Positions 1-64,000 of a stretch of DNA of 64,000 nucleotides are shown in pieces (the first letter of the stretch is position 1; every line of letters starts with the position of its first letter). The notes under the pieces are model-generated. The model had not been told where the DNA came from. It did no database searches and worked only from the letters and a program-made list of their open reading frames with translations. The position numbers and the translations under genes are program-made. Location of the stretch: positions 1 through 64,000 of the IMG/VR virus record IMGVR_UViG_3300012988_000016. One strand, given 5' to 3'.

Positions 1-1197
1 CAATACTTTCAGAAACGCAACGCCCTTTATGGGGATGATCATTCGATCAATCCTTCCCAGAAGCTGTTTCGAACCCGCCTCATGAATAGATTGAGGACTT
101 TGGACCCCGAGAAAGCTACCAAAGTTCAGCAACTATTAGGGCCATTGGAGCACAAGGAGTACAAGGCACTCCATAAGCGCTGGTCTTCTCAATACAGTGC
201 TTGGGCTAATCGTAAGACCAAGCATGAAGAGGCCCTGCAGGCCTACATGAAGAATCCTCAAGGTAAACCTCCAGGAGGATTCGTTGAGGAAGCCCCACCA
301 GAGCCAGAAAAACCAGTCACAGGTTCTCCAGAAGAGGGCCCCGATAAGGCCTCAGATATTTGGGACGATGCTTTTTCCCAGAATCAACATGAGGATGCCA
401 GTCACGAAGCTGTCAAACAGGCTAGTGTTTTTACTTATTCTAGAACCCATGTGATGGGATCTACCAGCAAAACGAGTGTCTATCATGGTGTCGACCCGTA
501 CGCCTATGGGGCACCAGACTATCCAGGTTGGATGCAGCCGCACCAAAGAGACTTGGGAGAGTCTGATTGGACAACCATCTTGGCTGAGGCCCGTCAATTC
601 TTAGGGTCCAGCTTGTTGGATGTGGCCGACCCGGGGGTTGACCCAGATGCTCAATTGAGAGCAGCTCTGGATCTGGCCATCTACTCAAGTCGTTACAACG
701 GTGCAGTGAATGCCACCCAATATGCCAATCTTTTGGCCAAGTTGGCGGGCAAGCCGCAACCCAGCACGACCCAAACCCTTTTGACCGTAACTGAGAAGAG
801 CGGGTCCTCGGACAGCACTTCTTCTTTTAACAACACATTGAGTGCCACCATTGGAGAAGTGACCCCCATGAAATCATCACGCACCGTTCGTGAATTCGCA
901 GCTAAGGTTGCAAAGTTTGATGCCAAGACCGCGTTTGAGATGACCGACTTCGCGGATCGTTTGGCGGAGCAAGAGCAACAAGACAAGGAACAGGAGCAGA
1001 AAACTGCTGGTGAGCTGCCCCCTTGGCTGAAGAAGGACGACGACAAGGAAGAGAAGAAAGACGACAAAGAGGAGAAGAAGGAAGCTGCCAAGTACGCCTC
1101 ACTCAAGGCTCTTGTGATCAAGACTGCTTCTGAGACTCCGGCCGCCGCTCGCGCCGCTTTCCGGCCACTACTCCAGGCTCTCAAGAACCTGGGCTGA
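1..1197 (+). CDS. Head-associated low-complexity protein, 5'-partial
   Basis: The frame of the ATG at 82 is open back to base 1 (QYFQKRNALYGDD...), so the gene starts upstream of the window. Charged/Pro-rich; KQAS, KTAG, KEAA and KTAS motifs; lies upstream of the head genes. Confidence 0.75.
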   Translation, partial: QYFQKRNALYGDDHSINPSQKLFRTRLMNRLRTLDPEKATKVQQLLGPLEHKEYKALHKRWSSQYSAWANRKTKHEEALQAYMKNPQGKPPGGFVEEAPPEPEKPVTGSPEEGPDKASDIWDDAFSQNQHEDASHEAVKQASVFTYSRTHVMGSTSKTSVYHGVDPYAYGAPDYPGWMQPHQRDLGESDWTTILAEARQFLGSSLLDVADPGVDPDAQLRAALDLAIYSSRYNGAVNATQYANLLAKLAGKPQPSTTQTLLTVTEKSGSSDSTSSFNNTLSATIGEVTPMKSSRTVREFAAKVAKFDAKTAFEMTDFADRLAEQEQQDKEQEQKTAGELPPWLKKDDDKEEKKDDKEEKKEAAKYASLKALVIKTASETPAAARAAFRPLLQALKNLG

Positions 1198-1233
1198 ACC
1201 CTTTTTACCTAGAAGGACTTAGGAACCCCACAA

Positions 1234-1629
1234 ATGGCTAACAAACTTTCTGCAGAACAGTCAAAAAAGGCAAGCGAGATTCTCTCTGCTTTCGATCGCA
1301 TCGCTTCCGACATTCAAGCGAACTTCGCCTCTATGGGGTTGTCGTTCGACAATGCCAAGCAACTTGTCAACCACCTCGATAAGGTGGCGGATGAGGCAGA
1401 GGCTCACTTCTTCGGTCCAGAATCGATGGCTCGCCGTCAGGTGGTGGTCCTAAAGAGTGCCAAGGTGATTCAAAAGGATTCGGACGAATCTTACATGGAC
1501 ACCTTCAACAAGCCTATGGCGCCGCTCCAGACGGATGCTGATGAACCGTACATGAGTGCTTACGCCGACGATCAGTCGAGTGCCGTCAATAACGGTAAGT
1601 CGACAACGGGCCGTCCTCTCGCTCCCTGA
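1234..1629 (+). CDS. Hypothetical head-associated protein
   Basis: RBS-like TAGGA upstream; internal DSDESYM/DADEPYM repeat; head cluster position. Confidence 0.75.
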   Translation: MANKLSAEQSKKASEILSAFDRIASDIQANFASMGLSFDNAKQLVNHLDKVADEAEAHFFGPESMARRQVVVLKSAKVIQKDSDESYMDTFNKPMAPLQTDADEPYMSAYADDQSSAVNNGKSTTGRPLAP

Positions 1630-1655
1630 ACTAAGTTTTAGTAAGGGACGGGCAA

Positions 1656-2366
1656 GTGATCGATTACTGGAAATTGACCAAGGACTTCAAGCCTGGGGAC
1701 TTCGTACAGAAGTACATCCCCAGTCGAAGTGTCAGTCTATCGCCCTATGTGGGTCGCGTCACAGCGGTCCTACATGGGATCGGTTTTCTTGATGTCCAGT
1801 GGCCTTTTGACAATGAACGAGTCTCGCCTGAAGAGGTGGTGAAGGTCAACAAGGAATTCGCCGCCTACCTACCACCTAGTCTCAATTTCTCCTACTACCC
1901 TGGTTTGGAGCAAAAGAGAGAGGCTTCGAAGGGTCAATGGCGTTCAATCGAGCTGCCGGCTGGCTTCCATAAAGAGCTAGCTAGACTGTTCCACAAGGGT
2001 GCTCATGAGGTAAGGGCATATGACGAACTGTGGCATCGTTACGCCTCTTTCTCTGATGATACGGCTTTGAGGGACGAGGTGCAGAGATTTTATCGCTTTG
2101 CCTCCAACTCGGTAGACCTGTTCATCAGTGAGTTCGTCCGTAAGACGGCCACCTACTGGGCGGCTCAGAATCGTACCCACAGGGCCACCAGGGCTGAGGT
2201 TGATAACCGATGTCCCAATTGTCCTAGGTGCGGGACAGCGATGCGGAAAACCACCTATAAGATGTCTGAGGGACAGCGAACACGCTTGTTTGCTTGTCCC
2301 AAAGATTTGTACCTGATCAAGCAGGATGACATTCTTGGTCCAGGTGGGGAGCCTGTTGCATGGTGA
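1656..2366 (+). CDS. Hypothetical protein: N-terminal KOW/SH3-like region and C-terminal zinc ribbon
   Basis: FKPGDFV...GRVTAV...LDVQW at the N-terminus; CPRC...CPKD near the C-terminus; GTG start. Confidence 0.7.
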   Translation: MIDYWKLTKDFKPGDFVQKYIPSRSVSLSPYVGRVTAVLHGIGFLDVQWPFDNERVSPEEVVKVNKEFAAYLPPSLNFSYYPGLEQKREASKGQWRSIELPAGFHKELARLFHKGAHEVRAYDELWHRYASFSDDTALRDEVQRFYRFASNSVDLFISEFVRKTATYWAAQNRTHRATRAEVDNRCPNCPRCGTAMRKTTYKMSEGQRTRLFACPKDLYLIKQDDILGPGGEPVAW

Positions 2367-2746
2367 GATCAGCCAACATTCCAGGCACTGTCAAGAATTT
2401 CTTGACCATCCTAGTGGGCCGTCTCACTCGCTATGACAAACTTCTTCAGCAGAACGCCCTAAAGAAGGGTCGTCCAGACAACATCTATCGTCTTTCTCTT
2501 TGGCTGGGTGCCAAACAGGAAGCTGAGCAGTTGGTTCATTCCTATTTGAACGAATCAACTCCTGAGGCGCTAAATGCATTGAAGGCGGCCCTCATTAAGA
2601 AATTCCACGTGAACGATATGCCGCCTGTCAAGGCGGTAATCAAGATGATTGATGAGTTCATTGCGAGCGGTAAATCCCCCAAGTATGCCTCTGCCAATCG
2701 CCTTGTTGATCGATTCCTAGGTTTGCCTCTTTTCGAGGTGTTCTAA
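2360..2746 (+). CDS. Hypothetical alpha-helical protein
   Basis: Overlaps the upstream stop (coupled); ends KYASANRLVDRFLG. Confidence 0.7.
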   Translation: MVRSANIPGTVKNFLTILVGRLTRYDKLLQQNALKKGRPDNIYRLSLWLGAKQEAEQLVHSYLNESTPEALNALKAALIKKFHVNDMPPVKAVIKMIDEFIASGKSPKYASANRLVDRFLGLPLFEVF

Positions 2747-2749
2747 GTC

Positions 2750-4297
2750 ATGGCCTTCTCCAAGTACGCCAATGCGGCAGTGGTTCAGCCCGTCGTAACG
2801 ATGTCGACATGGGACGATTTGCGTGCCAAGTCGATGGGCGGAGCTTTTGCCAAGACAGCCAGCTTGGAAGTGGTCCAGAAATACGACCCCAAAGAATATC
2901 TGCTTACACACTGTACCATCATCGCGTCTGTCGATACCGAGAACGGTCCTGGTCAGTTGGGACGTACGTTTGATAACGGTTTCCAGATCGATCGTCGTTA
3001 TCAAGACTACTACATCACTACCAAGACGGCACAGTATGTCAACAGCAATCAGGATAGCTGGGAACGTAACTTGTTGCTCGCAACGTTCCGCACCTTCATT
3101 GGTGGTCAGAATTACGTAGAACATTTGCAAATACCTGAGTTGTCTAAGGGACGCATCATTGATGCGGCGGCTCGTGATCTTGGAGACACGGTCTACGTAG
3201 ACATCTTGGTAGCAACGGAACTCAAGCATTCCCCTCTGATTGCGGCCATCAAGTCTCAGCAACTACAGACTCTAAGTATGGGTTGCACGGTCGCCCACAC
3301 AACCTGCACACAATGTGGGAATGTGGCGGAAGACGAGACCCAGCTCTGTCAACACATCAAATACTCCAAGGGCAATCAGTTCATTGATGCTCTGGGGAGG
3401 ACTCGTAAGATTGCCGAGCTGTGCGGCCATGTGACAGATCCTCGCTCGGTCAAGTTTATTGAGGCCAGTTGGGTCGCCAATCCTGCTTTCAAGGGGGCGG
3501 TGGTTCGCAACATCCTAACTCCAGATGAATTGGCCAAGGTTGGTAACAAGGTGCAAGTCGCCTTCTCGATGCCCACTCAGGTTCCGGACGCTTCTCAATT
3601 CGGAAAAGCGGCTCATCTGCAGACCAACGATATGAGGGTTGTGAGTCGTGTTCAGAACCCTGCCATTGCTCCTCGTACTAGGATTTCTCTATCGGATCCT
3701 TCGCATCCATCACAGGATCAAGAACAATTTGAAGGGGCTGATCAAGCGGCTCCGGCCAACCCTAAGAAAGATCAGCAACCCATAGATAAGGCAGTCGATA
3801 GCCTGGCTGATCTGATCAAAGAGAAGGCGTTGGAGAAGGTTCGAGGTGAGATGAATCAAAAAGATCTCCCCCCTCGTGCCGATTTGAAAGAAAATCAGAA
3901 CAACACTTTGCTGCGTGAAGCGGTCCAAAAGAGCTCCTCTTGGAAGCGTCTAGCAGAGGTGGTGTTGGCCCAAACACCCAATCCAGAGATGGCTCGCAAG
4001 GTCTTGACTGGCTTGTTGTTGTTCAAGAATGGCGGTTGGCAAGCCGTCAAAGAAGCTTCGTACTCAGGAACGGAAGTACTGGCAATCTCACGCTTTCTGG
4101 ACAACATCCAGGGAGTTAGGATTGCAGGCGAACATCGAATCTACCGCACCGTTTTGACTGTTGGCGGGATGTTGGCTTACGGAGATGCAGATAGCTACTT
4201 GGCGGCTTGTCGTCGAGCAGTTGGACGAGAACTGACCACATCAGAGACCGATGCCTTGATCACAAAAGGCAAACTTTTCGATCTCTCGAAATCGTAA
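2750..4297 (+). CDS. Prohead (capsid maturation) serine protease with Cys-rich insertion
   Basis: YVEH (His), LSMG (Ser) and FIEASWVANPAF match HK97/herpes-type prohead protease motifs; CTQC...CQH...CGH insert; upstream of scaffold and capsid genes. Confidence 0.8.
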   Translation: MAFSKYANAAVVQPVVTMSTWDDLRAKSMGGAFAKTASLEVVQKYDPKEYLLTHCTIIASVDTENGPGQLGRTFDNGFQIDRRYQDYYITTKTAQYVNSNQDSWERNLLLATFRTFIGGQNYVEHLQIPELSKGRIIDAAARDLGDTVYVDILVATELKHSPLIAAIKSQQLQTLSMGCTVAHTTCTQCGNVAEDETQLCQHIKYSKGNQFIDALGRTRKIAELCGHVTDPRSVKFIEASWVANPAFKGAVVRNILTPDELAKVGNKVQVAFSMPTQVPDASQFGKAAHLQTNDMRVVSRVQNPAIAPRTRISLSDPSHPSQDQEQFEGADQAAPANPKKDQQPIDKAVDSLADLIKEKALEKVRGEMNQKDLPPRADLKENQNNTLLREAVQKSSSWKRLAEVVLAQTPNPEMARKVLTGLLLFKNGGWQAVKEASYSGTEVLAISRFLDNIQGVRIAGEHRIYRTVLTVGGMLAYGDADSYLAACRRAVGRELTTSETDALITKGKLFDLSKS

Positions 4298-4343
4298 ATC
4301 TCTTTATACCCCACTACAAGGCATAGGAAAGGGTGATCCCGTC

Positions 4344-5570
4344 ATGCGCGAACGCACCACCTGGAATCGTGAAAAGATTGCACAGAACGTCAGAATTGCA
4401 GAAGACCCCCGTGCAATGAACCAAGACCATTTGAGCCAACAACCGGCAGCCGACAAGTATGAGATCGGTGGACCTTCGGATTTCGCCGAAGATGTTCATC
4501 CATCCAACACTACTTGGAAAGCTGAGTACAGCGGTGGTGAAGTCAAGCGCAACGAGATCGGAATGCCCGAACTACGTGGTGACACTTTCAACCATGCTGA
4601 GAAGACAGCTGCTGAACAGCAAGAAGAAGCTGCTGCGGAAGATGAGGTGCTGGAGAAGAAGGCCTCTCTCTGCATCAAGCTGGCCAAGCGCTGCCTGTCC
4701 AAGAAGGCTTCTGAGTCGATGATTGAAGATCAAGCTCTCGCATTCATGCATATGCCTGATGCAGCTTTGATCGAATCTGTCAATCGTCTGGCAGCCGAAG
4801 AGGAAGACGAAGAAGAGCAGAGCAAACAAGCTCAGCAACAGCAAGCTCAAGACTCGGAAGAGCAGAAGCAAGCTGGTCAGATTCCTGAGAACTTCAAGAA
4901 GAAGGATGAGAAGGAAGAGGGCCAGGAGCAGCAGGCTAAGCAAGCCCAGCAGCAAGCTCAGCAGGCTGACGAAGAGCAGCAAAAGCAGGCTCAGCAGCAG
5001 GCTAAGGATGATGCGGAAGAGCAGAAGAAGCAAGCTGCCTACCAGGCTTTCAAGGCCGCTTGTGATGCGATGGCCCAGACGGGCTTGCAGCAGGATCAGG
5101 TTATGTCGTTGTTCCAGCAAGCTCTGGGTCAAGGACAGCAGCAACAGGCTCCCGCTCAGGTTCAGCAGCAGTTGGGTGATGACCAATTGCTGGACCAGAT
5201 GCTCCAAGACGAGGTTGGTCAGCCAGTGTTGGCCAATAGCTTCAATGACATTGAGTTGGACGGTATCTCGATGGATGTTGGTGAGACTCACATCGCCGCT
5301 TCCGAGGATGAGGTTCTCAAGACCTTGTTTGCTTCCAATCAAGAAGTCATCGAAGCACAGCAAGCAAACGCAATCCTGACTGGTATTCCGGTTCAGGCTT
5401 CGACTGTGCACACAACCCGTACGGCCTCTAAGCGTACGATTGGCACTCAGCCCTCAGTTGGTGTGTCGGCAATCGGTAGCGGTGGAAACGCTGCTACGGG
5501 CGGAGATATCGACAAGTTGTCGAGCCTCTGGCAGTCGGCTCCAGACGTGAAGGGCATCTTCGGCATCTGA
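4344..5570 (+). CDS. Capsid scaffolding protein
   Basis: Acidic, Gln/Ala-rich, helical; between protease and decoration/capsid genes; many KQA repeats. Confidence 0.7.
   Translation: MRERTTWNREKIAQNVRIAEDPRAMNQDHLSQQPAADKYEIGGPSDFAEDVHPSNTTWKAEYSGGEVKRNEIGMPELRGDTFNHAEKTAAEQQEEAAAEDEVLEKKASLCIKLAKRCLSKKASESMIEDQALAFMHMPDAALIESVNRLAAEEEDEEEQSKQAQQQQAQDSEEQKQAGQIPENFKKKDEKEEGQEQQAKQAQQQAQQADEEQQKQAQQQAKDDAEEQKKQAAYQAFKAACDAMAQTGLQQDQVMSLFQQALGQGQQQQAPAQVQQQLGDDQLLDQMLQDEVGQPVLANSFNDIELDGISMDVGETHIAASEDEVLKTLFASNQEVIEAQQANAILTGIPVQASTVHTTRTASKRTIGTQPSVGVSAIGSGGNAATGGDIDKLSSLWQSAPDVKGIFGI
4820..5040 (+). repeat. Imperfect Gln-rich (E/D)EEQxKQAQQQA repeats in the scaffold gene
   Basis: EQSKQAQQQQAQDSEEQKQAG...QAKQAQQQAQQADEEQQKQAQQQAKDDAEEQKKQAA. 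Confidence 0.8.
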
Positions 5571-5651
5571 ATTGCTGAAGACCTAATACTCAATATCTAG
5601 ATGTAAATTTCGTCCCCCAGCAACAAAGCCCATTTTTAGGAGAATTTCAAT

Positions 5652-6269
5652 ATGCCTCTATCTCTCGGCCAAGGCTCGGGTGACTTCAGGGAAACTTCCG
5701 GCAGAGTGCAGATCTTCCACGTCGGTCAACGCAACAGCGTTGGCGTCTTGACGGCGGACGCTTTCACTCAAGCCAACCCCGTGAACGTCACTGCCGGTGC
5801 CAACAAAAGCACAACCCTCGCAGGTATCAGCAAACTAGGCGTCTTGGGCGCCAGCTTCGCATTCACTCGTCCAGACGCTGGTAACGGCTTTCACGGTGGT
5901 CCTGCCCAGGTAGGCGCAGCCTACGTGGTTGGCCAGAAGCCACTCGGCCTCTTCATCAACGATTCGTTGGGTAACGCCTTCGAAAACACCCCTGGTGTTG
6001 CCTCTGGTCGTGGCCCATACCTCTGCGGCTTCGGTACAGTCGGCGTTTCGCTCTGGGAAACCCAGAACCTAGCTTCAGGTAGCGCGGCTCTGACCTACGC
6101 TCCTGGCGATGCCCTCTATGCTTCGGCAAACGGGTTCATCACCAACGTGGCGGCTGACGCCTATGAAAAGTTCGGTGCCCTCAGCGCCAACACACCCACC
6201 ATCGTCGGCATCCTCAAGGTAGCCCCCGATGCGAACAACACGCTCTTGGTATTCGATCTCCGCATCTGA
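5652..6269 (+). CDS. Head decoration/cement protein
   Basis: Small Gly/Ala beta-rich protein directly before the capsid gene; YAPGDALYASANGFIT...VGILK resembles beta-tulip decoration proteins; strong AGGAG RBS. Confidence 0.65.
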   Translation: MPLSLGQGSGDFRETSGRVQIFHVGQRNSVGVLTADAFTQANPVNVTAGANKSTTLAGISKLGVLGASFAFTRPDAGNGFHGGPAQVGAAYVVGQKPLGLFINDSLGNAFENTPGVASGRGPYLCGFGTVGVSLWETQNLASGSAALTYAPGDALYASANGFITNVAADAYEKFGALSANTPTIVGILKVAPDANNTLLVFDLRI

Positions 6270-6316
6270 GCGGGAAACTAGGCCTCTAAGGGAATTCCCG
6301 TAAGGAAAACAAAGCT

Positions 6317-7198
6317 ATGCCTCAGCAAGTAAGCAACGAAGTCAAGCAGCAGATCATCTCCGAGTACATCAAGACCGCCGCCGGTCGTGCCAAGCTCGCA
6401 GCCTCGATGATCCAACCCTTGCGTCTCCGCCGTGACTACACGGCCGTTGGTCGCAAGACCTTCTTGGTAGAACAACTACCGGACGGCGCATTGCCAATCT
6501 ACGACAAGGATCCGGAAGTTACGGCTTTCGTGGTCGGCGAAGAAGGCTCGAACATCTTGGCTATCCAGAAGCCACGTCGTGTCATCTTCCCGTTGTTCGA
6601 GATCGCCTCGAACCCCGAAATACCGTTGACCCAGATCAAGGAGCGTCGTTTCGACCTCATTGAACGCAGCCAGGACCTCGCCAAGGCGCAGATTCAGGCC
6701 GCTGAAGATGAGCGCGTGTTCGCCGTCCTCGACAGCATCGCTGTCTCGGGCTTCGACACCCTCCCCGGCCAGACCAACCCGGATATCGCCGTGGTGGCCC
6801 CGATCTCGCCAAGCGTCCTCGCCGATGCTTTCGCGGAAATCGAACGCCACGACCTCCGTGTTGCTCGTATCTACATGAACGCCACCGACTACGCGGACAT
6901 CCGCAAGTTCGGTCGCGACATCCTGGATATCGAGTCGCAGGCCACCCTGCTCAAGACAGGTTTGCAGGCCACCCTCTGGGGTGCTCAGATCATCACGTCG
7001 CGTCTGGTTCCGGCCGGCTTCGTGTACGTCTGCGGCGAGCCAGAGAACTTCGGTCGCTTCCCCGTCCGCACGGAACTGACCGTGTTGTCGGCGGATGACC
7101 CGAAGGCCCGCACAATTGGTTTCAGCTGTTTTCAGAACGTCGGCATAGGCGCATTCAACCCGCGTGCTATGACCCGTTTGGTCGTCACCCGCATCTGA
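6317..7198 (+). CDS. Major capsid protein (HK97 fold)
   Basis: 293 aa; FEIASNPEIPLTQIKERRFDLIERSQDLAKAQIQAAEDERVF, IYMNATDYADI and LWGAQII match capsid motifs; strong codon bias; AAGGA RBS; terminator follows. Confidence 0.88.
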   Translation: MPQQVSNEVKQQIISEYIKTAAGRAKLAASMIQPLRLRRDYTAVGRKTFLVEQLPDGALPIYDKDPEVTAFVVGEEGSNILAIQKPRRVIFPLFEIASNPEIPLTQIKERRFDLIERSQDLAKAQIQAAEDERVFAVLDSIAVSGFDTLPGQTNPDIAVVAPISPSVLADAFAEIERHDLRVARIYMNATDYADIRKFGRDILDIESQATLLKTGLQATLWGAQIITSRLVPAGFVYVCGEPENFGRFPVRTELTVLSADDPKARTIGFSCFQNVGIGAFNPRAMTRLVVTRI

Positions 7199-7224
7199 AC
7201 CCAATAAGCCTAACGGCTTGATCG

Positions 7225-7262
7225 AAAACGCCTCCAGGGTTATCTCTGGGGGCGTTTTTCTT
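7225..7262 (+). terminator. Intrinsic terminator after the capsid gene
   Basis: AAAACGCCTCCAGGG-TTAT-CTCTGGGGGCGTTTT stem-loop followed by a T-rich tract. Confidence 0.85.
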
Positions 7263-7299
7263 TGGAGCTTAAGTCACCGTTATGCTACGATGTGAGATC

Positions 7300-8229
7300 A
7301 TGAGATCTATATCGTGCCCAGTCGCCCCTGAAGAACTACGTAGCTGGTATCTAGTCGAGAAACTCACAGACGATCAAATAGCTGATCGTTTAGGAGCCCC
7401 TACAACAGTCAAACGAGTCAGATCTTGGCGTCGCCGATTTGGTATTGAGACCATTTGTCGCACAGAAAGGCATCTTATTGTGCCAATCGAAGGTCGACTA
7501 CGATCGGTGCTTGTCGGCTCAATGTTAGGGGATGGTCGAATCTCAAAAAGCTTGAATGTAGCTCGATACTGTGAGCTTCACTCTGAAGCTCAGAAATCAT
7601 ACTTGGATTGGAAAGTCCAGGAATGGGGACCTTGGGTAAAGACTGAGCCTCTATACATCTCCAGAGACTTTCCAGCTTGGCGTTTCGAAACTGTCTCCCA
7701 CACTCAGCTTCTCTCCTGGCATGCCCTGTTCTATCCCAATCCTGGGCCAAAACAGCTGCAACCAGAAGTAGTTGATTTGGTGGATTACTTGGCTCTAGCA
7801 ATATGGTTCATGGATGACGGTTCTTCTGGCTGGTGGCCACGCATCACGTTTGGTATGCAGCCGTCAAGTCATGCAATAGCATTGACCATCTTCGAGAGAC
7901 TTGGATTCAAGCCTCGTTGGGAGGTGTGTGATGGTAACACAGGTAACTTCCACTTTGAGGGTGAAGATCAGGCGGAACGTTTCATCGCCCTGATTACGCC
8001 CCATATGCCAGAGTGTATGCACTACAAGTTGTCGTTTGGATTCCAGGGGCCTCAGTACCAACTACGCAAAAAACTCACATTTGAACGCCTTAAGGAGCTG
8101 GTCGATTGCGGCACTCCAATCAAACGCATGGCGAAGATTCTGGATGAAGCACCCACAACGGTGACAAGGCATCTCGAACGCCTAGGTATCGAACATCCCA
8201 GAACCATAGGCAGACCGCCCAGCAAATGA
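7300..8229 (+). CDS. Free-standing LAGLIDADG homing endonuclease with terminal HTH domains
   Basis: LVGSMLGDGRI and LAIWFMDDGS motifs; HTH-like segments at both ends; probable start is the ATG at 7300 (track gives 7282). Confidence 0.85.
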   Translation: MRSISCPVAPEELRSWYLVEKLTDDQIADRLGAPTTVKRVRSWRRRFGIETICRTERHLIVPIEGRLRSVLVGSMLGDGRISKSLNVARYCELHSEAQKSYLDWKVQEWGPWVKTEPLYISRDFPAWRFETVSHTQLLSWHALFYPNPGPKQLQPEVVDLVDYLALAIWFMDDGSSGWWPRITFGMQPSSHAIALTIFERLGFKPRWEVCDGNTGNFHFEGEDQAERFIALITPHMPECMHYKLSFGFQGPQYQLRKKLTFERLKELVDCGTPIKRMAKILDEAPTTVTRHLERLGIEHPRTIGRPPSK

Positions 8230-9412
8230 CCCTTTTATGCCTCAACTTAGGGGCATGATCCACTATAGCTACGATTATCGAATCCCAGAGTCCTATGATC
8301 GTAGGAAATTGGCTGAGGCGGAAAACATCCTGGCACTTCTGGCCGAATTTCGTCGAGTAGTGGATTCGATGGAGAAGAGGTGGGTCGAACTTAGTGCCGC
8401 TCAGGATGATTCTTTGACTACACTCCGAGCCTCCGTCTATCTGCCAGGGACGTTCGAAGTCCTCAATCGGGTGGGGGCTTATCGCATATTCTGGGGGATT
8501 TTGCAGCAATACAAGATCTCTTCAAGTGCCGATCGAAAGCTGATTGAGCAAGCTTCGAAGGAGTTTTCCAAGAATCGCATCCAGAGAGTTAAACCTGATG
8601 TAGCGCTTGAAGTCCTCAAGAAGAAGGTAGACACCTATCGGTCGTATGCGGATGCGGCGGATCGAGTGATCAAGAAGGGAGAGTTGCATAACGATGAGGC
8701 CTCAGGCACGACTGAGACGGCCGGATGTTTCACGCTCGTCAATACGGGCGACTTTTCGGCCCAGCAGATGGCTGATGTGGCCAAGGTGGTCGATCGAGCA
8801 AGCGCTCTGATCAAAGCCAAAGGGTTCGGCAAGATCTGCTACGGTACCATTCAGGTGACCAATACGGTGAATCGTAGCTCCAATGTGTTGGCCTTCTACG
8901 TTGCTAGAACAGACGAGTTTTTCGTACGTGGTAACCTCAAAGGCAAGCAAGGACCGGCTATCAGTACGATCATTCATGAGTTGGGCCACCGCCTACATCT
9001 CAAGTTCCTGAAGAGCAAAGACGCTGAGATTGAGACTCTCTACAAAACTCTTCTTAACGGGGATGAAACGGCCTTCAGAGAGGCCCTGAACGACAAGGCC
9101 AATTGGCCCAAGCCTGGAGATCTTCACAAGGACAAGGACGGCAAGGTGTATGAGGTGGAAAAGGTAGTGCTCAATCGAGCTTATGATTGGGTGGTCCAGG
9201 TTCATCTCAAAGAGGAGCCTACCATCAAGGCATCAATCTCTCTGAGTGGTTGGATCAACGTCAAAGGCCTCAAGAAAGAAACCTTTGTCAGTCCCTACGC
9301 TCGTACCAGCTATGTAGAGAACTTCGCTGAGATGTTCGATCACTACGTTGAAGAGACCTTGCCTGATGGGCAGGTGCAGATGTTGGAAGCCGTCATCAAA
9401 TGACCCTTTTAT
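8224..9412 (+). repeat. Identical 15-bp direct repeats flanking the metallopeptidase gene
   Basis: AAATGACCCTTTTAT at 8224-8238 and 9398-9412. Confidence 0.85.
8255..9403 (+). CDS. Zincin-like metallopeptidase (anthrax lethal factor/MPTase-like)
   Basis: IIHELGHRLH (HExxH) plus distal SPYARTSYVENFAEMF; probable start ATG 8255 after an AGGGG RBS. Confidence 0.7.
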   Translation: MIHYSYDYRIPESYDRRKLAEAENILALLAEFRRVVDSMEKRWVELSAAQDDSLTTLRASVYLPGTFEVLNRVGAYRIFWGILQQYKISSSADRKLIEQASKEFSKNRIQRVKPDVALEVLKKKVDTYRSYADAADRVIKKGELHNDEASGTTETAGCFTLVNTGDFSAQQMADVAKVVDRASALIKAKGFGKICYGTIQVTNTVNRSSNVLAFYVARTDEFFVRGNLKGKQGPAISTIIHELGHRLHLKFLKSKDAEIETLYKTLLNGDETAFREALNDKANWPKPGDLHKDKDGKVYEVEKVVLNRAYDWVVQVHLKEEPTIKASISLSGWINVKGLKKETFVSPYARTSYVENFAEMFDHYVEETLPDGQVQMLEAVIK

Positions 9413-9429
9413 AGCCTTACCCAGATATC

Positions 9430-10032
9430 ATGTCGCAAGCCAAAAATATCGTCCGCCGGTTTACAGCTCAGAACGACATTCGGTCAAAGCTTGATAAAGC
9501 TAAGACCAGTCTGAACACCATTGCTGCTAAATACATGCGGGACGGCACTCACGACACTAAGGCTATTTTGGAAGCTTTTGATGATGTGGTGGACCAGATC
9601 AAGGACGCATCTCGTCAAATTGACGATACTGCCGCCAAGAAGCACCTTGATCATGTTCTTTCAGCAATCGAACAGGGAATGGATGCTGCTAGGGCCCAAG
9701 ACCAACGTGGGATTGAGGCTGCCGTTCGAAACGCCGTTCATTTCCTCCAAGGTACTGCCGACTACTTGACCGAAAATCCCGAACTGCAAGAGAAGAAGGA
9801 ACAGTTGGCCGATCTGTTGAATCGAAACATTCTTCCAAAGGTAGATAAGGGTGCCGATCGCAGTTTCACTGAGGCTGTCAACCTCTGTCAAGACCTCGCT
9901 GTAGACGAGAGCCCTAGGCTACGTCCTTGGTTCAACGAGCTGGGTCAGGTTATCCAGAGAATGGTTGACGCTAGGCAGGACCTTCGGGCCGCCACCGCAC
10001 AAATGGACAAGATGTTGTTGTCCAAGGCTTAA
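9430..10032 (+). CDS. Hypothetical alpha-helical protein
   Basis: Clean ORF with upstream CCTTTTAT; begins MSQAKNIVRRFTAQ. Confidence 0.75.
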   Translation: MSQAKNIVRRFTAQNDIRSKLDKAKTSLNTIAAKYMRDGTHDTKAILEAFDDVVDQIKDASRQIDDTAAKKHLDHVLSAIEQGMDAARAQDQRGIEAAVRNAVHFLQGTADYLTENPELQEKKEQLADLLNRNILPKVDKGADRSFTEAVNLCQDLAVDESPRLRPWFNELGQVIQRMVDARQDLRAATAQMDKMLLSKA

Positions 10033-10085
10033 ATAGCCGCCGTAATTGGCCTATATGGCCATCCGATGACGGTGTACAGCACCGT

Positions 10086-10421
10086 ATGCCTGACGATCTC
10101 GTCGCCAAATCAGCTGAAGAACTGTTACAAATAAAGCTAACACTGGAATCCGACATCGATTCCATCCGAGCTCAAATTGACGCCGCTCAGGCGAAGGCGA
10201 GAGAGACGGGTGAGTTCGCCGATTCGGACTGGTGGGGTAGGGCCAAGTGGGCACTGAAGAGCAAGGGTCGCCAATGTCAGCAGATCCAGCTGCTGTTGCG
10301 ACAGAAGAACAAGGCCGCTCAAGGGAGTCTGGAGAACTGCTTCATGACCACAGCTCGTGAGCTGTTGCCAGCCGAGCAGTTCCAGGCCATCCTGGATACC
10401 GCTAGGTTGAAGGTAGGGTGA
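10086..10421 (+). CDS. Hypothetical protein
   Basis: Helical; DSDWWGRAKWAL motif; tightly linked to ung. Confidence 0.7.
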   Translation: MPDDLVAKSAEELLQIKLTLESDIDSIRAQIDAAQAKARETGEFADSDWWGRAKWALKSKGRQCQQIQLLLRQKNKAAQGSLENCFMTTARELLPAEQFQAILDTARLKVG

Positions 10422-10424
10422 GGA

Positions 10425-11075
10425 TTGGATTCTTCTTGGAAGCAACGCCTGTCGGGTGAATTCACCAAGCCATACTTCAAGGAGTTGGTTGAGTTCGTTG
10501 CCATTGAGCGGAAGCGTGGTCCTGTTTTTCCTCCCCCACAAGATACGTTCAATTGTTTCAAGCTGCCCTTCGATGATGTCAAAGTGGTGATCTTGGGGCA
10601 AGATCCGTACCATGGGGCAGGTCAGGCCCATGGGCTTAGTTTCTCGGTTCAACCAGGCACCCAACTACCTCCTAGCTTGCGCAATATTTTCAAGGAGCTG
10701 GTGGAAGACCTAGAGATCCAGAAACCAAAGACCGGTTGGTTGGAGCCATGGTGTCGCCAAGGAGTTCTGTTGCTTAACACCACTTTGACGGTCCGAGCTC
10801 ATCAGGCGGGTTCACATCAGGGGCAGGGCTGGGAACAGTTCACTGATGAGGTGATTCGAACCCTCAGCTCCAGAGAGAAACCGGTCATCTTCGTCCTTTG
10901 GGGCCGTCATGCGAGGGCCAAGAAGGACCTGATTGACTCCAGGCATACCATCATCGAGTCGGCCCACCCTTCCCCTATGTCGGCCTCTAGCGGGTTCTTT
11001 GGATCCAAGCCTTTTTCGAAAGTGAATGCGGCCCTTCAGCAGATCGGGGAGGCTCCTATCGACTGGGCTATTTGA
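10425..11075 (+). CDS. ung: Uracil-DNA glycosylase, family 1
   Basis: GQDPYH, HGLSFS, PPSLRNI, GVLLLN, FVLWG and HPSP motifs all present. Confidence 0.97.
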   Translation: MDSSWKQRLSGEFTKPYFKELVEFVAIERKRGPVFPPPQDTFNCFKLPFDDVKVVILGQDPYHGAGQAHGLSFSVQPGTQLPPSLRNIFKELVEDLEIQKPKTGWLEPWCRQGVLLLNTTLTVRAHQAGSHQGQGWEQFTDEVIRTLSSREKPVIFVLWGRHARAKKDLIDSRHTIIESAHPSPMSASSGFFGSKPFSKVNAALQQIGEAPIDWAI

Positions 11076-11135
11076 CCGACTGGCCTATCTTTTTCAACCT
11101 CCTTAATCCTTTATGATTTGAGCCGTTATAGGAAC

Positions 11136-11783
11136 ATGGCTGAAATCAACGCGACAGAAAAGTCTCCGAAAGAAGCCTCTGCCAAAGGCGTGGCAGCTAG
11201 GTTTAAGGCGGCAGCCAACTTCACGATGCCTAGGTCGATCTACCTACCTGCAGAGGTGAGGGATCAAGCTCCGCTCACCCCAGAGGGCACGGATTTGGCG
11301 ATCTGGCAGTGGGAAGGTCAAGGCAAGTTCTACGCGATTGCGTTTGCGGCCAAGCAGAACAAGCCTCTTTGGAACTACTCTTTCAAGAGCGACGCCAATC
11401 GTCAACGTCAGATCGATGAAACGGTCAAATCTCGTAAGCTGAGCTTGGAATTCAAGCAGAAGCGTGTGGATGACCGTAAGAACCACGTTCACGGCTTTGT
11501 GGTGGGCGACATCCTGTATAGCACGTGGGGTTACGACCAAACGAACGTGAACTTCTTTCAGGTGGTCGAAGTCAAGGGTAAAGTGATCGTCACGAGGCCG
11601 ATTGGTTCAAAGGTCGTTCGTGAGTCCCAGGGAGCTAGCTATGTTGTTGCTGTGCCAAACAGCTTCCATGGTCCCGCGGAACGTTCGATTCCTGGCCCCA
11701 ATGGGACTAAGATCGACGGTCATCATGCCAGCAAATGGGATGGCAAAGAGAAGTATGAGACGTCTTCTGGTTGGGGGCACTGA
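11136..11783 (+). CDS. Hypothetical protein with a GDILYSTWGYDQTN motif
   Basis: Probable start ATG 11136 after a TAGGA RBS; N-terminal KEASAKGVAARFKAAA leader. Confidence 0.7.
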   Translation: MAEINATEKSPKEASAKGVAARFKAAANFTMPRSIYLPAEVRDQAPLTPEGTDLAIWQWEGQGKFYAIAFAAKQNKPLWNYSFKSDANRQRQIDETVKSRKLSLEFKQKRVDDRKNHVHGFVVGDILYSTWGYDQTNVNFFQVVEVKGKVIVTRPIGSKVVRESQGASYVVAVPNSFHGPAERSIPGPNGTKIDGHHASKWDGKEKYETSSGWGH

Positions 11784-11789
11784 GGCCTT

Positions 11790-11963
11790 GTGATCTCGCC
11801 CCGTTCCGTTGTAGCCCGCTTCAAAGAGGCCGTGATCCGCAAAGAAAAGGGTCAATACTGCGTGCGCTCGCCTGACAACGGTTCTTGGAGCGGCGGTTGC
11901 TACGATTCGAAGGGTGAAGCCGAGAAGCGCTTGGAACAAGTCGAATGGTTCAAGCATAAGTGA
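11790..11963 (+). CDS. Small protein (57 aa) missed by the ORF track
   Basis: GTG start after GAGG; MISPRSVVARFKEAVIRKEKGQYCVRSPDNGSWSGGCYDSKGEAEKRLEQVEWFKHK; fills the gap between neighbouring genes. Confidence 0.75.
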   Translation: MISPRSVVARFKEAVIRKEKGQYCVRSPDNGSWSGGCYDSKGEAEKRLEQVEWFKHK

Positions 11964-12002
11964 TGATTTGATTTCCTGCCCGCAATCTACTAGCATTGGT
12001 AG

Positions 12003-12221
12003 ATGCGTCAGCCTCAAATAAGCGATTCGGTACACTATCAGGCCTATGGGACTCCAGGGGGAGAATACCTGTCGGTCCCCCGAGCGGCCATCGTCACAGA
12101 AGTCTTGCCAGATGGGAAGGTGCGACTCTGTATCCTAAACCCAACCGGCATCTTCTTTAGCCCACCCTTGGACTACGATGAGGACGGTAAACCAGGTAGC
12201 TGGCGTTACCCTCCCGCCTGA
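12003..12221 (+). CDS. Small SH3-like hypothetical protein
   Basis: VHY...RAAIVTEV...VRLCILNPTG...GSWRYPP pattern. Confidence 0.7.
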   Translation: MRQPQISDSVHYQAYGTPGGEYLSVPRAAIVTEVLPDGKVRLCILNPTGIFFSPPLDYDEDGKPGSWRYPPA

Positions 12222-12288
12222 TTATCCATTTATCTACACTCTCCTTTAGAGGCCTGCTTCGTCTTTGGCTTCTGGGAGATGTATCTAA

Positions 12289-13449
12289 ATGAGTCAACCA
12301 ATCAAATTCACACCTGGCACTCCGATTCGCTTCATTGCAACCCGTACTTTCTCTGTGGGGTTGCCTAACAATCAGAGTTTCAACATCTCCAAAGGTATGG
12401 AGTTGGACTTCGATGGTACGAGCGTAACGCTGGACGGGTACCCTCCAGTGCCAGTCCCTAAGTTGCGCGGTACCATATCTATGGGTTGGATTGTCCCAGA
12501 AGCTGAATACGATCCGAACATCACGTTACAACCCATCTCGGCTGGGATCTCGATGCGGAATCCTGATGGTGGCAATCCGATGGATCCTCAAAAGCCCAGA
12601 ATAGCGGTCACGACTGTAGACGCTGAGGAACGAGAGGTTCGCAACGTCCAGGCTCACGCTCAAAAGACTCGACAACTCAATACCGCACCTCGTGGGCAAC
12701 GTCACGCCAGTGCGGCTGACTCACAAGAAGGGATTCCGGTTCGGACACTTTCTTCAGCTACTGTCCACAGAACCAATCTTGATGATGCTGGGGCGGCCAT
12801 TCGAGAGGCTGAGAAGATCAAGGTCCAGCCAGGCGTGGGCCGTACCCGTGAAGATCTGGCCAATAGTTTGCCAGAGGGTGAGCGAGAAGCTTATTTGGCT
12901 GAAGTTGAGGCATTTCGATCAGCTAGGGAGGTTGAAGAGGACCCTAGGGCATTGCGGGAGCGTGCCGCCAATCAGGCGATCCTGGAACGTCGAGTGGTCG
13001 GACGGGCTCCGGCTTTGAAAAATCAGGACAAGGACGGCTTCAACATCACCAATACGGTGGGGAATGGGATTGAGACTTTCGACCTGGGAGGTACCGGTGG
13101 AGCTGGTGCCGATCATGTCGAAGTGGTTGAGATTGATGGTATCAAGATCACCAATACCAATGGTCCACGCAAAAAGGTAGCTGCCAAACAGACGGCCCCA
13201 GCCCCCACCAGGGTAGTGGCGACCGTAAATCCTCCAGCTACAGACTCTAGGCGTCGCATCGCTAAGTCGATTTGCCCAGACTTTCCGGATAATTACAACT
13301 TTGACGACGCTCCTCGTAAGAAAGTTGCCCGTCTACAGGCCGATTATGAGGATCGTCCGGACGTGATTCGGGCAGTAGCAGCGGCCGAGACAGATCTAGA
13401 GGTCCGTAATCGGTTGGTTGAGGAGTTCCCAGAGGCGTTCGTCGGATAA
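12289..13449 (+). CDS. Hypothetical protein
   Basis: 386-aa ORF with a GGAGA RBS; no recognisable family. Confidence 0.75.
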   Translation: MSQPIKFTPGTPIRFIATRTFSVGLPNNQSFNISKGMELDFDGTSVTLDGYPPVPVPKLRGTISMGWIVPEAEYDPNITLQPISAGISMRNPDGGNPMDPQKPRIAVTTVDAEEREVRNVQAHAQKTRQLNTAPRGQRHASAADSQEGIPVRTLSSATVHRTNLDDAGAAIREAEKIKVQPGVGRTREDLANSLPEGEREAYLAEVEAFRSAREVEEDPRALRERAANQAILERRVVGRAPALKNQDKDGFNITNTVGNGIETFDLGGTGGAGADHVEVVEIDGIKITNTNGPRKKVAAKQTAPAPTRVVATVNPPATDSRRRIAKSICPDFPDNYNFDDAPRKKVARLQADYEDRPDVIRAVAAAETDLEVRNRLVEEFPEAFVG

Positions 13450-13472
13450 CCCGAATTTCCCTAGTCTTCTTG

Positions 13473-13508
13473 TGCACGCCCTTTAGGCGAATCCTAAAAG
13501 GGCGTGTA
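13473..13508 (+). promoter_or_regulatory. Hairpin sequestering the RBS and start codon
   Basis: TGCACGCCCTTTAGG-CGAAT-CCTAAAAGGGCGTGTA: 15 bp with one bulge, ending on the A of ATG 13508. Confidence 0.6.
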
Positions 13509-15004
13509 TGACTGATCCTACTGACAGGTGCCTCAATCGAGGTCATTCAAAAACAGCGTCCCCTATTCTCTATCTTCAAGAGGAGCTTGGGGACGCTCGT
13601 TTGCGTTGCGATCAGTTGGTTCGATACGTGGATGAGGCTGTGAAACTGGTCGAACGGTCCGATCAAAAGGATCATCTGTTCGAGGTGGCGGGCCATCTGA
13701 TCAGGGGGATCCCTGAGTCGGCATTCAAACTACAGAAGGCTTTGCAGGCTGTAGCATTGGCGGCGGATCGTATCGATTACGAAGAACTCAAGCAAGAGTT
13801 ACGCCCTGAAAAGGTAGAAGAGTTAGAACGGGTCCTACAAGAGGTTAGGATTCGGACCGTCCCACATCGTTCGTTTCCAACCCAGGATATTGCTATGCAC
13901 CCCAAACAAGCCGCTCAACAGCTCCGAGAATTCGTCCGTATTGCCCGTGAAGAAGGTCAAATACCTGTACACGAGGTTGCCGCTTTCTTGACCAAACTTG
14001 ACCCGCCAGGCGTCACCGCCTCTCAAGAGATAACGGCAGCTGATAAGTTGGAGAAGCTGGCTGAGATGTTGGAAGATCCCAACCAAGAGCCGTTGAGCAG
14101 GGTTCGTTTGGCGGCGGTGGTTCGTCGGGTAGCGATGGAAGCTACGGTTGATGATGCGGTACGCTTGGCGGCCCAACAGCCGGATGAGGAAGGGCAGTCC
14201 AAGACAGCTCTTCAACTCTCCCCATCTATTCCTGCCTTGTTTGAAGGTATCAAGGACAAGGCCATGAGGGCCATGAGGGCTGCTAATTCGGAGCATTGGC
14301 GCCCCGCTTTCATGCAACTCTTCTTCATCGTTGACGACATTGGGACACTCTTGGTTCAGATGGGTGGCTTGGACACCACCAAATCGGAAGCTCTCAAACG
14401 AGAGATTCGTCAGGCGCTCCCCACCATTAGTCATGGAAAAGGGGACCCCGCTGAAATGGCTCACATGGCCTCAGAAGGGCTTGCTTGGGACGTGGAAGCC
14501 ACCGAGGAGAAGCGGACCAAGTTTGAGGAAGGCAAGCCAGCTGACCCTACTGAAAACATGGACAAGGACGATGCTGCCAAGTGGAAAGACAACACTGACC
14601 AGTATGGTGACAAGTTCAAGGCAGCCCGTTTCCAAGAAGGGGAGTCGGCCGACCCTACTCAGAACATGAGTCCGGAGGATGCCAAAGAGTGGGAAGAACA
14701 GAACGAACAGAACAAGGACAACTTCAAGCAAGCGGGTGGAGTTGAAGACTCGTTCGTTCGGCGTCTCAAGAAGCACGAAAAAGAGATCGGTATGGGGAGC
14801 TTGTCGGCTTTGATGCAGAAGAGTGGTTGGCAAGAATCTGTAAGAGAGATGGCCAGCAAGTTGTTTCAGATCGAAGGTAAACTGCCCAAAGAACAGGCGG
14901 ATCGGAAGGCCAAAGATTGGGTCAAGCCGTCTATGTTTCAAGCCATCAAGGACGGGCTGACTGCAAAGACGGCCTCTGTCGATGATCTGATCTGGAAGGC
15001 CTGA
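13508..15004 (+). CDS. Modular head-associated hypothetical protein
   Basis: Helical segments separated by KTA/RLAA/KAA/KQA; contains a 36-aa tandem repeat. Confidence 0.75.
   Translation: MTDPTDRCLNRGHSKTASPILYLQEELGDARLRCDQLVRYVDEAVKLVERSDQKDHLFEVAGHLIRGIPESAFKLQKALQAVALAADRIDYEELKQELRPEKVEELERVLQEVRIRTVPHRSFPTQDIAMHPKQAAQQLREFVRIAREEGQIPVHEVAAFLTKLDPPGVTASQEITAADKLEKLAEMLEDPNQEPLSRVRLAAVVRRVAMEATVDDAVRLAAQQPDEEGQSKTALQLSPSIPALFEGIKDKAMRAMRAANSEHWRPAFMQLFFIVDDIGTLLVQMGGLDTTKSEALKREIRQALPTISHGKGDPAEMAHMASEGLAWDVEATEEKRTKFEEGKPADPTENMDKDDAAKWKDNTDQYGDKFKAARFQEGESADPTQNMSPEDAKEWEEQNEQNKDNFKQAGGVEDSFVRRLKKHEKEIGMGSLSALMQKSGWQESVREMASKLFQIEGKLPKEQADRKAKDWVKPSMFQAIKDGLTAKTASVDDLIWKA
14519..14734 (+). 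repeat. Two copies of a 36-aa tandem repeat
   Basis: KFEEGKPADPTENMDKDDAAKWKDNTDQYGDKFKAA / RFQEGESADPTQNMSPEDAKEWEEQNEQNKDNFKQA. Confidence 0.9.
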
Positions 15005-15007
15005 TTG

Positions 15008-15304
15008 ATGTCTAACAAATACTCCTACGACCTCACTGCGGCGGCCCCTTCTTTCGACAAGCTCTCAAAGGCCATGAAGGAAAGCGTCGATAGCTTGATT
15101 GAGACACGAGTCAAGATCCGGAAAGTTCATCAGATGCTGTCTGATGTGGGCAACGATGCTTCTGGTGTGTCGTACACCGATAATTACGATGACCCAGATG
15201 TACGTCGCGTACAGAAGATACTGTATGAGATGGATCACGAGATAGGCACAGCCTTCAATGCTGTTGAGAGTTTGGAACGAAATCTGAAAAAGAAGGCCAA
15301 ATAA
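15008..15304 (+). CDS. Hypothetical coiled-coil protein
   Basis: Packed between neighbouring genes; heptad-like composition. Confidence 0.7.
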   Translation: MSNKYSYDLTAAAPSFDKLSKAMKESVDSLIETRVKIRKVHQMLSDVGNDASGVSYTDNYDDPDVRRVQKILYEMDHEIGTAFNAVESLERNLKKKAK

Positions 15305-15306
15305 CG

Positions 15307-16164
15307 TTGGCCCAACCCCTTGTGTCTCGTCCGCCTTACGGCGAAACTCTTGCAGTAGCTGAGCTGCCAGGAGGCGAACCTGCGCAAAAGGGGATCTCCC
15401 TTGACCCTGGGATCCCTGGCTCGTCAACATTTTCAAAACCTGTAGATGACATTCGTAAGCCTGAGAATAAAGACGAGTCCATCTATCGGGTAGAAAGTCC
15501 TGACGATCTGACCAAAGACCAAACTAATCCCGATCAGATCGATCATTCTCAAGCAAAACCTAGTTATAATGGGTTAGGAAAACCGGAGCCTAGAGATACT
15601 AGTCCTTACCCTTACCGAGATGGTATCCCAAACACCCACAACGCTAGTTTTATCGCTGAGCTGTGGAAATTGGGGTCAGCCCACTCCAAAACACTGAAAC
15701 CTGCCAATGGGGTCAAGCTTGCGGCTGTGCCAGAGCAAATCCTTGAGGGCTTGGACTCACAGTTCAAGCAGCGAGCCACCAGCTGCTCCACCACCCTCAA
15801 AAGGGCTGATCTGGGCAATCTCAGATGGATCTTCGCAGTTGACTGTGGGAACGGCCCTAAGGCGGTCAAAATCAAGGCGTCTCGACCTGGCAATGTGATT
15901 GCCTTCGGGAAACTGGATCTTGAGATGTCGTGTTCGTGTCCAGCTTGGCAATGGTTGGGACCAGAGTTCCACGCCAAGCAGGAAGGGTATCAGCTAGGTC
16001 CCTTGGTGGGCACTGCCTCTACCCCGGACATCAAAGATCCTGAACGGGACAACCGAGTCTGCAAACACGTGGCATCGGTCCTCAGCTTCACCAAGAGCTG
16101 GGAAATCCCCAAAGCTAAAGCTCAGAGGGCGGTCAAGAAAGCCCTCAAAACCCAGAAAGAATGA
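15307..16164 (+). CDS. SWIM zinc-finger protein with a long disordered N-terminus
   Basis: MSCSCPAW...RVCKHV (CxC...CxH). Confidence 0.7.
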   Translation: MAQPLVSRPPYGETLAVAELPGGEPAQKGISLDPGIPGSSTFSKPVDDIRKPENKDESIYRVESPDDLTKDQTNPDQIDHSQAKPSYNGLGKPEPRDTSPYPYRDGIPNTHNASFIAELWKLGSAHSKTLKPANGVKLAAVPEQILEGLDSQFKQRATSCSTTLKRADLGNLRWIFAVDCGNGPKAVKIKASRPGNVIAFGKLDLEMSCSCPAWQWLGPEFHAKQEGYQLGPLVGTASTPDIKDPERDNRVCKHVASVLSFTKSWEIPKAKAQRAVKKALKTQKE

Positions 16165-16577
16165 AAATGCCTACCTACACTCTCAAGAATACGGTTGATG
16201 GTACCCTCGTAACTAGACGCCTCACTTTCTCCACATACGAAGAAGTCAAGGCGGGAACTCAAGTGTTGCTCGATGCTGACGGAGCCCCCCTCGAACTAGT
16301 GTTCAATCCTGGGGACATAGGATTTGTCATGAAGGATGGGGCAAGTGGTGGTTGGGCTTCTAAGGTAGGGAAAGAGAAGAAATATCGGGCTGGACGGAAT
16401 GTCGACATGGCCAAACGAGAGAAGGACCATGTATTCAAGTCTAGGTTGATTCCCAATTACCAGGGTCAGGAGGCTCATTCTTGGTCGGATGTACAGGATC
16501 ACGTCCGGACCACCAAAGGGGAGGATTCAGCTAGCACTTATCAGCCGCTTGTTTCTAAGGAACGGAGCACATCCTAA
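16161..16577 (+). CDS. FmdB-like protein lacking the zinc-ribbon cysteines
   Basis: MPTYTLKN...GFVMKDGASGGWASK follows the FmdB MPxYxY...F..KG.GW layout but has no Cys; the start may be ATG 16167. Confidence 0.55.
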   Translation: MKMPTYTLKNTVDGTLVTRRLTFSTYEEVKAGTQVLLDADGAPLELVFNPGDIGFVMKDGASGGWASKVGKEKKYRAGRNVDMAKREKDHVFKSRLIPNYQGQEAHSWSDVQDHVRTTKGEDSASTYQPLVSKERSTS

Positions 16578-17224
16578 TGGCTAGAAGTTTCAGTATCATT
16601 CGGCGTCGTAAGGGCATTGTGGACTTGCTTACTCCGAAACAACCCAATGTAAAGGGTTACCGCCTTCAAGGAGCTGCAAATTTCGATGGTTCCTTCACCA
16701 CTTTGATGACAGCCGACATCAGTTCTGGCTTTCTTGATCCAACCATCAACCCTGCTGTATTGCATAGCGTCAACAACAGGGACCATATCCGAATTGTCTT
16801 CAATCCGGACACCTACAATGGGGCAGGTGTGTTTGACTCCAAGAATTTCTGGCTGAAATTCGTGCCCCTGGACTTTTCAGGCACTCCTGGGACGCCCAGT
16901 CCAGCAACCCTTGTGTTGACCGATTCAGAGCATTACGGCACCAGCCGAATCCTGATTTCTGGGACGGCTCCTCAGGGGGCGGCTTTGGCCAACGCCCAAC
17001 AATTGGACCTGCCGTTCACAACTCAAGACCTGTATATCAAGAATGAGGAGGCCACTGGCGGTCGCAATCTATACATTGCAGTTCTGGCTAGCGGTGGTGA
17101 ACAGCAGGTAGCTCCTCAAGAGACACTCACCATCTTCCACGGCCCTACCGACACCCTATTGGTTCGAGGTGTCGGAGGTACGGTAGCATTTTCGGCCTCT
17201 TTCACCAACTATCTACCACTCTAA
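16577..17224 (+). CDS. Putative virion structural protein
   Basis: Beta-rich Gly/Thr composition; coupled to the upstream gene. Confidence 0.6.
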   Translation: MARSFSIIRRRKGIVDLLTPKQPNVKGYRLQGAANFDGSFTTLMTADISSGFLDPTINPAVLHSVNNRDHIRIVFNPDTYNGAGVFDSKNFWLKFVPLDFSGTPGTPSPATLVLTDSEHYGTSRILISGTAPQGAALANAQQLDLPFTTQDLYIKNEEATGGRNLYIAVLASGGEQQVAPQETLTIFHGPTDTLLVRGVGGTVAFSASFTNYLPL

Positions 17225-17228
17225 GGTT

Positions 17229-17236
17229 CCTTTTAT
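17229..17236 (+). promoter_or_regulatory. Representative copy of the putative late promoter CCTTT(T)AT
   Basis: The same motif, or a close variant, recurs in about 10 intergenic gaps, mostly just after a stop codon and about 10-40 nt before the next start. Confidence 0.55.
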
Positions 17237-17266
17237 CGCTTTTGATCCACAAGCGAGGAGTATTGC

Positions 17267-17869
17267 ATGCTGAGGCTTACACACAACCAGACAGTTTCGG
17301 GCGCCATTCGTGTTGACGACATTGACGACGGTCTTCCCAATAAGAGCGTTCATCGTCTAGGCAGCCGAGGGGACCCGAAGGCATACAGGCGGGATGGTTA
17401 CGCCAATTCGCCCAAGCAGCCTTGTTACATCCCTCGCACCAAGATTGGGGATGCCACCATTGCTGGCTACATTGACGTGTTGGAGACCGAGAAGGTAATC
17501 CTTTCGGCCGCTTCCGGTAAGATCTCGAAATTGGTTCGAGCGGGTCTTATCACCCAAGCTACTGTCACACCAGCTAGCTTGGCCGCTCCCGTCATCACAA
17601 CCGCCACCCTCAACTCACCCTCGGCTGGTGACGTGACGGTAGTAGGTACTGGTTTGGCCTCGGTTGCTCCAGAAGTGACAACGGTCCGATTTGCTGGAAC
17701 TGGCGTTGGCAGCAAGACTTTGACATTGGCTCAAATTACTGGCGCTGGTGGTGGTTCAGCCTCCGACACCGGTATGGTGATCAAGGCGTCTTTGATTGCA
17801 GGTCTGACGACCGGCAATACGATGATCATTCGAGCTGACGCCAAAGATAGCAACACCAAAACCTTCTGA
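17267..17869 (+). CDS. Putative structural protein with a C-terminal IPT/TIG-like Ig domain
   Basis: APVITTATLNSPSAGDVTVVGTGL; paralogous to the C-terminus of 18279..19379. Confidence 0.65.
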   Translation: MLRLTHNQTVSGAIRVDDIDDGLPNKSVHRLGSRGDPKAYRRDGYANSPKQPCYIPRTKIGDATIAGYIDVLETEKVILSAASGKISKLVRAGLITQATVTPASLAAPVITTATLNSPSAGDVTVVGTGLASVAPEVTTVRFAGTGVGSKTLTLAQITGAGGGSASDTGMVIKASLIAGLTTGNTMIIRADAKDSNTKTF

Positions 17870-17883
17870 AGCAAGCCTGTGAA

Positions 17884-18243
17884 GTGCAGTATCGTATCTT
17901 ACCAAGTATCCTTGAGCAAGAGGGGACTGGGTTCTACAAGGTTGACCATCGCTGGCAACCTAAGAGCCTTATCCCTGATCCGTATAGACGGAACTTGCTC
18001 AAAGATGCCTTGGGCCGACTCAATCGGTTGGAAGATGCATTGGAAGAACTCCAAAGCTTGGATCGTTACCCACTTTACATCAAACGCCTTGCTAGAATGC
18101 GAATCCAGATCAAAAAAGCTCAGTTTGCCTGGAGAACTGATGATCTGTCCTTCCTCACTTCAATCTCAGACTTTTTCGCAGATTACGGGGTTGTTCTCCA
18201 GAACCTCAAGATTGACCAAGCCCGAGGACGGTTCTCGGCATAA
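17884..18243 (+). CDS. Hypothetical protein
   Basis: GTG start; fits the intergenic gap; no motif recognised. Confidence 0.55.
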   Translation: MQYRILPSILEQEGTGFYKVDHRWQPKSLIPDPYRRNLLKDALGRLNRLEDALEELQSLDRYPLYIKRLARMRIQIKKAQFAWRTDDLSFLTSISDFFADYGVVLQNLKIDQARGRFSA

Positions 18244-18278
18244 CTGACTTGTTTCACGATCCATCATAGGAGCATACC

Positions 18279-19379
18279 ATGCGTATTGGCGTAATCAGAG
18301 GGGATCTTCCAGGTCCGATTCACTTGATGGATCTGGAGCCCGTTTCTCAATTCAATCCACCAGTCGAAGCTAAGGGCCAGGAGCGGAATATCGGCCGCCC
18401 CACAACGGCCAAGTTGGACGTTGTGTTGTCCGGTTCTACCGGAGCAGGGGCGATCATCCAGGGTAGCGATATCTCTGGTTCGTTCCCGTTGACCATCAAC
18501 GGCACCAACAACGTCCTGAAGGTACGTACCACGTCCTCGGCAGCGTACAGCACAGTGACGATTGCCAACGCGGCCTACGCCAACATCACCAACCTGATTG
18601 CCGCCATCAACGCGGCCCTGTTGGGCTCTGGCGTCTCAGCTTTCACAGGTGTCGGTTCTGGTCAACGTGTGTCGTTTGAAGGTCCCAAAGGTTCTTCTGC
18701 ATACGTCGAAACCGCCACTATCGCCAACTCTGCCTACACCGCTTTGGGCTTGACGGCCACCATCCGGACCACCCCTTCTTCGGCGACCTTCATCACTGCC
18801 TTGAACCCAATTAGCGGCACTCTCAATGTGTCGAATACTGCCATCAATGCGGTGGGCTCTGGCAATAACGCAAACGCCTTGTCGTTGGTTCCCGCAGCTC
18901 GCGGCACCCAGACGGCGATTGCTGATGCGATTGCTCCGAAGTTTGCTGAGACTCCGGTGGTGATTGACAGTTGGCTGGTTGGTATGATTGCTGAATACCG
19001 TTCAGCTAGCTACAATCCAGACTCTCGTCGAGGGCTTGTCAGTGGAGCCGCAATTGCGGTTGTGGCAGATGATGGTTCAACCACCTTCACCACCACATTG
19101 CCAGTCACCAGCTCAGCCACCAAAGACAGCCCCACCTCTGGCGCTCTGACGATCGCGGGAACCGGTTTGGGTGTCTACGATCGCAAAGAGACGACCGTTC
19201 AGCTGACCGGTAAGATCAACAAGACCTTGCATCAAGTGGTGATTGAGAAGGCCGGCGGTTCCGTGACCGCTACTTCGATCGTCATCCCTGCTTCATTGCT
19301 GGCTGGTCTGACGACCGTCACCACCTTCGTTCAGGTGAAGGTTCGTCAACGTGTCTCTACCAAGCGTGCAGTAGCCTGA
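18279..19379 (+). CDS. Putative structural protein (sheath-insert-like domain plus IPT/TIG-like domain)
   Basis: Thr/Ala/Gly-rich; strong TAGGAG RBS; domain similarity to sheath repeats and to 17267..17869. Confidence 0.7.
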   Translation: MRIGVIRGDLPGPIHLMDLEPVSQFNPPVEAKGQERNIGRPTTAKLDVVLSGSTGAGAIIQGSDISGSFPLTINGTNNVLKVRTTSSAAYSTVTIANAAYANITNLIAAINAALLGSGVSAFTGVGSGQRVSFEGPKGSSAYVETATIANSAYTALGLTATIRTTPSSATFITALNPISGTLNVSNTAINAVGSGNNANALSLVPAARGTQTAIADAIAPKFAETPVVIDSWLVGMIAEYRSASYNPDSRRGLVSGAAIAVVADDGSTTFTTTLPVTSSATKDSPTSGALTIAGTGLGVYDRKETTVQLTGKINKTLHQVVIEKAGGSVTATSIVIPASLLAGLTTVTTFVQVKVRQRVSTKRAVA

Positions 19380-19390
19380 TAGCTACATGA

Positions 19391-19413
19391 GGGCCCCCTC
19401 CATGAGGGGGCTC
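19391..19413 (+). terminator. GC-rich hairpin after a structural gene (no U-tract)
   Basis: GGGCCCCCTC-CAT-GAGGGGGCTC, 10-bp stem. Confidence 0.5.
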
Positions 19414-19482
19414 AGATATAGACCCAAATCCTAGATCCAGATGACCTAACGATCCCTAGAAGGGTCGAGATTGGAATCCAAA

Positions 19483-19734
19483 ATGAAATCATCTACTCCT
19501 GATAACGAGTTCCGTACGTCCGACCTCTATTTCGCAGCCTATTTGCAGGTTGCTGGGGTCACGATGACTCGCCACGATCGGAACGGCACTGGCAAGGTTA
19601 GCTTCATATTCGACACCTCGATATCGAATATGGACGAACTAAAGAACGCCTGGTTCAGTCAAACTGGCAAGGTGGCAGCACTGCCGTACGCAAACGCCGT
19701 GAAAACTCTCAAGAGCATCTGCCACATGCCCTGA
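19483..19734 (+). CDS. DUF5659-like small protein (probable winged-helix)
   Basis: FRTSDLYFAAYL...VSFIF...KTLKS pattern recalled for this family. Confidence 0.65.
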   Translation: MKSSTPDNEFRTSDLYFAAYLQVAGVTMTRHDRNGTGKVSFIFDTSISNMDELKNAWFSQTGKVAALPYANAVKTLKSICHMP

Positions 19735-19755
19735 CATTTACCTACATTACCAGAC

Positions 19756-20439
19756 ATGAAAAAATGTAGTAAGTGTGGGGAAGCGAAAGAGCTGGACGAC
19801 TTCCAGAAGGACAAGAGTAAGAAGGACGGTCGATATCCAGTCTGCAAGCTCTGTCGTAGCCCTCTGACGAAGACTTCCTACGCCAAGAATCGTGAATCGG
19901 TTCGTAAGAAGGCCAAAGCCAAGTACGACGCTGATCCGGTTACCCACAGAGCCATTTCCAAGAAGTTCCGCGAAGAACATCAAGAGTACTACAAAACCTA
20001 TCTGGCCAACTACTACCAGCAGAACAAGGAACAGTGGGTTGGTTATGCGGCCAACCAAGACAAGGAAAAGGTCCGCAAGCGTCGAGCTGTCTATGTGGCG
20101 GCCAATCGTGAGAAACTGCGAGCTGGCGTTCGAGATTGGTTTCGACGGAACCGTCATGCAGCCCGTCTACAAGGGGCCAAGTACAGGATGCGTCGTTCAA
20201 AGGCTGAAAACACGCTGACTGCGATTGAGGTTGACCAAATACTAGAGGTCTTTGACCATCGTTGCGGGTATTGCCTGGTAGACCTCAGGACACTGGCTAT
20301 CGAGAAACGTACATTGGATCACTTGCAGCCCCTTATTCATGGGGGATCCAACACGGCAGACAATGTGGTTCCCTGCTGCAAGCCTTGTAACTCTCGAAAA
20401 GGGTCCCGACATATAGCTTTGATGGCACGGTACCTCTGA
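19756..20439 (+). CDS. HNH endonuclease with an N-terminal zinc finger
   Basis: CSKC...CKLC; CGYC...LDHLQP..HGGSNTADNVVPCCKPCNSRKG. Confidence 0.92.
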   Translation: MKKCSKCGEAKELDDFQKDKSKKDGRYPVCKLCRSPLTKTSYAKNRESVRKKAKAKYDADPVTHRAISKKFREEHQEYYKTYLANYYQQNKEQWVGYAANQDKEKVRKRRAVYVAANREKLRAGVRDWFRRNRHAARLQGAKYRMRRSKAENTLTAIEVDQILEVFDHRCGYCLVDLRTLAIEKRTLDHLQPLIHGGSNTADNVVPCCKPCNSRKGSRHIALMARYL

Positions 20440-20819
20440 TGAACAAGAGTGATTACCTAGCAAACCAGATACTCAACGGATGGTTGAGAGGAATCACGCC
20501 TACCCTCCCAAGTGCCCTGTATGTGGCGCTCTACACGGTAGAGCCTACGAGTGCTGGAGGTGGGGTCGAGGTGGTGGGTGGGGCGTATCAGCGTCAGACG
20601 GTTGTGTTTGGAGCACCTTCAGGGAAGATGGTGGCCAACACAGGGGCGATCAATTTCCCAACACCTACTTCTGCGTGGGGTTCGGTGGTGGCGGTAGGCA
20701 TTTTTGACGCTTTGACGGCAGGCAACATGCTGTATTTCAAGGCAGTGCAGACAACCAAGAACGTTGACACCAAACCAGTCTATTTCCCAGTCGGTTACCT
20801 GACCGTTCAAGAGCTGTGA
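20439..20819 (+). CDS. Phage tail-fibre/collar-type structural protein
   Basis: YLANQILN...LYVALYT..PT.AGGG.EV.GG.YQRQ.V.F...N..AINFP...WG.V..VGIFDA..AGNMLY is a common fibre-associated domain. Confidence 0.75.
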   Translation: MNKSDYLANQILNGWLRGITPTLPSALYVALYTVEPTSAGGGVEVVGGAYQRQTVVFGAPSGKMVANTGAINFPTPTSAWGSVVAVGIFDALTAGNMLYFKAVQTTKNVDTKPVYFPVGYLTVQEL

Positions 20820-20841
20820 TTTCCTTTTACGAAATGGTTAG

Positions 20842-21231
20842 ATGATGGCCGCTACCTTTCGTAATCGACAAGTGCAGGTGAACCGGATCACGTTCGATCA
20901 GGTCAACATCTTTCAGTCGGACCAATACAACCCCGTAACGGGTTTGATTCCGTCCAATGTCGGGCTAATCCTCACGCTCAACAATCAGACCGTATCTTGG
21001 CCGTTGGTGGATGGTACGACCGTCCAAGACAGCCAGGTGGTTTCGGGAAGCATCTATTGGAATCAGTTGACTGGTGGAGCTTACGGGATACGCTTCTATG
21101 CTAACCAGTTGGGTCATTGGAACCTGACTTTCAGCTACGCTCCTATCCCACAGCTGATTGTGATTGACTACGATGTCGTCAACCAACCGGCCGCAAGCCA
21201 AGCCTCTTTCATCAAGACTGGCTCCTGTTGA
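20842..21231 (+). CDS. Small beta-sandwich structural protein
   Basis: Beta-rich; GAYGIRF...GHWNLTFSY resembles Ig-like adaptor domains. Confidence 0.55.
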   Translation: MMAATFRNRQVQVNRITFDQVNIFQSDQYNPVTGLIPSNVGLILTLNNQTVSWPLVDGTTVQDSQVVSGSIYWNQLTGGAYGIRFYANQLGHWNLTFSYAPIPQLIVIDYDVVNQPAASQASFIKTGSC

Positions 21232-21240
21232 GAGAATCAG

Positions 21241-21852
21241 ATGACTCAGATTGATGAGGTTTTGGCTGACACTCTATCGATCTCGGCAGATGCTATCGCA
21301 CTGGCGATGGCGTATCAATTTGCCCTAGCCGATTCGGTGGGATATTCGGATCAGGTCAATGTCGAGTCCAACTTGAGTGCTGGTGCGATTGATGCAGTTT
21401 CGACCCAGGACAGTGCCCTGACTAGCAACGGTTATGAACGCAAGCCGTTCGATGGTTCCAACCTTACGGATCAAGTCTTGGTGGCGATGTTCTACGGGGT
21501 GGCTCCTTCGGATTTGATGTCCGTTGTGGATGCTATCCAATCAGGTAGAGTACAAGATGCGTTCGGTACCGATCTACTGACCCTGACTGAGACGACAGGG
21601 TTGGAATTCCAGTACAATCGTGTATCTTTGGATGGTCTGGAGACCACCGATGAGGTATACCCATGGATTGATGGTGTGCTACAAATCGCTTTTCAAGGGG
21701 ATGGTTTGCTGAGCGCTATACCAACATTCCAAGAGCCCCTACCATCCCTACAGCCCGCCATACCCCCAAAGACCAAGCAGCTTCCCAAGCTTCCCCCAGA
21801 AGAGATTCGTAGTTACATCATAGACCCACACCCTATTCGCAAACGTGAGTAG
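21241..21852 (+). CDS. Short Asp/Ser/Thr repeat structural protein
   Basis: ADTLSISAD, ADSVGYSDQ and DAVSTQDS repeats, like those of 25655..29791. Confidence 0.65.
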   Translation: MTQIDEVLADTLSISADAIALAMAYQFALADSVGYSDQVNVESNLSAGAIDAVSTQDSALTSNGYERKPFDGSNLTDQVLVAMFYGVAPSDLMSVVDAIQSGRVQDAFGTDLLTLTETTGLEFQYNRVSLDGLETTDEVYPWIDGVLQIAFQGDGLLSAIPTFQEPLPSLQPAIPPKTKQLPKLPPEEIRSYIIDPHPIRKRE

Positions 21853-21870
21853 TAGAGGACCCCAGATAAG

Positions 21871-23742
21871 ATGCAAAATGAAGATCTACACAACCTGACC
21901 GAAAAACCTCCCACTGGCCCTAGGAAGCCAGATATGATGCTCCAAGCCTCCGCTGCGGATATGGCTGAATCGAGAGCAGCTGAGAGGGCGGCCCGATCTG
22001 CCAATAGCCCTGACCTTTGGAATCGCCTGTGGGCAGAGAAGGGGGAGGAAGAGTGGCGGGTCAATGCTTTGCGGCAAGTGTACACTCGTGTCGAAAGAAT
22101 TTTGCCTGAGGGGGCTAATGTGGTAGACCTGGGCGGCGGTGTAGGTGCATTGGGACGACGCCTCCGCGATACGAAAAAAGCCAACGTCCTGGTGGTGGAT
22201 CACAGTGAAGAAGCTCTCAAGAAAGCGGCTGAAGAAGGCCTGGAAACAGCTATTGCTGACCTGGAGAACGAAGCCGATCTTCAGCGAGTCGTTACTGGCC
22301 GCGATGTAGTGGTGGCGACTGAGGTGGTGGAGCACCTGAGCGCCGCCACTCGACATCTACTGTTCAGCACAGCGGCCAAAATAGGTAAAGCGCTGCTCTC
22401 TGTTCCCAACGATCGTTTGGGACCGGACGAAGAACCGCAACACACCATCAAATACACGGCCATGTCCTTCAAACGGGACTTGCAGCAGCACTTCAACGAC
22501 GTGCGGATTGAGGTGCTGGGGCCCTATCTGTTGGGCGTATGTGGGTATCCCAAAGGTTTCACCTTGTCGGTGACGATGCCCTGCCGTGATGAGGGTGCCG
22601 ACCTGGAGGCCACTCTGGCCAGCTTCCGTGGAGTGGCGGACGAAATAGTGATTGGTATCGACCCTAGGACGGTCGACAACACCAGGGAAGTGGCTGAGAA
22701 GTACGCCGATGTGATCTTTGATCTCAAAGATCCTGAGGGACCAAAGGATGATGAGACTCCAGATGGTGGAGTCCACTTTGGTTGGATTCGCAACCAATGC
22801 ATGGACCGTTGCACTGGCCAATGGATCTTCATGACCGAGGGGCATGAGCGTCTGATCAGTGGTTGGGAAACCCTCCTCTCTCTCAATAACCTGAATCAAG
22901 CTATCAAGGTCGGATTCGTCCTCCGGACGGGTCATGATCAGCAATGGGCGTTCCCCTGGTTGTGCAAAAACCAGAAGGATATCCGATACAAGCGTAAGAC
23001 CCACAATGTTCTGGACTACCCAGATGGGTCTTATGTGGTCCAACTACCGACCATCCGAACCCTACATGATAGGGTGCATGACCGTGAGCTCTCAAGAGCC
23101 GAGCAACGAAAGACCCAGAACCGTCTGACTCTCTTGGAAGATTGGAGAGCCAACCGCAACGAGAATTCGCTGCACTACTTGGGTACTGAATGGCGGGAAT
23201 ACGACCCTGTAAGGGCCAGATCCTACATGGAGGAATACATCCGTTTGCCCAGAAAGAATGGGGCAATGCGGTATCATACTCGCCTCCAACTGGCCAAACT
23301 GTACGCCCAAGAGGCAGAAGAGGCCGCCAAGAAGGGTGAGCAGGCCAAGGTCAAGGAAATACTAGCCCAGGCTAGGGAAACCTTGATGGGTTGTTCGGGC
23401 GATGACTGGAGTCGCACTGAGCATTGGGTTTGGTTGGGGGATCTGGCCTTCAATGAAGAGAAATACGAGGAAGCCCTTCAATTCTACTTGTATGCGGGAA
23501 CTAAAGTAGGAGAGCCCCCCTTCACCCTTTGGTGGGTAGATCTGTCCTGCTACTCTTGGATGCCTTGCCAACGACTGGCGATGTGTTTTGGAGAGCTAGG
23601 GAGGCTTAAAGATTCTCTTTATTGGGCACGTAAAGTACTAGAACTGCTTCCGGATAATGCTGCTGCTTGGGCATTCGAAGAGGCGCAAGCCAACATCAAT
23701 CTGTTGGAGGAGACTATCGAGAATGTCAGACAATCTGAATGA
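21871..23742 (+). CDS. Class I SAM methyltransferase - GT2 glycosyltransferase - TPR fusion
   Basis: VVDLGGGVG, VVDHS and ATEVVEHL (methyltransferase); LSVTMPCRDE...ADEIVIGIDPRTVDNTREVA and HFGWIRN...TGQWIF (GT2); helical TPR-like C-terminus. Confidence 0.85.
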   Translation: MQNEDLHNLTEKPPTGPRKPDMMLQASAADMAESRAAERAARSANSPDLWNRLWAEKGEEEWRVNALRQVYTRVERILPEGANVVDLGGGVGALGRRLRDTKKANVLVVDHSEEALKKAAEEGLETAIADLENEADLQRVVTGRDVVVATEVVEHLSAATRHLLFSTAAKIGKALLSVPNDRLGPDEEPQHTIKYTAMSFKRDLQQHFNDVRIEVLGPYLLGVCGYPKGFTLSVTMPCRDEGADLEATLASFRGVADEIVIGIDPRTVDNTREVAEKYADVIFDLKDPEGPKDDETPDGGVHFGWIRNQCMDRCTGQWIFMTEGHERLISGWETLLSLNNLNQAIKVGFVLRTGHDQQWAFPWLCKNQKDIRYKRKTHNVLDYPDGSYVVQLPTIRTLHDRVHDRELSRAEQRKTQNRLTLLEDWRANRNENSLHYLGTEWREYDPVRARSYMEEYIRLPRKNGAMRYHTRLQLAKLYAQEAEEAAKKGEQAKVKEILAQARETLMGCSGDDWSRTEHWVWLGDLAFNEEKYEEALQFYLYAGTKVGEPPFTLWWVDLSCYSWMPCQRLAMCFGELGRLKDSLYWARKVLELLPDNAAAWAFEEAQANINLLEETIENVRQSE

Positions 23743-24205
23743 CGAACTGAACGCCTCGGGCGTATACATCATCGAAGTGATTCGTGACGGTAAGACTGGC
23801 CCTGAGGTGTTGGAACGGCGCGTTGTTCCGAATCTCGTGGTCAACACCGGCAAGCGCCAGATTTGGCGTATGAGCACGGGTCTCAACACGCACTCATTCA
23901 CCAGGATGCGTATCGGCACCTCTGGTGTGGCTGCCTCTTCCGCTCAAACCAATCTCATCACCCCTGTGACCGGCACTTTGGCGGCCGCTGCCGTCACTCT
24001 GTTGAGCGGCACCCGCACCATGCAGTGGATCGTCTCGTACGCTTCTGGTGCTGGTACCAAGTCGGCCACCAACATCCGTGAAGTAGTTGTGATGAACTCG
24101 CCCACCAGCCCTGGTGGTTCGGCCTTGTCTCGTTCGACGTTCACAGCCGTCAACAAGACCACGGCGGATAAACTACGTATCACCTACCGCGCCCGTGTGA
24201 CCTGA
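23723..24205 (+). CDS. Phage fibre/collar-type structural protein
   Basis: NLVVNTG...MRIGTSG.AASSAQTNL pattern; true start probably ATG 23723, overlapping the glycosyltransferase stop. Confidence 0.7.
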   Translation: MSDNLNDELNASGVYIIEVIRDGKTGPEVLERRVVPNLVVNTGKRQIWRMSTGLNTHSFTRMRIGTSGVAASSAQTNLITPVTGTLAAAAVTLLSGTRTMQWIVSYASGAGTKSATNIREVVVMNSPTSPGGSALSRSTFTAVNKTTADKLRITYRARVT

Positions 24206-24245
24206 TTCTTCTACGACTTGACAACATATCGGAAGTTGTCAAAAA

Positions 24246-24291
24246 GAAATGCCGTACTCGATGCTTTTGCTTCGGTACGGCATTTCTGTTT
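24246..24291. terminator. Probable bidirectional terminator
   Basis: GAAATGCCGTAC (24246-24257) / GTACGGCATTTC (24275-24286), a perfect 12-bp stem flanked by A and T tracts. Confidence 0.75.
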
Positions 24292-24437
24292 AAAGGGGTA
24301 TTGTCTGTTCCAATGAGATGACTAACTACTTAGCCTTCTTATTAGCGCACCTTTGTGAGGCGATCTAATCAGACAGTCTCCAACCCATAAGAACCCTTAT
24401 TGGGCGTTCTAGGTTGCCCCCTACAAGGAGTTTTGAG

Positions 24438-25298
24438 ATGCTCTGGACGCCCAAAGGATTGACTGGATACGGTTGGAGTTTCTCTTCTACGGGTAGTACT
24501 CGTATTGCCGCCTCCTGGGGCACTTCTGTGACTCCTGGCAATAATACGATGGGGTCGTATGCCCAGGTTTTGACTTCCGGCAACGTATCGAAGGATGTTT
24601 TCGGACTTCAGATCCAATTTAGCTCAAATGCTGTTTCTACAGCCGCTAGGGATACGATTTGTGACATAGGTATTGATGCCGCTGGCGGTACCTCGTACAC
24701 GGTTCTCATTCCGTCCTTGTTAGCTTCCAGTGCAGCTCCTTCATTGGGAGCAACTGGTTCTGGCCTGAACTACTTCTTCCCACTTTACATCAAAGCTGGG
24801 TCTACGGTCGCTGTCCGAGCGTCGGTCAACAATGCAACAGTCGGAACCCTTCGATGCGGTATTCGGGTATACGGGGCTCCTAGAGACCGTAGAAACGTCT
24901 TGGTAGGTTCCAAAGTTATTGCCTACGGGATCAGTACCGGTAGCTCGACAGGTACCGCAGTGACTCCAGGAACAACCTCCGAGGGCACTTGGACTTCGTT
25001 GGGGACCATTGCTTCTGGAGACAATCCGTGGTTTTGGCAATATGGTGTAGGTATAAATCAAGGCACCATTACAGCTGTGGCCTATACGGGGGATCTGGGA
25101 ATCGGGGACGCTTCGAATAAGGTCATAGTCGGAGAAGATAGGGTCTGGCAAGGCACTACAACCGAACAGTGGTACGACAACGGTATCGCTGTGGGAAGCC
25201 TCTACCAAGCCAAAGCAGGGGATATTGTGTACGGGCGCCTCCAATGTAGTGGTACCGCAGTGTCTGGTATCTCAATGGGCGCCTATGGAGTGAAATGA
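24438..25298 (+). CDS. Putative fibre/receptor-binding-associated structural protein
   Basis: Gly/Ser/Thr beta-rich with two internally similar halves; AAGGAG RBS places the start at ATG 24438. Confidence 0.65.
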   Translation: MLWTPKGLTGYGWSFSSTGSTRIAASWGTSVTPGNNTMGSYAQVLTSGNVSKDVFGLQIQFSSNAVSTAARDTICDIGIDAAGGTSYTVLIPSLLASSAAPSLGATGSGLNYFFPLYIKAGSTVAVRASVNNATVGTLRCGIRVYGAPRDRRNVLVGSKVIAYGISTGSSTGTAVTPGTTSEGTWTSLGTIASGDNPWFWQYGVGINQGTITAVAYTGDLGIGDASNKVIVGEDRVWQGTTTEQWYDNGIAVGSLYQAKAGDIVYGRLQCSGTAVSGISMGAYGVK

Positions 25299-25301
25299 AC
25301 A

Positions 25302-25655
25302 ATGGCCTTAAATAATGCTCTTTACTCTCAATCTGCTCAGACGATCTCTTCTACTGAGTACAGCCTAACCGCCAACTCTACCTCTTTAGCTACGGTCACA
25401 ACTGTAGCAGTGATATCTGTGTGGATCGATGTCAATGCTTTAGCAGCTGGTGATGAATTTGAACTAGCTATACTTGAAAAGGCTGTAAGCGGCGGCACCC
25501 AGAGAAGAATGGTCATTGCCACTTTGGTGGGGGCTCAAGCTGACCCCCTGTTCGTCACAGCAGGGTGGCAGGTGGGAGTAGGTTGGGACGTCACTCTGAA
25601 GAAGATTGCTGGAACTGACCGCGCCTTTTCTTGGACAATACGATCGATTAGCTAA
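25302..25655 (+). CDS. Small beta-rich structural protein
   Basis: Coupled to both neighbours. Confidence 0.65.
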   Translation: MALNNALYSQSAQTISSTEYSLTANSTSLATVTTVAVISVWIDVNALAAGDEFELAILEKAVSGGTQRRMVIATLVGAQADPLFVTAGWQVGVGWDVTLKKIAGTDRAFSWTIRSIS

Positions 25656-28600
25656 TGTCTTGGAGTTTTGGTTTCGTACTATTCGGCGAGGGTGTTTTAC
25701 CTAGCACCATCGATGTAGTTACGTCTACTGATTCCATAGCTGTCACCGATATTGGGTTCAACCCATATCTCCAACTCAGCGACACAGTAGCGGTCACCAG
25801 CTCAGCCGTCATCGAATTCTTCGACGGCAACGTGATCGCGATCACTGATTCGAGCGTCGCTGATTTTCCAACCACCTCAGCGATAGATCGATCCGCCAGC
25901 GACACCGTTGCAGTAACCGATTCCGCTACTCTTCAAAACGTATTCGATCGTTCTTCGAGCGATACGTTGGTAGTCACTGAAGACGTGGTCTGGGACCTGT
26001 ACTTCAATGTTGACAGTATTTCAACCTCTGATTCTACTCTAAGAAGCCTTGAGTACAACAGGAGTGTTTCGGATACCGTCTCAGTCACAGATTCTGAGAG
26101 CAATCAGGTCGACAAGACCCTTTCGGATTCGGTCACACTCACCGATTCCACTGTAGCTTCTCGTGAGTATTCGATCCTCTTAGGAGATACCGTCTCGGTC
26201 ACAGATGCTGAGAGTAATCTGGTCGACAAGGGGGTGTCAGATTCGATCGCTCTGACGGATTCGATCACGGTCACTCTAGGTACCCTCATCGACATTTCGT
26301 TGTCGACCGACACGATTGCCACTACTGATGCGGCCAACACCTCCATGGTGTTCAATGTGTCGGCGAACGACACTGTGAGTACGACGGACTCAACTGTCGT
26401 CGAGTTCATCATTAGTGTGATTGATCGATCGGGCAACGATTCGATCGCTGTCACTGACAGCATCTTTGAAGAGCGCTTCCTAGAGGTAGCTGCTTCAGAC
26501 ACCGCATCGATCACCGACTCTATTGTTGTCTCGGCTACGTACGAACGAGCGTCTAACGATACGGTCGCCACCACCAGCTCAGCTGTTCTTGAGTTCTATG
26601 ACGGCAACCAGGTCACAATCACTGATTCCAGTGTTGCTGATTTCCCCGTTACTGGTGTGATTGATCGATCGGCCAGCGATTCGATCTCTATTACCGACTC
26701 GGCGACTCTGCAGAACGTGTTCGAACGTCTGCCGAGTGACACGATTGTGGTCGCTGAAGACCTCGTTTGGGACCTGTATAGGCCTGCAGACACCATCACG
26801 TTGACTGATGCGAATACTCTAAGTGTAGAATACGGCAGAAGTGTTTCGGATACTGTCTCGGTCACAGACGCTGAGAGTAATCAGGTAGATAAGGGAGTAT
26901 CGGATTCGATCGCTCTCACCGATTCTGCTGCCCTGTCAATCGAATACGGTCGAACCGGATCGGATTCTATTGCTGTCAGCGATCAAATCCAAAGAGAGAC
27001 ATCGTTCCCTCAGGACAGCGTATCAGTATCGGATACTGCCGTCATCAGTTTGGAGTACTCTCGTTCTGCCAACGATACTCTAACGGTCACAGACAATGTG
27101 TCGATCGGCCAGACGATCGACACCGCACTATCTACCGATAGTGCGGCCCTGACTGACTCGACCTTGCTGTCTATCGAATACGGCAGACTGGTCTCCGACA
27201 CAATCAGCACTTCTGATTCGATCTTGGTATCGGCAGAATTCGGCCGTCTGCTGTCCGACACTTGCTCGATTGCAGAACAGACTTTCATAGAGAAGACGTT
27301 CCCACAGGACAGCGTTACTGTCACCGATTCGACGATTGTTGGCTCAGAGTATAGTGTCATAGGATCGGATGCCATTGTCCTGTCGGATTCGATTCAGACT
27401 AGTTCTCAGTTTGATAGGACAATCCAAGATTCAATCGTCACGTCTGACTTCGCATTCCCTGAAATTGAGTCCGCTCTAACGGATGTCATCTCGATCCTGG
27501 ACACTTCTGCTACCAGCATCGAGTACGGGGTCAGCACGTCTGATTCGATCCTTATTACAGATCAGACTCTTAGAGAGAAAACGTTCCCTCAAGACACAGT
27601 TTCAGTCACAGATCAGACCACCCTGTCTTCCGTCTACAGCCTGACGGCTTCTGACGCATTGTCGATTATCGATGATGTCTCGGCTACTACCAGCCAATCG
27701 ATAGACCTGTTCCTAAATGACAGTATTACGGTCACTGATCTGACCAGCACCTCATCCGAATACGCCAAGAGTTTGTCGGATACGTTGGCGGCTACGGACC
27801 AAGGCAGCACAGAGGTTACGTTCAACCGCACCCTCACAGATTCAATCCTAACTTCAGAGCAACTGCTCGTAGAAAAGACGTTCATTTCGGACGTGGTGAC
27901 GCTCGTCGACAGTCAGAGCACGAGCCTTGAGATTGGGGTGCTGGCTAGCGACACGATCCAAGTATCGGATCAGACCCTTAGGGAGAAAACCTTCCCCCAA
28001 GATGCGATTCTCGTCTCTGATTCGTTGGTCCTGTCTTCTCAATACCAGAGGTATTTGGCCGATACTCTCCAGATCCTGGATGACGTCTCAGCCACAGCTA
28101 GCCAGGCGACGGACCTATTCTTTAACGACTCGATCGTTGTCACAGATCAGACGCTCCTTTCGTCCGTCTACTCTCTGACAATATCTGATTCGCTGGCCAT
28201 TTTGGACTCGACTGTTGTTGATGTTCAATCTACCAGCTCAGACACGATCAGTGTCTCAGATGCTGTAACGGCCGGTCTAGAGAAGGCCCTGGCTCTTTCA
28301 GATTCTGTGACGACCGCTGACAGTTTCCTGTTGGGGTTTGAGTACGGTAGAAATCCGATCGATTCGATAGTTTTGGCGGATCAGACGATCCCAAGCATTG
28401 ATAAAGATCGTTCGGCTTCCGACACAATCAGCACCTCTGACTCCTTCTTGCGTAGTTTGGAGTACGGCCGCCTACTGTCGGATTCGATTTCCCTCACCGA
28501 CTCCTCCATTGTTGATCTGTTCCAAGGCTTGTCGGTATTCGTTGCCGATTCCGCAGTCATCACGGATCAACTGATCCCGTCTACTGACTACATCCGCTTG

Positions 28601-29791
28601 ACTGCGGATGCGGTAACCCTATCGGATTCTCCCCTTGTATCTCTGTTTTCTGAAAAGGCCGCCTCTGATACGATTCAGGCCACAGATCAAAATACACTCT
28701 CGCTAGAGTTCGGCCGATTCCTGGTTGATTCAGTGACAGTGTCCGAGCAGTTGGTTCCAGACACCAGCTATGTTCGCCCTGTTTCTGATGCGATCGTTGT
28801 TTCAGACCAGAGCTCAATCTCCTCGGTCTACGAAAAGACGATTCTGGACACAATCTTCGTTGTGGATAGCCGTGCCGTAAGTTTGGACCAGAACCGGTCA
28901 AACAATGACGTCATCAGCTGTCTGGACCAGTGCACCCTGGCGTCTGAATACGTCAAAGTACTTCAAGACAGCATCCAGCTAGCTGAACAGCTGATCCCGT
29001 CTACCGACTACATCCGAAGCATCGCTACGGATTTGATCGACACCACTGAGCAGTTGATCGTTGAGAATGAGCGGGGGACAGTTGTTGAAGACGCCCCCAT
29101 CAGCGTCTCTGACGCGCTGTTGGCCGAAACTTCGTACCGTAGGTCAGCTTTTGACGCCTTGGACATCTCTGAGGTCTTGCTAGCGGAGACCCAGTACGTC
29201 AGAGACACTCAGCCGGACTCTATCAGCTGTCTGGATGGAGCTGAGGCTGCTATCGAGACCTTCCTTAACTTTTTGGATGACCTTGAGGTTTCGGATCAGA
29301 TCGTCATCTTCACCGAATCCAATTTCTCAATCGTCGAAGATGATGGGATTACGGTGTTCGACGACACGATCGTCAGAATCCTTAACAATGGGGTCGGTCC
29401 CAGCATCTCGGCGGATACTAACGCTGTCAAACGCTTCCGGTACATGCAGCAACTTCAGCGTGGGGACCTCTGTATCAGGACTTCAGATGCGACGGGTCCG
29501 TATGGGCCGGCGGCGGTCTATTACCGGCTCTACCAGATTTCTAAGTCTGGGGCCCCTATGATGGTAGGAGGGCGTCAGAAAGCTGTCAATGGGGCTGTAG
29601 GGGAGTTCTACGTCATAGGTTTGGCGGGTGAACACGGTCAACCAGGCGAATGGTTGATCAGATGGGAAATCCAAGATTCGGCTCAATCACCTATCCAGAC
29701 GGTGGACCAACGATTCCTGGTTTTGGATGCTTTGGCGTTGAATCCCAATGGGGGTTTTCCGCCTAGAGTCAACAAGTATGGTTGGGAATGA
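25655..29791 (+). CDS. Giant Ser/Thr/Asp-rich repeat protein (putative fibre/whisker) with a C-terminal Ig-like domain
   Basis: Dozens of SDTxSxTDS-type repeats; globular C-terminal region of about 100 aa similar to the N-terminus of 29830..30720. Confidence 0.8.
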   Translation: MSWSFGFVLFGEGVLPSTIDVVTSTDSIAVTDIGFNPYLQLSDTVAVTSSAVIEFFDGNVIAITDSSVADFPTTSAIDRSASDTVAVTDSATLQNVFDRSSSDTLVVTEDVVWDLYFNVDSISTSDSTLRSLEYNRSVSDTVSVTDSESNQVDKTLSDSVTLTDSTVASREYSILLGDTVSVTDAESNLVDKGVSDSIALTDSITVTLGTLIDISLSTDTIATTDAANTSMVFNVSANDTVSTTDSTVVEFIISVIDRSGNDSIAVTDSIFEERFLEVAASDTASITDSIVVSATYERASNDTVATTSSAVLEFYDGNQVTITDSSVADFPVTGVIDRSASDSISITDSATLQNVFERLPSDTIVVAEDLVWDLYRPADTITLTDANTLSVEYGRSVSDTVSVTDAESNQVDKGVSDSIALTDSAALSIEYGRTGSDSIAVSDQIQRETSFPQDSVSVSDTAVISLEYSRSANDTLTVTDNVSIGQTIDTALSTDSAALTDSTLLSIEYGRLVSDTISTSDSILVSAEFGRLLSDTCSIAEQTFIEKTFPQDSVTVTDSTIVGSEYSVIGSDAIVLSDSIQTSSQFDRTIQDSIVTSDFAFPEIESALTDVISILDTSATSIEYGVSTSDSILITDQTLREKTFPQDTVSVTDQTTLSSVYSLTASDALSIIDDVSATTSQSIDLFLNDSITVTDLTSTSSEYAKSLSDTLAATDQGSTEVTFNRTLTDSILTSEQLLVEKTFISDVVTLVDSQSTSLEIGVLASDTIQVSDQTLREKTFPQDAILVSDSLVLSSQYQRYLADTLQILDDVSATASQATDLFFNDSIVVTDQTLLSSVYSLTISDSLAILDSTVVDVQSTSSDTISVSDAVTAGLEKALALSDSVTTADSFLLGFEYGRNPIDSIVLADQTIPSIDKDRSASDTISTSDSFLRSLEYGRLLSDSISLTDSSIVDLFQGLSVFVADSAVITDQLIPSTDYIRLTADAVTLSDSPLVSLFSEKAASDTIQATDQNTLSLEFGRFLVDSVTVSEQLVPDTSYVRPVSDAIVVSDQSSISSVYEKTILDTIFVVDSRAVSLDQNRSNNDVISCLDQCTLASEYVKVLQDSIQLAEQLIPSTDYIRSIATDLIDTTEQLIVENERGTVVEDAPISVSDALLAETSYRRSAFDALDISEVLLAETQYVRDTQPDSISCLDGAEAAIETFLNFLDDLEVSDQIVIFTESNFSIVEDDGITVFDDTIVRILNNGVGPSISADTNAVKRFRYMQQLQRGDLCIRTSDATGPYGPAAVYYRLYQISKSGAPMMVGGRQKAVNGAVGEFYVIGLAGEHGQPGEWLIRWEIQDSAQSPIQTVDQRFLVLDALALNPNGGFPPRVNKYGWE
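25778..26926 (+). repeat. Internal 372-nt (124-aa) duplication: 25778-26149 and 26555-26926
   Basis: DTVAVTSSAVIEFFDGN...NQVDKTLSDSVTLTDS vs DTVATTSSAVLEFYDGN...NQVDKGVSDSIALTDS. Confidence 0.9.
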
Positions 29792-29829
29792 TGGCGCTTT
29801 CATTGATTAGGTGGTCTTAAGGAGTAGAG

Positions 29830-30720
29830 ATGTCGGTAGCATTTTACAAGGGTCAGCAATTGGGTTCCAAGGACCTTGACATTTGCCTAGCAAATGCGTC
29901 GGACTACCCTATCAATGCGGCTGAAATATCCTACGCTCTATACGACCTGACCACTGGCAAAGAAGTGTTGCTGGGAGTACCCCGCAGAGATCCGGCCAAC
30001 GATTCGGTCGGACATTACTATGCCAGTATCGTGATCCCCAAAGACGCTCGTATCGGAGATTACCGAATTCGCTGGGTATTCAGGGAAGTGGCGGGGGGTA
30101 AGATTCATCAGGTGGTGCAAGAATTCAACGTCATCGACGGGGCGGCCGGACCGATGGTGATCGTCCCCTGTTCAGAGATCGCGTTGGTGAGGAGTCTTCG
30201 GATCCTTCTCAGGGACAACAACCCTGACCGAAATTACCACTTTCGACCGCCTGCCCATGAGGAGACGATCACTCAGTTAAATCGAGTGTTCGGCTACATT
30301 TGGGAAGATGAGGAACTGGCTGAATACTTGCTCCGCTCTCTCGACATGGTGTCGGCTGCCCCTCCCCGTACCCCCATTCCTTCTTTTGACGCCCTGTTTC
30401 GAGACTACCCTGACTGGCGAACCTTGGTGATCAATGGGGCGATGATGTACGCCTTGCGGGCAGTTGCGATCAATTGGGTGGCAGATGAGTTTGGCTACAG
30501 TATTGGAGGAATCTCTCTAGATCTGGAGAAATCGTCCAAATACCAACAACTCTCCCAGGATGTCAAAGACTCCTTTGACAGCCAACTTGAGAAAGCTAAG
30601 GCGACGGTCAAGATCATCAAAGGTTTGCAGCAGCCCCGATACGGGATCGGTATTCGGAGCTCGTTTGGGCCGTATGTGGGATCAGGTGTGTTGAGCCCAC
30701 GAAAGTTCGTCGGATTCTGA
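29830..30720 (+). CDS. Head-tail adaptor (neck) protein with an N-terminal Ig-like domain
   Basis: RSLRILLRD...IWEDEELAEYL...YSIGGISLD resembles the SPP1 gp15/HK97 gp6-type adaptor pattern. Confidence 0.65.
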   Translation: MSVAFYKGQQLGSKDLDICLANASDYPINAAEISYALYDLTTGKEVLLGVPRRDPANDSVGHYYASIVIPKDARIGDYRIRWVFREVAGGKIHQVVQEFNVIDGAAGPMVIVPCSEIALVRSLRILLRDNNPDRNYHFRPPAHEETITQLNRVFGYIWEDEELAEYLLRSLDMVSAAPPRTPIPSFDALFRDYPDWRTLVINGAMMYALRAVAINWVADEFGYSIGGISLDLEKSSKYQQLSQDVKDSFDSQLEKAKATVKIIKGLQQPRYGIGIRSSFGPYVGSGVLSPRKFVGF

Positions 30721-30799
30721 ACTATTACACTTTAGATGTAATTCGCTTCATAAGGCGAATGCCTTCTAGCTGAGGTGGGGCTGGTGTAAGTTACCGGCC

Positions 30800-31090
30800 A
30801 TGGACATCAAGACGTGTGCTTGTGGTCAGGTGTTCTCCTCTTTTAGAGTGTTGGCAGCTCACCACAAGGACTGCACTGTGTGGCAGGATCAATTGGGTCA
30901 GTGTGAAATATGTAAGCGGCGCCACTATCGCCATGTACAGGTTTGCCCAAATGAAGGTGAGGACCGCAATCGTCGGCGCCTCATTGAGAAACATGGTATA
31001 CCTCAAGGCCTGTTCGAGGATTGTTTGCGAGAACTGAACAAACAATACTCGGACGGCCGCCTCAAATCAAAGAGAGCCTATGACAACTAA
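30800..31090 (+). CDS. Small zinc-finger protein
   Basis: CACG...HHKDC; CEIC...H...C. Confidence 0.65.
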   Translation: MDIKTCACGQVFSSFRVLAAHHKDCTVWQDQLGQCEICKRRHYRHVQVCPNEGEDRNRRRLIEKHGIPQGLFEDCLRELNKQYSDGRLKSKRAYDN

Positions 31091-31370
31091 GAAGAATCTG
31101 ACGACAGAGGACCCTGTAGAACCTTCTACTTTGGAGGAATTGCGTAGTTTGCAGGAGGCTAGAGCAGGGATTGCCGACAACTTGCTGTCGCTGGAGCAAG
31201 AACGGATCCAGTTGTTGGCGGCGGCCCGAAAGGTTGACGATCAACGCACTCGACTTTTCGAGAAATGCTTGATTGATCGTGGGCTGAGCAGCAATACGAT
31301 TGCCGAGATAGATGCCAAGACTGGCAAACTGTTGGTGATTCAGACGACCGCTAGTCCCCCGAAGACCTGA
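31080..31370 (+). CDS. Small coiled-coil protein
   Basis: Heptad LEELRSL...LLSLEQERIQLL. Confidence 0.7.
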   Translation: MTTKKNLTTEDPVEPSTLEELRSLQEARAGIADNLLSLEQERIQLLAAARKVDDQRTRLFEKCLIDRGLSSNTIAEIDAKTGKLLVIQTTASPPKT

Positions 31371-31411
31371 TTTTTTTATCAGATGGCTGAATGGAGAGGT
31401 GCCATTCAGCC

Positions 31412-32767
31412 ATGCCTTACGCTTCAAATCGAGACCGCGATCCGCCTACACTCGAATTGGTGAAAGTTGCTGAACCCGCGGCACCTCTCAACCTTTTCAT
31501 GACGAGTGGGTATCAGCCGGGGGTGGTAGACCTATCTTGGACGGACCCTTCCCAACTTTCGGTCAACAGTAATTTCCAGATCTGTGGGGTCAACATTTAT
31601 CGGAGCTTTGACTCCGAATTTGGCCCCTACGATAGGATCAACCCCTATCCTCTGGGCGGCACGTTTTGGCGAGATCAGACCAACAATGTGTTGGTTCAGG
31701 ATGAGCAGGTTACCGATTGGGTAATGTTTGGGGATGCGGTAGCCGCGCAAAGAAACGCTCCTCGATACGTCTTTAGGACTAGTTTTGGCCCGATCGTCAA
31801 GGAGGGTTCTCAAAACATCCCCGCCAACACACCCTCTGACGTTGAGGTGAGAATTGATGGGATGGTGGCCCGAGTGGCCCGAGTGACGGGTGAGACGTGG
31901 GAGGTGGAGATAGACCCCAATCCCTATCCAAACGTCACCACTCAGCTGATGGACCCTGGGATCGTTCCAGGCCCTGACAGTGTGGTGACGGTCTCCTATC
32001 GGTACAACAGGTCTTTCGTTAGAACAGACCTGAGTCAGCGTATCTTCTATCGTGTCACCACCGTGGGGACGATGCTTAGCACACTTGCTGGCCCAGCAGA
32101 TCCTCATGAGCTGTTGGAGACGCAACTTGCCCGAGCCACTCTCACCAGCACCTTCGAATTAGAGAAGGTGGATTGGGTGTGGCGGGAAGCGGTTCGTCGG
32201 AATCGGTGGATTCTTGACCAGGGTGGGGAGCGGGTCAAAGTTTTCATTCGGAAGCAGGTTGGGCCTGTTTGCCCTTGCTTCAATACCCTCACCCATCACC
32301 AACCTGTAAGTGACTGTACCATCTGCTATGGGGTGGGCGTCATAGGCGGGTATGAAGGGCCGTACGACATCATCCTCGCCCCTGACGATGCGGAACGGAA
32401 GATAGGTCAGCGAGACACAGGCCGCACAGTAGAGCACTCGTACGAGGTCTGGACGACATCCAGTCCGTTGCTTTCTCAGCGAGACTTCATCGTCAAGATC
32501 AACGGTGAGCGATACAGTATAGGTCCAGTCAGGATGCCCTCCAACCGAGGTATGTTGCTACAACAACATTTCAACATAGGTCATCTGGACGAGAAGATGA
32601 TCCAGTACAGAGTTCCGATTGACGGGCCGAATCGCTTCTTGCCCAACCAGGCGGCTGAACTGGTGCCTCCTCTAAACTCTCCCGCTCAGATCACTGATAA
32701 GCCTGAGATTCCGGATGAACGGGAACTAAAAGGCCGCACCAAAACATGGGTTAACATCGTTTACTGA
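31412..32767 (+). CDS. Head closure/neck protein with an FN3-like N-terminus and a Cys cluster
   Basis: PAAPLNL...VDLSW...NIYRS (FN3-like); CPC...CTICYGVG..GGY typical of large-myophage head-closure proteins; GGAGAGGT RBS before ATG 31412. Confidence 0.65.
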   Translation: MPYASNRDRDPPTLELVKVAEPAAPLNLFMTSGYQPGVVDLSWTDPSQLSVNSNFQICGVNIYRSFDSEFGPYDRINPYPLGGTFWRDQTNNVLVQDEQVTDWVMFGDAVAAQRNAPRYVFRTSFGPIVKEGSQNIPANTPSDVEVRIDGMVARVARVTGETWEVEIDPNPYPNVTTQLMDPGIVPGPDSVVTVSYRYNRSFVRTDLSQRIFYRVTTVGTMLSTLAGPADPHELLETQLARATLTSTFELEKVDWVWREAVRRNRWILDQGGERVKVFIRKQVGPVCPCFNTLTHHQPVSDCTICYGVGVIGGYEGPYDIILAPDDAERKIGQRDTGRTVEHSYEVWTTSSPLLSQRDFIVKINGERYSIGPVRMPSNRGMLLQQHFNIGHLDEKMIQYRVPIDGPNRFLPNQAAELVPPLNSPAQITDKPEIPDERELKGRTKTWVNIVY

Positions 32768-33264
32768 TGATCGCTCTACCCAAAATACGTATCAATTACA
32801 AGCCCTTGGTACCCAAAGGAGCACTCGATAAGTTTGAGCCCAAGAAGGTATTGAAGTCCCTTCAACGTCAAATCCTCGAAGAAATACGACGAGAGATTGA
32901 GGAATACGCCTTTTCCCCTAGAGCCAAGAGGGCTTTGAAGAAGGGTCTGAAGACCAGAATCTACGAGAGCAGCCTCATAGTGACCGCCACTCACCCCGCT
33001 TTCTTCCCCTTGTTGGAGGGGCGCAAGAGGGAACAAATGACTTGGCTGACCAAGGCTAGGCGGCCCATTCCAATCATCCTCGATACAGGAGAACTGATCT
33101 TTAGGTCCGCCACCCCCAGATCGATGGCTAGGGGTCGATGGTATCACCCTCGACGAGAATCTACCCATATTATCGACAAAGCGAGAGATGCTGCTCGAAC
33201 CGTCATCAAGAGACGTCTGGTGAGAGCGCTCCAGAAAACCCTACAAGATACCCTAAAGAGATAA
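32767..33264 (+). CDS. Neck/tail completion protein (HK97 gp10-like position)
   Basis: Very basic, 165 aa; WYHP..ESTHIIDKA resembles the gp10-like HPG...P.F end; directly follows head closure. Confidence 0.55.
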   Translation: MIALPKIRINYKPLVPKGALDKFEPKKVLKSLQRQILEEIRREIEEYAFSPRAKRALKKGLKTRIYESSLIVTATHPAFFPLLEGRKREQMTWLTKARRPIPIILDTGELIFRSATPRSMARGRWYHPRRESTHIIDKARDAARTVIKRRLVRALQKTLQDTLKR

Positions 33265-33265
33265 A

Positions 33266-33868
33266 ATGAGCGATTCAGGCGGAGTTTCAGTCGTGTGTCT
33301 GACTATGGGTGGGCACTTTGTACCAGACATCAAGGTCGATATCCCCCATCGAGAGCAGATCTTCATAAAGATGGAGGACTACCTCAGATCGAGAGACCTT
33401 CATCGAGCCATCAATTCTGGGATCGTTTTTAAACTAGACACGGTGACCGTACGTCAACCAGTGGAGTCTGCCGTGGATATTGAGAGAATGGCCCAGCTGG
33501 AACTAGAGAACGCTCGCCTCAAAGAGGCTCTGGAACGGGCCAATAAGGTCAACTCAGACCTACATTCGGGGATGGCCAATCTCCAGCAACAGATGACCAA
33601 CGTCCTGTCTGCTTTGGGGCGCATAGAAGCCGCCCCAACCACGACTATTGTGCAACAAGTATCTGGACCTGGGGGTTATGTGCCGGCAAGTCAGAATACT
33701 GGTCCAGTAAGCGAAGCGGTGGGTGGGGAGGCCCCCATGTTTCTCCCAGACCTGAGTCAGGACTTGGGGGAGGCCAGAATCCAAATCACTGAGCAAGTTA
33801 GTGATGGGGATGTCTCTGGACCAGCTTCTAAGCTCCGTCAACTACGTGGTGGCGGCAAGAAGAAGTGA
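33266..33868 (+). CDS. Coiled-coil protein with a basic C-terminal helix (putative actin adaptor)
   Basis: N-terminal small domain (SRDLHRAINSG), heptad coiled coil, disordered linker, ends ASKLRQLRGGGKKK. Confidence 0.7.
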   Translation: MSDSGGVSVVCLTMGGHFVPDIKVDIPHREQIFIKMEDYLRSRDLHRAINSGIVFKLDTVTVRQPVESAVDIERMAQLELENARLKEALERANKVNSDLHSGMANLQQQMTNVLSALGRIEAAPTTTIVQQVSGPGGYVPASQNTGPVSEAVGGEAPMFLPDLSQDLGEARIQITEQVSDGDVSGPASKLRQLRGGGKKK

Positions 33869-33903
33869 TTCTTCTTTTGATTCGATCAGCCTAGGGTAAG
33901 CCT

Positions 33904-34551
33904 ATGCTGAAGCGAATTGCACAAGACCCCCATCAGGAGAACATTCGTGTAGTCTGGCACGAACCTACGCAATTCGATCATTTGCGGCACGGCCCTCCCT
34001 ATCTGCCAAAATCCTATGAGGCTGTAAAGCTTGGTAAGGATCAAAGACTCGAAGTCAAACAGATCGTCAGGACCTCGGCGGTCAAGATGGCTGGTGGGGG
34101 GACGATGCTTTCGATGTTGGCCATGCTTCAGGCGTTGGCTTTGCTTCATCAAACTCATCACTGGAGCACCTCAGGGGTTAGCTTCAGTGGGGACCACTTG
34201 CTTTTCGAGAGACTCTACAACGAGTCTCTCGAACTTATTGACCAATTGGCTGAACGGATCATTGGGTCGGGAGATTCAACCACCATCACTGCATTCGAAC
34301 AAGCGACCGTTATGGCGGACTTGTTGGTTGCGTTGGGACCGGTCAAATCTCCCGAGGACATGGTTCGCATCAGTCTGGGGGCCGAGGCCACGTGTGTGAC
34401 TGCCATTTCTCAACTGATTGCCACCATGAAGGCAGCCGGTACTCTGAGTCACGGTATCAGCAAACTGTTGGAAGACATTGCAGATAAGCACGAGACCTTC
34501 GTCTATCTGCTCAAGCAACGTTCTCAAACGGAGACCTACGATTTCCGTTGA
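33904..34551 (+). CDS. Dps/ferritin-like protein with an N-terminal extension
   Basis: HQTHHW...GDHLLFERLYNE...IDQLAERI and IADKHETFVYLL match the Dps ferroxidase signature. Confidence 0.8.
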   Translation: MLKRIAQDPHQENIRVVWHEPTQFDHLRHGPPYLPKSYEAVKLGKDQRLEVKQIVRTSAVKMAGGGTMLSMLAMLQALALLHQTHHWSTSGVSFSGDHLLFERLYNESLELIDQLAERIIGSGDSTTITAFEQATVMADLLVALGPVKSPEDMVRISLGAEATCVTAISQLIATMKAAGTLSHGISKLLEDIADKHETFVYLLKQRSQTETYDFR

Positions 34552-34571
34552 AAAAACCAAAGGTAAAACAC

Positions 34572-35600
34572 ATGAAAAAAGATGAAGGTAAATCTGTCAG
34601 TCTAGGTGTCGGTCTGGACATTGGTACCATGAACATCGTTTCCGCCAGATCGAAAGATGGTGGCGTGGTGACCAAGCGAGTGCGTGACGCCTTTTTGGAC
34701 TTAGAACTAGCTGCAAAGCGTAGCTTGAAAATGTCCAAAGTCGACTACGTGGAACGTGAGACAGATGGAGCCTTGTTGGTGCTGGGTGATTCGGCATTGA
34801 CGATGGCCAATCTGTTCAAGCGTGAGGCTCGACGGCCCCTCAGCCGAGGCTTGATTGCCGCTGGCGAAATCGACGCTCAAGAGGTGTTGGGGCTGCTGAT
34901 CAATCAAGTGCTGGGCGATCCCCAGGAAGACGGTGAGCACTGCTTCTACAGCGTGCCAGCGGCCCCGATCGACGACCCCTCTCAGGACGTGATTTTCCAC
35001 ACAGAAGTCTTCCGTAAGATCGTCCGAGACTTCGGCTACCACGCCCATCCGATGAATGAAGCCATGGCAATCATCTACAGCCAGTGTGCCGAGGAGAACT
35101 TCTCCGGCTTGGCGGTCAGTTTCGGTGCGGGTATGGCGAACATTGCCCTGTCCTACCAGGCCAACAAGGCCTTGGATTTCGCTCTAGCGCGAGGTGGTGA
35201 CTGGATTGACGCTCAATCGGCCAAGGCGCTTGGAAAGACAGCTTCTCAGATGTGCACCATCAAAGAGAAGGGGATCGACCTCCGTAAACCCAATGGTCGT
35301 GAAGAACAAGCGATCGTTCTCTACGTCAGGAGCCTGATTGACTACACCCTTCAGAATGTGGCGGCACAGTTCAAGAAGGTGAAGAACGACATCGCTCTAC
35401 CAGACCCAATTCCGTTTGTCGTTTCTGGCGGCACCACCAAAGCGGGCGGCTTCCTCGATATTTTCAAGGAAGAGTTCGAATCTCACAAGAAGCGCTTCCC
35501 GATCCAGATTAGCGAGATCCGTCTCGCCAAGGATCCGATGACCGCTGTGGCGGAGGGCATGCTGGTACTCGCCTCTGAAGAACACGAATCAGATAAGTAA
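34572..35600 (+). CDS. Actin-fold ATPase (volactin-like)
   Basis: GLDIGTMNI (phosphate 1), MNEAMA (connect 1), VSFGAGMANI (phosphate 2), VVSGGTT (adenosine), DPMTAVAEG (connect 2). The start could extend to TTG 34548. Confidence 0.9.
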   Translation: MKKDEGKSVSLGVGLDIGTMNIVSARSKDGGVVTKRVRDAFLDLELAAKRSLKMSKVDYVERETDGALLVLGDSALTMANLFKREARRPLSRGLIAAGEIDAQEVLGLLINQVLGDPQEDGEHCFYSVPAAPIDDPSQDVIFHTEVFRKIVRDFGYHAHPMNEAMAIIYSQCAEENFSGLAVSFGAGMANIALSYQANKALDFALARGGDWIDAQSAKALGKTASQMCTIKEKGIDLRKPNGREEQAIVLYVRSLIDYTLQNVAAQFKKVKNDIALPDPIPFVVSGGTTKAGGFLDIFKEEFESHKKRFPIQISEIRLAKDPMTAVAEGMLVLASEEHESDK

Positions 35601-35614
35601 GGGAGAGTGGGCCA

Positions 35615-36754
35615 GTGTACTACAACTTGGTAGGACCCCTGAAGCGGCGAGTCATCCTTGAACTGAAGGACAGCTTTTCGAATCATCCTGTCTACAACAA
35701 GATCGTTCCGTTCATTCAGAACCGATTCTCGTTTGAGGAACGTCCTCAATTCGGGATCGTCATCAAGGGGTCCAGTACCAATAAGGTGCAGCTGGCGGCG
35801 GACAACTACGTGGGCACTGTTCAAAGCCATGTAATGTTGGCCTATGTGGGGCAACCTGAGTATCCTTTGGAATGGGTAAGAGAGGATTCTAGGGTAGTGA
35901 CCAAGAATGGGGGGATGCCCACTCCTCCTGGGGTCTATTTGATGGAGATCCTGACTGCTCCTACGGTCAACGGTGAAGACGGCTTCTTCGTCATCGATCC
36001 TATGTATACGGTAATCGATCGTCCCTTGATCGTCACTAGAGCGGGCATGACAGTAGACGCTCAATTGGAAAACCTGCCGCTTCAGAATACGTTGCGGCTC
36101 TATGCCAACAACTCTTTCTTTCTCAAAGAGGGGTTGGACTATACGGTAGATTACGATACCGGTAGGGTTACCTTCATCACCATCTTGCCAGCCAACACAC
36201 AGGTGTCGGCGGACTATAGGTGGGCAGGAGAATCGATAGGGCCAGTGGCGTTTCAGTGGAATCAAGCCAATTGGACCACTCTTCCAGGGGTAGTGTTGGC
36301 TTTTGGGAAAAGGTCCGCCCCAAAACAGAAGGTGGCGGTGGTGGTCTACCAGGATCGAATCGATGCTGCCGAGGCGTACGGCGGGAAGTTCGAAGTCAGT
36401 TTTGACTTCGATGTGATTGCCAGGGATCCGATGCAGATGGAGGAGATCGCAGATCTGACCACCATGTATCTGTTGGCTGACAAGAAGAGTCAATTGGAAT
36501 TCGAAGGAATCGAGATCTTAGATGTCTCGATGGGCAGCGAGGCTGAGGAAATAGCAGATGAGACGGGAGAGAACTTCTTCTACCAAGCCTCTATGTCGCT
36601 GCAATTGAGAGCTGATTGGGAAGTGCACGTGCCGCTTCCATTGGTGATTAGCAAGATTAATTCCGGAGGTATCACTCCTGTTGCTTCCGACGTGTTGTTC
36701 AGAACACACCCTATTCTTCAGAGAAGAGATGATGATTATGAGAGGATCGGCTGA
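35615..36754 (+). CDS. Tail completion/terminator protein
   Basis: Precedes the sheath; C-terminal FEVSFDFDVIARD...YQASMSLQLRADW beta pattern fits tail terminators. Confidence 0.55.
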   Translation: MYYNLVGPLKRRVILELKDSFSNHPVYNKIVPFIQNRFSFEERPQFGIVIKGSSTNKVQLAADNYVGTVQSHVMLAYVGQPEYPLEWVREDSRVVTKNGGMPTPPGVYLMEILTAPTVNGEDGFFVIDPMYTVIDRPLIVTRAGMTVDAQLENLPLQNTLRLYANNSFFLKEGLDYTVDYDTGRVTFITILPANTQVSADYRWAGESIGPVAFQWNQANWTTLPGVVLAFGKRSAPKQKVAVVVYQDRIDAAEAYGGKFEVSFDFDVIARDPMQMEEIADLTTMYLLADKKSQLEFEGIEILDVSMGSEAEEIADETGENFFYQASMSLQLRADWEVHVPLPLVISKINSGGITPVASDVLFRTHPILQRRDDDYERIG

Positions 36755-37173
36755 TGCCTAAGTTCAGTTTTGAATGTGCCTGTAGCACACAATTCACCCG
36801 CACCCTAAAGATGGGGGACCATGCGACTCATGAGTGCCCTGCTTGTGGAGCTGAGGCCCCTAGACTTTGGGAAACCTTTGGGTTTGATTTCGCCAAAGGA
36901 GGCAAGTCACCTGCCAATTCAGGAGTATCGAAGCACGATTATCCAACAGCTGACAGGGTGGTAGGAGTTGATGCTGAGTCCAGGTGGAAGGATCAAGCTG
37001 CTAGGGAAGTGGTCAAGTCCAAGGTCAGGAAACAGGTGGGGACCCACGCTTTGATTCGAAAGAATGGTAAAGACTTCATCGATTACGAGGGCGGTACTCC
37101 CGAACTGATCGAACGTCGTAAGAATTTGGCTCAAGAGGTGAGAACCATTCAGGCCAAACAAAAAGACGAGTGA
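36754..37173 (+). CDS. FmdB-family zinc-ribbon protein
   Basis: MPKFSFECAC...CPACG...RL. Confidence 0.8.
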   Translation: MPKFSFECACSTQFTRTLKMGDHATHECPACGAEAPRLWETFGFDFAKGGKSPANSGVSKHDYPTADRVVGVDAESRWKDQAAREVVKSKVRKQVGTHALIRKNGKDFIDYEGGTPELIERRKNLAQEVRTIQAKQKDE

Positions 37174-37284
37174 CCTCACTACTCCTCTTGTTTCCACGTT
37201 CTAGGTAGAACCAGATTGAGATTTAGACCCAAAGCGCCCCTAGATATGATGTAAAAACAAAAACCCTAATCAATTCGAGGCTTT

Positions 37285-40200
37285 ATGGCGATCGGCCCCT
37301 ACTCAACTTACGTTCCCCCTGGCGTCTACACCCGTACATTGTCGGATGCCAATGCTGCAAATCTGGTAGTTGGTCTTAAGATCCCAGTGGAAGTTGGGGT
37401 GGGTCAAGAGGAATTGACTCAATCCGATTACGAATTGGTGCGTGGTTCTAGCGCAGGACTGGATCAGCAGATCATCAATGAGGATGTGAGCGCCAGCTTC
37501 GTTGTGGATGACTCGAACCCCAACCACCCTATCTTGGGTTTGGCGAATGGGACATCAACACAGTTCATCGTCAGAAACGCTCCCATTGTGACGGGGCAAG
37601 GGATTGGGAAGATCTCTAACGACATCAAGACCCTCTCGGTGACGATCAACGGCGTCCCAGTAGCGGTAGGGTCGGTTCAGGGTGCAAGTGGATCGGTGTT
37701 TCTCCAGATCCCGCCCCAACCAGGAGACAACGTTCGTTGCACCTATTGGTTCCATCGTTCGGACACGAGTTTCACGGATGATGTGTCGAACCAGGTAACC
37801 ACAGTAGCCGCGTCATTGACCACACCAGGTTACGCTCCTTTCCAGGTTGTGACTGGTTTGACCGATACTTTCGTGTTCTCGGTAGATGGTACGCCCAAGA
37901 CGTTGGTCTTTGGGGCAGGTAGCTACACAGCCGTTGGCCTCAAGAGTGTGATCGATGCTGCGGCCGTGTCAGGCTTGGCTGTGTCGGTTTCGACTGACGG
38001 TCAGGGACGTGACCACCTCACCTTCACAGCTGCCCGCTCATTGTCGATCGGTGGTGGTAACGCGAACGGTGTGCTGGGTTTCTCGCCCAACACGAACACG
38101 AACCGTAACGCTACCTTCCGCGTATTTCAGCGTCCAATCGTAGACGGTACGGACGGCGGTATCACCACCACAGACCCGACTAAGGTTGTGGCGGTGGTCA
38201 ACAATGTCCAAGTGGTGGTGTCGGCTGTCGACGGTACGAACGGTTTGGTCACCCTGCCTTTCGCTCCAGCAGCTGGGTCGACGGTGAAATTGACCTACTT
38301 CGCCAACACCTGGCAGGACACATTCGACTACTTGCCCAACACACTGGTGACGGACGTGATCCGTTGCGGTTTCGCGGCAGGTCGTAACGACTACATTCAA
38401 GGCCAAGACTTCGTGGTCTCGAATCCGAGCCCGGACGTGTCGATCATCCACTGGGGCAGCAGCTTCGTTGTTTCTTCGGCTCAACACACCAGTGGCACTA
38501 CCCCCTTCAATGAGGTTCAGATCCTCCCCACCTTGGTGGATGATCGTCTCTTCTCGGTGGAAGCCACACGTGTCGTGGATACGACGGTCATCCCTGCTTT
38601 GGTGTCTTCGAACCAATTCCTCCTACCTGAGGTGCCGACCACAGGTAACGGACGTGACACGCCCCTTGGGGCAACGGTCTATGGTGCAGTATCGAACGGC
38701 CGCAATGGTCTGGATACCAATCGTCCTGACTTGGTGACGGTTCACACTGGCCGAGATTTGGTAGATGCGCTGGGCCGTGCGGCGGCGGTGGTGACGGTGG
38801 TTGATGGGGAGAATCGCAAGATCACTCTCAAGAACCCTGTTCCCCCGGATCACAAGGCGTATGCGACTTTCTGGTACAGCCGTTTGACGGATGACACGTT
38901 CATCCTGACCAACAAGGTGACGGGTCCGGTTGGTACGGGTCAGTTCGAAGTGCTTGATACCACAACAGGCAAGAACCTTTATCAGGTTCGCTTCGGAACC
39001 AAGTCTGGCCTTTCTGAGATTGTTCAATGGCCTCGCGGTTCAGAACAAGTGACGGACGGCTTCCACACGGGCGCCGGCACTCCTGTTGCTGAAACAGTCA
39101 CTGTGACGTTTGGGTCTACTTTGGCCGAAAATGCCATCTATACCAACCTAGGAGCAGCTCCTTACTCGTTCTTCCAGACCTACAGCAATAACTGGAGAAC
39201 CACCATCAATGGTAACGCCCTAGTTACCAACTTGACCACAGCTGTGCCGGCTTACTTGGTGTCAGCCAGAACCCCCACCAGCGGATCGAATTCGATCACC
39301 ATTCCAGCCTCTCCCGCCAATGTTTTCAACATTACGGTCGATGGCGTGAATGTGGCGGTGACATTGACGGCTGGCGCTAGAACACCAACACAAATTGTTG
39401 GTGAAATCAATGCAGCGATTGATGCCAACGGCGCTTTCAGCGGCACCGCTCCCAACACCTTGGCAAGTTTTGTTCAGGTGAACGGTACAAACGGTGATGT
39501 GTTCTTCGTTATCAAATCGTACACTACTCCTGGCGCACTGCCTGGTGGTTTTGATAACGCATCTACTGTGGCGATTCGTCAAGGTACGGTCGAGAATGTG
39601 CTTGGATTCAGCACCTTCCAATCGGCTCAAGGCACTCCCACAGCCACCAACAAGCCAGCCACCATGTTGGGTGGTATTGCAGGGCCGTTCAACATCACCT
39701 CTGGTGTCAACGATGTGTTGACCTTCCGTCTAAACGGAATCGACTACACCACGACCTTGCCAGCAGGTGCCGCGGTTACGGCTTCTTCAGTGGTGACCGC
39801 CATCAACAGCACCCCTGGTTTGACAGGTGTTGCTTCAGCGGGTACTTTGGGCAACCTGAACAAGATTCGTCTAACCAGCACAGTGGCGGATCCAAGCTCC
39901 AGCATTGTGATGTTGGATGGTTCGGCCAACGATGTGTTGGGCTTCCTTGATGATGCGACAGCTAGCCAAACACTAGTTGCGGCTTCTGAGGTGGTGGATG
40001 CCCTAAACGCTACCTCAGGCTTCTCGGCCCGCGGTGTGGCGTACGTCAGCACCATCAATGGCTCACAGTATGTGACCATTGAGTCTCTGACGGTCGGTGC
40101 TGCAACATCAAGCATCGTATTTGTCAGTGGTTCGGCCTCGGCCTTCAACCCCACTACTGGAACTGGAATCGTTCCAGGAACTAGCGGTGACAATGGTGCT

Positions 40201-41550
40201 GATGCTCAGGACAAGTTCACTGTCAGCTCGAACAATGCAAGCGGTTCGGCTGGTTCTGGTATCCCAGGTCAGACCTACACAGATGCAAGGACGGGGCTAC
40301 GTTTCACCGTACTGCCTGCCACAGACGGCAGCTACACTTCTTCAGGCTTCTTTACCTTGGAAGTGTCCCCAACCTGGAAGGTCAATCCAGCAGTTCCGTA
40401 CTTGTCGCTTCCAGGTTTGGAAACGGTGGTTACCGACACGGTTGGTATTGGGGTGAACGACACCGCTACTGTCAACACTTTCAATCCTTCTGGACTGGAA
40501 CCAGCGATAGGCGACTTCTACTTCGTCACCTACAATTTCAGGAAGCAGGACTTTTCGACCAAACTTTATCAACAGTTCAAGACTGTGGAGGCCAATTTCG
40601 GGCCTCTCTCGGCTGAGAACAAGGTAACGTTGGGTGCCTACCTGATGATCCTCAACGGAGCCGTGTTGGTGGGTATCAAGCAGGTGCTGAAGGTTCAAAA
40701 CACCAATCAAGCTAGCGATCAAGACTTCATTGAAGCGATCAGTGAGCTTTCGATCCCTCTGCCTGGTAACGTCAAGCCGGATGTGTTGGTGCCTCTAACG
40801 GGAAGCAGCACGGTTTTCGCGGCCCTCATGCAGCACTGTGAAATTCAGTCTAATGAGCGCAACCAGTCAGAACGCATGGGCTTCGTCGGGTTCTCGTCGG
40901 GCACCACTCCAACCACTGCTCAATCGGTGGCCAGGAGCTTGCTCTCGAAGCGTATGATGGCTTTCTACCCCGACAGTGCGGTCATCACGCTTTCGGATCA
41001 GTTGGGTGCCAGCTACGAGACTTTGGTGGATGGTTCGTTCATCGCGGCCGCTATTGCGGGCGCGGCTTGTTCACCAGCCGTCGATGTGGCGACTCCCTAC
41101 ACCCGTCGTCGCATCCAAGGGTTCACCCGTATTCCTCGGATTTTGGATCCGATTACGGCCAATCAAACGGCGGTCGCTGGCATCACTCTCTTGGAGGACT
41201 TGGATCCTTTGATCCGTATCCGCCAAGGTTTGACGACCGATATGTCGGACATCTTGAAGCGTCTGCCGACCGTCACTCAGATTGGCGACTACGTTCAGCA
41301 GCAAAGCCGCGTAGCTCTGGACAGCTTCATCGGTACCAAGTTCCTCGCTAGCCGCACTAGTGAGGTTGAGGTCTCGATGACGGCCCTGTTCAAGCAGTTG
41401 GTTCAAGCTGAGATCGTCGGTGGTTGGATGGGGATCTCGGCCACCATCAACCCCATCGACCCGACGGTTATGGACTTCGAAGCTTGGTACCAGCCAATCT
41501 TCCCGCTCTTGTACATCCAGATGACGTTCTACCTCAGAGCTCGCATCTGA
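37285..41550 (+). CDS. Contractile tail sheath protein with large insertions
   Basis: N-terminal PPGVYT; sheath-type C-terminus (RMGFVG...FYP...AGITLLE...IRIRQGLTT...FIGTK...FEAWYQPIFPLLYIQMTF); 1421 aa. Confidence 0.92.
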   Translation: MAIGPYSTYVPPGVYTRTLSDANAANLVVGLKIPVEVGVGQEELTQSDYELVRGSSAGLDQQIINEDVSASFVVDDSNPNHPILGLANGTSTQFIVRNAPIVTGQGIGKISNDIKTLSVTINGVPVAVGSVQGASGSVFLQIPPQPGDNVRCTYWFHRSDTSFTDDVSNQVTTVAASLTTPGYAPFQVVTGLTDTFVFSVDGTPKTLVFGAGSYTAVGLKSVIDAAAVSGLAVSVSTDGQGRDHLTFTAARSLSIGGGNANGVLGFSPNTNTNRNATFRVFQRPIVDGTDGGITTTDPTKVVAVVNNVQVVVSAVDGTNGLVTLPFAPAAGSTVKLTYFANTWQDTFDYLPNTLVTDVIRCGFAAGRNDYIQGQDFVVSNPSPDVSIIHWGSSFVVSSAQHTSGTTPFNEVQILPTLVDDRLFSVEATRVVDTTVIPALVSSNQFLLPEVPTTGNGRDTPLGATVYGAVSNGRNGLDTNRPDLVTVHTGRDLVDALGRAAAVVTVVDGENRKITLKNPVPPDHKAYATFWYSRLTDDTFILTNKVTGPVGTGQFEVLDTTTGKNLYQVRFGTKSGLSEIVQWPRGSEQVTDGFHTGAGTPVAETVTVTFGSTLAENAIYTNLGAAPYSFFQTYSNNWRTTINGNALVTNLTTAVPAYLVSARTPTSGSNSITIPASPANVFNITVDGVNVAVTLTAGARTPTQIVGEINAAIDANGAFSGTAPNTLASFVQVNGTNGDVFFVIKSYTTPGALPGGFDNASTVAIRQGTVENVLGFSTFQSAQGTPTATNKPATMLGGIAGPFNITSGVNDVLTFRLNGIDYTTTLPAGAAVTASSVVTAINSTPGLTGVASAGTLGNLNKIRLTSTVADPSSSIVMLDGSANDVLGFLDDATASQTLVAASEVVDALNATSGFSARGVAYVSTINGSQYVTIESLTVGAATSSIVFVSGSASAFNPTTGTGIVPGTSGDNGADAQDKFTVSSNNASGSAGSGIPGQTYTDARTGLRFTVLPATDGSYTSSGFFTLEVSPTWKVNPAVPYLSLPGLETVVTDTVGIGVNDTATVNTFNPSGLEPAIGDFYFVTYNFRKQDFSTKLYQQFKTVEANFGPLSAENKVTLGAYLMILNGAVLVGIKQVLKVQNTNQASDQDFIEAISELSIPLPGNVKPDVLVPLTGSSTVFAALMQHCEIQSNERNQSERMGFVGFSSGTTPTTAQSVARSLLSKRMMAFYPDSAVITLSDQLGASYETLVDGSFIAAAIAGAACSPAVDVATPYTRRRIQGFTRIPRILDPITANQTAVAGITLLEDLDPLIRIRQGLTTDMSDILKRLPTVTQIGDYVQQQSRVALDSFIGTKFLASRTSEVEVSMTALFKQLVQAEIVGGWMGISATINPIDPTVMDFEAWYQPIFPLLYIQMTFYLRARI

Positions 41551-41571
41551 GAAGATAGCGTCTGATTAGGC

Positions 41572-41614
41572 CAAAGGGTCGGTGCTCAAACGAGTATCCG
41601 ACCCTTTGCTTTTG
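41572..41614 (+). terminator. Intrinsic terminator after the sheath gene
   Basis: CAAAGGGTCGGTGCTC-AAAC-GAGTATCCGACCCTTTG followed by CTTTT. Confidence 0.85.
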
Positions 41615-41686
41615 GTGTATTTCTATTATCTGAAATCTAGCTTGCGAGGCTAAAGTTTCGGAATTCTTAGCCGTTATAGGACAAGC

Positions 41687-44600
41687 ATGGAACGTTGGGC
41701 TGAAACGAGCGAAGACGAGCTGATTGGCGAATTCCAAGTAGCCGAGTATTTGATCTTTCTGTTCGCACTGGATACCTATCTGAGGTATTCGGAGGAAACG
41801 ACGGGCCAAGACCAGTTGGAAGGGGATACGATCCGGAAAGGGGTCACCATCCTTCGTCTGGCCGATCATTCGTTAGATTCGATCAAGTCTTACCTTGACA
41901 ATCACTTGCCCTCGCCCACCCACAAGATGATGCTCAATCGGGCGATCAATATCTCGATCTCTACCGCGAATGGAGTGGCGAGACGAGCCCTCCAGTTCCG
42001 GACCTTGCTTTCTCGTGGCGGTCCCTCGACCATGAAGGGTATCTTCGATACCACCAAATACATCCGTCAGGTGCGTGAAGCCATCAGTGCGTCGATGTTG
42101 GAAGATGCCGATCGTGCGCTCGATATTTTTGCCGCTTTGCCGATGCGAAATACTCGTATGCGGGCTTGGATAGATCTGGCGGCCAAGGTGGCAGGTTCGG
42201 GAGAGGCCGCTCCTAGTGCGGTAGACGCTGGCTCAAGAGAGGCTGGAGAAACCTCCACCGAACTGGTGATTCATCAGGTGCAACAGATCGCCGCTTCTGG
42301 CGCGGATGAATCGCTCAAATCTCAAGAGGCTCAAGCAGAACTGTTGGATACGGTTGAGCGAGAGGCCACCAACGCAGCCAGACGATCGCTTGAGATCAAT
42401 TCTCAATCTGATGAGCCTCCCACTCGTTCGGAAGTGGTTGGCGTGGCGGTAGCGGCCGCTACTGCGGCGATGAGTGACCCGTCCAAACCACAGAACATCC
42501 CCACTCCTTTGCGCCGCTTGGACGACGAGCAACGTGCCGCCGCTTTGACGGATGGCAAAGTGAGGGTGGCGGCCGGTGCGGGTAGCGGTAAGACTTCTAC
42601 GGTTGTGGCTCGTGTCGAATACCTGATCAAAGAACGTCGAGTTCTACCTAGCCGAATCTTGGTGACAAGCTTCAACAATAAGGCTTCTGAGGAGCTGAAA
42701 GAGCGTCTTGGAAAAGCGGTGGGCGGTGAGTCGCTCCAACAGATGAGTGTAGGGACCATGCACTCTCTGTTCAAACGCTTCATTGGTGAGTACGGCACCA
42801 ATGCTGAGAAGGTCACCATGGGACAGTTGAAGAACGGCCCCAACGGCTTCATTGGGGACGGTAAGAAGATCGGTTATGCGGTCCAGAATATTTGGGAGGA
42901 TTGCTACGGGAAACAGAAACCAATTCCGAAGCTTCAATCTGTTTTATTGCTGAAAGCTCAATGGGCGGGAAACCACGTTACGCCCCTCGAAGCGGCCGCA
43001 AAAGCACGATCCTCCTCAGAAAGGGATGCAGCTCTTTGGTATGAGATGTACGAAGGCCTCAAAGGTTCGATTCCTGGTTGGAAACCCGTTTGCCATTCAA
43101 AGAGCTACGAATCTTTCATGACAAAGGTGCGCCCAAACAACATCCCGTTGGGCGACTTCTCCGACATGTTGTCTACCTTTCTCAAGATCCTGAAGCGTGA
43201 ACCCAGGGTCCAAATCACCATCCAGAAGATGTACGACCACATCATTGTGGATGAAGCCCAGGACCGTAATTCGGTCATGAAAGAGGTTTTGGATCTGTGT
43301 GCTGGACACGTGACCGATGGATCTGACGGCAAATCCTACTGGGTGGTGGGCGACGATAAGCAGGCCATCAATAGCTTCCAAGGGGCTCGCTCCGAATTGT
43401 TCATCAATATGGGTGAGGAAGATGGTTGGAAGACCCGCTCAATCCGCACCAACTACCGTTGCGAACCTGAATTGGTGGATGCTGCCAACAAGCTGATCGC
43501 TCACAATAAGGGCCAGATTGAGATGGAATCGGTGCCTAACCCTCAGAAGGTTCGTGGTTCCGGTAGCATTCAGGTAGTCACTCCTATGGATGAGGCGGGG
43601 GCGGCTCTGGGAGTCGTAGAGGGCATCAAACAGAACCTCGTCTTGGGTGCCAATGTGACAGACCACGCGGTATTGACCCGAACCAACAAGGAACTTCACG
43701 CCTACGAGACTGCTTGCATCATTCGAGGAGTTCCGTATGCCCGTAAGGGTGCATCATCTTTCTTGGGGTCTCCAGAGACGACTGCTTTGCTGGGGTACGT
43801 GCAGTTGGTGACTGGTTCTGACTTCACCAAAATGCAGAAGGCGTTGGGCAATGCGATCAACAAGCCTCGCCGATTCTTCTTGACCGACCCCAAGAAAGCG
43901 CCTGAGGCGGTTGAAGCGGCACTCTCTGCCTATGCACGTCAACGAGACGTTGACGTGAAGTCGATCAATCCGATGACGGCCCTTCAGGATCGGTCCTTTG
44001 TGCGTCACTTGGTGGACGCTTTGGCCAAACTGACCCGTTCTGGAAAAGCCTTCAAGTTCGAAGAAAAGATCGAAGACTTGGCCCAATCTTTGCAGGAAAT
44101 GAAGGCCCTGACTACTGACCCAGATTACACTACCAAGAATCTGTTTGACGATATCTTGGGTCTCAAAGGCACGGGCATCGTTGGTGGGGCGTTCGTCGAA
44201 CAGTCGTTCCGTGAGTCTCTTCAGGCTGACTTGAAAAACTCCACCTCTGCAGACGATGACGAGGCGGTAGATGAGGATGACGAGGAAGACAGCACCCAAG
44301 GGTTGGGTAACATTTCGTTCCTCTACCAGTTGGCGTTGCCCGATCCGACGGATGAGGACGATGAACTGAACCCGCCCACCACCCCCATGGGGTTCAAGCA
44401 GAAGATGGAACGCTACGCTTCCAAGATGAAGGATCTACGTACCGACATCACCAAGTGGTACAAGGAACAGTCCGCCTTGCCGCCAGAAAAGCGTTCTCCT
44501 CCACCAGGTGTCTATCTGGGCACGTGTCACTCGACCAAGGGAGCTCAGTGGCCTACCGTGTTCGTGGCTATGCCGGCCGGCAAATTCCCCATGGTGCCGA

Positions 44601-44878
44601 TCGTCAAACCAGGGGAAGAACCACCACCTCCAGAGGAAGTGGAGCAAAAGTTGGAAGACGAGCGTCGTCTGGCTTACGTGGCGATCACGAGGGCAGCGAA
44701 GAACTTGACGATCGTCTGCCCCAGTAGTGTGGGTGGCAAGGCAGGCGGAGTTAGCGAATTCGTGTACGAGGCCGGCCTCAACTTGGGTCAAAATATCAAG
44801 CCGGCAGAGCCTAATGAAAAGCAAGCTTTCGACGTAAGCAATGTTGATTGGCAACCTCATGATGGGATGGATGCCTGA
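41687..44878 (+). CDS. uvrD: UvrD/PcrA-like SF1 helicase with an N-terminal extension of about 270 aa
   Basis: AGAGSGKT, HIIVDEAQD, VGDDKQAINSFQGA, TNYRC, HSTKG and ERRLAYVAITRA motifs. Confidence 0.93.
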   Translation: MERWAETSEDELIGEFQVAEYLIFLFALDTYLRYSEETTGQDQLEGDTIRKGVTILRLADHSLDSIKSYLDNHLPSPTHKMMLNRAINISISTANGVARRALQFRTLLSRGGPSTMKGIFDTTKYIRQVREAISASMLEDADRALDIFAALPMRNTRMRAWIDLAAKVAGSGEAAPSAVDAGSREAGETSTELVIHQVQQIAASGADESLKSQEAQAELLDTVEREATNAARRSLEINSQSDEPPTRSEVVGVAVAAATAAMSDPSKPQNIPTPLRRLDDEQRAAALTDGKVRVAAGAGSGKTSTVVARVEYLIKERRVLPSRILVTSFNNKASEELKERLGKAVGGESLQQMSVGTMHSLFKRFIGEYGTNAEKVTMGQLKNGPNGFIGDGKKIGYAVQNIWEDCYGKQKPIPKLQSVLLLKAQWAGNHVTPLEAAAKARSSSERDAALWYEMYEGLKGSIPGWKPVCHSKSYESFMTKVRPNNIPLGDFSDMLSTFLKILKREPRVQITIQKMYDHIIVDEAQDRNSVMKEVLDLCAGHVTDGSDGKSYWVVGDDKQAINSFQGARSELFINMGEEDGWKTRSIRTNYRCEPELVDAANKLIAHNKGQIEMESVPNPQKVRGSGSIQVVTPMDEAGAALGVVEGIKQNLVLGANVTDHAVLTRTNKELHAYETACIIRGVPYARKGASSFLGSPETTALLGYVQLVTGSDFTKMQKALGNAINKPRRFFLTDPKKAPEAVEAALSAYARQRDVDVKSINPMTALQDRSFVRHLVDALAKLTRSGKAFKFEEKIEDLAQSLQEMKALTTDPDYTTKNLFDDILGLKGTGIVGGAFVEQSFRESLQADLKNSTSADDDEAVDEDDEEDSTQGLGNISFLYQLALPDPTDEDDELNPPTTPMGFKQKMERYASKMKDLRTDITKWYKEQSALPPEKRSPPPGVYLGTCHSTKGAQWPTVFVAMPAGKFPMVPIVKPGEEPPPPEEVEQKLEDERRLAYVAITRAAKNLTIVCPSSVGGKAGGVSEFVYEAGLNLGQNIKPAEPNEKQAFDVSNVDWQPHDGMDA

Positions 44879-45534
44879 TGGCCGCTCAATACACTGAAGT
44901 CACTCTCCAAGACATGGAAACCTTTCTCAAGCGGGGCTTCCGTGCGCTCCGTCCTCAGAAAGGACACTCAAATGGAGGGGAGTACTATTACGACCTCCAA
45001 CTAAGTGATGCGGTCCATCTGAGGATTTGGACCTCAATCCGTAAGTCCTCCGATATGGGAGCCGGGGTGGGGGAAGACGCGATCCGTGTGCAGATGATGG
45101 GTGTCAAGTCCAACAGGCCTTTGATGAAAGGCAAGGCTCCCATCGTCAAGCGAACGCAGGGCTGGAAAAACTCTCTTCAGAACCGCATTGAAGACGCAAT
45201 TGAGGCTTATGAGGAAAAGCCTGAGTACTGGGATGCCAGCGGCAGCAAGTCTCCAGAGACCCCCAAGACGACCGAACCGTCCACCAGTGCACCGGTTCCT
45301 TCTGGCGGCCCCCGAGCGACTGATCCTCAGCTCAAATATTTGGGGTTCCTCACTTCAAGGATTCGTAGTGCAGAACAGTGGGCACCCTACGCCAAGATGT
45401 TCCCTGATTTGAAGTGGCCGTTCACGCGAGACGATCTTCGCAAACTGTCGATCCGTCAAGCCGCCACTTTGATTGATCTTCTGAAGAACAGCGGGGGCAG
45501 CCGCTATGCCGATGATTACGACTACAGCCGTTGA
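44878..45534 (+). CDS. Hypothetical two-domain protein
   Basis: N-terminal RIWTSI...GEDAIRV domain; C-terminal ATDPQLKYL...QAATLIDLL motif. Confidence 0.7.
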   Translation: MAAQYTEVTLQDMETFLKRGFRALRPQKGHSNGGEYYYDLQLSDAVHLRIWTSIRKSSDMGAGVGEDAIRVQMMGVKSNRPLMKGKAPIVKRTQGWKNSLQNRIEDAIEAYEEKPEYWDASGSKSPETPKTTEPSTSAPVPSGGPRATDPQLKYLGFLTSRIRSAEQWAPYAKMFPDLKWPFTRDDLRKLSIRQAATLIDLLKNSGGSRYADDYDYSR

Positions 45535-45552
45535 TCTGGTGTAGGTGCAGAG

Positions 45553-46386
45553 GTGGAATCTATAGACCTTAAGGTAGTTCTGGATCCAAATCTACCTCAG
45601 GTGGTCAATTCGGTGGTGGGGTTTGGGGAATTCACAACTGAGGACCCCACTACTGAGACAGCTCTCTACCAACTACTCGAACTGCCTAGATTCCATCGAG
45701 ACTTGATCTTGGGGCGGCCCTTCCCCCTGGTGTTCGTGTCAAGAGGGTTGGCCAACCTAGGGACCATTTTTGCCATCGCTCTCTTTCTCAAAAGAGAGAT
45801 TGCCATCAATCCGTCGATCCCTGGCCTGGTGGCGGCAGTCGACTTGGTGGACCAATATGGTGTGGGTGGAATGGCCCACATCGACCGAGATTTGGCACGA
45901 TTCTTTCGACTCCTTAGGGCCTATCTATCTGACACTCCTCAAAGCAGTCTTGAGGTGCGTCTCAATACGGTGTTGGAGTGGATCTACCAGTATGTAGGTG
46001 ATGGGGGCCTTCCAGCTCTGACAGCAGACGACGCTCACCCGAACATCATCGACCGAGGTACGAACGGCTTCGTTTTGGCGGAAGTTGAGCGTTGGGGGCA
46101 GGGCTCTTTGGAAGCCGGTTGGGAAGAACTGTATCGGGAGGGGTATCTAAGAGGAGCCGTTTTTAGCCCCATGCATAAAGAGACTGGGCGTAGGATGGTG
46201 TTAGGAGCTCGCAAGAGCGGGTATCTGACGTTCAACCTACTGATGGCGGCCCAAGCCCTCAATGATGCGGAAGACTCGATGGGGGAGCCCGCAGAATGGG
46301 TCTCCGATGGCTTATGGCTCAGATCCCCTCCTAATGGGACGCTGATCCCCATCTCGGCCTTGACCCAGTTGTTGATTCGCCTGTAG
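45553..46386 (+). CDS. Hypothetical protein, possibly a degenerate DHH/MYG1-like fold
   Basis: LVAAVDLVDQYG and W...LRSPPNGT resemble DHH-like families, but there is no DHH motif. Confidence 0.5.
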   Translation: MESIDLKVVLDPNLPQVVNSVVGFGEFTTEDPTTETALYQLLELPRFHRDLILGRPFPLVFVSRGLANLGTIFAIALFLKREIAINPSIPGLVAAVDLVDQYGVGGMAHIDRDLARFFRLLRAYLSDTPQSSLEVRLNTVLEWIYQYVGDGGLPALTADDAHPNIIDRGTNGFVLAEVERWGQGSLEAGWEELYREGYLRGAVFSPMHKETGRRMVLGARKSGYLTFNLLMAAQALNDAEDSMGEPAEWVSDGLWLRSPPNGTLIPISALTQLLIRL

Positions 46387-46422
46387 GGTTAACTTATCTC
46401 CATGGTTTCCGTTCTACCTGAC

Positions 46423-46548
46423 ATGGAACAGTTGATTGAGAAGGTCAGCATCGAGGAAATGGGTGAAGACCCTCGTCCGTGCATTTGGCTGGTGTCGGAA
46501 TCCAAAACTCCCGATATCGAGCTGGATGAAGACGACTTTCCGTTCTGA
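46423..46548 (+). CDS. Small acidic protein (41 aa) missed by the ORF track
   Basis: MEQLIEKVSIEEMGEDPRPCIWLVSESKTPDIELDEDDFPF fills the intergenic gap. Confidence 0.45.
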   Translation: MEQLIEKVSIEEMGEDPRPCIWLVSESKTPDIELDEDDFPF

Positions 46549-46596
46549 TTGTCTGTGATCCCCCAATAGAGCTTTCGTGCCCCGCCACAAGTAGGC

Positions 46597-47370
46597 ATGG
46601 GCACACTAACTACTGTTGTGATCGGTAGCGATGGCGTTACCGATTGGATCAAAACAGACGGGCAGCGGTACAATCTAGGGCCGATATCGGCTCTACGATT
46701 CGTATCTAGTTTGGTAGATAGGCGCCAAGCCAAGCGAGTCCTGGACACCTTTCTGTCTGGGAAAGAGGCCAAACTGTCGGTGGACATGGATCGGATGTGG
46801 GAGCTATTGGCACCACATCGAGCCCGATGGTCTGCCGTTAGTCCTTCTATGGTTTCCCAAGAAGAGAACACAAGGAATCCCACCATGAGCACTATTTCTG
46901 AAGATCTGAGCGTTTTTGAGAGTCACTTGGCCGCCCTGAAAGAAGCCGGCAGCCGCAAGGCATCGAACCTCCAGGACGGCGTGAAGGTGCTGTTCAAGCT
47001 GGCGGGTAAGATCAAGTCCCCCAATCAATCAAAGAATACCACCTACTACAATCTGGGAGCCCCCAAGGTTCATGAGGTGGGTGACAAGGTGGCTACCGAT
47101 GGTTTGACCTTCGACACCTATCAAGCCAACACCGATCTTGCCAATCAGATTATTGCCAAGTCGGAAGAAACCTCGCAGAAGATTGCTAGTTTGGCCAAAG
47201 CGGGTCGTAAGTTCAACGCTTCTAAGGCTCAATCGGATGTACGGACTGTTGCCGATAAGGTGGCGGGAATCCTCAAGGCCGATTTGACTGCTTCTTGGGT
47301 CAAGGCTGATTTGACCAAACTCGCAGCTCGCGCTGACGAACTCCATGGTTTGTTTGTGAACGCTAAATGA
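46597..47370 (+). CDS. Hypothetical protein (beta N-terminus, helical C-terminus)
   Basis: TAGG RBS; clean ORF before the tail tube gene. Confidence 0.7.
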   Translation: MGTLTTVVIGSDGVTDWIKTDGQRYNLGPISALRFVSSLVDRRQAKRVLDTFLSGKEAKLSVDMDRMWELLAPHRARWSAVSPSMVSQEENTRNPTMSTISEDLSVFESHLAALKEAGSRKASNLQDGVKVLFKLAGKIKSPNQSKNTTYYNLGAPKVHEVGDKVATDGLTFDTYQANTDLANQIIAKSEETSQKIASLAKAGRKFNASKAQSDVRTVADKVAGILKADLTASWVKADLTKLAARADELHGLFVNAK

Positions 47371-47415
47371 ATAACCACCCAATCTGGGTGGTGGTCAATG
47401 TGAAGGAGATGAGTT

Positions 47416-48138
47416 ATGGCCAAGCCGTCTGATGCCGCAAACTACATATACAGAATGGGTACAGCCCCTAATACTAGGGCTGCAATTTCCCAGAAGAACA
47501 AAGTGTTCTCCTACATCGTAGGCACCAAGGAATTCAAGCAAATAGGTGTCTTGTCGGAATTCGGTCAGGACGAAAGCCGTACGATTGATCCGGTTCGTGG
47601 TGTGGGTTTCGGAGATCAGATTGCTGAGTTGGTGCCCTCCGTCACAGAGCCCATGACTCTAACGGTCAACAAGACATTGATGAACACAATGGACCTGTTT
47701 CAGTCAATGGGATATCGTGGTGGCGTGAGCGGTTTGGTCCGCTCTCTCAAGCACCACCGTTGGCCGTTCGATATCAAGCAAGAGATGGTCATCTCTGAGA
47801 TCTCGTCCAAGCAGGATATGGATGGTGTGACCATTCAGGCGGCCCCCAATGCGTCCAAGCAGGCGAATGGCGAGCAGTTCTTGACCCCCGTCAGAGCTCT
47901 GTTCACCTTCTTTGAAGGCTGTTGGTTCAACAGCTATTCAAAATCTTCGACCTCGGATGCCGCTATCATCACCGAGAACTCAAGTGTTACGGTGACCGAC
48001 ATCCTCGATGGACGTAGCCAATATGGTGAATTCGTCGACACGGGGCTATCGCCCGTGCAGGCTAACGGCACTGCAGGTTCTGGTTTCTCCCTCCGTTTCG
48101 CTGGTAACAGTGCGACGGTCGGCACGCCAAACATCTGA
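47416..48138 (+). CDS. Tail tube protein
   Basis: IGVLSEFGQDESRTIDPVRGVGFGDQIAELVP...LTVNK...FEGCWFNSYS pattern; AAGGAG RBS; upstream of chaperones and tape measure. Confidence 0.85.
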   Translation: MAKPSDAANYIYRMGTAPNTRAAISQKNKVFSYIVGTKEFKQIGVLSEFGQDESRTIDPVRGVGFGDQIAELVPSVTEPMTLTVNKTLMNTMDLFQSMGYRGGVSGLVRSLKHHRWPFDIKQEMVISEISSKQDMDGVTIQAAPNASKQANGEQFLTPVRALFTFFEGCWFNSYSKSSTSDAAIITENSSVTVTDILDGRSQYGEFVDTGLSPVQANGTAGSGFSLRFAGNSATVGTPNI

Positions 48139-48156
48139 TCAGAGACCTAGCCGACA

Positions 48157-48188
48157 AGGGCCTCTTGGGGTGATCCTCAGGAGGCCTT
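48157..48188 (+). terminator. Hairpin after the tail tube gene
   Basis: GGCCTCTTGGGG-TGAT-CCTCAGGAGGCC stem; weak U-tract. Confidence 0.5.
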
Positions 48189-48217
48189 CACCATACCCAG
48201 ATTAGAGGAGATTAGAT

Positions 48218-49390
48218 ATGACGACATTGAAAGCGAAGCGGCTCAATAGCGCCCTTCAGAAGGTACAGAATGTAGGACGAGTAGAAGAAAGCGTCACCAT
48301 TAGTGGCTGCTCTCTTGTCTTACAGAACCTGTCTTCCAAAGAGTACGATCAGATCGTACCAGAGCTCAAAGACTTGGATGGGGAAGAGTATCTACATACT
48401 CACATGGTCTCTCATTTGAGCCGGTCGATAGTTGAGATCGAGGGTGTCGATCTTCGTGATGTTCAGTTCATCGAAGACGAAATACCGGTTGGGGCCTATA
48501 CCTTGTCGGCTGTGGTCAGTAATGAGGCGAAGGCCAAGAAAGCCCAAGAGTTGTTGTTGGCCGAGACGGGCATCAAACTGACAATCGAACCTCCAGATGA
48601 TACTAGTGAGGTCAAGACAGTCAAGTTAGAGAAGTCGGAGTGGCTCAAGCGGAAGCTAGTGAGCTGGGGTCGAGAAGCCATTCTGGTTGCTAGATTGAAA
48701 TTCTCTGAGGTGGTTGACAAGGCTAACGTCCATGCCAGAGAGGGTGTTCAATTCAATATTCCTGATGAGAGTGCGGCGGACAAGTTCAGACGTTTGCTTG
48801 TTGAGGCGAAAGAACTTGAGGTAGAGATGCCCGATGACTTGTTGGGTAAAATCCTAAGTGATGTCGGATATATGCAACAATCGTCTCAAAAGGAGTTGGA
48901 CGAAATTCATCAGTCGGCCCTAGCCTTTGATGATGAACGAGCGACCGAACAAGCGATTGAAGAGAGGGAACCGGCGCCCTCTATCCGACCATTGCCAAAG
49001 CCCCCAGTCGAGTTACAGCCTGATCCTGAGGTAGCGTCAAGAGCTGCTACCTCCAGACAGATTGCTGCGGAATTGATGCAAAGCCGTCAACCCCTCAATC
49101 AAGGGGACTTCACGGCTCCTACTCCCGTATCAGAGTATGTCGCAACCCCTAGAGTACCTCCCCAAATTCGTGGAGCTGCTGTCCCATCGGATCGGACGGC
49201 TGAGATATCAGCATTAGAAGGTCAGATAGACCCTGCCTTGATTCAAACCCTCGATCAAGCCGTACAGGCCAATGCCCCGATGGATCTGATGAAACAGAAA
49301 CCTGTTGATGGCAAGGGAGTCAACACCATCCTCAACCAACCCCCTGTTGTTGGTCTGAATCCAAAATTCCGCCCCATTCAGAAGGTCTGA
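48218..49390 (+). CDS. Putative tail assembly chaperone 1
   Basis: Located between tube and tape measure genes; acidic. Confidence 0.55.
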   Translation: MTTLKAKRLNSALQKVQNVGRVEESVTISGCSLVLQNLSSKEYDQIVPELKDLDGEEYLHTHMVSHLSRSIVEIEGVDLRDVQFIEDEIPVGAYTLSAVVSNEAKAKKAQELLLAETGIKLTIEPPDDTSEVKTVKLEKSEWLKRKLVSWGREAILVARLKFSEVVDKANVHAREGVQFNIPDESAADKFRRLLVEAKELEVEMPDDLLGKILSDVGYMQQSSQKELDEIHQSALAFDDERATEQAIEEREPAPSIRPLPKPPVELQPDPEVASRAATSRQIAAELMQSRQPLNQGDFTAPTPVSEYVATPRVPPQIRGAAVPSDRTAEISALEGQIDPALIQTLDQAVQANAPMDLMKQKPVDGKGVNTILNQPPVVGLNPKFRPIQKV

Positions 49391-49393
49391 CCC

Positions 49394-50656
49394 ATGGCAG
49401 ATCCCGATTACGATCAGGATCAAGCCCGCCTCCGTGCACAGCAAGAAGGAGACTCTGATGAAGAATTTCAAGCAGAGATTCCGAAGCTGCCGGAGATCAA
49501 TCCCGAGATCTACAAGGACGTCGAACCCTTGTTGTTTCGTGGATTCCTCCACGTTTCGGGTGAAATCAATGATGTGAGATTCATATTCAAGTCCTTGAAT
49601 CATCATGAGTTTTCGATGCTCAGTCTGATGAATCCCAAGGATGAGATGAACCACAAGAACCTTCAGAGGTTCTACGCCATGTTCCTGGCGTATGGGGTGA
49701 TGATGATCGGTCAAGACAACATATTGCTTGACAGAGATCGCTGGATCCCACGATTGGTGGAGGTCTTTACCAATATGGAGGAAGGTCCGAAAATCAAGGT
49801 AATTCGGTACCTTAGTGAGATCAATCGCCGTGCCACCCAAGCCACCGTTCTGACCGAAGCCTTTTCGATGGATACCTTCTCAAGATTGCGTTGGGCACAA
49901 CTCAAGGGTTCTGACCTGACCAGCACCTCAGTGACCGGCGTGTTGGGCACCAACAGTTTGGGGATGAACTGGGCACAACTCACTTGGCGGGCAATCAATC
50001 ATTACGCCGATCTCAAAGAACAGGCAGAAAGAGAATGGGAGAACGCCAAATTTATCGCTAGCTCGATGGCCGGAAAAGGGATGGTACGGATTCATAATCA
50101 AGACAAGAGGCGTCGAGAACAAGAAGCCAAAGACCAGATAGAACGTAGAGATAAGATCATTCGTTTCGCCCTCTTAGGGGAGTCTATGGACACCAAAGGG
50201 TCTCAACTGGGGCCTATCAAGGTAGCTAGGACGGTTGAGGAATTGAACCGACAACTTCAACACGACTTGAGAGGGGAAAAGGATTGGCACGACACAGTGG
50301 TCGACGCCCATGAAGCTCAAGTACGCGAGCAAAGTCGGCAGCGGATGGAACAGCTGCAACAGATGCAAAGAACGTATGAGGAAACCTACGGCACTCAGAG
50401 TCTGGTCGGGTCGTCCACCCGCTTGGAAGGTTTGACTGCCGAGGAAGCCAGGTTCCAAATCGAAAGAAAACGACAATTGGTGGCACAAAAGCTGTCCTCA
50501 CAGCAAGTACCCCCGGAACTGCTGGACCCTAAATACGCAGAATTTGCGGACAAGTGGGCCAACGTAAGACCCAGATCGGATCAAGATCCTCAGAAGATTC
50601 AATTAGTACCAACTGTCAATAGAGCCCCCGGATCCCCATTCAACCTGAAGAAGTGA
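49394..50656 (+). CDS. Putative tail assembly chaperone 2
   Basis: Directly upstream of the tape measure; FKSLNHHEF...RW pattern like T4 gp26/gp51-type chaperones. Confidence 0.55.
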   Translation: MADPDYDQDQARLRAQQEGDSDEEFQAEIPKLPEINPEIYKDVEPLLFRGFLHVSGEINDVRFIFKSLNHHEFSMLSLMNPKDEMNHKNLQRFYAMFLAYGVMMIGQDNILLDRDRWIPRLVEVFTNMEEGPKIKVIRYLSEINRRATQATVLTEAFSMDTFSRLRWAQLKGSDLTSTSVTGVLGTNSLGMNWAQLTWRAINHYADLKEQAEREWENAKFIASSMAGKGMVRIHNQDKRRREQEAKDQIERRDKIIRFALLGESMDTKGSQLGPIKVARTVEELNRQLQHDLRGEKDWHDTVVDAHEAQVREQSRQRMEQLQQMQRTYEETYGTQSLVGSSTRLEGLTAEEARFQIERKRQLVAQKLSSQQVPPELLDPKYAEFADKWANVRPRSDQDPQKIQLVPTVNRAPGSPFNLKK

Positions 50657-50660
50657 GCCC

Positions 50661-53600
50661 ATGGTCGATCAGAATAAAGAAGTCCTTCAGATTGGTGTTG
50701 ACGCCAAAGGGGCGATCTCTGACTTTGACAAGTTCGAGCGAGCCCTGACAGCTGGTCTCAAAGAGGTGGCCAATGCGGTTGCCTCGATGGGTCAAAAGAA
50801 TGAGGAGGTCAGCCGACAAGCGGTAGAAGACACTGAGCTTTGGACCGACAGTGTTGATGACCTGAAGGACGCCTACAAGTCTGAAGGGCATGAAATCACC
50901 AAGCTTGAAAAGTTGATTGTGGCTCTCCACAAGAAGACCGCCAAAGCCAATGCTGCTGAGTTGAAACAACTCAATCAGCAGATCCAGCAGCTCAAGAAAA
51001 TGCGGTCTGAGAAGGTCAAAAACCTCAAAGCTAGGGCCGGAAATGACCAGAAGTTCTCTAGAGGGGCTGAGGACCTTCGATCAGAGATGAAGGATGCGTT
51101 CAGCTCCTTCTTTGGCAAGGATTTCAAACGAGCCTCTGAGTCTGGGTTGAAGAGCTTGGTCAAGAGTCTCAAGATGGGTGGCCCCTTGGCAGAAAAGATG
51201 CGCTACAAGGGGATGGACTTGCAGCAAAAGGGTACTGTAAAGGGTGGCGTGCGTGGTGGGGTGATGAATGCGGCTGGGACGGCTCTCAAGGGGGCAGGAG
51301 CGGCCGGCGCTAAGCTGAACGACCTGTTTGCCAGTTTGGAGAAGATGGGCCCCATTCTGGCTATGGCAGGGACGGCGATCGTTGGTTTGGTCAAATTGTT
51401 TCTAGACCTGGATGCCAAGGCCAAAGCCTTCAACAAGGACATCCTTGCCAGTGCAGGCAGTGCTGACGTGTTGGCCCGATCGGGGGACGATGCTGAGGTG
51501 GCGTTCTCGAACATGTCGGATACGTTGCGGGAAATGCGAGACGCTAGCTATGATCTGAGCAACATCACTTGGGGGATCTCCTCAGATGAACACAAGGCCA
51601 TCCTCAATGTCTTGAATCAGGAAGGTGTCAGCATCAGTCGCATCAAAGAAGAAGCTGATTTGGCTGGTAAGTCGGTCAAAGAGTTCCAGCTTGATTTGGC
51701 TCACGTGAGTGTGGCGTACAGTCGAGCATTCGGGGTGCCGCTCCAAGAAATCAATCAGCTTCAAGCTGAGATGATGACCGAGATGTCGGCCAACCTACAG
51801 GGTACTACTGTGGCGTTCCAGCAGATGGAGCGAGCGGCCGATGAATCAGGCATCAAGGCCAACAAGTTTTTCAGCATGATTCGTGGAGTGTCGGCTGATC
51901 TGTCGTTGTGGGGCACCCGCATGGAAGATGCAGTCAAACTATTGGGCCGCTTGGGGAAGGTGATGAATCCCAGAGAGGCTCAGAAGTTCATGAATGTGGC
52001 GGTCCAAGGACTGAAGAACATGGGCCGCACAGAACGTCTTCGAGCCACCTTGCTGGCTGGTGGTGGGGCCACCAAGGGGATTGTTGATCGAGACTACAAG
52101 CGTAAGGCCGATAGTTTGGCCGAACAGCTCAACATGTCGGGGGACGAACTGATCAAGAAGATGAATGAGAAAGGCCCCAAAGGCTTGGAGGATGCGGTCA
52201 GTCAACTTCCGAAAGAAGCCCAGGGGGCAATGCGTAGTGCCCTGCAGGACATGAACCTCCAGAACAAACGTCGTAACAAGGGTACGTTTGGGATGTCGAC
52301 CGCCGCTAGGAATGTGGGCCCAGGCGGAGCTTTGGAGATCATGCAGAAAGCGATCCTTAGGTTGACCGGTAAGGGTAAACTATCGGACGCTGCGGGGGAT
52401 ATTGGTGGTGAGATGATGGCGGAGAATCTGGGTATCTCTGAGGAGCAGCTCGATCAGATGATCAAATTCGAATCCACCATCGATGCTCAGCGGGATGATC
52501 TGAAGAAGCTGCTTGAGAGTGGCACCGAGCAAGAGAAAGAAGACGCTCGCAAGGCCCTCAAGAAGGCTGGTCTGTACGCTAAGACGGATGAAGAGCTCAA
52601 GAAGAAGATCGACGGGGCGGGCTACGATCAGATCATGGACACGCTGGACGCTGACACCAAGAAGACGTTGGAAGGGGCGGCCAAGACAGAAGATTGGGCC
52701 AAGAAGCAGGCTGACCTACAGACATCCATGTTGGACAAGCTTGGGATGCTGGTCGACTTCATCATGAACAAACTCTATGATGTCATGATTGATATTTGGG
52801 ATGCCGTCACTTCTTTGACGGTCTTCGGTGGGGACAAGAAGGGCTTAGATCTGAAGAAAGCAGTCCTTGAAGTCCGAGACCCCGAGCAGTCTAGACTGCT
52901 CAAAGAGGTGGGTGGGGACATCTACAAGTTCCGTGGGGAGATGATGAAGCAGGGTTCGCCTTTCAGCAAGAACTTGGCAGACGCCCTTCACGGCAAAGAC
53001 AAGGACAAGGCTGAGGAAGCTATTCAGAGCCAGTTCTTCAAGATGACGGACGCAGATAGGACCAAATCTCTCACCAGTGCGGCAAGGGCGGCGGGCGTGT
53101 CGGAAGATAAGGTAAAAAACCTGGGTGGGCCTTGGGACGGTAGTCTGACGGGTCAGCTGGACAAGCAGGGGATCACTGGCGAACAGCGGGCAGCTTTGAT
53201 GCATCAGTTGGTCGGGCAGTTGGATCCTGCATTGCTTCCCAAGCTGATCAGCAAGATGGGTGGGGGGAGTTCGACTCAAAGTGCTGCGGTCCACCCCACC
53301 ACTCCTGGAGTCAGCACCCCTTCCGCTCCAACACCTGCCAGCAAGACGATGGAAACCAACTCATCTGACAGTCTGGCTCTAAGTAAAGACCAAGCTGAGA
53401 CTATGCAATCCATCGACAATCAGATGGATCGCTTCAAGATGGACACTGGTTTCCTTTCAGGACCGTACTCTAAGGCGGTTGAGAGCTCAGTGTTGGCGGC
53501 TGTGCGAACTGCCCTGTTTGAGTACTACATGTACAAGGACTTGAATCAGACTGACGTGGCGGCCGCTATTGGCGGTCTTGGCATGACAGGAAGGTCTTTC

Positions 53601-53918
53601 AGCCAAAACATCGGAGAGACAGCCGGACAGGGGTACGGTGGCGACATTGCTCTTAGAGTCATGAGCAACAAGCTGCCTGGACACGCGGGAGGCGGTATGG
53701 TGACCGGTATTGCCAACGGTATGGCCGTCACAGCTGCGGCGGGAGAGGGGTTGGCCTCTGTTGGTAAGGGGGAACGGATCGTCCCTGCAGGTAAGGGGGG
53801 TGGAGGGAATCTCACCTTCAACATAAATGGTGTGGGCGGAGCCGATTTGGCCAAGGTGATCGAGGCCAAGGTGATTGACGGGATCTACGAATACAAGCGA
53901 CGTGAGCGCTTCACCTAA
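50661..53918 (+). CDS. Tail tape measure protein
   Basis: 1085 aa, helical, Ala/Gly/Lys/Met-rich; C-terminal HAGGG...GERIVP...LTFNING motif. Confidence 0.88.
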   Translation: MVDQNKEVLQIGVDAKGAISDFDKFERALTAGLKEVANAVASMGQKNEEVSRQAVEDTELWTDSVDDLKDAYKSEGHEITKLEKLIVALHKKTAKANAAELKQLNQQIQQLKKMRSEKVKNLKARAGNDQKFSRGAEDLRSEMKDAFSSFFGKDFKRASESGLKSLVKSLKMGGPLAEKMRYKGMDLQQKGTVKGGVRGGVMNAAGTALKGAGAAGAKLNDLFASLEKMGPILAMAGTAIVGLVKLFLDLDAKAKAFNKDILASAGSADVLARSGDDAEVAFSNMSDTLREMRDASYDLSNITWGISSDEHKAILNVLNQEGVSISRIKEEADLAGKSVKEFQLDLAHVSVAYSRAFGVPLQEINQLQAEMMTEMSANLQGTTVAFQQMERAADESGIKANKFFSMIRGVSADLSLWGTRMEDAVKLLGRLGKVMNPREAQKFMNVAVQGLKNMGRTERLRATLLAGGGATKGIVDRDYKRKADSLAEQLNMSGDELIKKMNEKGPKGLEDAVSQLPKEAQGAMRSALQDMNLQNKRRNKGTFGMSTAARNVGPGGALEIMQKAILRLTGKGKLSDAAGDIGGEMMAENLGISEEQLDQMIKFESTIDAQRDDLKKLLESGTEQEKEDARKALKKAGLYAKTDEELKKKIDGAGYDQIMDTLDADTKKTLEGAAKTEDWAKKQADLQTSMLDKLGMLVDFIMNKLYDVMIDIWDAVTSLTVFGGDKKGLDLKKAVLEVRDPEQSRLLKEVGGDIYKFRGEMMKQGSPFSKNLADALHGKDKDKAEEAIQSQFFKMTDADRTKSLTSAARAAGVSEDKVKNLGGPWDGSLTGQLDKQGITGEQRAALMHQLVGQLDPALLPKLISKMGGGSSTQSAAVHPTTPGVSTPSAPTPASKTMETNSSDSLALSKDQAETMQSIDNQMDRFKMDTGFLSGPYSKAVESSVLAAVRTALFEYYMYKDLNQTDVAAAIGGLGMTGRSFSQNIGETAGQGYGGDIALRVMSNKLPGHAGGGMVTGIANGMAVTAAAGEGLASVGKGERIVPAGKGGGGNLTFNINGVGGADLAKVIEAKVIDGIYEYKRRERFT

Positions 53919-54550
53919 TGCCTAGAATAGCTTCAGCCAACCCTGATTTTAAGAGGATCAACGCCCCTTCTTCGGAGGATGCTTACGTCCATCCGGCGAC
54001 ATCCAGACAAGGGGCTATTCCGATGGCATTTCAGGTCACTAGTCCGTTCAATCAGAACACTTTGCTGATGCCTCATGCACTTGTGATGCACGTCAACCCA
54101 GCCTCACTACAGGAGAACTCCAACCAAAAAGTGGAACGAATTCAGACCATGGGTGGATTTGTCGAGCAGCACTGGGGGACAGATCTTGCTGAACTCTCTG
54201 CAGACGGAACTACAGGGGCGTTCATGAATATCTACACAGGTCTTACCTCGGCTCTTCGACAGAAGACGATCGCGTGGGACAGGTATCGAGATCTTCATGA
54301 TCTGTATCGGAACAACGGGTCGGTATACGACCCCTACGGCAACATCGTTCTTCAGGGGCATATTTTGCTGATGTACGATCGTGGCAACTATCTGGGGACC
54401 TTTAGAAGCTTTGAAGTAGAGGAGACGGACGACTCTCCGTTTGCTTTCCACATTAGTTGGAACTTCAAGGTTGAGCGTACGTTACTCTCTATCTCACCGC
54501 AGTACAACCTCCGGCCATCCCCTAATTTCCAGAGGCAGAACAATGGCTGA
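53918..54550 (+). CDS. Tail tube initiator / baseplate tube protein 1
   Basis: MHVNPASL...IQTMGGFVEQHWG...YLGTFRSFEVEE..DSPFAF.ISWNF; follows the tape measure. Confidence 0.7.
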   Translation: MPRIASANPDFKRINAPSSEDAYVHPATSRQGAIPMAFQVTSPFNQNTLLMPHALVMHVNPASLQENSNQKVERIQTMGGFVEQHWGTDLAELSADGTTGAFMNIYTGLTSALRQKTIAWDRYRDLHDLYRNNGSVYDPYGNIVLQGHILLMYDRGNYLGTFRSFEVEETDDSPFAFHISWNFKVERTLLSISPQYNLRPSPNFQRQNNG

Positions 54551-56174
54551 TTCGAAGATTTACAAGCAAATAGAGAGTACGGCTGCCCTCAATCCTCCTG
54601 GAACCTACAGCTTTAGCCCAACTTCGTTTCTCACCTACTACAACGATTTGACGCTAGCTCAAGATCCGTTGGCTGCATACTTCATCCCACTATCAACGGT
54701 TGCCCAAAGGTCTCTGAATCCTAAGATCTTCGCCATAGGCGTCATCCCACCTTCGGTGAGTCTGACGGGTAATTTGTTGGATCGCAGTAGTACGATCAAT
54801 TCGATCCTATCGGCAGATCCGACATACACTGGTACTGTCAGTGGAATTTCCGCGGATCGTAGCACCTATGTGAGAGAACTGTTGGAATGGGCCTGTAGCC
54901 CTCCTCAAGGCCGTAGTGAAAACGACCCCATCTATCAAGAGGTGGTGGAAGGAAGGGATCAGGGGGCTAGTCAAAAGTCCTACAGTTCGTGTGGAGACCT
55001 GCCCAATTGGATGCTTTACAGCCTAGGAGTTAGAACCGATTACGTCAATCGAGCTGAGAATGGTGGTTGGAAAGAAGGGCAGAATATCAGCAAATTGGCC
55101 TTCAGCCCAGTAGCAGCCCAAATCACTCCAGACACTCAGTATAGTGCTGGAGACACAGTGGTGATTTACAGTGAGGCCAACGGAAGCGACGCCCATGCTT
55201 TGGTGGTGATAAGTCAGCAGGGCAATAAGCTGGAGACTGCCGAATACGGCCAACCTGGAGGAGCGATTCGTAATCGCACCGTCACTTTGAAAGATGGTGT
55301 GCCCTATATGGGCAAGCGCCAGATGCAAAAAATACTCCCATTGAAGGATGTATTGGCTGATGCAGAATCGAAAGGTCAATTGGGAGACGTTCGTCTTCCC
55401 AACGGGGTTCTGACATCAGTCAAAGCTGACGGTCCTACTAGTAAGTGGGACGGAGATTTGGCAGATACGGCTCGTAAACAACAGCAGAAGTTGGCCAACA
55501 CCCCATTGACTCCAGATGAGGTGGGTAAAGCATTCTTGGCCGCTCAGCAGGCTCAAATATCAGCCATCAAAGCGACCCTCGACGCGATGGCCAACACCCC
55601 ACCTTTGCGTATGCTGGTCAACCCCAAATCTTTCTCAATCAAAGGGGACAAGATCGCCTCTGATGGTAATTGGGGGCGAAATGGGCCGATCATCGAGCAT
55701 TGGGGCGACAACCAGGACAAGATCTCCGCTTCTGGTAAAGTGGCGGGCTATTACGCCATAGATATCATGCAAGCGGGTGGGCCTGGTTTGACCAGAATGG
55801 CTCGTAACTATTCTCAATCGTGGCAAAATCTGCAGAGCCTGTATCTGTTCTACAAGAACAATGGGGCCCTCTATACCCAAGATTACGCTGCTCCTGGGAC
55901 AGGTCAGACCAATCTTGCTTTGATGGGTTCGATCTACATCTACTACGACAACATCCTGTACATAGGGTCTTTCGACAACTTCAACCTTTCTGAGGCGGAT
56001 ACCGGCCCATTCTCGGTGGAATACAGCTACGACTTCACCATTAGAGCTGCATTTTTGATGGATCAGCCAGACACTGCACAGACTTATGGTAGAGTCAATG
56101 TCCCCAACTCGGCGGCTGCCCTCCAAACTTCTGCCCCACCCCAAATACTAGACGGAGCGAACGGACCTTTCTGA
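54543..56174 (+). CDS. Tail tube initiator paralogue 2 with a papain-like (CHAP/NlpC-P60) amidase domain
   Basis: C-terminus paralogous to 53918..54550 (LVNPKS...EHWG...YKNNG...YIGSF...PF); central SSCG...AHAL...AEYG putative Cys-His-Glu triad; start ATG 54543. Confidence 0.65.
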   Translation: MADSKIYKQIESTAALNPPGTYSFSPTSFLTYYNDLTLAQDPLAAYFIPLSTVAQRSLNPKIFAIGVIPPSVSLTGNLLDRSSTINSILSADPTYTGTVSGISADRSTYVRELLEWACSPPQGRSENDPIYQEVVEGRDQGASQKSYSSCGDLPNWMLYSLGVRTDYVNRAENGGWKEGQNISKLAFSPVAAQITPDTQYSAGDTVVIYSEANGSDAHALVVISQQGNKLETAEYGQPGGAIRNRTVTLKDGVPYMGKRQMQKILPLKDVLADAESKGQLGDVRLPNGVLTSVKADGPTSKWDGDLADTARKQQQKLANTPLTPDEVGKAFLAAQQAQISAIKATLDAMANTPPLRMLVNPKSFSIKGDKIASDGNWGRNGPIIEHWGDNQDKISASGKVAGYYAIDIMQAGGPGLTRMARNYSQSWQNLQSLYLFYKNNGALYTQDYAAPGTGQTNLALMGSIYIYYDNILYIGSFDNFNLSEADTGPFSVEYSYDFTIRAAFLMDQPDTAQTYGRVNVPNSAAALQTSAPPQILDGANGPF

Positions 56175-59100
56175 TGGCAAGAGGCCCTTTTCAAGGAACA
56201 TGGCAACAAGGTGTCCGCCCCACTGTGGTGACGGCTCCTGATGCGCTCGTGTATATCAATGGTGAGACCGACATTGTGGGGTGTCCGTCCTGTCGTCGGC
56301 GTTTCGATTGGAACAAGTACATTACCTCGATAACTACCGAAGCCTCAGTCGAGAGTTCCCCAGGGTCGGCATCCATCAATCTCTCGGTTCCAAGGCATGC
56401 GATTGATGACCTGTACTTCGACGGTACCCCTCTGATCTCCCCAATGATGGAAGTGGAGATCTACTCTAAGGGTTACTACACTGTTGAAGGGGTTCCCCAA
56501 TACTACCCCATCTTCTGGGGATTGGTGACAGATGTCAGTAAAGGGTTTTCTAACGGAGAGCACACCCTTTCGATCAATTGCGCCGATATTCTCAAATGGT
56601 GGGAAATCTGCAAGATGAACATCAACCCCGCTTTCACTCAAACGACAGGACAAGCAGGACGGAGCATCTTTGGGAACGTCTTCTTCGGAATGAATCCCTA
56701 TGACGTTATCTGGACCCTTGCTCAACAGTCGTTCGGAGATGTGATCGTTGGCACTGGGTCTCTAGTTAGTGTGTACAAGGAACCTCAACAGAAGGCCACA
56801 TTCAATTCAGCTTTGGGCGACATTATGCAATACTGGAACAAGCGTTTCAGTAAGATCCGTTCCAATCTGTTGCTTTACGGTACCACGGGAACGGCTGTTA
56901 GAGGTGATGTCATTCAGGCGGCCTACCAGTCTAAGAAGCCGCAGTTTGGCAAGCCTTTCGTCTCGCAGCTGGTCAGGCAAGCAAATGGTAATGACTCGGC
57001 TCAGTTGGATTTCGATCCTACCGACCCTGCAGTGGTGGCCTACAGGACTCAATTCTCTCAGGCCGGTCAGGTGAATTTTTGGCAGAGTGAGTATCAGACC
57101 AAACTAGAACTAGCAAATGCCGCCAAAGAAGCGATTGGCTTTGAGTTCTATATGGATGTGACGGGGGAGATCGTATTCAAACCTCCTTTCTACAATCTGG
57201 ACACCCTTTCAAACAAGCCGATCAGCTGGATTCAAGCGATCGATATCATCGATTGGGATCTGTCTGAATCTGAAGCCGAGGTGGTGACCCAGATTCAGCT
57301 ACAAGGGAACTACGGGGGCAATGTGGACTACGGCTTCCCAGAGGAAACTGTCCCCTACACGTCAGTGACAGACTACCATCTGCTTCGCAAGTATGGATGG
57401 AGATCCCACACTTACAATTCTGAGTTCATGGCCAACCCTCTTCAGATGTTCTACGTAGGGTTGGACCTGTTGGATCGTATGAATTCCAAACGATTCAGAG
57501 CCAACATCACAATCCCCCATCGTCCGGAGCTTCGCCTCGGCTTCCCTATCTATCTAGCTCCGGAAGATCAGATGTGGTACATCCAAGGGATAAGCCACAA
57601 TGTTGCGTTTGGAAGTCGTGCCACCACAACCCTAACTTTGACGGCTAAGCGGGAGAAGTTCAAAGCCCCTTCTGGTATTGGTGCCATCAAGCTTGTGGGA
57701 TACAAGGGACCCAAGGAGCAAAAGCCAAAAACTCTGCTTGCCTCGGAAGGGGCTAGTTTGACCACCAGGCAATTGTCAACAGGCGGTCAATTCAAGGCAG
57801 ACGTTGGGCGGGCGGCCGAGATTCCTCCTTCCAATTACGCTGTCAATCCCGGGGACGACGATCCTTACGCCCCCTTGATACTCCGACATCCTAAGACTGG
57901 GAGGGTGGTGGGGTACCCTAATGTGGTGTTGGCCTACACCAGACCCTTCCAAGCCACCCCAGAGACATTAGCCAAGTTGGCAGGTCAGAAGCCATCGACC
58001 GATCCCAGGACAGCTCAGAGCAAAGTGCAGGCATTCAATAAAGCTGCCCCTGATTTGCTCAATAGCTTCAATCAATACAACCATACGGCCACAGCAGATG
58101 ATCAGCTCAGAGAGAAACATCTGACCAACCGTTATAGTTACGGCCTGAATTCGGCAGGTGTCTACACCTATCTACACGATCAGTCCAAAGTGGTGAAGGA
58201 GATGTTGCTCCTACCTAGCAAGAACATCGACTTTGGCAACAGCTCGTTGAAGTTCCAAGGCGCTACAGGAATGATCCGCCCTGTCTCTGACGAGAGAGGG
58301 TTCGAGGTGATCGGTCATCATCGATACGGCCGAGGAGTCTCGTTGAGGGACGGTTCTTTGGTACTGAGCCTAGATGGGGGCAACACCAAAGCCAACATAG
58401 GCACTCAGCTGGCTTTGGGCGGCGGACTGTATGAAACCCTCCAGGCTCAATCGCAAGGTTTGACGACCGTCAGTACCGCCTACACGAATCCTGCTGATGC
58501 GGTGGCAAGGATGGGTCAAGAAGCCCTCCAGACTGCAGGAATGATCAATCCGGAGACTCAAAAACCTGAGTTCACCAATACCGACACCACATTCACCGAC
58601 ACCGCCACTCTTAATTCTGCTGAGCAGAAAGGAGCTGTTGTCGATGTTGAGGCCAGTCAGCTGAGTAAAGCTTTGACCTTGGCAGAAATGCAGGTAAAGG
58701 ACAGCTATGCACCCGCATCGAAAGACTGTATCTGTCTAACGGGTCGAGCCGATTTGGCTTTCCTCAATGTCGGGTATCAGATCAAAGTTATTCGACCCAC
58801 CACTCTAGACGACACCAAAATTCCTGCATCTAACAGCTTGTTGGAAGAAGCTTTGAATGACGGGACCCCTGTTAGCGATTCGGCCGCCACGCCCAGCAGA
58901 GACCAGCTGATCAACAGGGTCGAGGCCTTCCTATCGGACCTGTACCGAGCATTGGACGATCCTCATCAGCAATATGAGAAAGAGCTTCGTGGAGAGTTGA
59001 TCAAAGTGCCAACAGCCGCCCCTGGGGATATCCGATTTGGACAGAACCCTACTTCGGTGGACGACTTCGCACCCCCATACTCTACGCCCAACAGAGCGGC

Positions 59101-59416
59101 TGGCGGCGATCCAGCTGCTTTGGCCGTCCAAGCTGAAACGGCGCTCAATCAGGCGAGTTCGGCTTGGAGTCAATTTAGTGGTAAGTTGAAATCCAACGCT
59201 CAAAAGGCCGAACTACAAGGCTTGATTGATAAAGACATGGCCGATATAACGCGGCTTCAGGAAGAACAGCAACGTTTGCAAGAAGCGGTGGACAATCACA
59301 GCATCATCAACGGTGATACAGCGGCCGCTTTGAAGACTGTTACTGAGGATTTGGCCAAAGCAGAGCAAAGTTTGGCTAACCATCAAGGCAAGCTTAATCT
59401 TGTGGAGGCCGGCTGA
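56174..59416 (+). CDS. Baseplate hub protein (gp27/gp44-like) with a C-terminal extension
   Basis: IFWGLVTDVSK...LSINCAD, FEFYMDVTGEIVFKPP and ITIPHRPELRLG..YIQGISH motifs; C-terminal coiled coil. Confidence 0.8.
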   Translation: MARGPFQGTWQQGVRPTVVTAPDALVYINGETDIVGCPSCRRRFDWNKYITSITTEASVESSPGSASINLSVPRHAIDDLYFDGTPLISPMMEVEIYSKGYYTVEGVPQYYPIFWGLVTDVSKGFSNGEHTLSINCADILKWWEICKMNINPAFTQTTGQAGRSIFGNVFFGMNPYDVIWTLAQQSFGDVIVGTGSLVSVYKEPQQKATFNSALGDIMQYWNKRFSKIRSNLLLYGTTGTAVRGDVIQAAYQSKKPQFGKPFVSQLVRQANGNDSAQLDFDPTDPAVVAYRTQFSQAGQVNFWQSEYQTKLELANAAKEAIGFEFYMDVTGEIVFKPPFYNLDTLSNKPISWIQAIDIIDWDLSESEAEVVTQIQLQGNYGGNVDYGFPEETVPYTSVTDYHLLRKYGWRSHTYNSEFMANPLQMFYVGLDLLDRMNSKRFRANITIPHRPELRLGFPIYLAPEDQMWYIQGISHNVAFGSRATTTLTLTAKREKFKAPSGIGAIKLVGYKGPKEQKPKTLLASEGASLTTRQLSTGGQFKADVGRAAEIPPSNYAVNPGDDDPYAPLILRHPKTGRVVGYPNVVLAYTRPFQATPETLAKLAGQKPSTDPRTAQSKVQAFNKAAPDLLNSFNQYNHTATADDQLREKHLTNRYSYGLNSAGVYTYLHDQSKVVKEMLLLPSKNIDFGNSSLKFQGATGMIRPVSDERGFEVIGHHRYGRGVSLRDGSLVLSLDGGNTKANIGTQLALGGGLYETLQAQSQGLTTVSTAYTNPADAVARMGQEALQTAGMINPETQKPEFTNTDTTFTDTATLNSAEQKGAVVDVEASQLSKALTLAEMQVKDSYAPASKDCICLTGRADLAFLNVGYQIKVIRPTTLDDTKIPASNSLLEEALNDGTPVSDSAATPSRDQLINRVEAFLSDLYRALDDPHQQYEKELRGELIKVPTAAPGDIRFGQNPTSVDDFAPPYSTPNRAAGGDPAALAVQAETALNQASSAWSQFSGKLKSNAQKAELQGLIDKDMADITRLQEEQQRLQEAVDNHSIINGDTAAALKTVTEDLAKAEQSLANHQGKLNLVEAG

Positions 59417-61593
59417 TGCCTATGCCACGTAATCCCAAACATTTGCCTGGTACGATTCCAGGTAAAGACTTCGTAGACACTCATGACGCCAATGGTATCA
59501 AGATCGGCATGATCACTCGTGTAGACGAAGTGAACTTGAAGGCAGATATCAAGATCCTTAGCGGGAGCAGTGAGCGTTATGAAATAGACTTGACTCAATC
59601 GATGTCTGGCCCCCGAAGCTTTTGGGGCGGTATCCCTGAAGTCAACAGTATGGTGGTGGTAGGGTACCGTCGTATCCAGAAGCACTTGACGGATGCGGTC
59701 ATTTTGGGCTACATCCCCACGGGCAATCGTAGCGGTTTGCGGTTCGATCCTTTCTCGCCTGATAATCCTGCAGAAATCAGTGATGCGGATAGGGAATCAT
59801 TCGAGCGAGTCATCGGCACCACCAGGCGTATCAAACGTCTAAATCTACGGCCTGGTGATGTGGGCGGCATGTCGTCCTCTGGCGCTGAATTGACCCTCAC
59901 TAAAGATGTGAAGTTGGTCAATCGGGCAGGCGACTTGTTCGAGCTGCGGGACGCCGATAGAACCATCATCTCTCAAGCGATTCACCGTGTGGAGTCTGAA
60001 GCGGGGGTGAAGCGTATCTCAGGACCGATCCGTCGAGGGACCTTCTTCATCCCCAACGATCTTCTCAAAGCAGACGGAACCCTTAGAGACACCGATACTG
60101 AATACTACGGAAGGGATACGCTGCAACTAGCCGGCCCTGGTGTAGGGTCTGGATCTAATGCCAAGTTCTCCAATCAGAACGGCAAACTGCTCCCACTGTT
60201 CAACGATACGAACCAGTTCCCTCCGGTCACGTACTCCAATGGTCGTCGGGTGCATTACCCCCCAACCTCTCCCGCGGTCAGCATTGAGGACCCCAACACA
60301 GCAGCTGACGCCTTCGTTGAAGATCGTTTGGAACTAAACCACACCTCCGACTTGACTCAAGATGTCATTGAGGAGATTGACGGATTTTCGATGGACCGCC
60401 GAACTCCCTACATCGAACGGGTATTGGGGACGATGGTTGGGAACGATGCCTCTACTACTAGAGGTCAACGTCAATACGCCAAAATCTTGAAACCCAGGAT
60501 ATTCCCCGACTTCTTGGCTCAAGGTTTGGGTAAATTCACACTAGAAGAGGTGGACCGTAACCCTACGGTTCCAGACATTGAGGCCACCACCTCGGCGGCG
60601 GCGTTCTTCTTTCGAATGAGGCCGCCAAGATCGACTGGTGACAATGCTTTCGTAGCAGCGGTCAGCAAACAAGGGAAATTGTTTCTGAATGTGCCGGCCT
60701 CAACCGTTGAGGACTACACTAGCGGCTCCAAAAAGGTATCGGTGGAAATGAACCTGGAAGGCGCTTTGAAAGCGTTCATTGGGGCTTCCAATCCAGATCG
60801 TATTTCGGCCCACATCACCTTAGAAGGTGGGTTGCACCTGGACATCGGCAGAGATGCGGCCGGCAATGCGATCACGACCCGCTACCACTCTGGGACTCGA
60901 ACTATCTATGAGGGCAACCCCAACGAAGACGATGTGACGGCCGATCTTCAGGTGCGAGGTGTCAAACAGTCGGCCATTACTGGCGCAGAACTGAAGACCA
61001 TCGAGGGGTCGAAAAAGACCATTGTGAGTGGGCAGTACAAGTTGAGTGCGGATCGCATCAACCTGAACGCTTTCCAAGGGGCTTCGTTCAATTTTGGCGA
61101 AGTCAACCAGATGGTGAACGGGAAGACTCAGCTGAACTATGCCTTGCAGGTGTTGGAAAACATCGCTTTGGGCGGCAAAGTGTCGACCATCCTAGCTGGA
61201 GGTTTGACCCAGAATGTGGTGGCAGGGGCGATCTCTTACAGTGCCCTGGCGGGCGCCATCAGCTTCAACGCACCAGCTGGTGCCTACTCGGTGACAGTCG
61301 GCACAGGAGCCATGTCGATGACAACCGCCGCGGGTGCGGTTACGATCTCAACCGCCTCAGGGGCGATGTCGTTAGCGGCAGGAGCGGGGGCTATGTCATT
61401 GACGGCCGGATTGGCTATGAATCTAGCCGCCTCGACCAATATCTCGATGGTGGCTCCTCAAATACTGTTGGGGGGCCCAACCGCTACCTTTGGTGTCCTT
61501 CGAGGAATAGCTTCTTTGCCTCCAGGGGCCCCCACCTTAGACCCCATCACCGGCACCCCTTTGCTAGGGAGCGCTCTTGTGCGATCCATCTGA
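59416..61593 (+). CDS. Baseplate central spike (gp5/gpV-like)
   Basis: N-terminal OB-fold (GMITRVD...IPEVNSMVVVGY...ILGY); C-terminal 9-aa xGAxSx repeats typical of a triple beta-helix. Confidence 0.8.
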   Translation: MPMPRNPKHLPGTIPGKDFVDTHDANGIKIGMITRVDEVNLKADIKILSGSSERYEIDLTQSMSGPRSFWGGIPEVNSMVVVGYRRIQKHLTDAVILGYIPTGNRSGLRFDPFSPDNPAEISDADRESFERVIGTTRRIKRLNLRPGDVGGMSSSGAELTLTKDVKLVNRAGDLFELRDADRTIISQAIHRVESEAGVKRISGPIRRGTFFIPNDLLKADGTLRDTDTEYYGRDTLQLAGPGVGSGSNAKFSNQNGKLLPLFNDTNQFPPVTYSNGRRVHYPPTSPAVSIEDPNTAADAFVEDRLELNHTSDLTQDVIEEIDGFSMDRRTPYIERVLGTMVGNDASTTRGQRQYAKILKPRIFPDFLAQGLGKFTLEEVDRNPTVPDIEATTSAAAFFFRMRPPRSTGDNAFVAAVSKQGKLFLNVPASTVEDYTSGSKKVSVEMNLEGALKAFIGASNPDRISAHITLEGGLHLDIGRDAAGNAITTRYHSGTRTIYEGNPNEDDVTADLQVRGVKQSAITGAELKTIEGSKKTIVSGQYKLSADRINLNAFQGASFNFGEVNQMVNGKTQLNYALQVLENIALGGKVSTILAGGLTQNVVAGAISYSALAGAISFNAPAGAYSVTVGTGAMSMTTAAGAVTISTASGAMSLAAGAGAMSLTAGLAMNLAASTNISMVAPQILLGGPTATFGVLRGIASLPPGAPTLDPITGTPLLGSALVRSI

Positions 61594-62165
61594 TGCCCGT
61601 CACACCCCCTGGAATCATTGGGGCGATCGTTCCCAGCCTGGTTAGCTGTTCTTTCTTGGGGACCAGTGTGCCCAAGTATGCTAATGGGGTAGCCCAAGGG
61701 CTGGTCAGGTGGGTTCCCCTTATCAAGATTCAGACGATCGACGGAGGAACGGCCGGCGTGGGGAGCAACATTCCACTCCCGTTGGTGGTACAGACCCCTG
61801 TCTTGTATGCCAACATCTTGTCTGGAATGTTAAGCAATGGCCTGAACGGCCTTTTGATGTCAGCTTTTGTGTCTGGCCTATCGACCGGTCTGACGACGGC
61901 CTTTGCTCAAATGCTGATCAAGACCACCCATCCTGGAGTGGGGGTGGGGACGGGGGTTGCTTCGTTCAGAGCTCCGCCTGCTTTTGCCTCTATCAGCTCA
62001 GGATTTGCAACTGCGGGGATGAACGGGCCAGCCTCCCTGCAGGCCGCCCGAGCGTTGGCGACAGGGCTAGATATAACTTTCGCTAGTTTGCTGATTCCCG
62101 TGGCCATTGTAGGAAGTCCCTCTACGATAGGGGCATCCAGTACCGGCTTTGGTACCATAATATGA
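61593..62165 (+). CDS. Gly/Ala-rich spike-associated protein
   Basis: Coupled to the spike stop; hydrophobic Gly/Ala-rich. Confidence 0.65.
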   Translation: MPVTPPGIIGAIVPSLVSCSFLGTSVPKYANGVAQGLVRWVPLIKIQTIDGGTAGVGSNIPLPLVVQTPVLYANILSGMLSNGLNGLLMSAFVSGLSTGLTTAFAQMLIKTTHPGVGVGTGVASFRAPPAFASISSGFATAGMNGPASLQAARALATGLDITFASLLIPVAIVGSPSTIGASSTGFGTII

Positions 62166-62180
62166 AATGGAGATAGCATC

Positions 62181-62384
62181 ATGGCAAGAGCGACGTTTGG
62201 AGTAGTGTCTGAGGTGGTGGAGAAGCGCGAAATAGACGCCGAGGGCAATATCGGCGATCTGAAAGTTCGGCTGAAACTAAATCTCAAGAACACCCTGAAT
62301 CAGACCCTGGAAGTTTGGGTGGACGCCCCCACAGAGGTAAACGATTTCTTCGCACCGGCCAATGGCCTGCCTGAGGCCAAATGA
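62181..62384 (+). CDS. Small hypothetical protein
   Basis: GGAG RBS; shares a WVDAP motif with the next gene. Confidence 0.7.
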   Translation: MARATFGVVSEVVEKREIDAEGNIGDLKVRLKLNLKNTLNQTLEVWVDAPTEVNDFFAPANGLPEAK

Positions 62385-62803
62385 GCAAGCGTGCTAGGAA
62401 GAAGCGCCAGACTCCACAGCTTCTGGGCTACATCGTAGGTATGAGCGAGTCCAGGGACTTGCTGACCATCAAAGATACGTTAGGCAATGTGGCTGAGCTG
62501 CGGCCGTTGAAAAACGACCCCATAACTTTGAGACTGAAACTACAGATGCCTCTGGCTTCTGGGCGTTCCATTGAATTCTGGGTGGATGCCCCTCAGGAAA
62601 TCTCTCAATTGCTGGAAGAGTACGCTATGGTCCCCAGGTCTGTGCAAGAATTGCTGAATCAGTTTGAGAACGACTTGAAGGGGGTCAAAGACGATCACGA
62701 TAAAGTGGTGGATGCACACGAGCAAGGTGCGGTCTATGCTGGAAATCCAGAATCTTTTGAGCGTCAGGAAGCTTTCGAGTCAAGACTGAAGTCAGGGGAG
62801 TGA
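62381..62803 (+). CDS. Hypothetical protein, paralogous to 62181..62384
   Basis: LRLKL...EFWVDAPQEI. Confidence 0.7.
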   Translation: MSKRARKKRQTPQLLGYIVGMSESRDLLTIKDTLGNVAELRPLKNDPITLRLKLQMPLASGRSIEFWVDAPQEISQLLEEYAMVPRSVQELLNQFENDLKGVKDDHDKVVDAHEQGAVYAGNPESFERQEAFESRLKSGE

Positions 62804-62806
62804 TCT

Positions 62807-64000
62807 TTGGGCCTCTCGATACAAGGCTACGTCCTAGAACCTCCGCGAGTCGGTCAGGCGAATTCTCCGTTCACCTACACGCCCAACGTGTATTTGTCCA
62901 ACCCGTCGGCCTTCAACACGGCCTATCCCTCAGATGAGTCGGTACCTAGGACGGAATACCATGTATTCGTTTTGGATGATGCTCAACTGCCAGGCACTGG
63001 TCCAAACAACCAATCCTCCTTCGTTGAGGCTAAGTTTGGTTGGACCAAGAACGAGGTGTTGCAGCGATTTGACTACCAAGGGGCTGACGGGCGGTTCAAG
63101 ACCTTGCCTGGCTCGGCCCCTACTCTGGTTGGAAAGCTGACGGCCACCGCCAACACGACACGGCTTCAGGTGGTGGCCCCCATCAGTCTAAACTTGGGGG
63201 CCTATCCGGTTCGACTGTATGTGGGTGATACCGGTTCAGGAACAGCCTTTACGGTTGTTCTGGTCTTGACAGACGGTGGGTTCAGCCCACCTCCTGCTGG
63301 GACGGTTCAAATCTCACTCGCAACCGGCAACCTCAATTGGAATGCTGGAGACTTGACGACTTTTGCTGGACAGTCGGTACACTTTCAGCGTCAGACATTC
63401 TATGCCTTTGCTGATTCGACTGGCCGCATTGGAGTGGTGGGGGACGTGTTGTTGCTCAGCCCATTGCCCGCCACAGGGCAATTCCCTCTGATCCGAATCG
63501 GATACGCTGAATACCTGACACCAATCGAGAAAGCGTCAGAGGCTGGCTTTTCCGTCAACCCAACCGCTGGGACGGTTGAATGGGCCGTCAGTACTGGTCG
63601 ATTGAAGCTAAATTCGGCTGATGTGTCGGCCAACACCGGCCGAGCTATCTATTATGATGGGGTAGCGTTCTCTTTTGGTCAGAATCTGGCCCCAATCAGC
63701 ATAGGGACGATCGCCAGTCCTACAGCCCTAGCTCCCATCCCTCCAGAAGAGAGCGACACTTTCTTCCGTGTGTCGGGGGTGGTTCAGTTCGGTCAAACAC
63801 AATGGGTCGACACCCTCACCACCCCTGGCAAGAAAGGGGTGGTACAGATCCGTCGAAGTGATGGTCAGGTTAGATTTTCCGATTCTGATGTGGGACGTTA
63901 CGGATCTCAACAGGCACAAGTTATCACAGCTGACCTGCTGATTGAACGTGGCATCTCACTCAGGATGTTTAGGAATCCTGTCAATCTAGATGATGCCGAC
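62807..64000 (+). CDS. Baseplate/tail structural protein, 3'-partial (missed by the ORF track)
   Basis: TTG start after AGGGGAG; open to the window end (MGLSIQGYVLEPPRVGQANSPF...); internal GTVxxxxxTGxLxxN-type repeats. Confidence 0.75.
   Translation, partial: MGLSIQGYVLEPPRVGQANSPFTYTPNVYLSNPSAFNTAYPSDESVPRTEYHVFVLDDAQLPGTGPNNQSSFVEAKFGWTKNEVLQRFDYQGADGRFKTLPGSAPTLVGKLTATANTTRLQVVAPISLNLGAYPVRLYVGDTGSGTAFTVVLVLTDGGFSPPPAGTVQISLATGNLNWNAGDLTTFAGQSVHFQRQTFYAFADSTGRIGVVGDVLLLSPLPATGQFPLIRIGYAEYLTPIEKASEAGFSVNPTAGTVEWAVSTGRLKLNSADVSANTGRAIYYDGVAFSFGQNLAPISIGTIASPTALAPIPPEESDTFFRVSGVVQFGQTQWVDTLTTPGKKGVVQIRRSDGQVRFSDSDVGRYGSQQAQVITADLLIERGISLRMFRNPVNLDDAD

Follow-up and report, generated by a model that had tools for sequence, protein, structure and literature searches.

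A volactin-family actin gene and its candidate adaptor gene among the neck and tail genes of a huge bacteriophage

A huge bacteriophage was found to carry, among its neck and tail genes, a gene for an actin-fold protein of the archaeal volactin family, together with a partner gene whose product is inferred to link an actin filament to a cargo. The analysis covered a 64,000-nucleotide stretch of DNA (the window), which is part of a 309-kb huge-phage contig (IMG/VR record IMGVR_UViG_3300012988_000016). The observation made in the initial annotation, that a volactin-like actin gene and a coiled-coil gene lie together in the virion neck region, was confirmed. Its interpretation, that the pair is an actin cytoskeleton with a ParR-like adaptor that positions or transports proheads or tails or segregates genomes, was only partly supported. 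We found no paper describing volactin-type actins in phages.

Assignment of the actin gene to the volactin family

The actin gene is an open reading frame on the + strand that begins at 34548 (TTG) or 34572 (ATG) and ends at 35600, and it encodes 342 aa, or 350 aa if the TTG is used. The ATG at 34572 is preceded by AAAGG about 8 nt upstream. Six family-specific strings noted in the initial annotation are all present: GLDIGTMNI (34611-34637), RRPLSRG (34830-34850), YSVPAAPID (34947-34973), NEAMAIIYS (35055-35081), SFGAGMANI (35118-35144) and ARGGDWID (35187-35210). The adenosine motif, VVSGGTTKAGGF, lies at 35418-35453. To determine if the protein belongs to the volactin family, it was compared with the Pfam profiles. 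The match to Volactin (PF25216) was far beyond chance (E 1.7e-73; 248.3 bits against a cut-off of 35), covered positions 3-321 of the 321-position profile, and was the only Pfam hit above its cut-off. All of the top 120 homologues carry PF25216. A tblastn search showed 38.5% identity over 330 aa (E 1.5e-74) to volactin orthologues of Haloferax gibbonsii, marisrubri and massiliensis. In contrast, PHROGs and NCBIfam contained no family for the protein.

The initial annotation had named best matches to Hsp70 or sugar-kinase proteins as a result that would refute its reading. A family profile searched against the PDB matched MamK (4e-14), MreB (6e-7) and FtsA (2e-5), all polymerising actin-fold proteins, with a weak additional hit to EutJ (E 0.003). 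No Hsp70, sugar kinase or ParM was found among the Pfam or PDB profile hits. The similarity to solved structures is remote, as a single-sequence search of the PDB returned nothing at E<=1. These results support assignment to volactin rather than to MreB, FtsA or ParM. The actin-fold nucleotide-binding motifs (phosphate 1, phosphate 2, adenosine and the connects) were located in the sequence and align with those of MamK. Across 49 family representatives, G18, T19, E163, G185, G187 and G286 were invariant, and D16 and G287 were nearly so. The phosphate-2 motif (SFGAGM) has Ser where most actins have Asp. This substitution, which may bear on hydrolysis, is found throughout the family and is shared with Haloferax volactin.

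To place the phage actins within the family, a quick maximum-likelihood tree of 120 sequences was built. The tree is unrooted, and its sampling was biased by the degenerate DNA motif (FGAGM...GDWI) used for the genome scan, which samples only part of the family. The actins of the huge-phage clade to which the window belongs (clade 1) formed a separate clade (99*), beside the archaeal (98*) and Planctomycetota (100*) clades, and were not nested in the archaeal volactins. A second huge-phage clade (clade 2) carries a 30%-identical homologue in a different gene context. The huge phages that carry this actin as a strictly conserved core gene are found in many environments, with more than 1500 protein clusters at 90% identity on contigs of up to about 620 kb, and some relatives carry inteins in three different conserved actin motifs.

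Arrangement and conservation of the surrounding genes

The genes from 31391 to 37173 form a tightly packed, same-strand run in which neighbours are separated by at most 35 nt. The first (31391..32767, +) encodes a conserved 458-aa candidate virion structural protein with a Cys-rich motif, which matched phrog_2806 (E 1.3e-5) and phrog_1004, a virion structural protein family (E 2.9e-4); a single-sequence PDB search with it gave nothing useful. The second (32767..33264, +) encodes a conserved 165-aa protein that returned no hit in Pfam, PHROGs, NCBIfam or a PDB profile search, and a neck role for it is only a positional guess. The 200-aa candidate adaptor follows (33266..33868, +) and is separated from the actin by a gene (33904..34551, +) for a 215-aa Dps/ferritin-like protein (PF00210, E 1.4e-10; phrog_3636; weak matches to NCBIfam DpsA models).

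The gene immediately downstream of the actin (35615..36754, +) encodes a 379-aa protein with a predicted phage-neck (tail terminator/gateway-like) fold. Its AlphaFold2 model (pLDDT 80), compared with the PDB by Foldseek, matched the necks of phage 812 (9.8e-8) and E217 (7.5e-5), as well as those of Bas63, Pa193, Sf14, XM1 and Pam3. By sequence it matched the phrog_123 tail terminator only weakly (E 0.003), and neither single-sequence nor profile searches of the PDB found anything useful. It is followed by a 139-aa zinc-ribbon protein (36754..37173, +; PF09723, E 1.2e-6, below the gathering score) and by a 1421-aa protein (37285..41550, +) that is only tentatively assigned as sheath-like. The latter has an N-terminal PPGVYTRT motif of a kind typical of sheath proteins, but Phage_sheath_1C was matched in 1 of 13 homologues (E 0.0015), DUF2460 was matched in 11 of 13, and neither a single-sequence PDB search nor a PDB profile search with the C-terminus returned a hit. 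Further away, a head protease (2750-4297) and a major head protein (6317-7198) lie upstream, and a baseplate hub/lysozyme (59416-61593) lies downstream. The actin thus sits, as the initial annotation stated, between neck-side genes and a protein of neck/terminator fold followed by a sheath-like protein. This position is weak evidence for a structural role, however, because a UvrD helicase (41687-44878), the Dps-like protein, a methyltransferase/glycosyltransferase and homing endonucleases are embedded in the same region. A promoter and terminator scan gave counts at or below shuffled expectation.

To determine if this arrangement is conserved in related phages, further loci were compared. The order 458-aa gene, 165-aa gene, candidate adaptor, (Dps-like gene), actin, 379-aa gene, zinc ribbon and ~1400-aa sheath-like gene was collinear in 16 IMG/VR loci and in LR745208.1. 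The actin was present upstream of the 379-aa gene in every one of the further loci with enough sequence, and in more than 70 clade-1 loci its position never changed. The median identity of the actin across clade-1 loci was 65%, compared to 29-62% for its neighbours, which makes it the best-conserved gene of the block. These results indicated that the actin is a core gene of a large huge-phage clade. The Dps-like gene is a variable insert. It is absent from LR745208.1, where the start of the actin gene overlaps the end of the adaptor gene.

The candidate adaptor and its C-terminal module

The initial annotation described the 200-aa protein as a small N-terminal domain, a long coiled coil, a disordered linker and a basic C-terminal helix, and the AlphaFold2 model showed this architecture. 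A folded N-domain of four strands and two short helices (residues 5-57, pLDDT about 90; 33278-33436) is followed by one long coiled-coil helix (residues 70-121; 33473-33628), a disordered stretch (residues 121-183) and a short C-terminal helix (residues 184-194) over SKLRQLR. Conserved motifs include APMFLPD (33731-33751) and a C-terminal module (33776-33853). The protein was found by HMM in all 77 clade-1 loci that include this region. An alignment-based protein search returned only 31 relatives, all on huge contigs and none annotated, and NCBIfam contained no matching family. Relatives within clade 1 that had lost either the actin or the adaptor were sought and none was found, but every gene of the block is co-conserved there, so co-occurrence does not single out the adaptor. 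The start of the adaptor gene abuts or overlaps the stop of the 165-aa gene in all loci, a coupling at least as tight as that of its end to the actin.

To determine if the 200-aa protein resembles the partners of cellular volactins, an HMM of its tail was searched against cellular sequences. The last ~27 residues matched a repeated module (...EG..V..A...LR.LR...) in the tail of the DUF7139 membrane protein encoded just upstream of volactin in Halobacteria (HVO_2016-type, CdpA-like), with E-values down to 8e-5, and this protein accounted for 33 of the top 40 hits. The tail HMM gave 25 hits at E<0.05, compared to 0 for the reversed profile and 0-1 for ten column shuffles, indicating that the motif is order-specific. 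With the full adaptor HMM, the top 10 of 4363 cellular ORFs were all the gene just upstream of the actin, against a background rate of 3.7%, and these partners were from Halobacteria and Planctomycetota. The N-domain weakly matched the actin-adjacent partner in Brocadiia-type Planctomycetota (E 0.005). These similarities are short and the individual E-values are modest (8e-5 to 0.05), and the reverse search, with the haloarchaeal tail against phage ORFs, ranked the adaptors first but only at E 0.17-5. HVO_2016, which is CdpA-like with 4 TM, has been noted to lie adjacent to volactin and is suggested to anchor the cytoskeleton (PMC12126565). The results gave independent support to the proposal that the 200-aa protein is the partner of the actin and acts through its C-terminal end, although for binding of the actin by the C-terminal helix this support is only indirect.

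The proposed resemblance to ParR was not supported. The protein is not ParR-type by homology, as its beta-rich N-domain has no ribbon-helix-helix fold and Foldseek gave no PDB hit below E 0.6. Only chance-level two-copy repeats of 12-13 nt were found in 30700-37400, with no tandem array that could act as a centromere. In clade 2 the neighbours differ, and the ~80-aa protein encoded upstream of the actin showed no homology to the adaptor by hhalign (probability 0.2), so that any likeness (a small beta N-terminus, an acidic linker and a conserved W-x-I-P-D-F end) is at most analogous. In one further actin locus, L124, a protein of the same architecture (coiled coil, FIPP motif and C-terminal helix) ends exactly at the actin start, with none of the window's neck genes detected nearby. 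Although the order of features is the same, the full adaptor HMM matched this ORF only at E 2.3, which is not significant.

Interpretation of the actin and adaptor pair

The explanation we favor, with moderate confidence, is that 33266-33868 and 34572-35600 form a two-gene actin-plus-adaptor module of the volactin family, carried as a core gene set by a clade of huge phages. The analysis itself establishes that the actin is a bona fide member of the volactin family of predicted ATPases under strong purifying selection, that the 200-aa protein always accompanies it in the clade, and that this protein shares its C-terminal module with the haloarchaeal membrane protein and, more weakly, its N-terminal domain with the Brocadiia-type partner. 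Filament formation, ATPase activity, adaptor-actin binding and the cargo are inferred from sequence and predicted structure alone. In this view, the actin would polymerise with ATP into dynamic filaments, as Haloferax volactin forms in vivo, where filament tips touch the membrane (PMC10869688); such filaments have been shown only for H. volcanii volactin. The adaptor would oligomerise through its ~50-residue coiled coil, bind the filament through its amphipathic C-terminal module, the element common to the phage and archaeal partners, and bind something else through its N-terminal domain, which archaea replace with a four-helix membrane anchor. Because the module sits in a packed run of neck and tail genes, it is most likely expressed late and would organise virion morphogenesis in space, for example by positioning heads, tails or their joining. 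The cargo is the least certain step.

Phage-encoded cytoskeletons are known from only a few systems, namely PhuZ tubulin, AlpC and the ParM-like proteins of plasmid prophages. The pair offers a clonable two-protein system with which to ask whether very large virions need spatial organisation by actin filaments, and a candidate actin-binding peptide shared with HVO_2016 that makes the anchoring of volactin filament tips at the membrane directly testable. It is also evidence that the volactin family spans archaea, Planctomycetota and phages. A broader and more doubtful reading is that volactin-type actins come with an ancient cognate partner recognised through a short C-terminal module shared by haloarchaeal membrane anchors, planctomycete coiled-coil proteins and huge-phage adaptors. 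In huge phages, the pair would then build an actin-based assembly line that brings filled heads and tails together or positions them. This would be the actin counterpart of the PhuZ spindle, as the initial annotation also proposed, and a core function of at least one very large and widespread huge-phage clade.

The strongest alternative, which is possible but less likely, is that the same filament and adaptor do not serve virion assembly but position replicating phage DNA or a replication compartment, as AlpAC of prophage CGP3 or PhuZ do, or remodel host cell shape, size or membrane to accommodate a huge virion, their place among neck genes being incidental. Known phage cytoskeletons act on DNA or a replication compartment (PMC4446434; PMC7950403), and cellular volactin acts in cell-shape transitions (PMC10869688). 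In addition, non-structural genes are embedded in the region, a DNA-protecting Dps-like gene sits between adaptor and actin, and in clade 2 and L124 the actin is not next to recognisable neck genes. However, the position of the actin is invariant in clade 1, no DNA-binding fold was detected in the adaptor by Foldseek, and no iterated repeats lie nearby.

It is improbable that the 200-aa protein is an ordinary morphogenetic protein, such as a neck whisker/fibre, scaffold or assembly chaperone, that belongs with the 165-aa gene and shares the C-terminal motif by convergence. Its coupling to the 165-aa gene and the Dps-like and other inserts that often separate it from the actin are consistent with this view. 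Coiled-coil proteins with basic C-terminal helices are common among phage scaffolds and whiskers, and a Foldseek search of BFVD gave weak matches to small uncharacterised phage proteins, including a DUF2635 protein (E 3e-3 to 5e-2). Against this view are the order specificity of the motif, its selection of precisely the actin-adjacent gene in two cellular phyla, the gene overlap in LR745208.1 and the arrangement in L124. It is very unlikely that the actin-fold protein does not polymerise and instead acts as an ATP-driven chaperone or enzyme (Hsp70-, EutJ- or sugar-kinase-like) for neck or tail assembly. The Ser in phosphate 2 and the weak EutJ hit are compatible with this possibility, and polymerisation is inferred for every phage member, but the best PDB relatives are filament formers, Haloferax volactin has the same motif variant and forms dynamic filaments in vivo, and the protein is highly conserved across its whole length, as expected for a polymer with many contacts. 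A ParMRC-like (type II) partition cassette maintaining the phage genome as a plasmid prophage was rejected, since only the adaptor-then-actin order and the C-terminal helix recall ParR/ParM, while the actin is not of the ParM family, the N-domain has no ribbon-helix-helix match, no iterated repeats were found between 30.7 and 37.4 kb, and the genes lie among late-type structural genes rather than beside replication or lysogeny genes.

Among characterised systems, the closest is volactin (VolA, HVO_2015) of Haloferax volcanii with the adjacent HVO_2016 (PMC10869688; PMC12126565), which shares the Pfam family, the phosphate-2 motif and the tail module in the partner. The phage partner has a small soluble N-domain and a coiled coil in place of the four-helix DUF7139 membrane domain, and the phage genes lie among virion genes. 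ParMRC, Alp7AR and AlfAB share the adaptor-then-actin gene order and an adaptor with a short C-terminal helix proposed to bind the actin; ParM-family membership, a ribbon-helix-helix domain and centromere repeats were not found here. AlpC and AlpA of Corynebacterium glutamicum prophage CGP3 are likewise a phage-encoded actin-like filament protein and a co-transcribed adaptor that links a cargo to the filament, but AlpAC are early genes and AlpA binds phage DNA at its own promoter (PMC4446434), whereas the present pair sits among late-type neck and tail genes, showed no DNA-binding fold or repeat array, and has an actin assigned by profile to a different family. PhuZ, a tubulin-fold rather than actin-fold polymer, is also a phage-encoded cytoskeletal protein conserved across a clade of very large phages, in which it positions the phage nucleus and delivers capsids (PMC7950403; PMC8314001).

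Identity and distribution of the volactin-family actin

The region around the actin gene was matched at 100% identity by two IMG/VR huge-phage contigs, one of which is 308,895 bp. All large ORFs in the region are on the + strand and are tightly packed. The actin ORF at 34572-35600 encodes a 342-aa protein and is preceded by an AAAGG about 8 nt before its ATG, although it could alternatively start at a TTG at 34548, which overlaps the stop of the preceding gene. The protein matched Pfam PF25216 (Volactin) over the whole profile (E 1.7e-73, 248 bits against a cut-off of 35), whereas PHROGs and NCBIfam contained no family for it. Each of the strings that the initial annotation had reported for this ORF (GLDIGTMNI, RRPLSRG, YSVPAAPID, NEAMAIIYS, SFGAGMANI and ARGGDWID) was present within it, and the observation of a volactin-like actin at this locus held.

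To determine if the protein belongs with the volactins and with actins of the polymerising kind, one genome per species was scanned with a degenerate DNA motif. The scan recovered Haloferax, Halorubrum, Haloarcula and many other Halobacteria, as well as Archaeoglobaceae, Thermoplasmata and many Planctomycetota. The Haloferax orthologues were 38.5% identical to the phage protein over 330 residues (E 1.5e-74). A profile built from 49 family representatives was then searched against solved structures, and found MamK (4e-14), an "actin family protein", MreB (6e-7) and FtsA (2e-5), with only a weak hit to EutJ and none to Hsp70 or a sugar kinase. Best matches to non-polymerising proteins of the latter types had been set beforehand as grounds for rejecting the assignment, and they were not found. 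One peculiarity of the whole family is that the phosphate-2 motif reads SFGAGM, with Ser where most actins have Asp. Haloarchaeal members share this motif, yet H. volcanii volactin forms dynamic filaments in vivo (PMC10869688). In a quick maximum-likelihood tree, the phage clade to which the protein belongs (clade 1) was monophyletic (99*) and stood beside, not inside, the archaeal (98*) and planctomycete (100*) clades.

To assess how widespread the family is, protein and genome collections were searched with the phage actin. A large protein collection held more than 1500 clusters related to the query, of which the best 120 were all annotated PF25216, on contigs up to 465 kb, and an exhaustive search of 50%-identity representatives gave 1041 clusters at E<=1e-3. 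Two GenBank huge-phage genomes carry the gene, LR745208.1 (485 kb, 56% identity) and LR756511.1 (595 kb, 30% identity), and the second of these represents another large clade (clade 2) with 112 IMG/VR relatives. Several phage homologues, the relatives designated P0121, P0122 and P0124, are interrupted by inteins at three different conserved actin sites, within SYG|GM (phosphate 2), within LAR|GDW and after GMTN, and these inteins carry Hint/Intein_splicing domains plus LAGLIDADG or HNH domains. Inteins typically lodge in conserved, indispensable sites. In the literature searched, no paper describing volactin-type actins in phages was found, the original volactin paper does not mention phages or viruses, and the huge-phage survey of 2020 mentions tubulin but not actin.

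Gene order and predicted functions around the actin

In all loci that were long enough, the gene order was 296 aa, two small ORFs, 458 aa, 165 aa, 200 aa, (Dps-like), actin, 379 aa, Zn ribbon and a ~1400-aa protein. A search seeded with the 379-aa protein recovered 256 relatives, and in each of the 80 retained loci with enough upstream sequence the actin lies just upstream of that gene. The actin is the best-conserved gene of the block, with a median identity to the sequence studied here of 65%, compared to 62% for the sheath-like protein, 56% for the 458-aa protein, 55% for the 379-aa protein, 50% for the Zn ribbon, 45% for the 165-aa protein, 38% for the Dps-like protein and 29% for the candidate adaptor, the 200-aa protein.

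To assess the function of the gene downstream of the actin (35615-36754), an AlphaFold2 model of the 379-aa protein was generated (pLDDT 80). The model matched neck proteins of phages 812 (9.8e-8), E217 (7.5e-5), Bas63, Pa193, Sf14, XM1 and Pam3, which agrees with a weak PHROG tail-terminator hit. A head protease and the major head protein lie upstream, and a baseplate hub lies downstream. The assignment of the 1421-aa protein (37285-41550) as a sheath protein is tentative, and the 165-aa protein had no match to a known family in the searches performed. Both the protein with the predicted neck fold and the sheath-like protein gave weak hits to the same Pfam domain, DUF2460 (11 of 13 sheath-like homologues, best E 2.4e-7), suggesting a shared inserted beta-domain.

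The placement of the actin among neck and tail genes in the initial annotation was thus essentially right, with the caveat that the region is a mosaic. A gene for a 1063-aa UvrD/Rep-type helicase (41687-44878) lies directly after the sheath-like gene, inside the tail gene region. A Dps/ferritin-like protein with a ~70-aa N-terminal extension (33904-34551) is encoded between the candidate adaptor and the actin, is conserved in most clade-1 loci but absent in LR745208.1, and may serve in DNA protection, iron handling or packaging with the genome. The major head protein gene (phrog_2522, E 3.9e-51) is followed directly by a free-standing LAGLIDADG/HNH-type homing endonuclease gene (together 6317-8229), and another HNH endonuclease VII-like gene lies at 19756-20439. 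A 623-aa fusion of a SAM-methyltransferase domain, a family-2 glycosyltransferase domain and TPR repeats is encoded at 21871-23742, whereas in one related locus, L006, its homologue sits right after the sheath-like gene instead. A 1378-aa protein (25655-29791) is built almost entirely of short degenerate repeats (about ...SDT[VI]x[VI]TD...), has only weak repeat-driven PHROG hits and is probably a fibre or decoration protein, and only its C-terminal part is conserved in relatives.

The candidate adaptor and actin-adjacent genes of cellular genomes

The 200-aa protein had no Pfam, NCBIfam or meaningful PHROG hit. AlphaFold2 predicted a confident small N-domain of four strands and two short helices (residues 5-57), one long helix (residues 70-121), a disordered stretch and a short C-terminal helix. 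Across the clade the sequence drifts to about 25% identity, but four features persist: the N-domain (DI..VPHG...RS.DL.RAI), the LE.EN..LRE coiled coil, a G(D/E)AP.F(L/I)PS motif and a C-terminal ...(V/L)S.AA..LRKLR.K end. An HMM found the gene in all 77 clade-1 loci that include this region, and its start always abuts or overlaps the stop of the 165-aa gene. In LR745208.1, which lacks the Dps-like gene, the actin start overlaps the end of the adaptor gene.

To determine if a comparable partner accompanies the family in cells, the genes next to volactin-family genes were examined in cellular genomes. In Halobacteria the upstream gene encodes a ~300-aa protein with four hydrophobic segments (Pfam DUF7139) and a cytoplasmic tail, and in Planctomycetota it encodes a ~200-aa coiled-coil protein. 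An HMM was built from the last 45 residues of 52 distinct phage adaptors and searched against all 4363 six-frame ORFs of the 120 cellular loci. The haloarchaeal upstream protein was returned again and again, with E from 8e-5 and 25 hits below 0.05, and two tail repeats were matched in each protein. The reversed profile gave no hit below E 1, and ten column-shuffled profiles gave 0-1 hits below 0.05. The aligned stretch is about 27 residues (R-I-x-V...S-E-G-x-x-V-x-x-A-x-x-x-L-R-x-L-R) and is not just an amphipathic helix. In L099 (1468-2370) and other haloarchaeal loci (among them L104, L116, L134, L142 and L167), the tail of the DUF7139 membrane protein holds two or three copies of a ~14-25-residue module (VDDAV.GL.GLRGG / TDDQAAAL.ELRKQ / ...VVDRIRGLF), and no paper describing this tail module was found in the searches that were run.

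When the full-length adaptor HMM was used, the top 10 of the 4363 ORFs were all the gene immediately upstream of the actin, 6 from Planctomycetota and 4 from Halobacteria, against a background rate of 3.7% for that position. For the Brocadiia-type partners it was the N-domain that matched (E 0.005, best reversed control 0.06), which is suggestive only. By position and architecture the haloarchaeal gene corresponds to HVO_2016, which a 2025 paper calls CdpA-like, noting its adjacency to volactin and suggesting a role in anchoring cytoskeletal systems. CdpA itself is the membrane anchor of the FtsZ ring, and a CdpA pull-down modestly enriched volactin (PMC12126565). Volactin filaments touch the membrane with their tips (PMC10869688). 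The simplest reading is that the shared C-terminal module is the actin-binding element, and that the N-terminal part, a membrane domain in archaea and a small soluble domain plus coiled coil in phages and planctomycetes, decides where the filament is attached.

Interpretation and comparison with other actin systems

Membership of the volactin family, conservation, synteny, the predicted neck fold of the neighbouring protein and the partner module shared with cellular genomes were established directly from the sequences and models. By contrast, ATP-driven filaments, which are likely, and binding of the adaptor to the actin through the C-terminal module, which is somewhat more likely than not, are inferences, as is late expression. 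A role in the spatial organisation of virion assembly is also inferred and is possible but doubtful, the main alternatives being positioning of DNA or of a replication compartment, or remodelling of the host cell. The interpretation in the initial annotation, a phage actin cytoskeleton with a ParR-like adaptor that acts during assembly, was supported in part.

The pair is not a ParMRC system, as there is no ParM membership, no ribbon-helix-helix domain, no Foldseek match for the adaptor and no centromere-like repeats nearby. It also does not resemble AlpAC in timing, which is inferred here, or in position, since AlpAC are reported to be early genes and AlpA to bind DNA (PMC4446434). Phage systems that pair an actin with an adaptor already exist (AlpAC and ParM-like systems), but the present one uses a different actin family, is a core gene of huge phages at a fixed place in the neck/tail block, and reveals a partner module shared with archaea.

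In phage clade 2 the neighbours of the actin differ. In this clade (L017 11780-12010 and loci L019-L098) a ~80-aa protein lies immediately upstream of the actin in 63 of 79 loci. It shows no detectable homology to the clade-1 adaptor, but it has a beta-hairpin-like N-terminus (TKDGEC.L.ITLDLNINLN), an acidic linker and a conserved W-x-I-P-D-F...K-x-x-F-G-K end, and may be an analogous adaptor.

Likely cellular fusion forms of the family were also found, in which the actin domain is fused to a Wzz/BY-kinase-like chain-length determinant (protein P0168), occurs in tandem (P0125), or carries long acidic or coiled-coil N-terminal extensions (P0138 and P0143). The nearest neighbour of phage clade 1 in the tree is an AT-rich contig, L124 (DAOVGR010000028.1, GC 26%), binned as Thermoplasmatales. 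None of the neck genes of the sequence studied here were detected there by tblastn, and the match to the adaptor HMM was not significant (E 2.3), but the contig has a 182-aa coiled-coil ORF with a DDIFIPP motif and a C-terminal SADLLSEIQKEKK that ends exactly at the actin start. L124 and the contigs L178, L100 and L163, binned into Thermoplasmatales, Chloracidobacterium and Patescibacteria MAGs, carry phage-like volactin genes, and L178 nests inside phage clade 2. These are probably mis-binned phage contigs.
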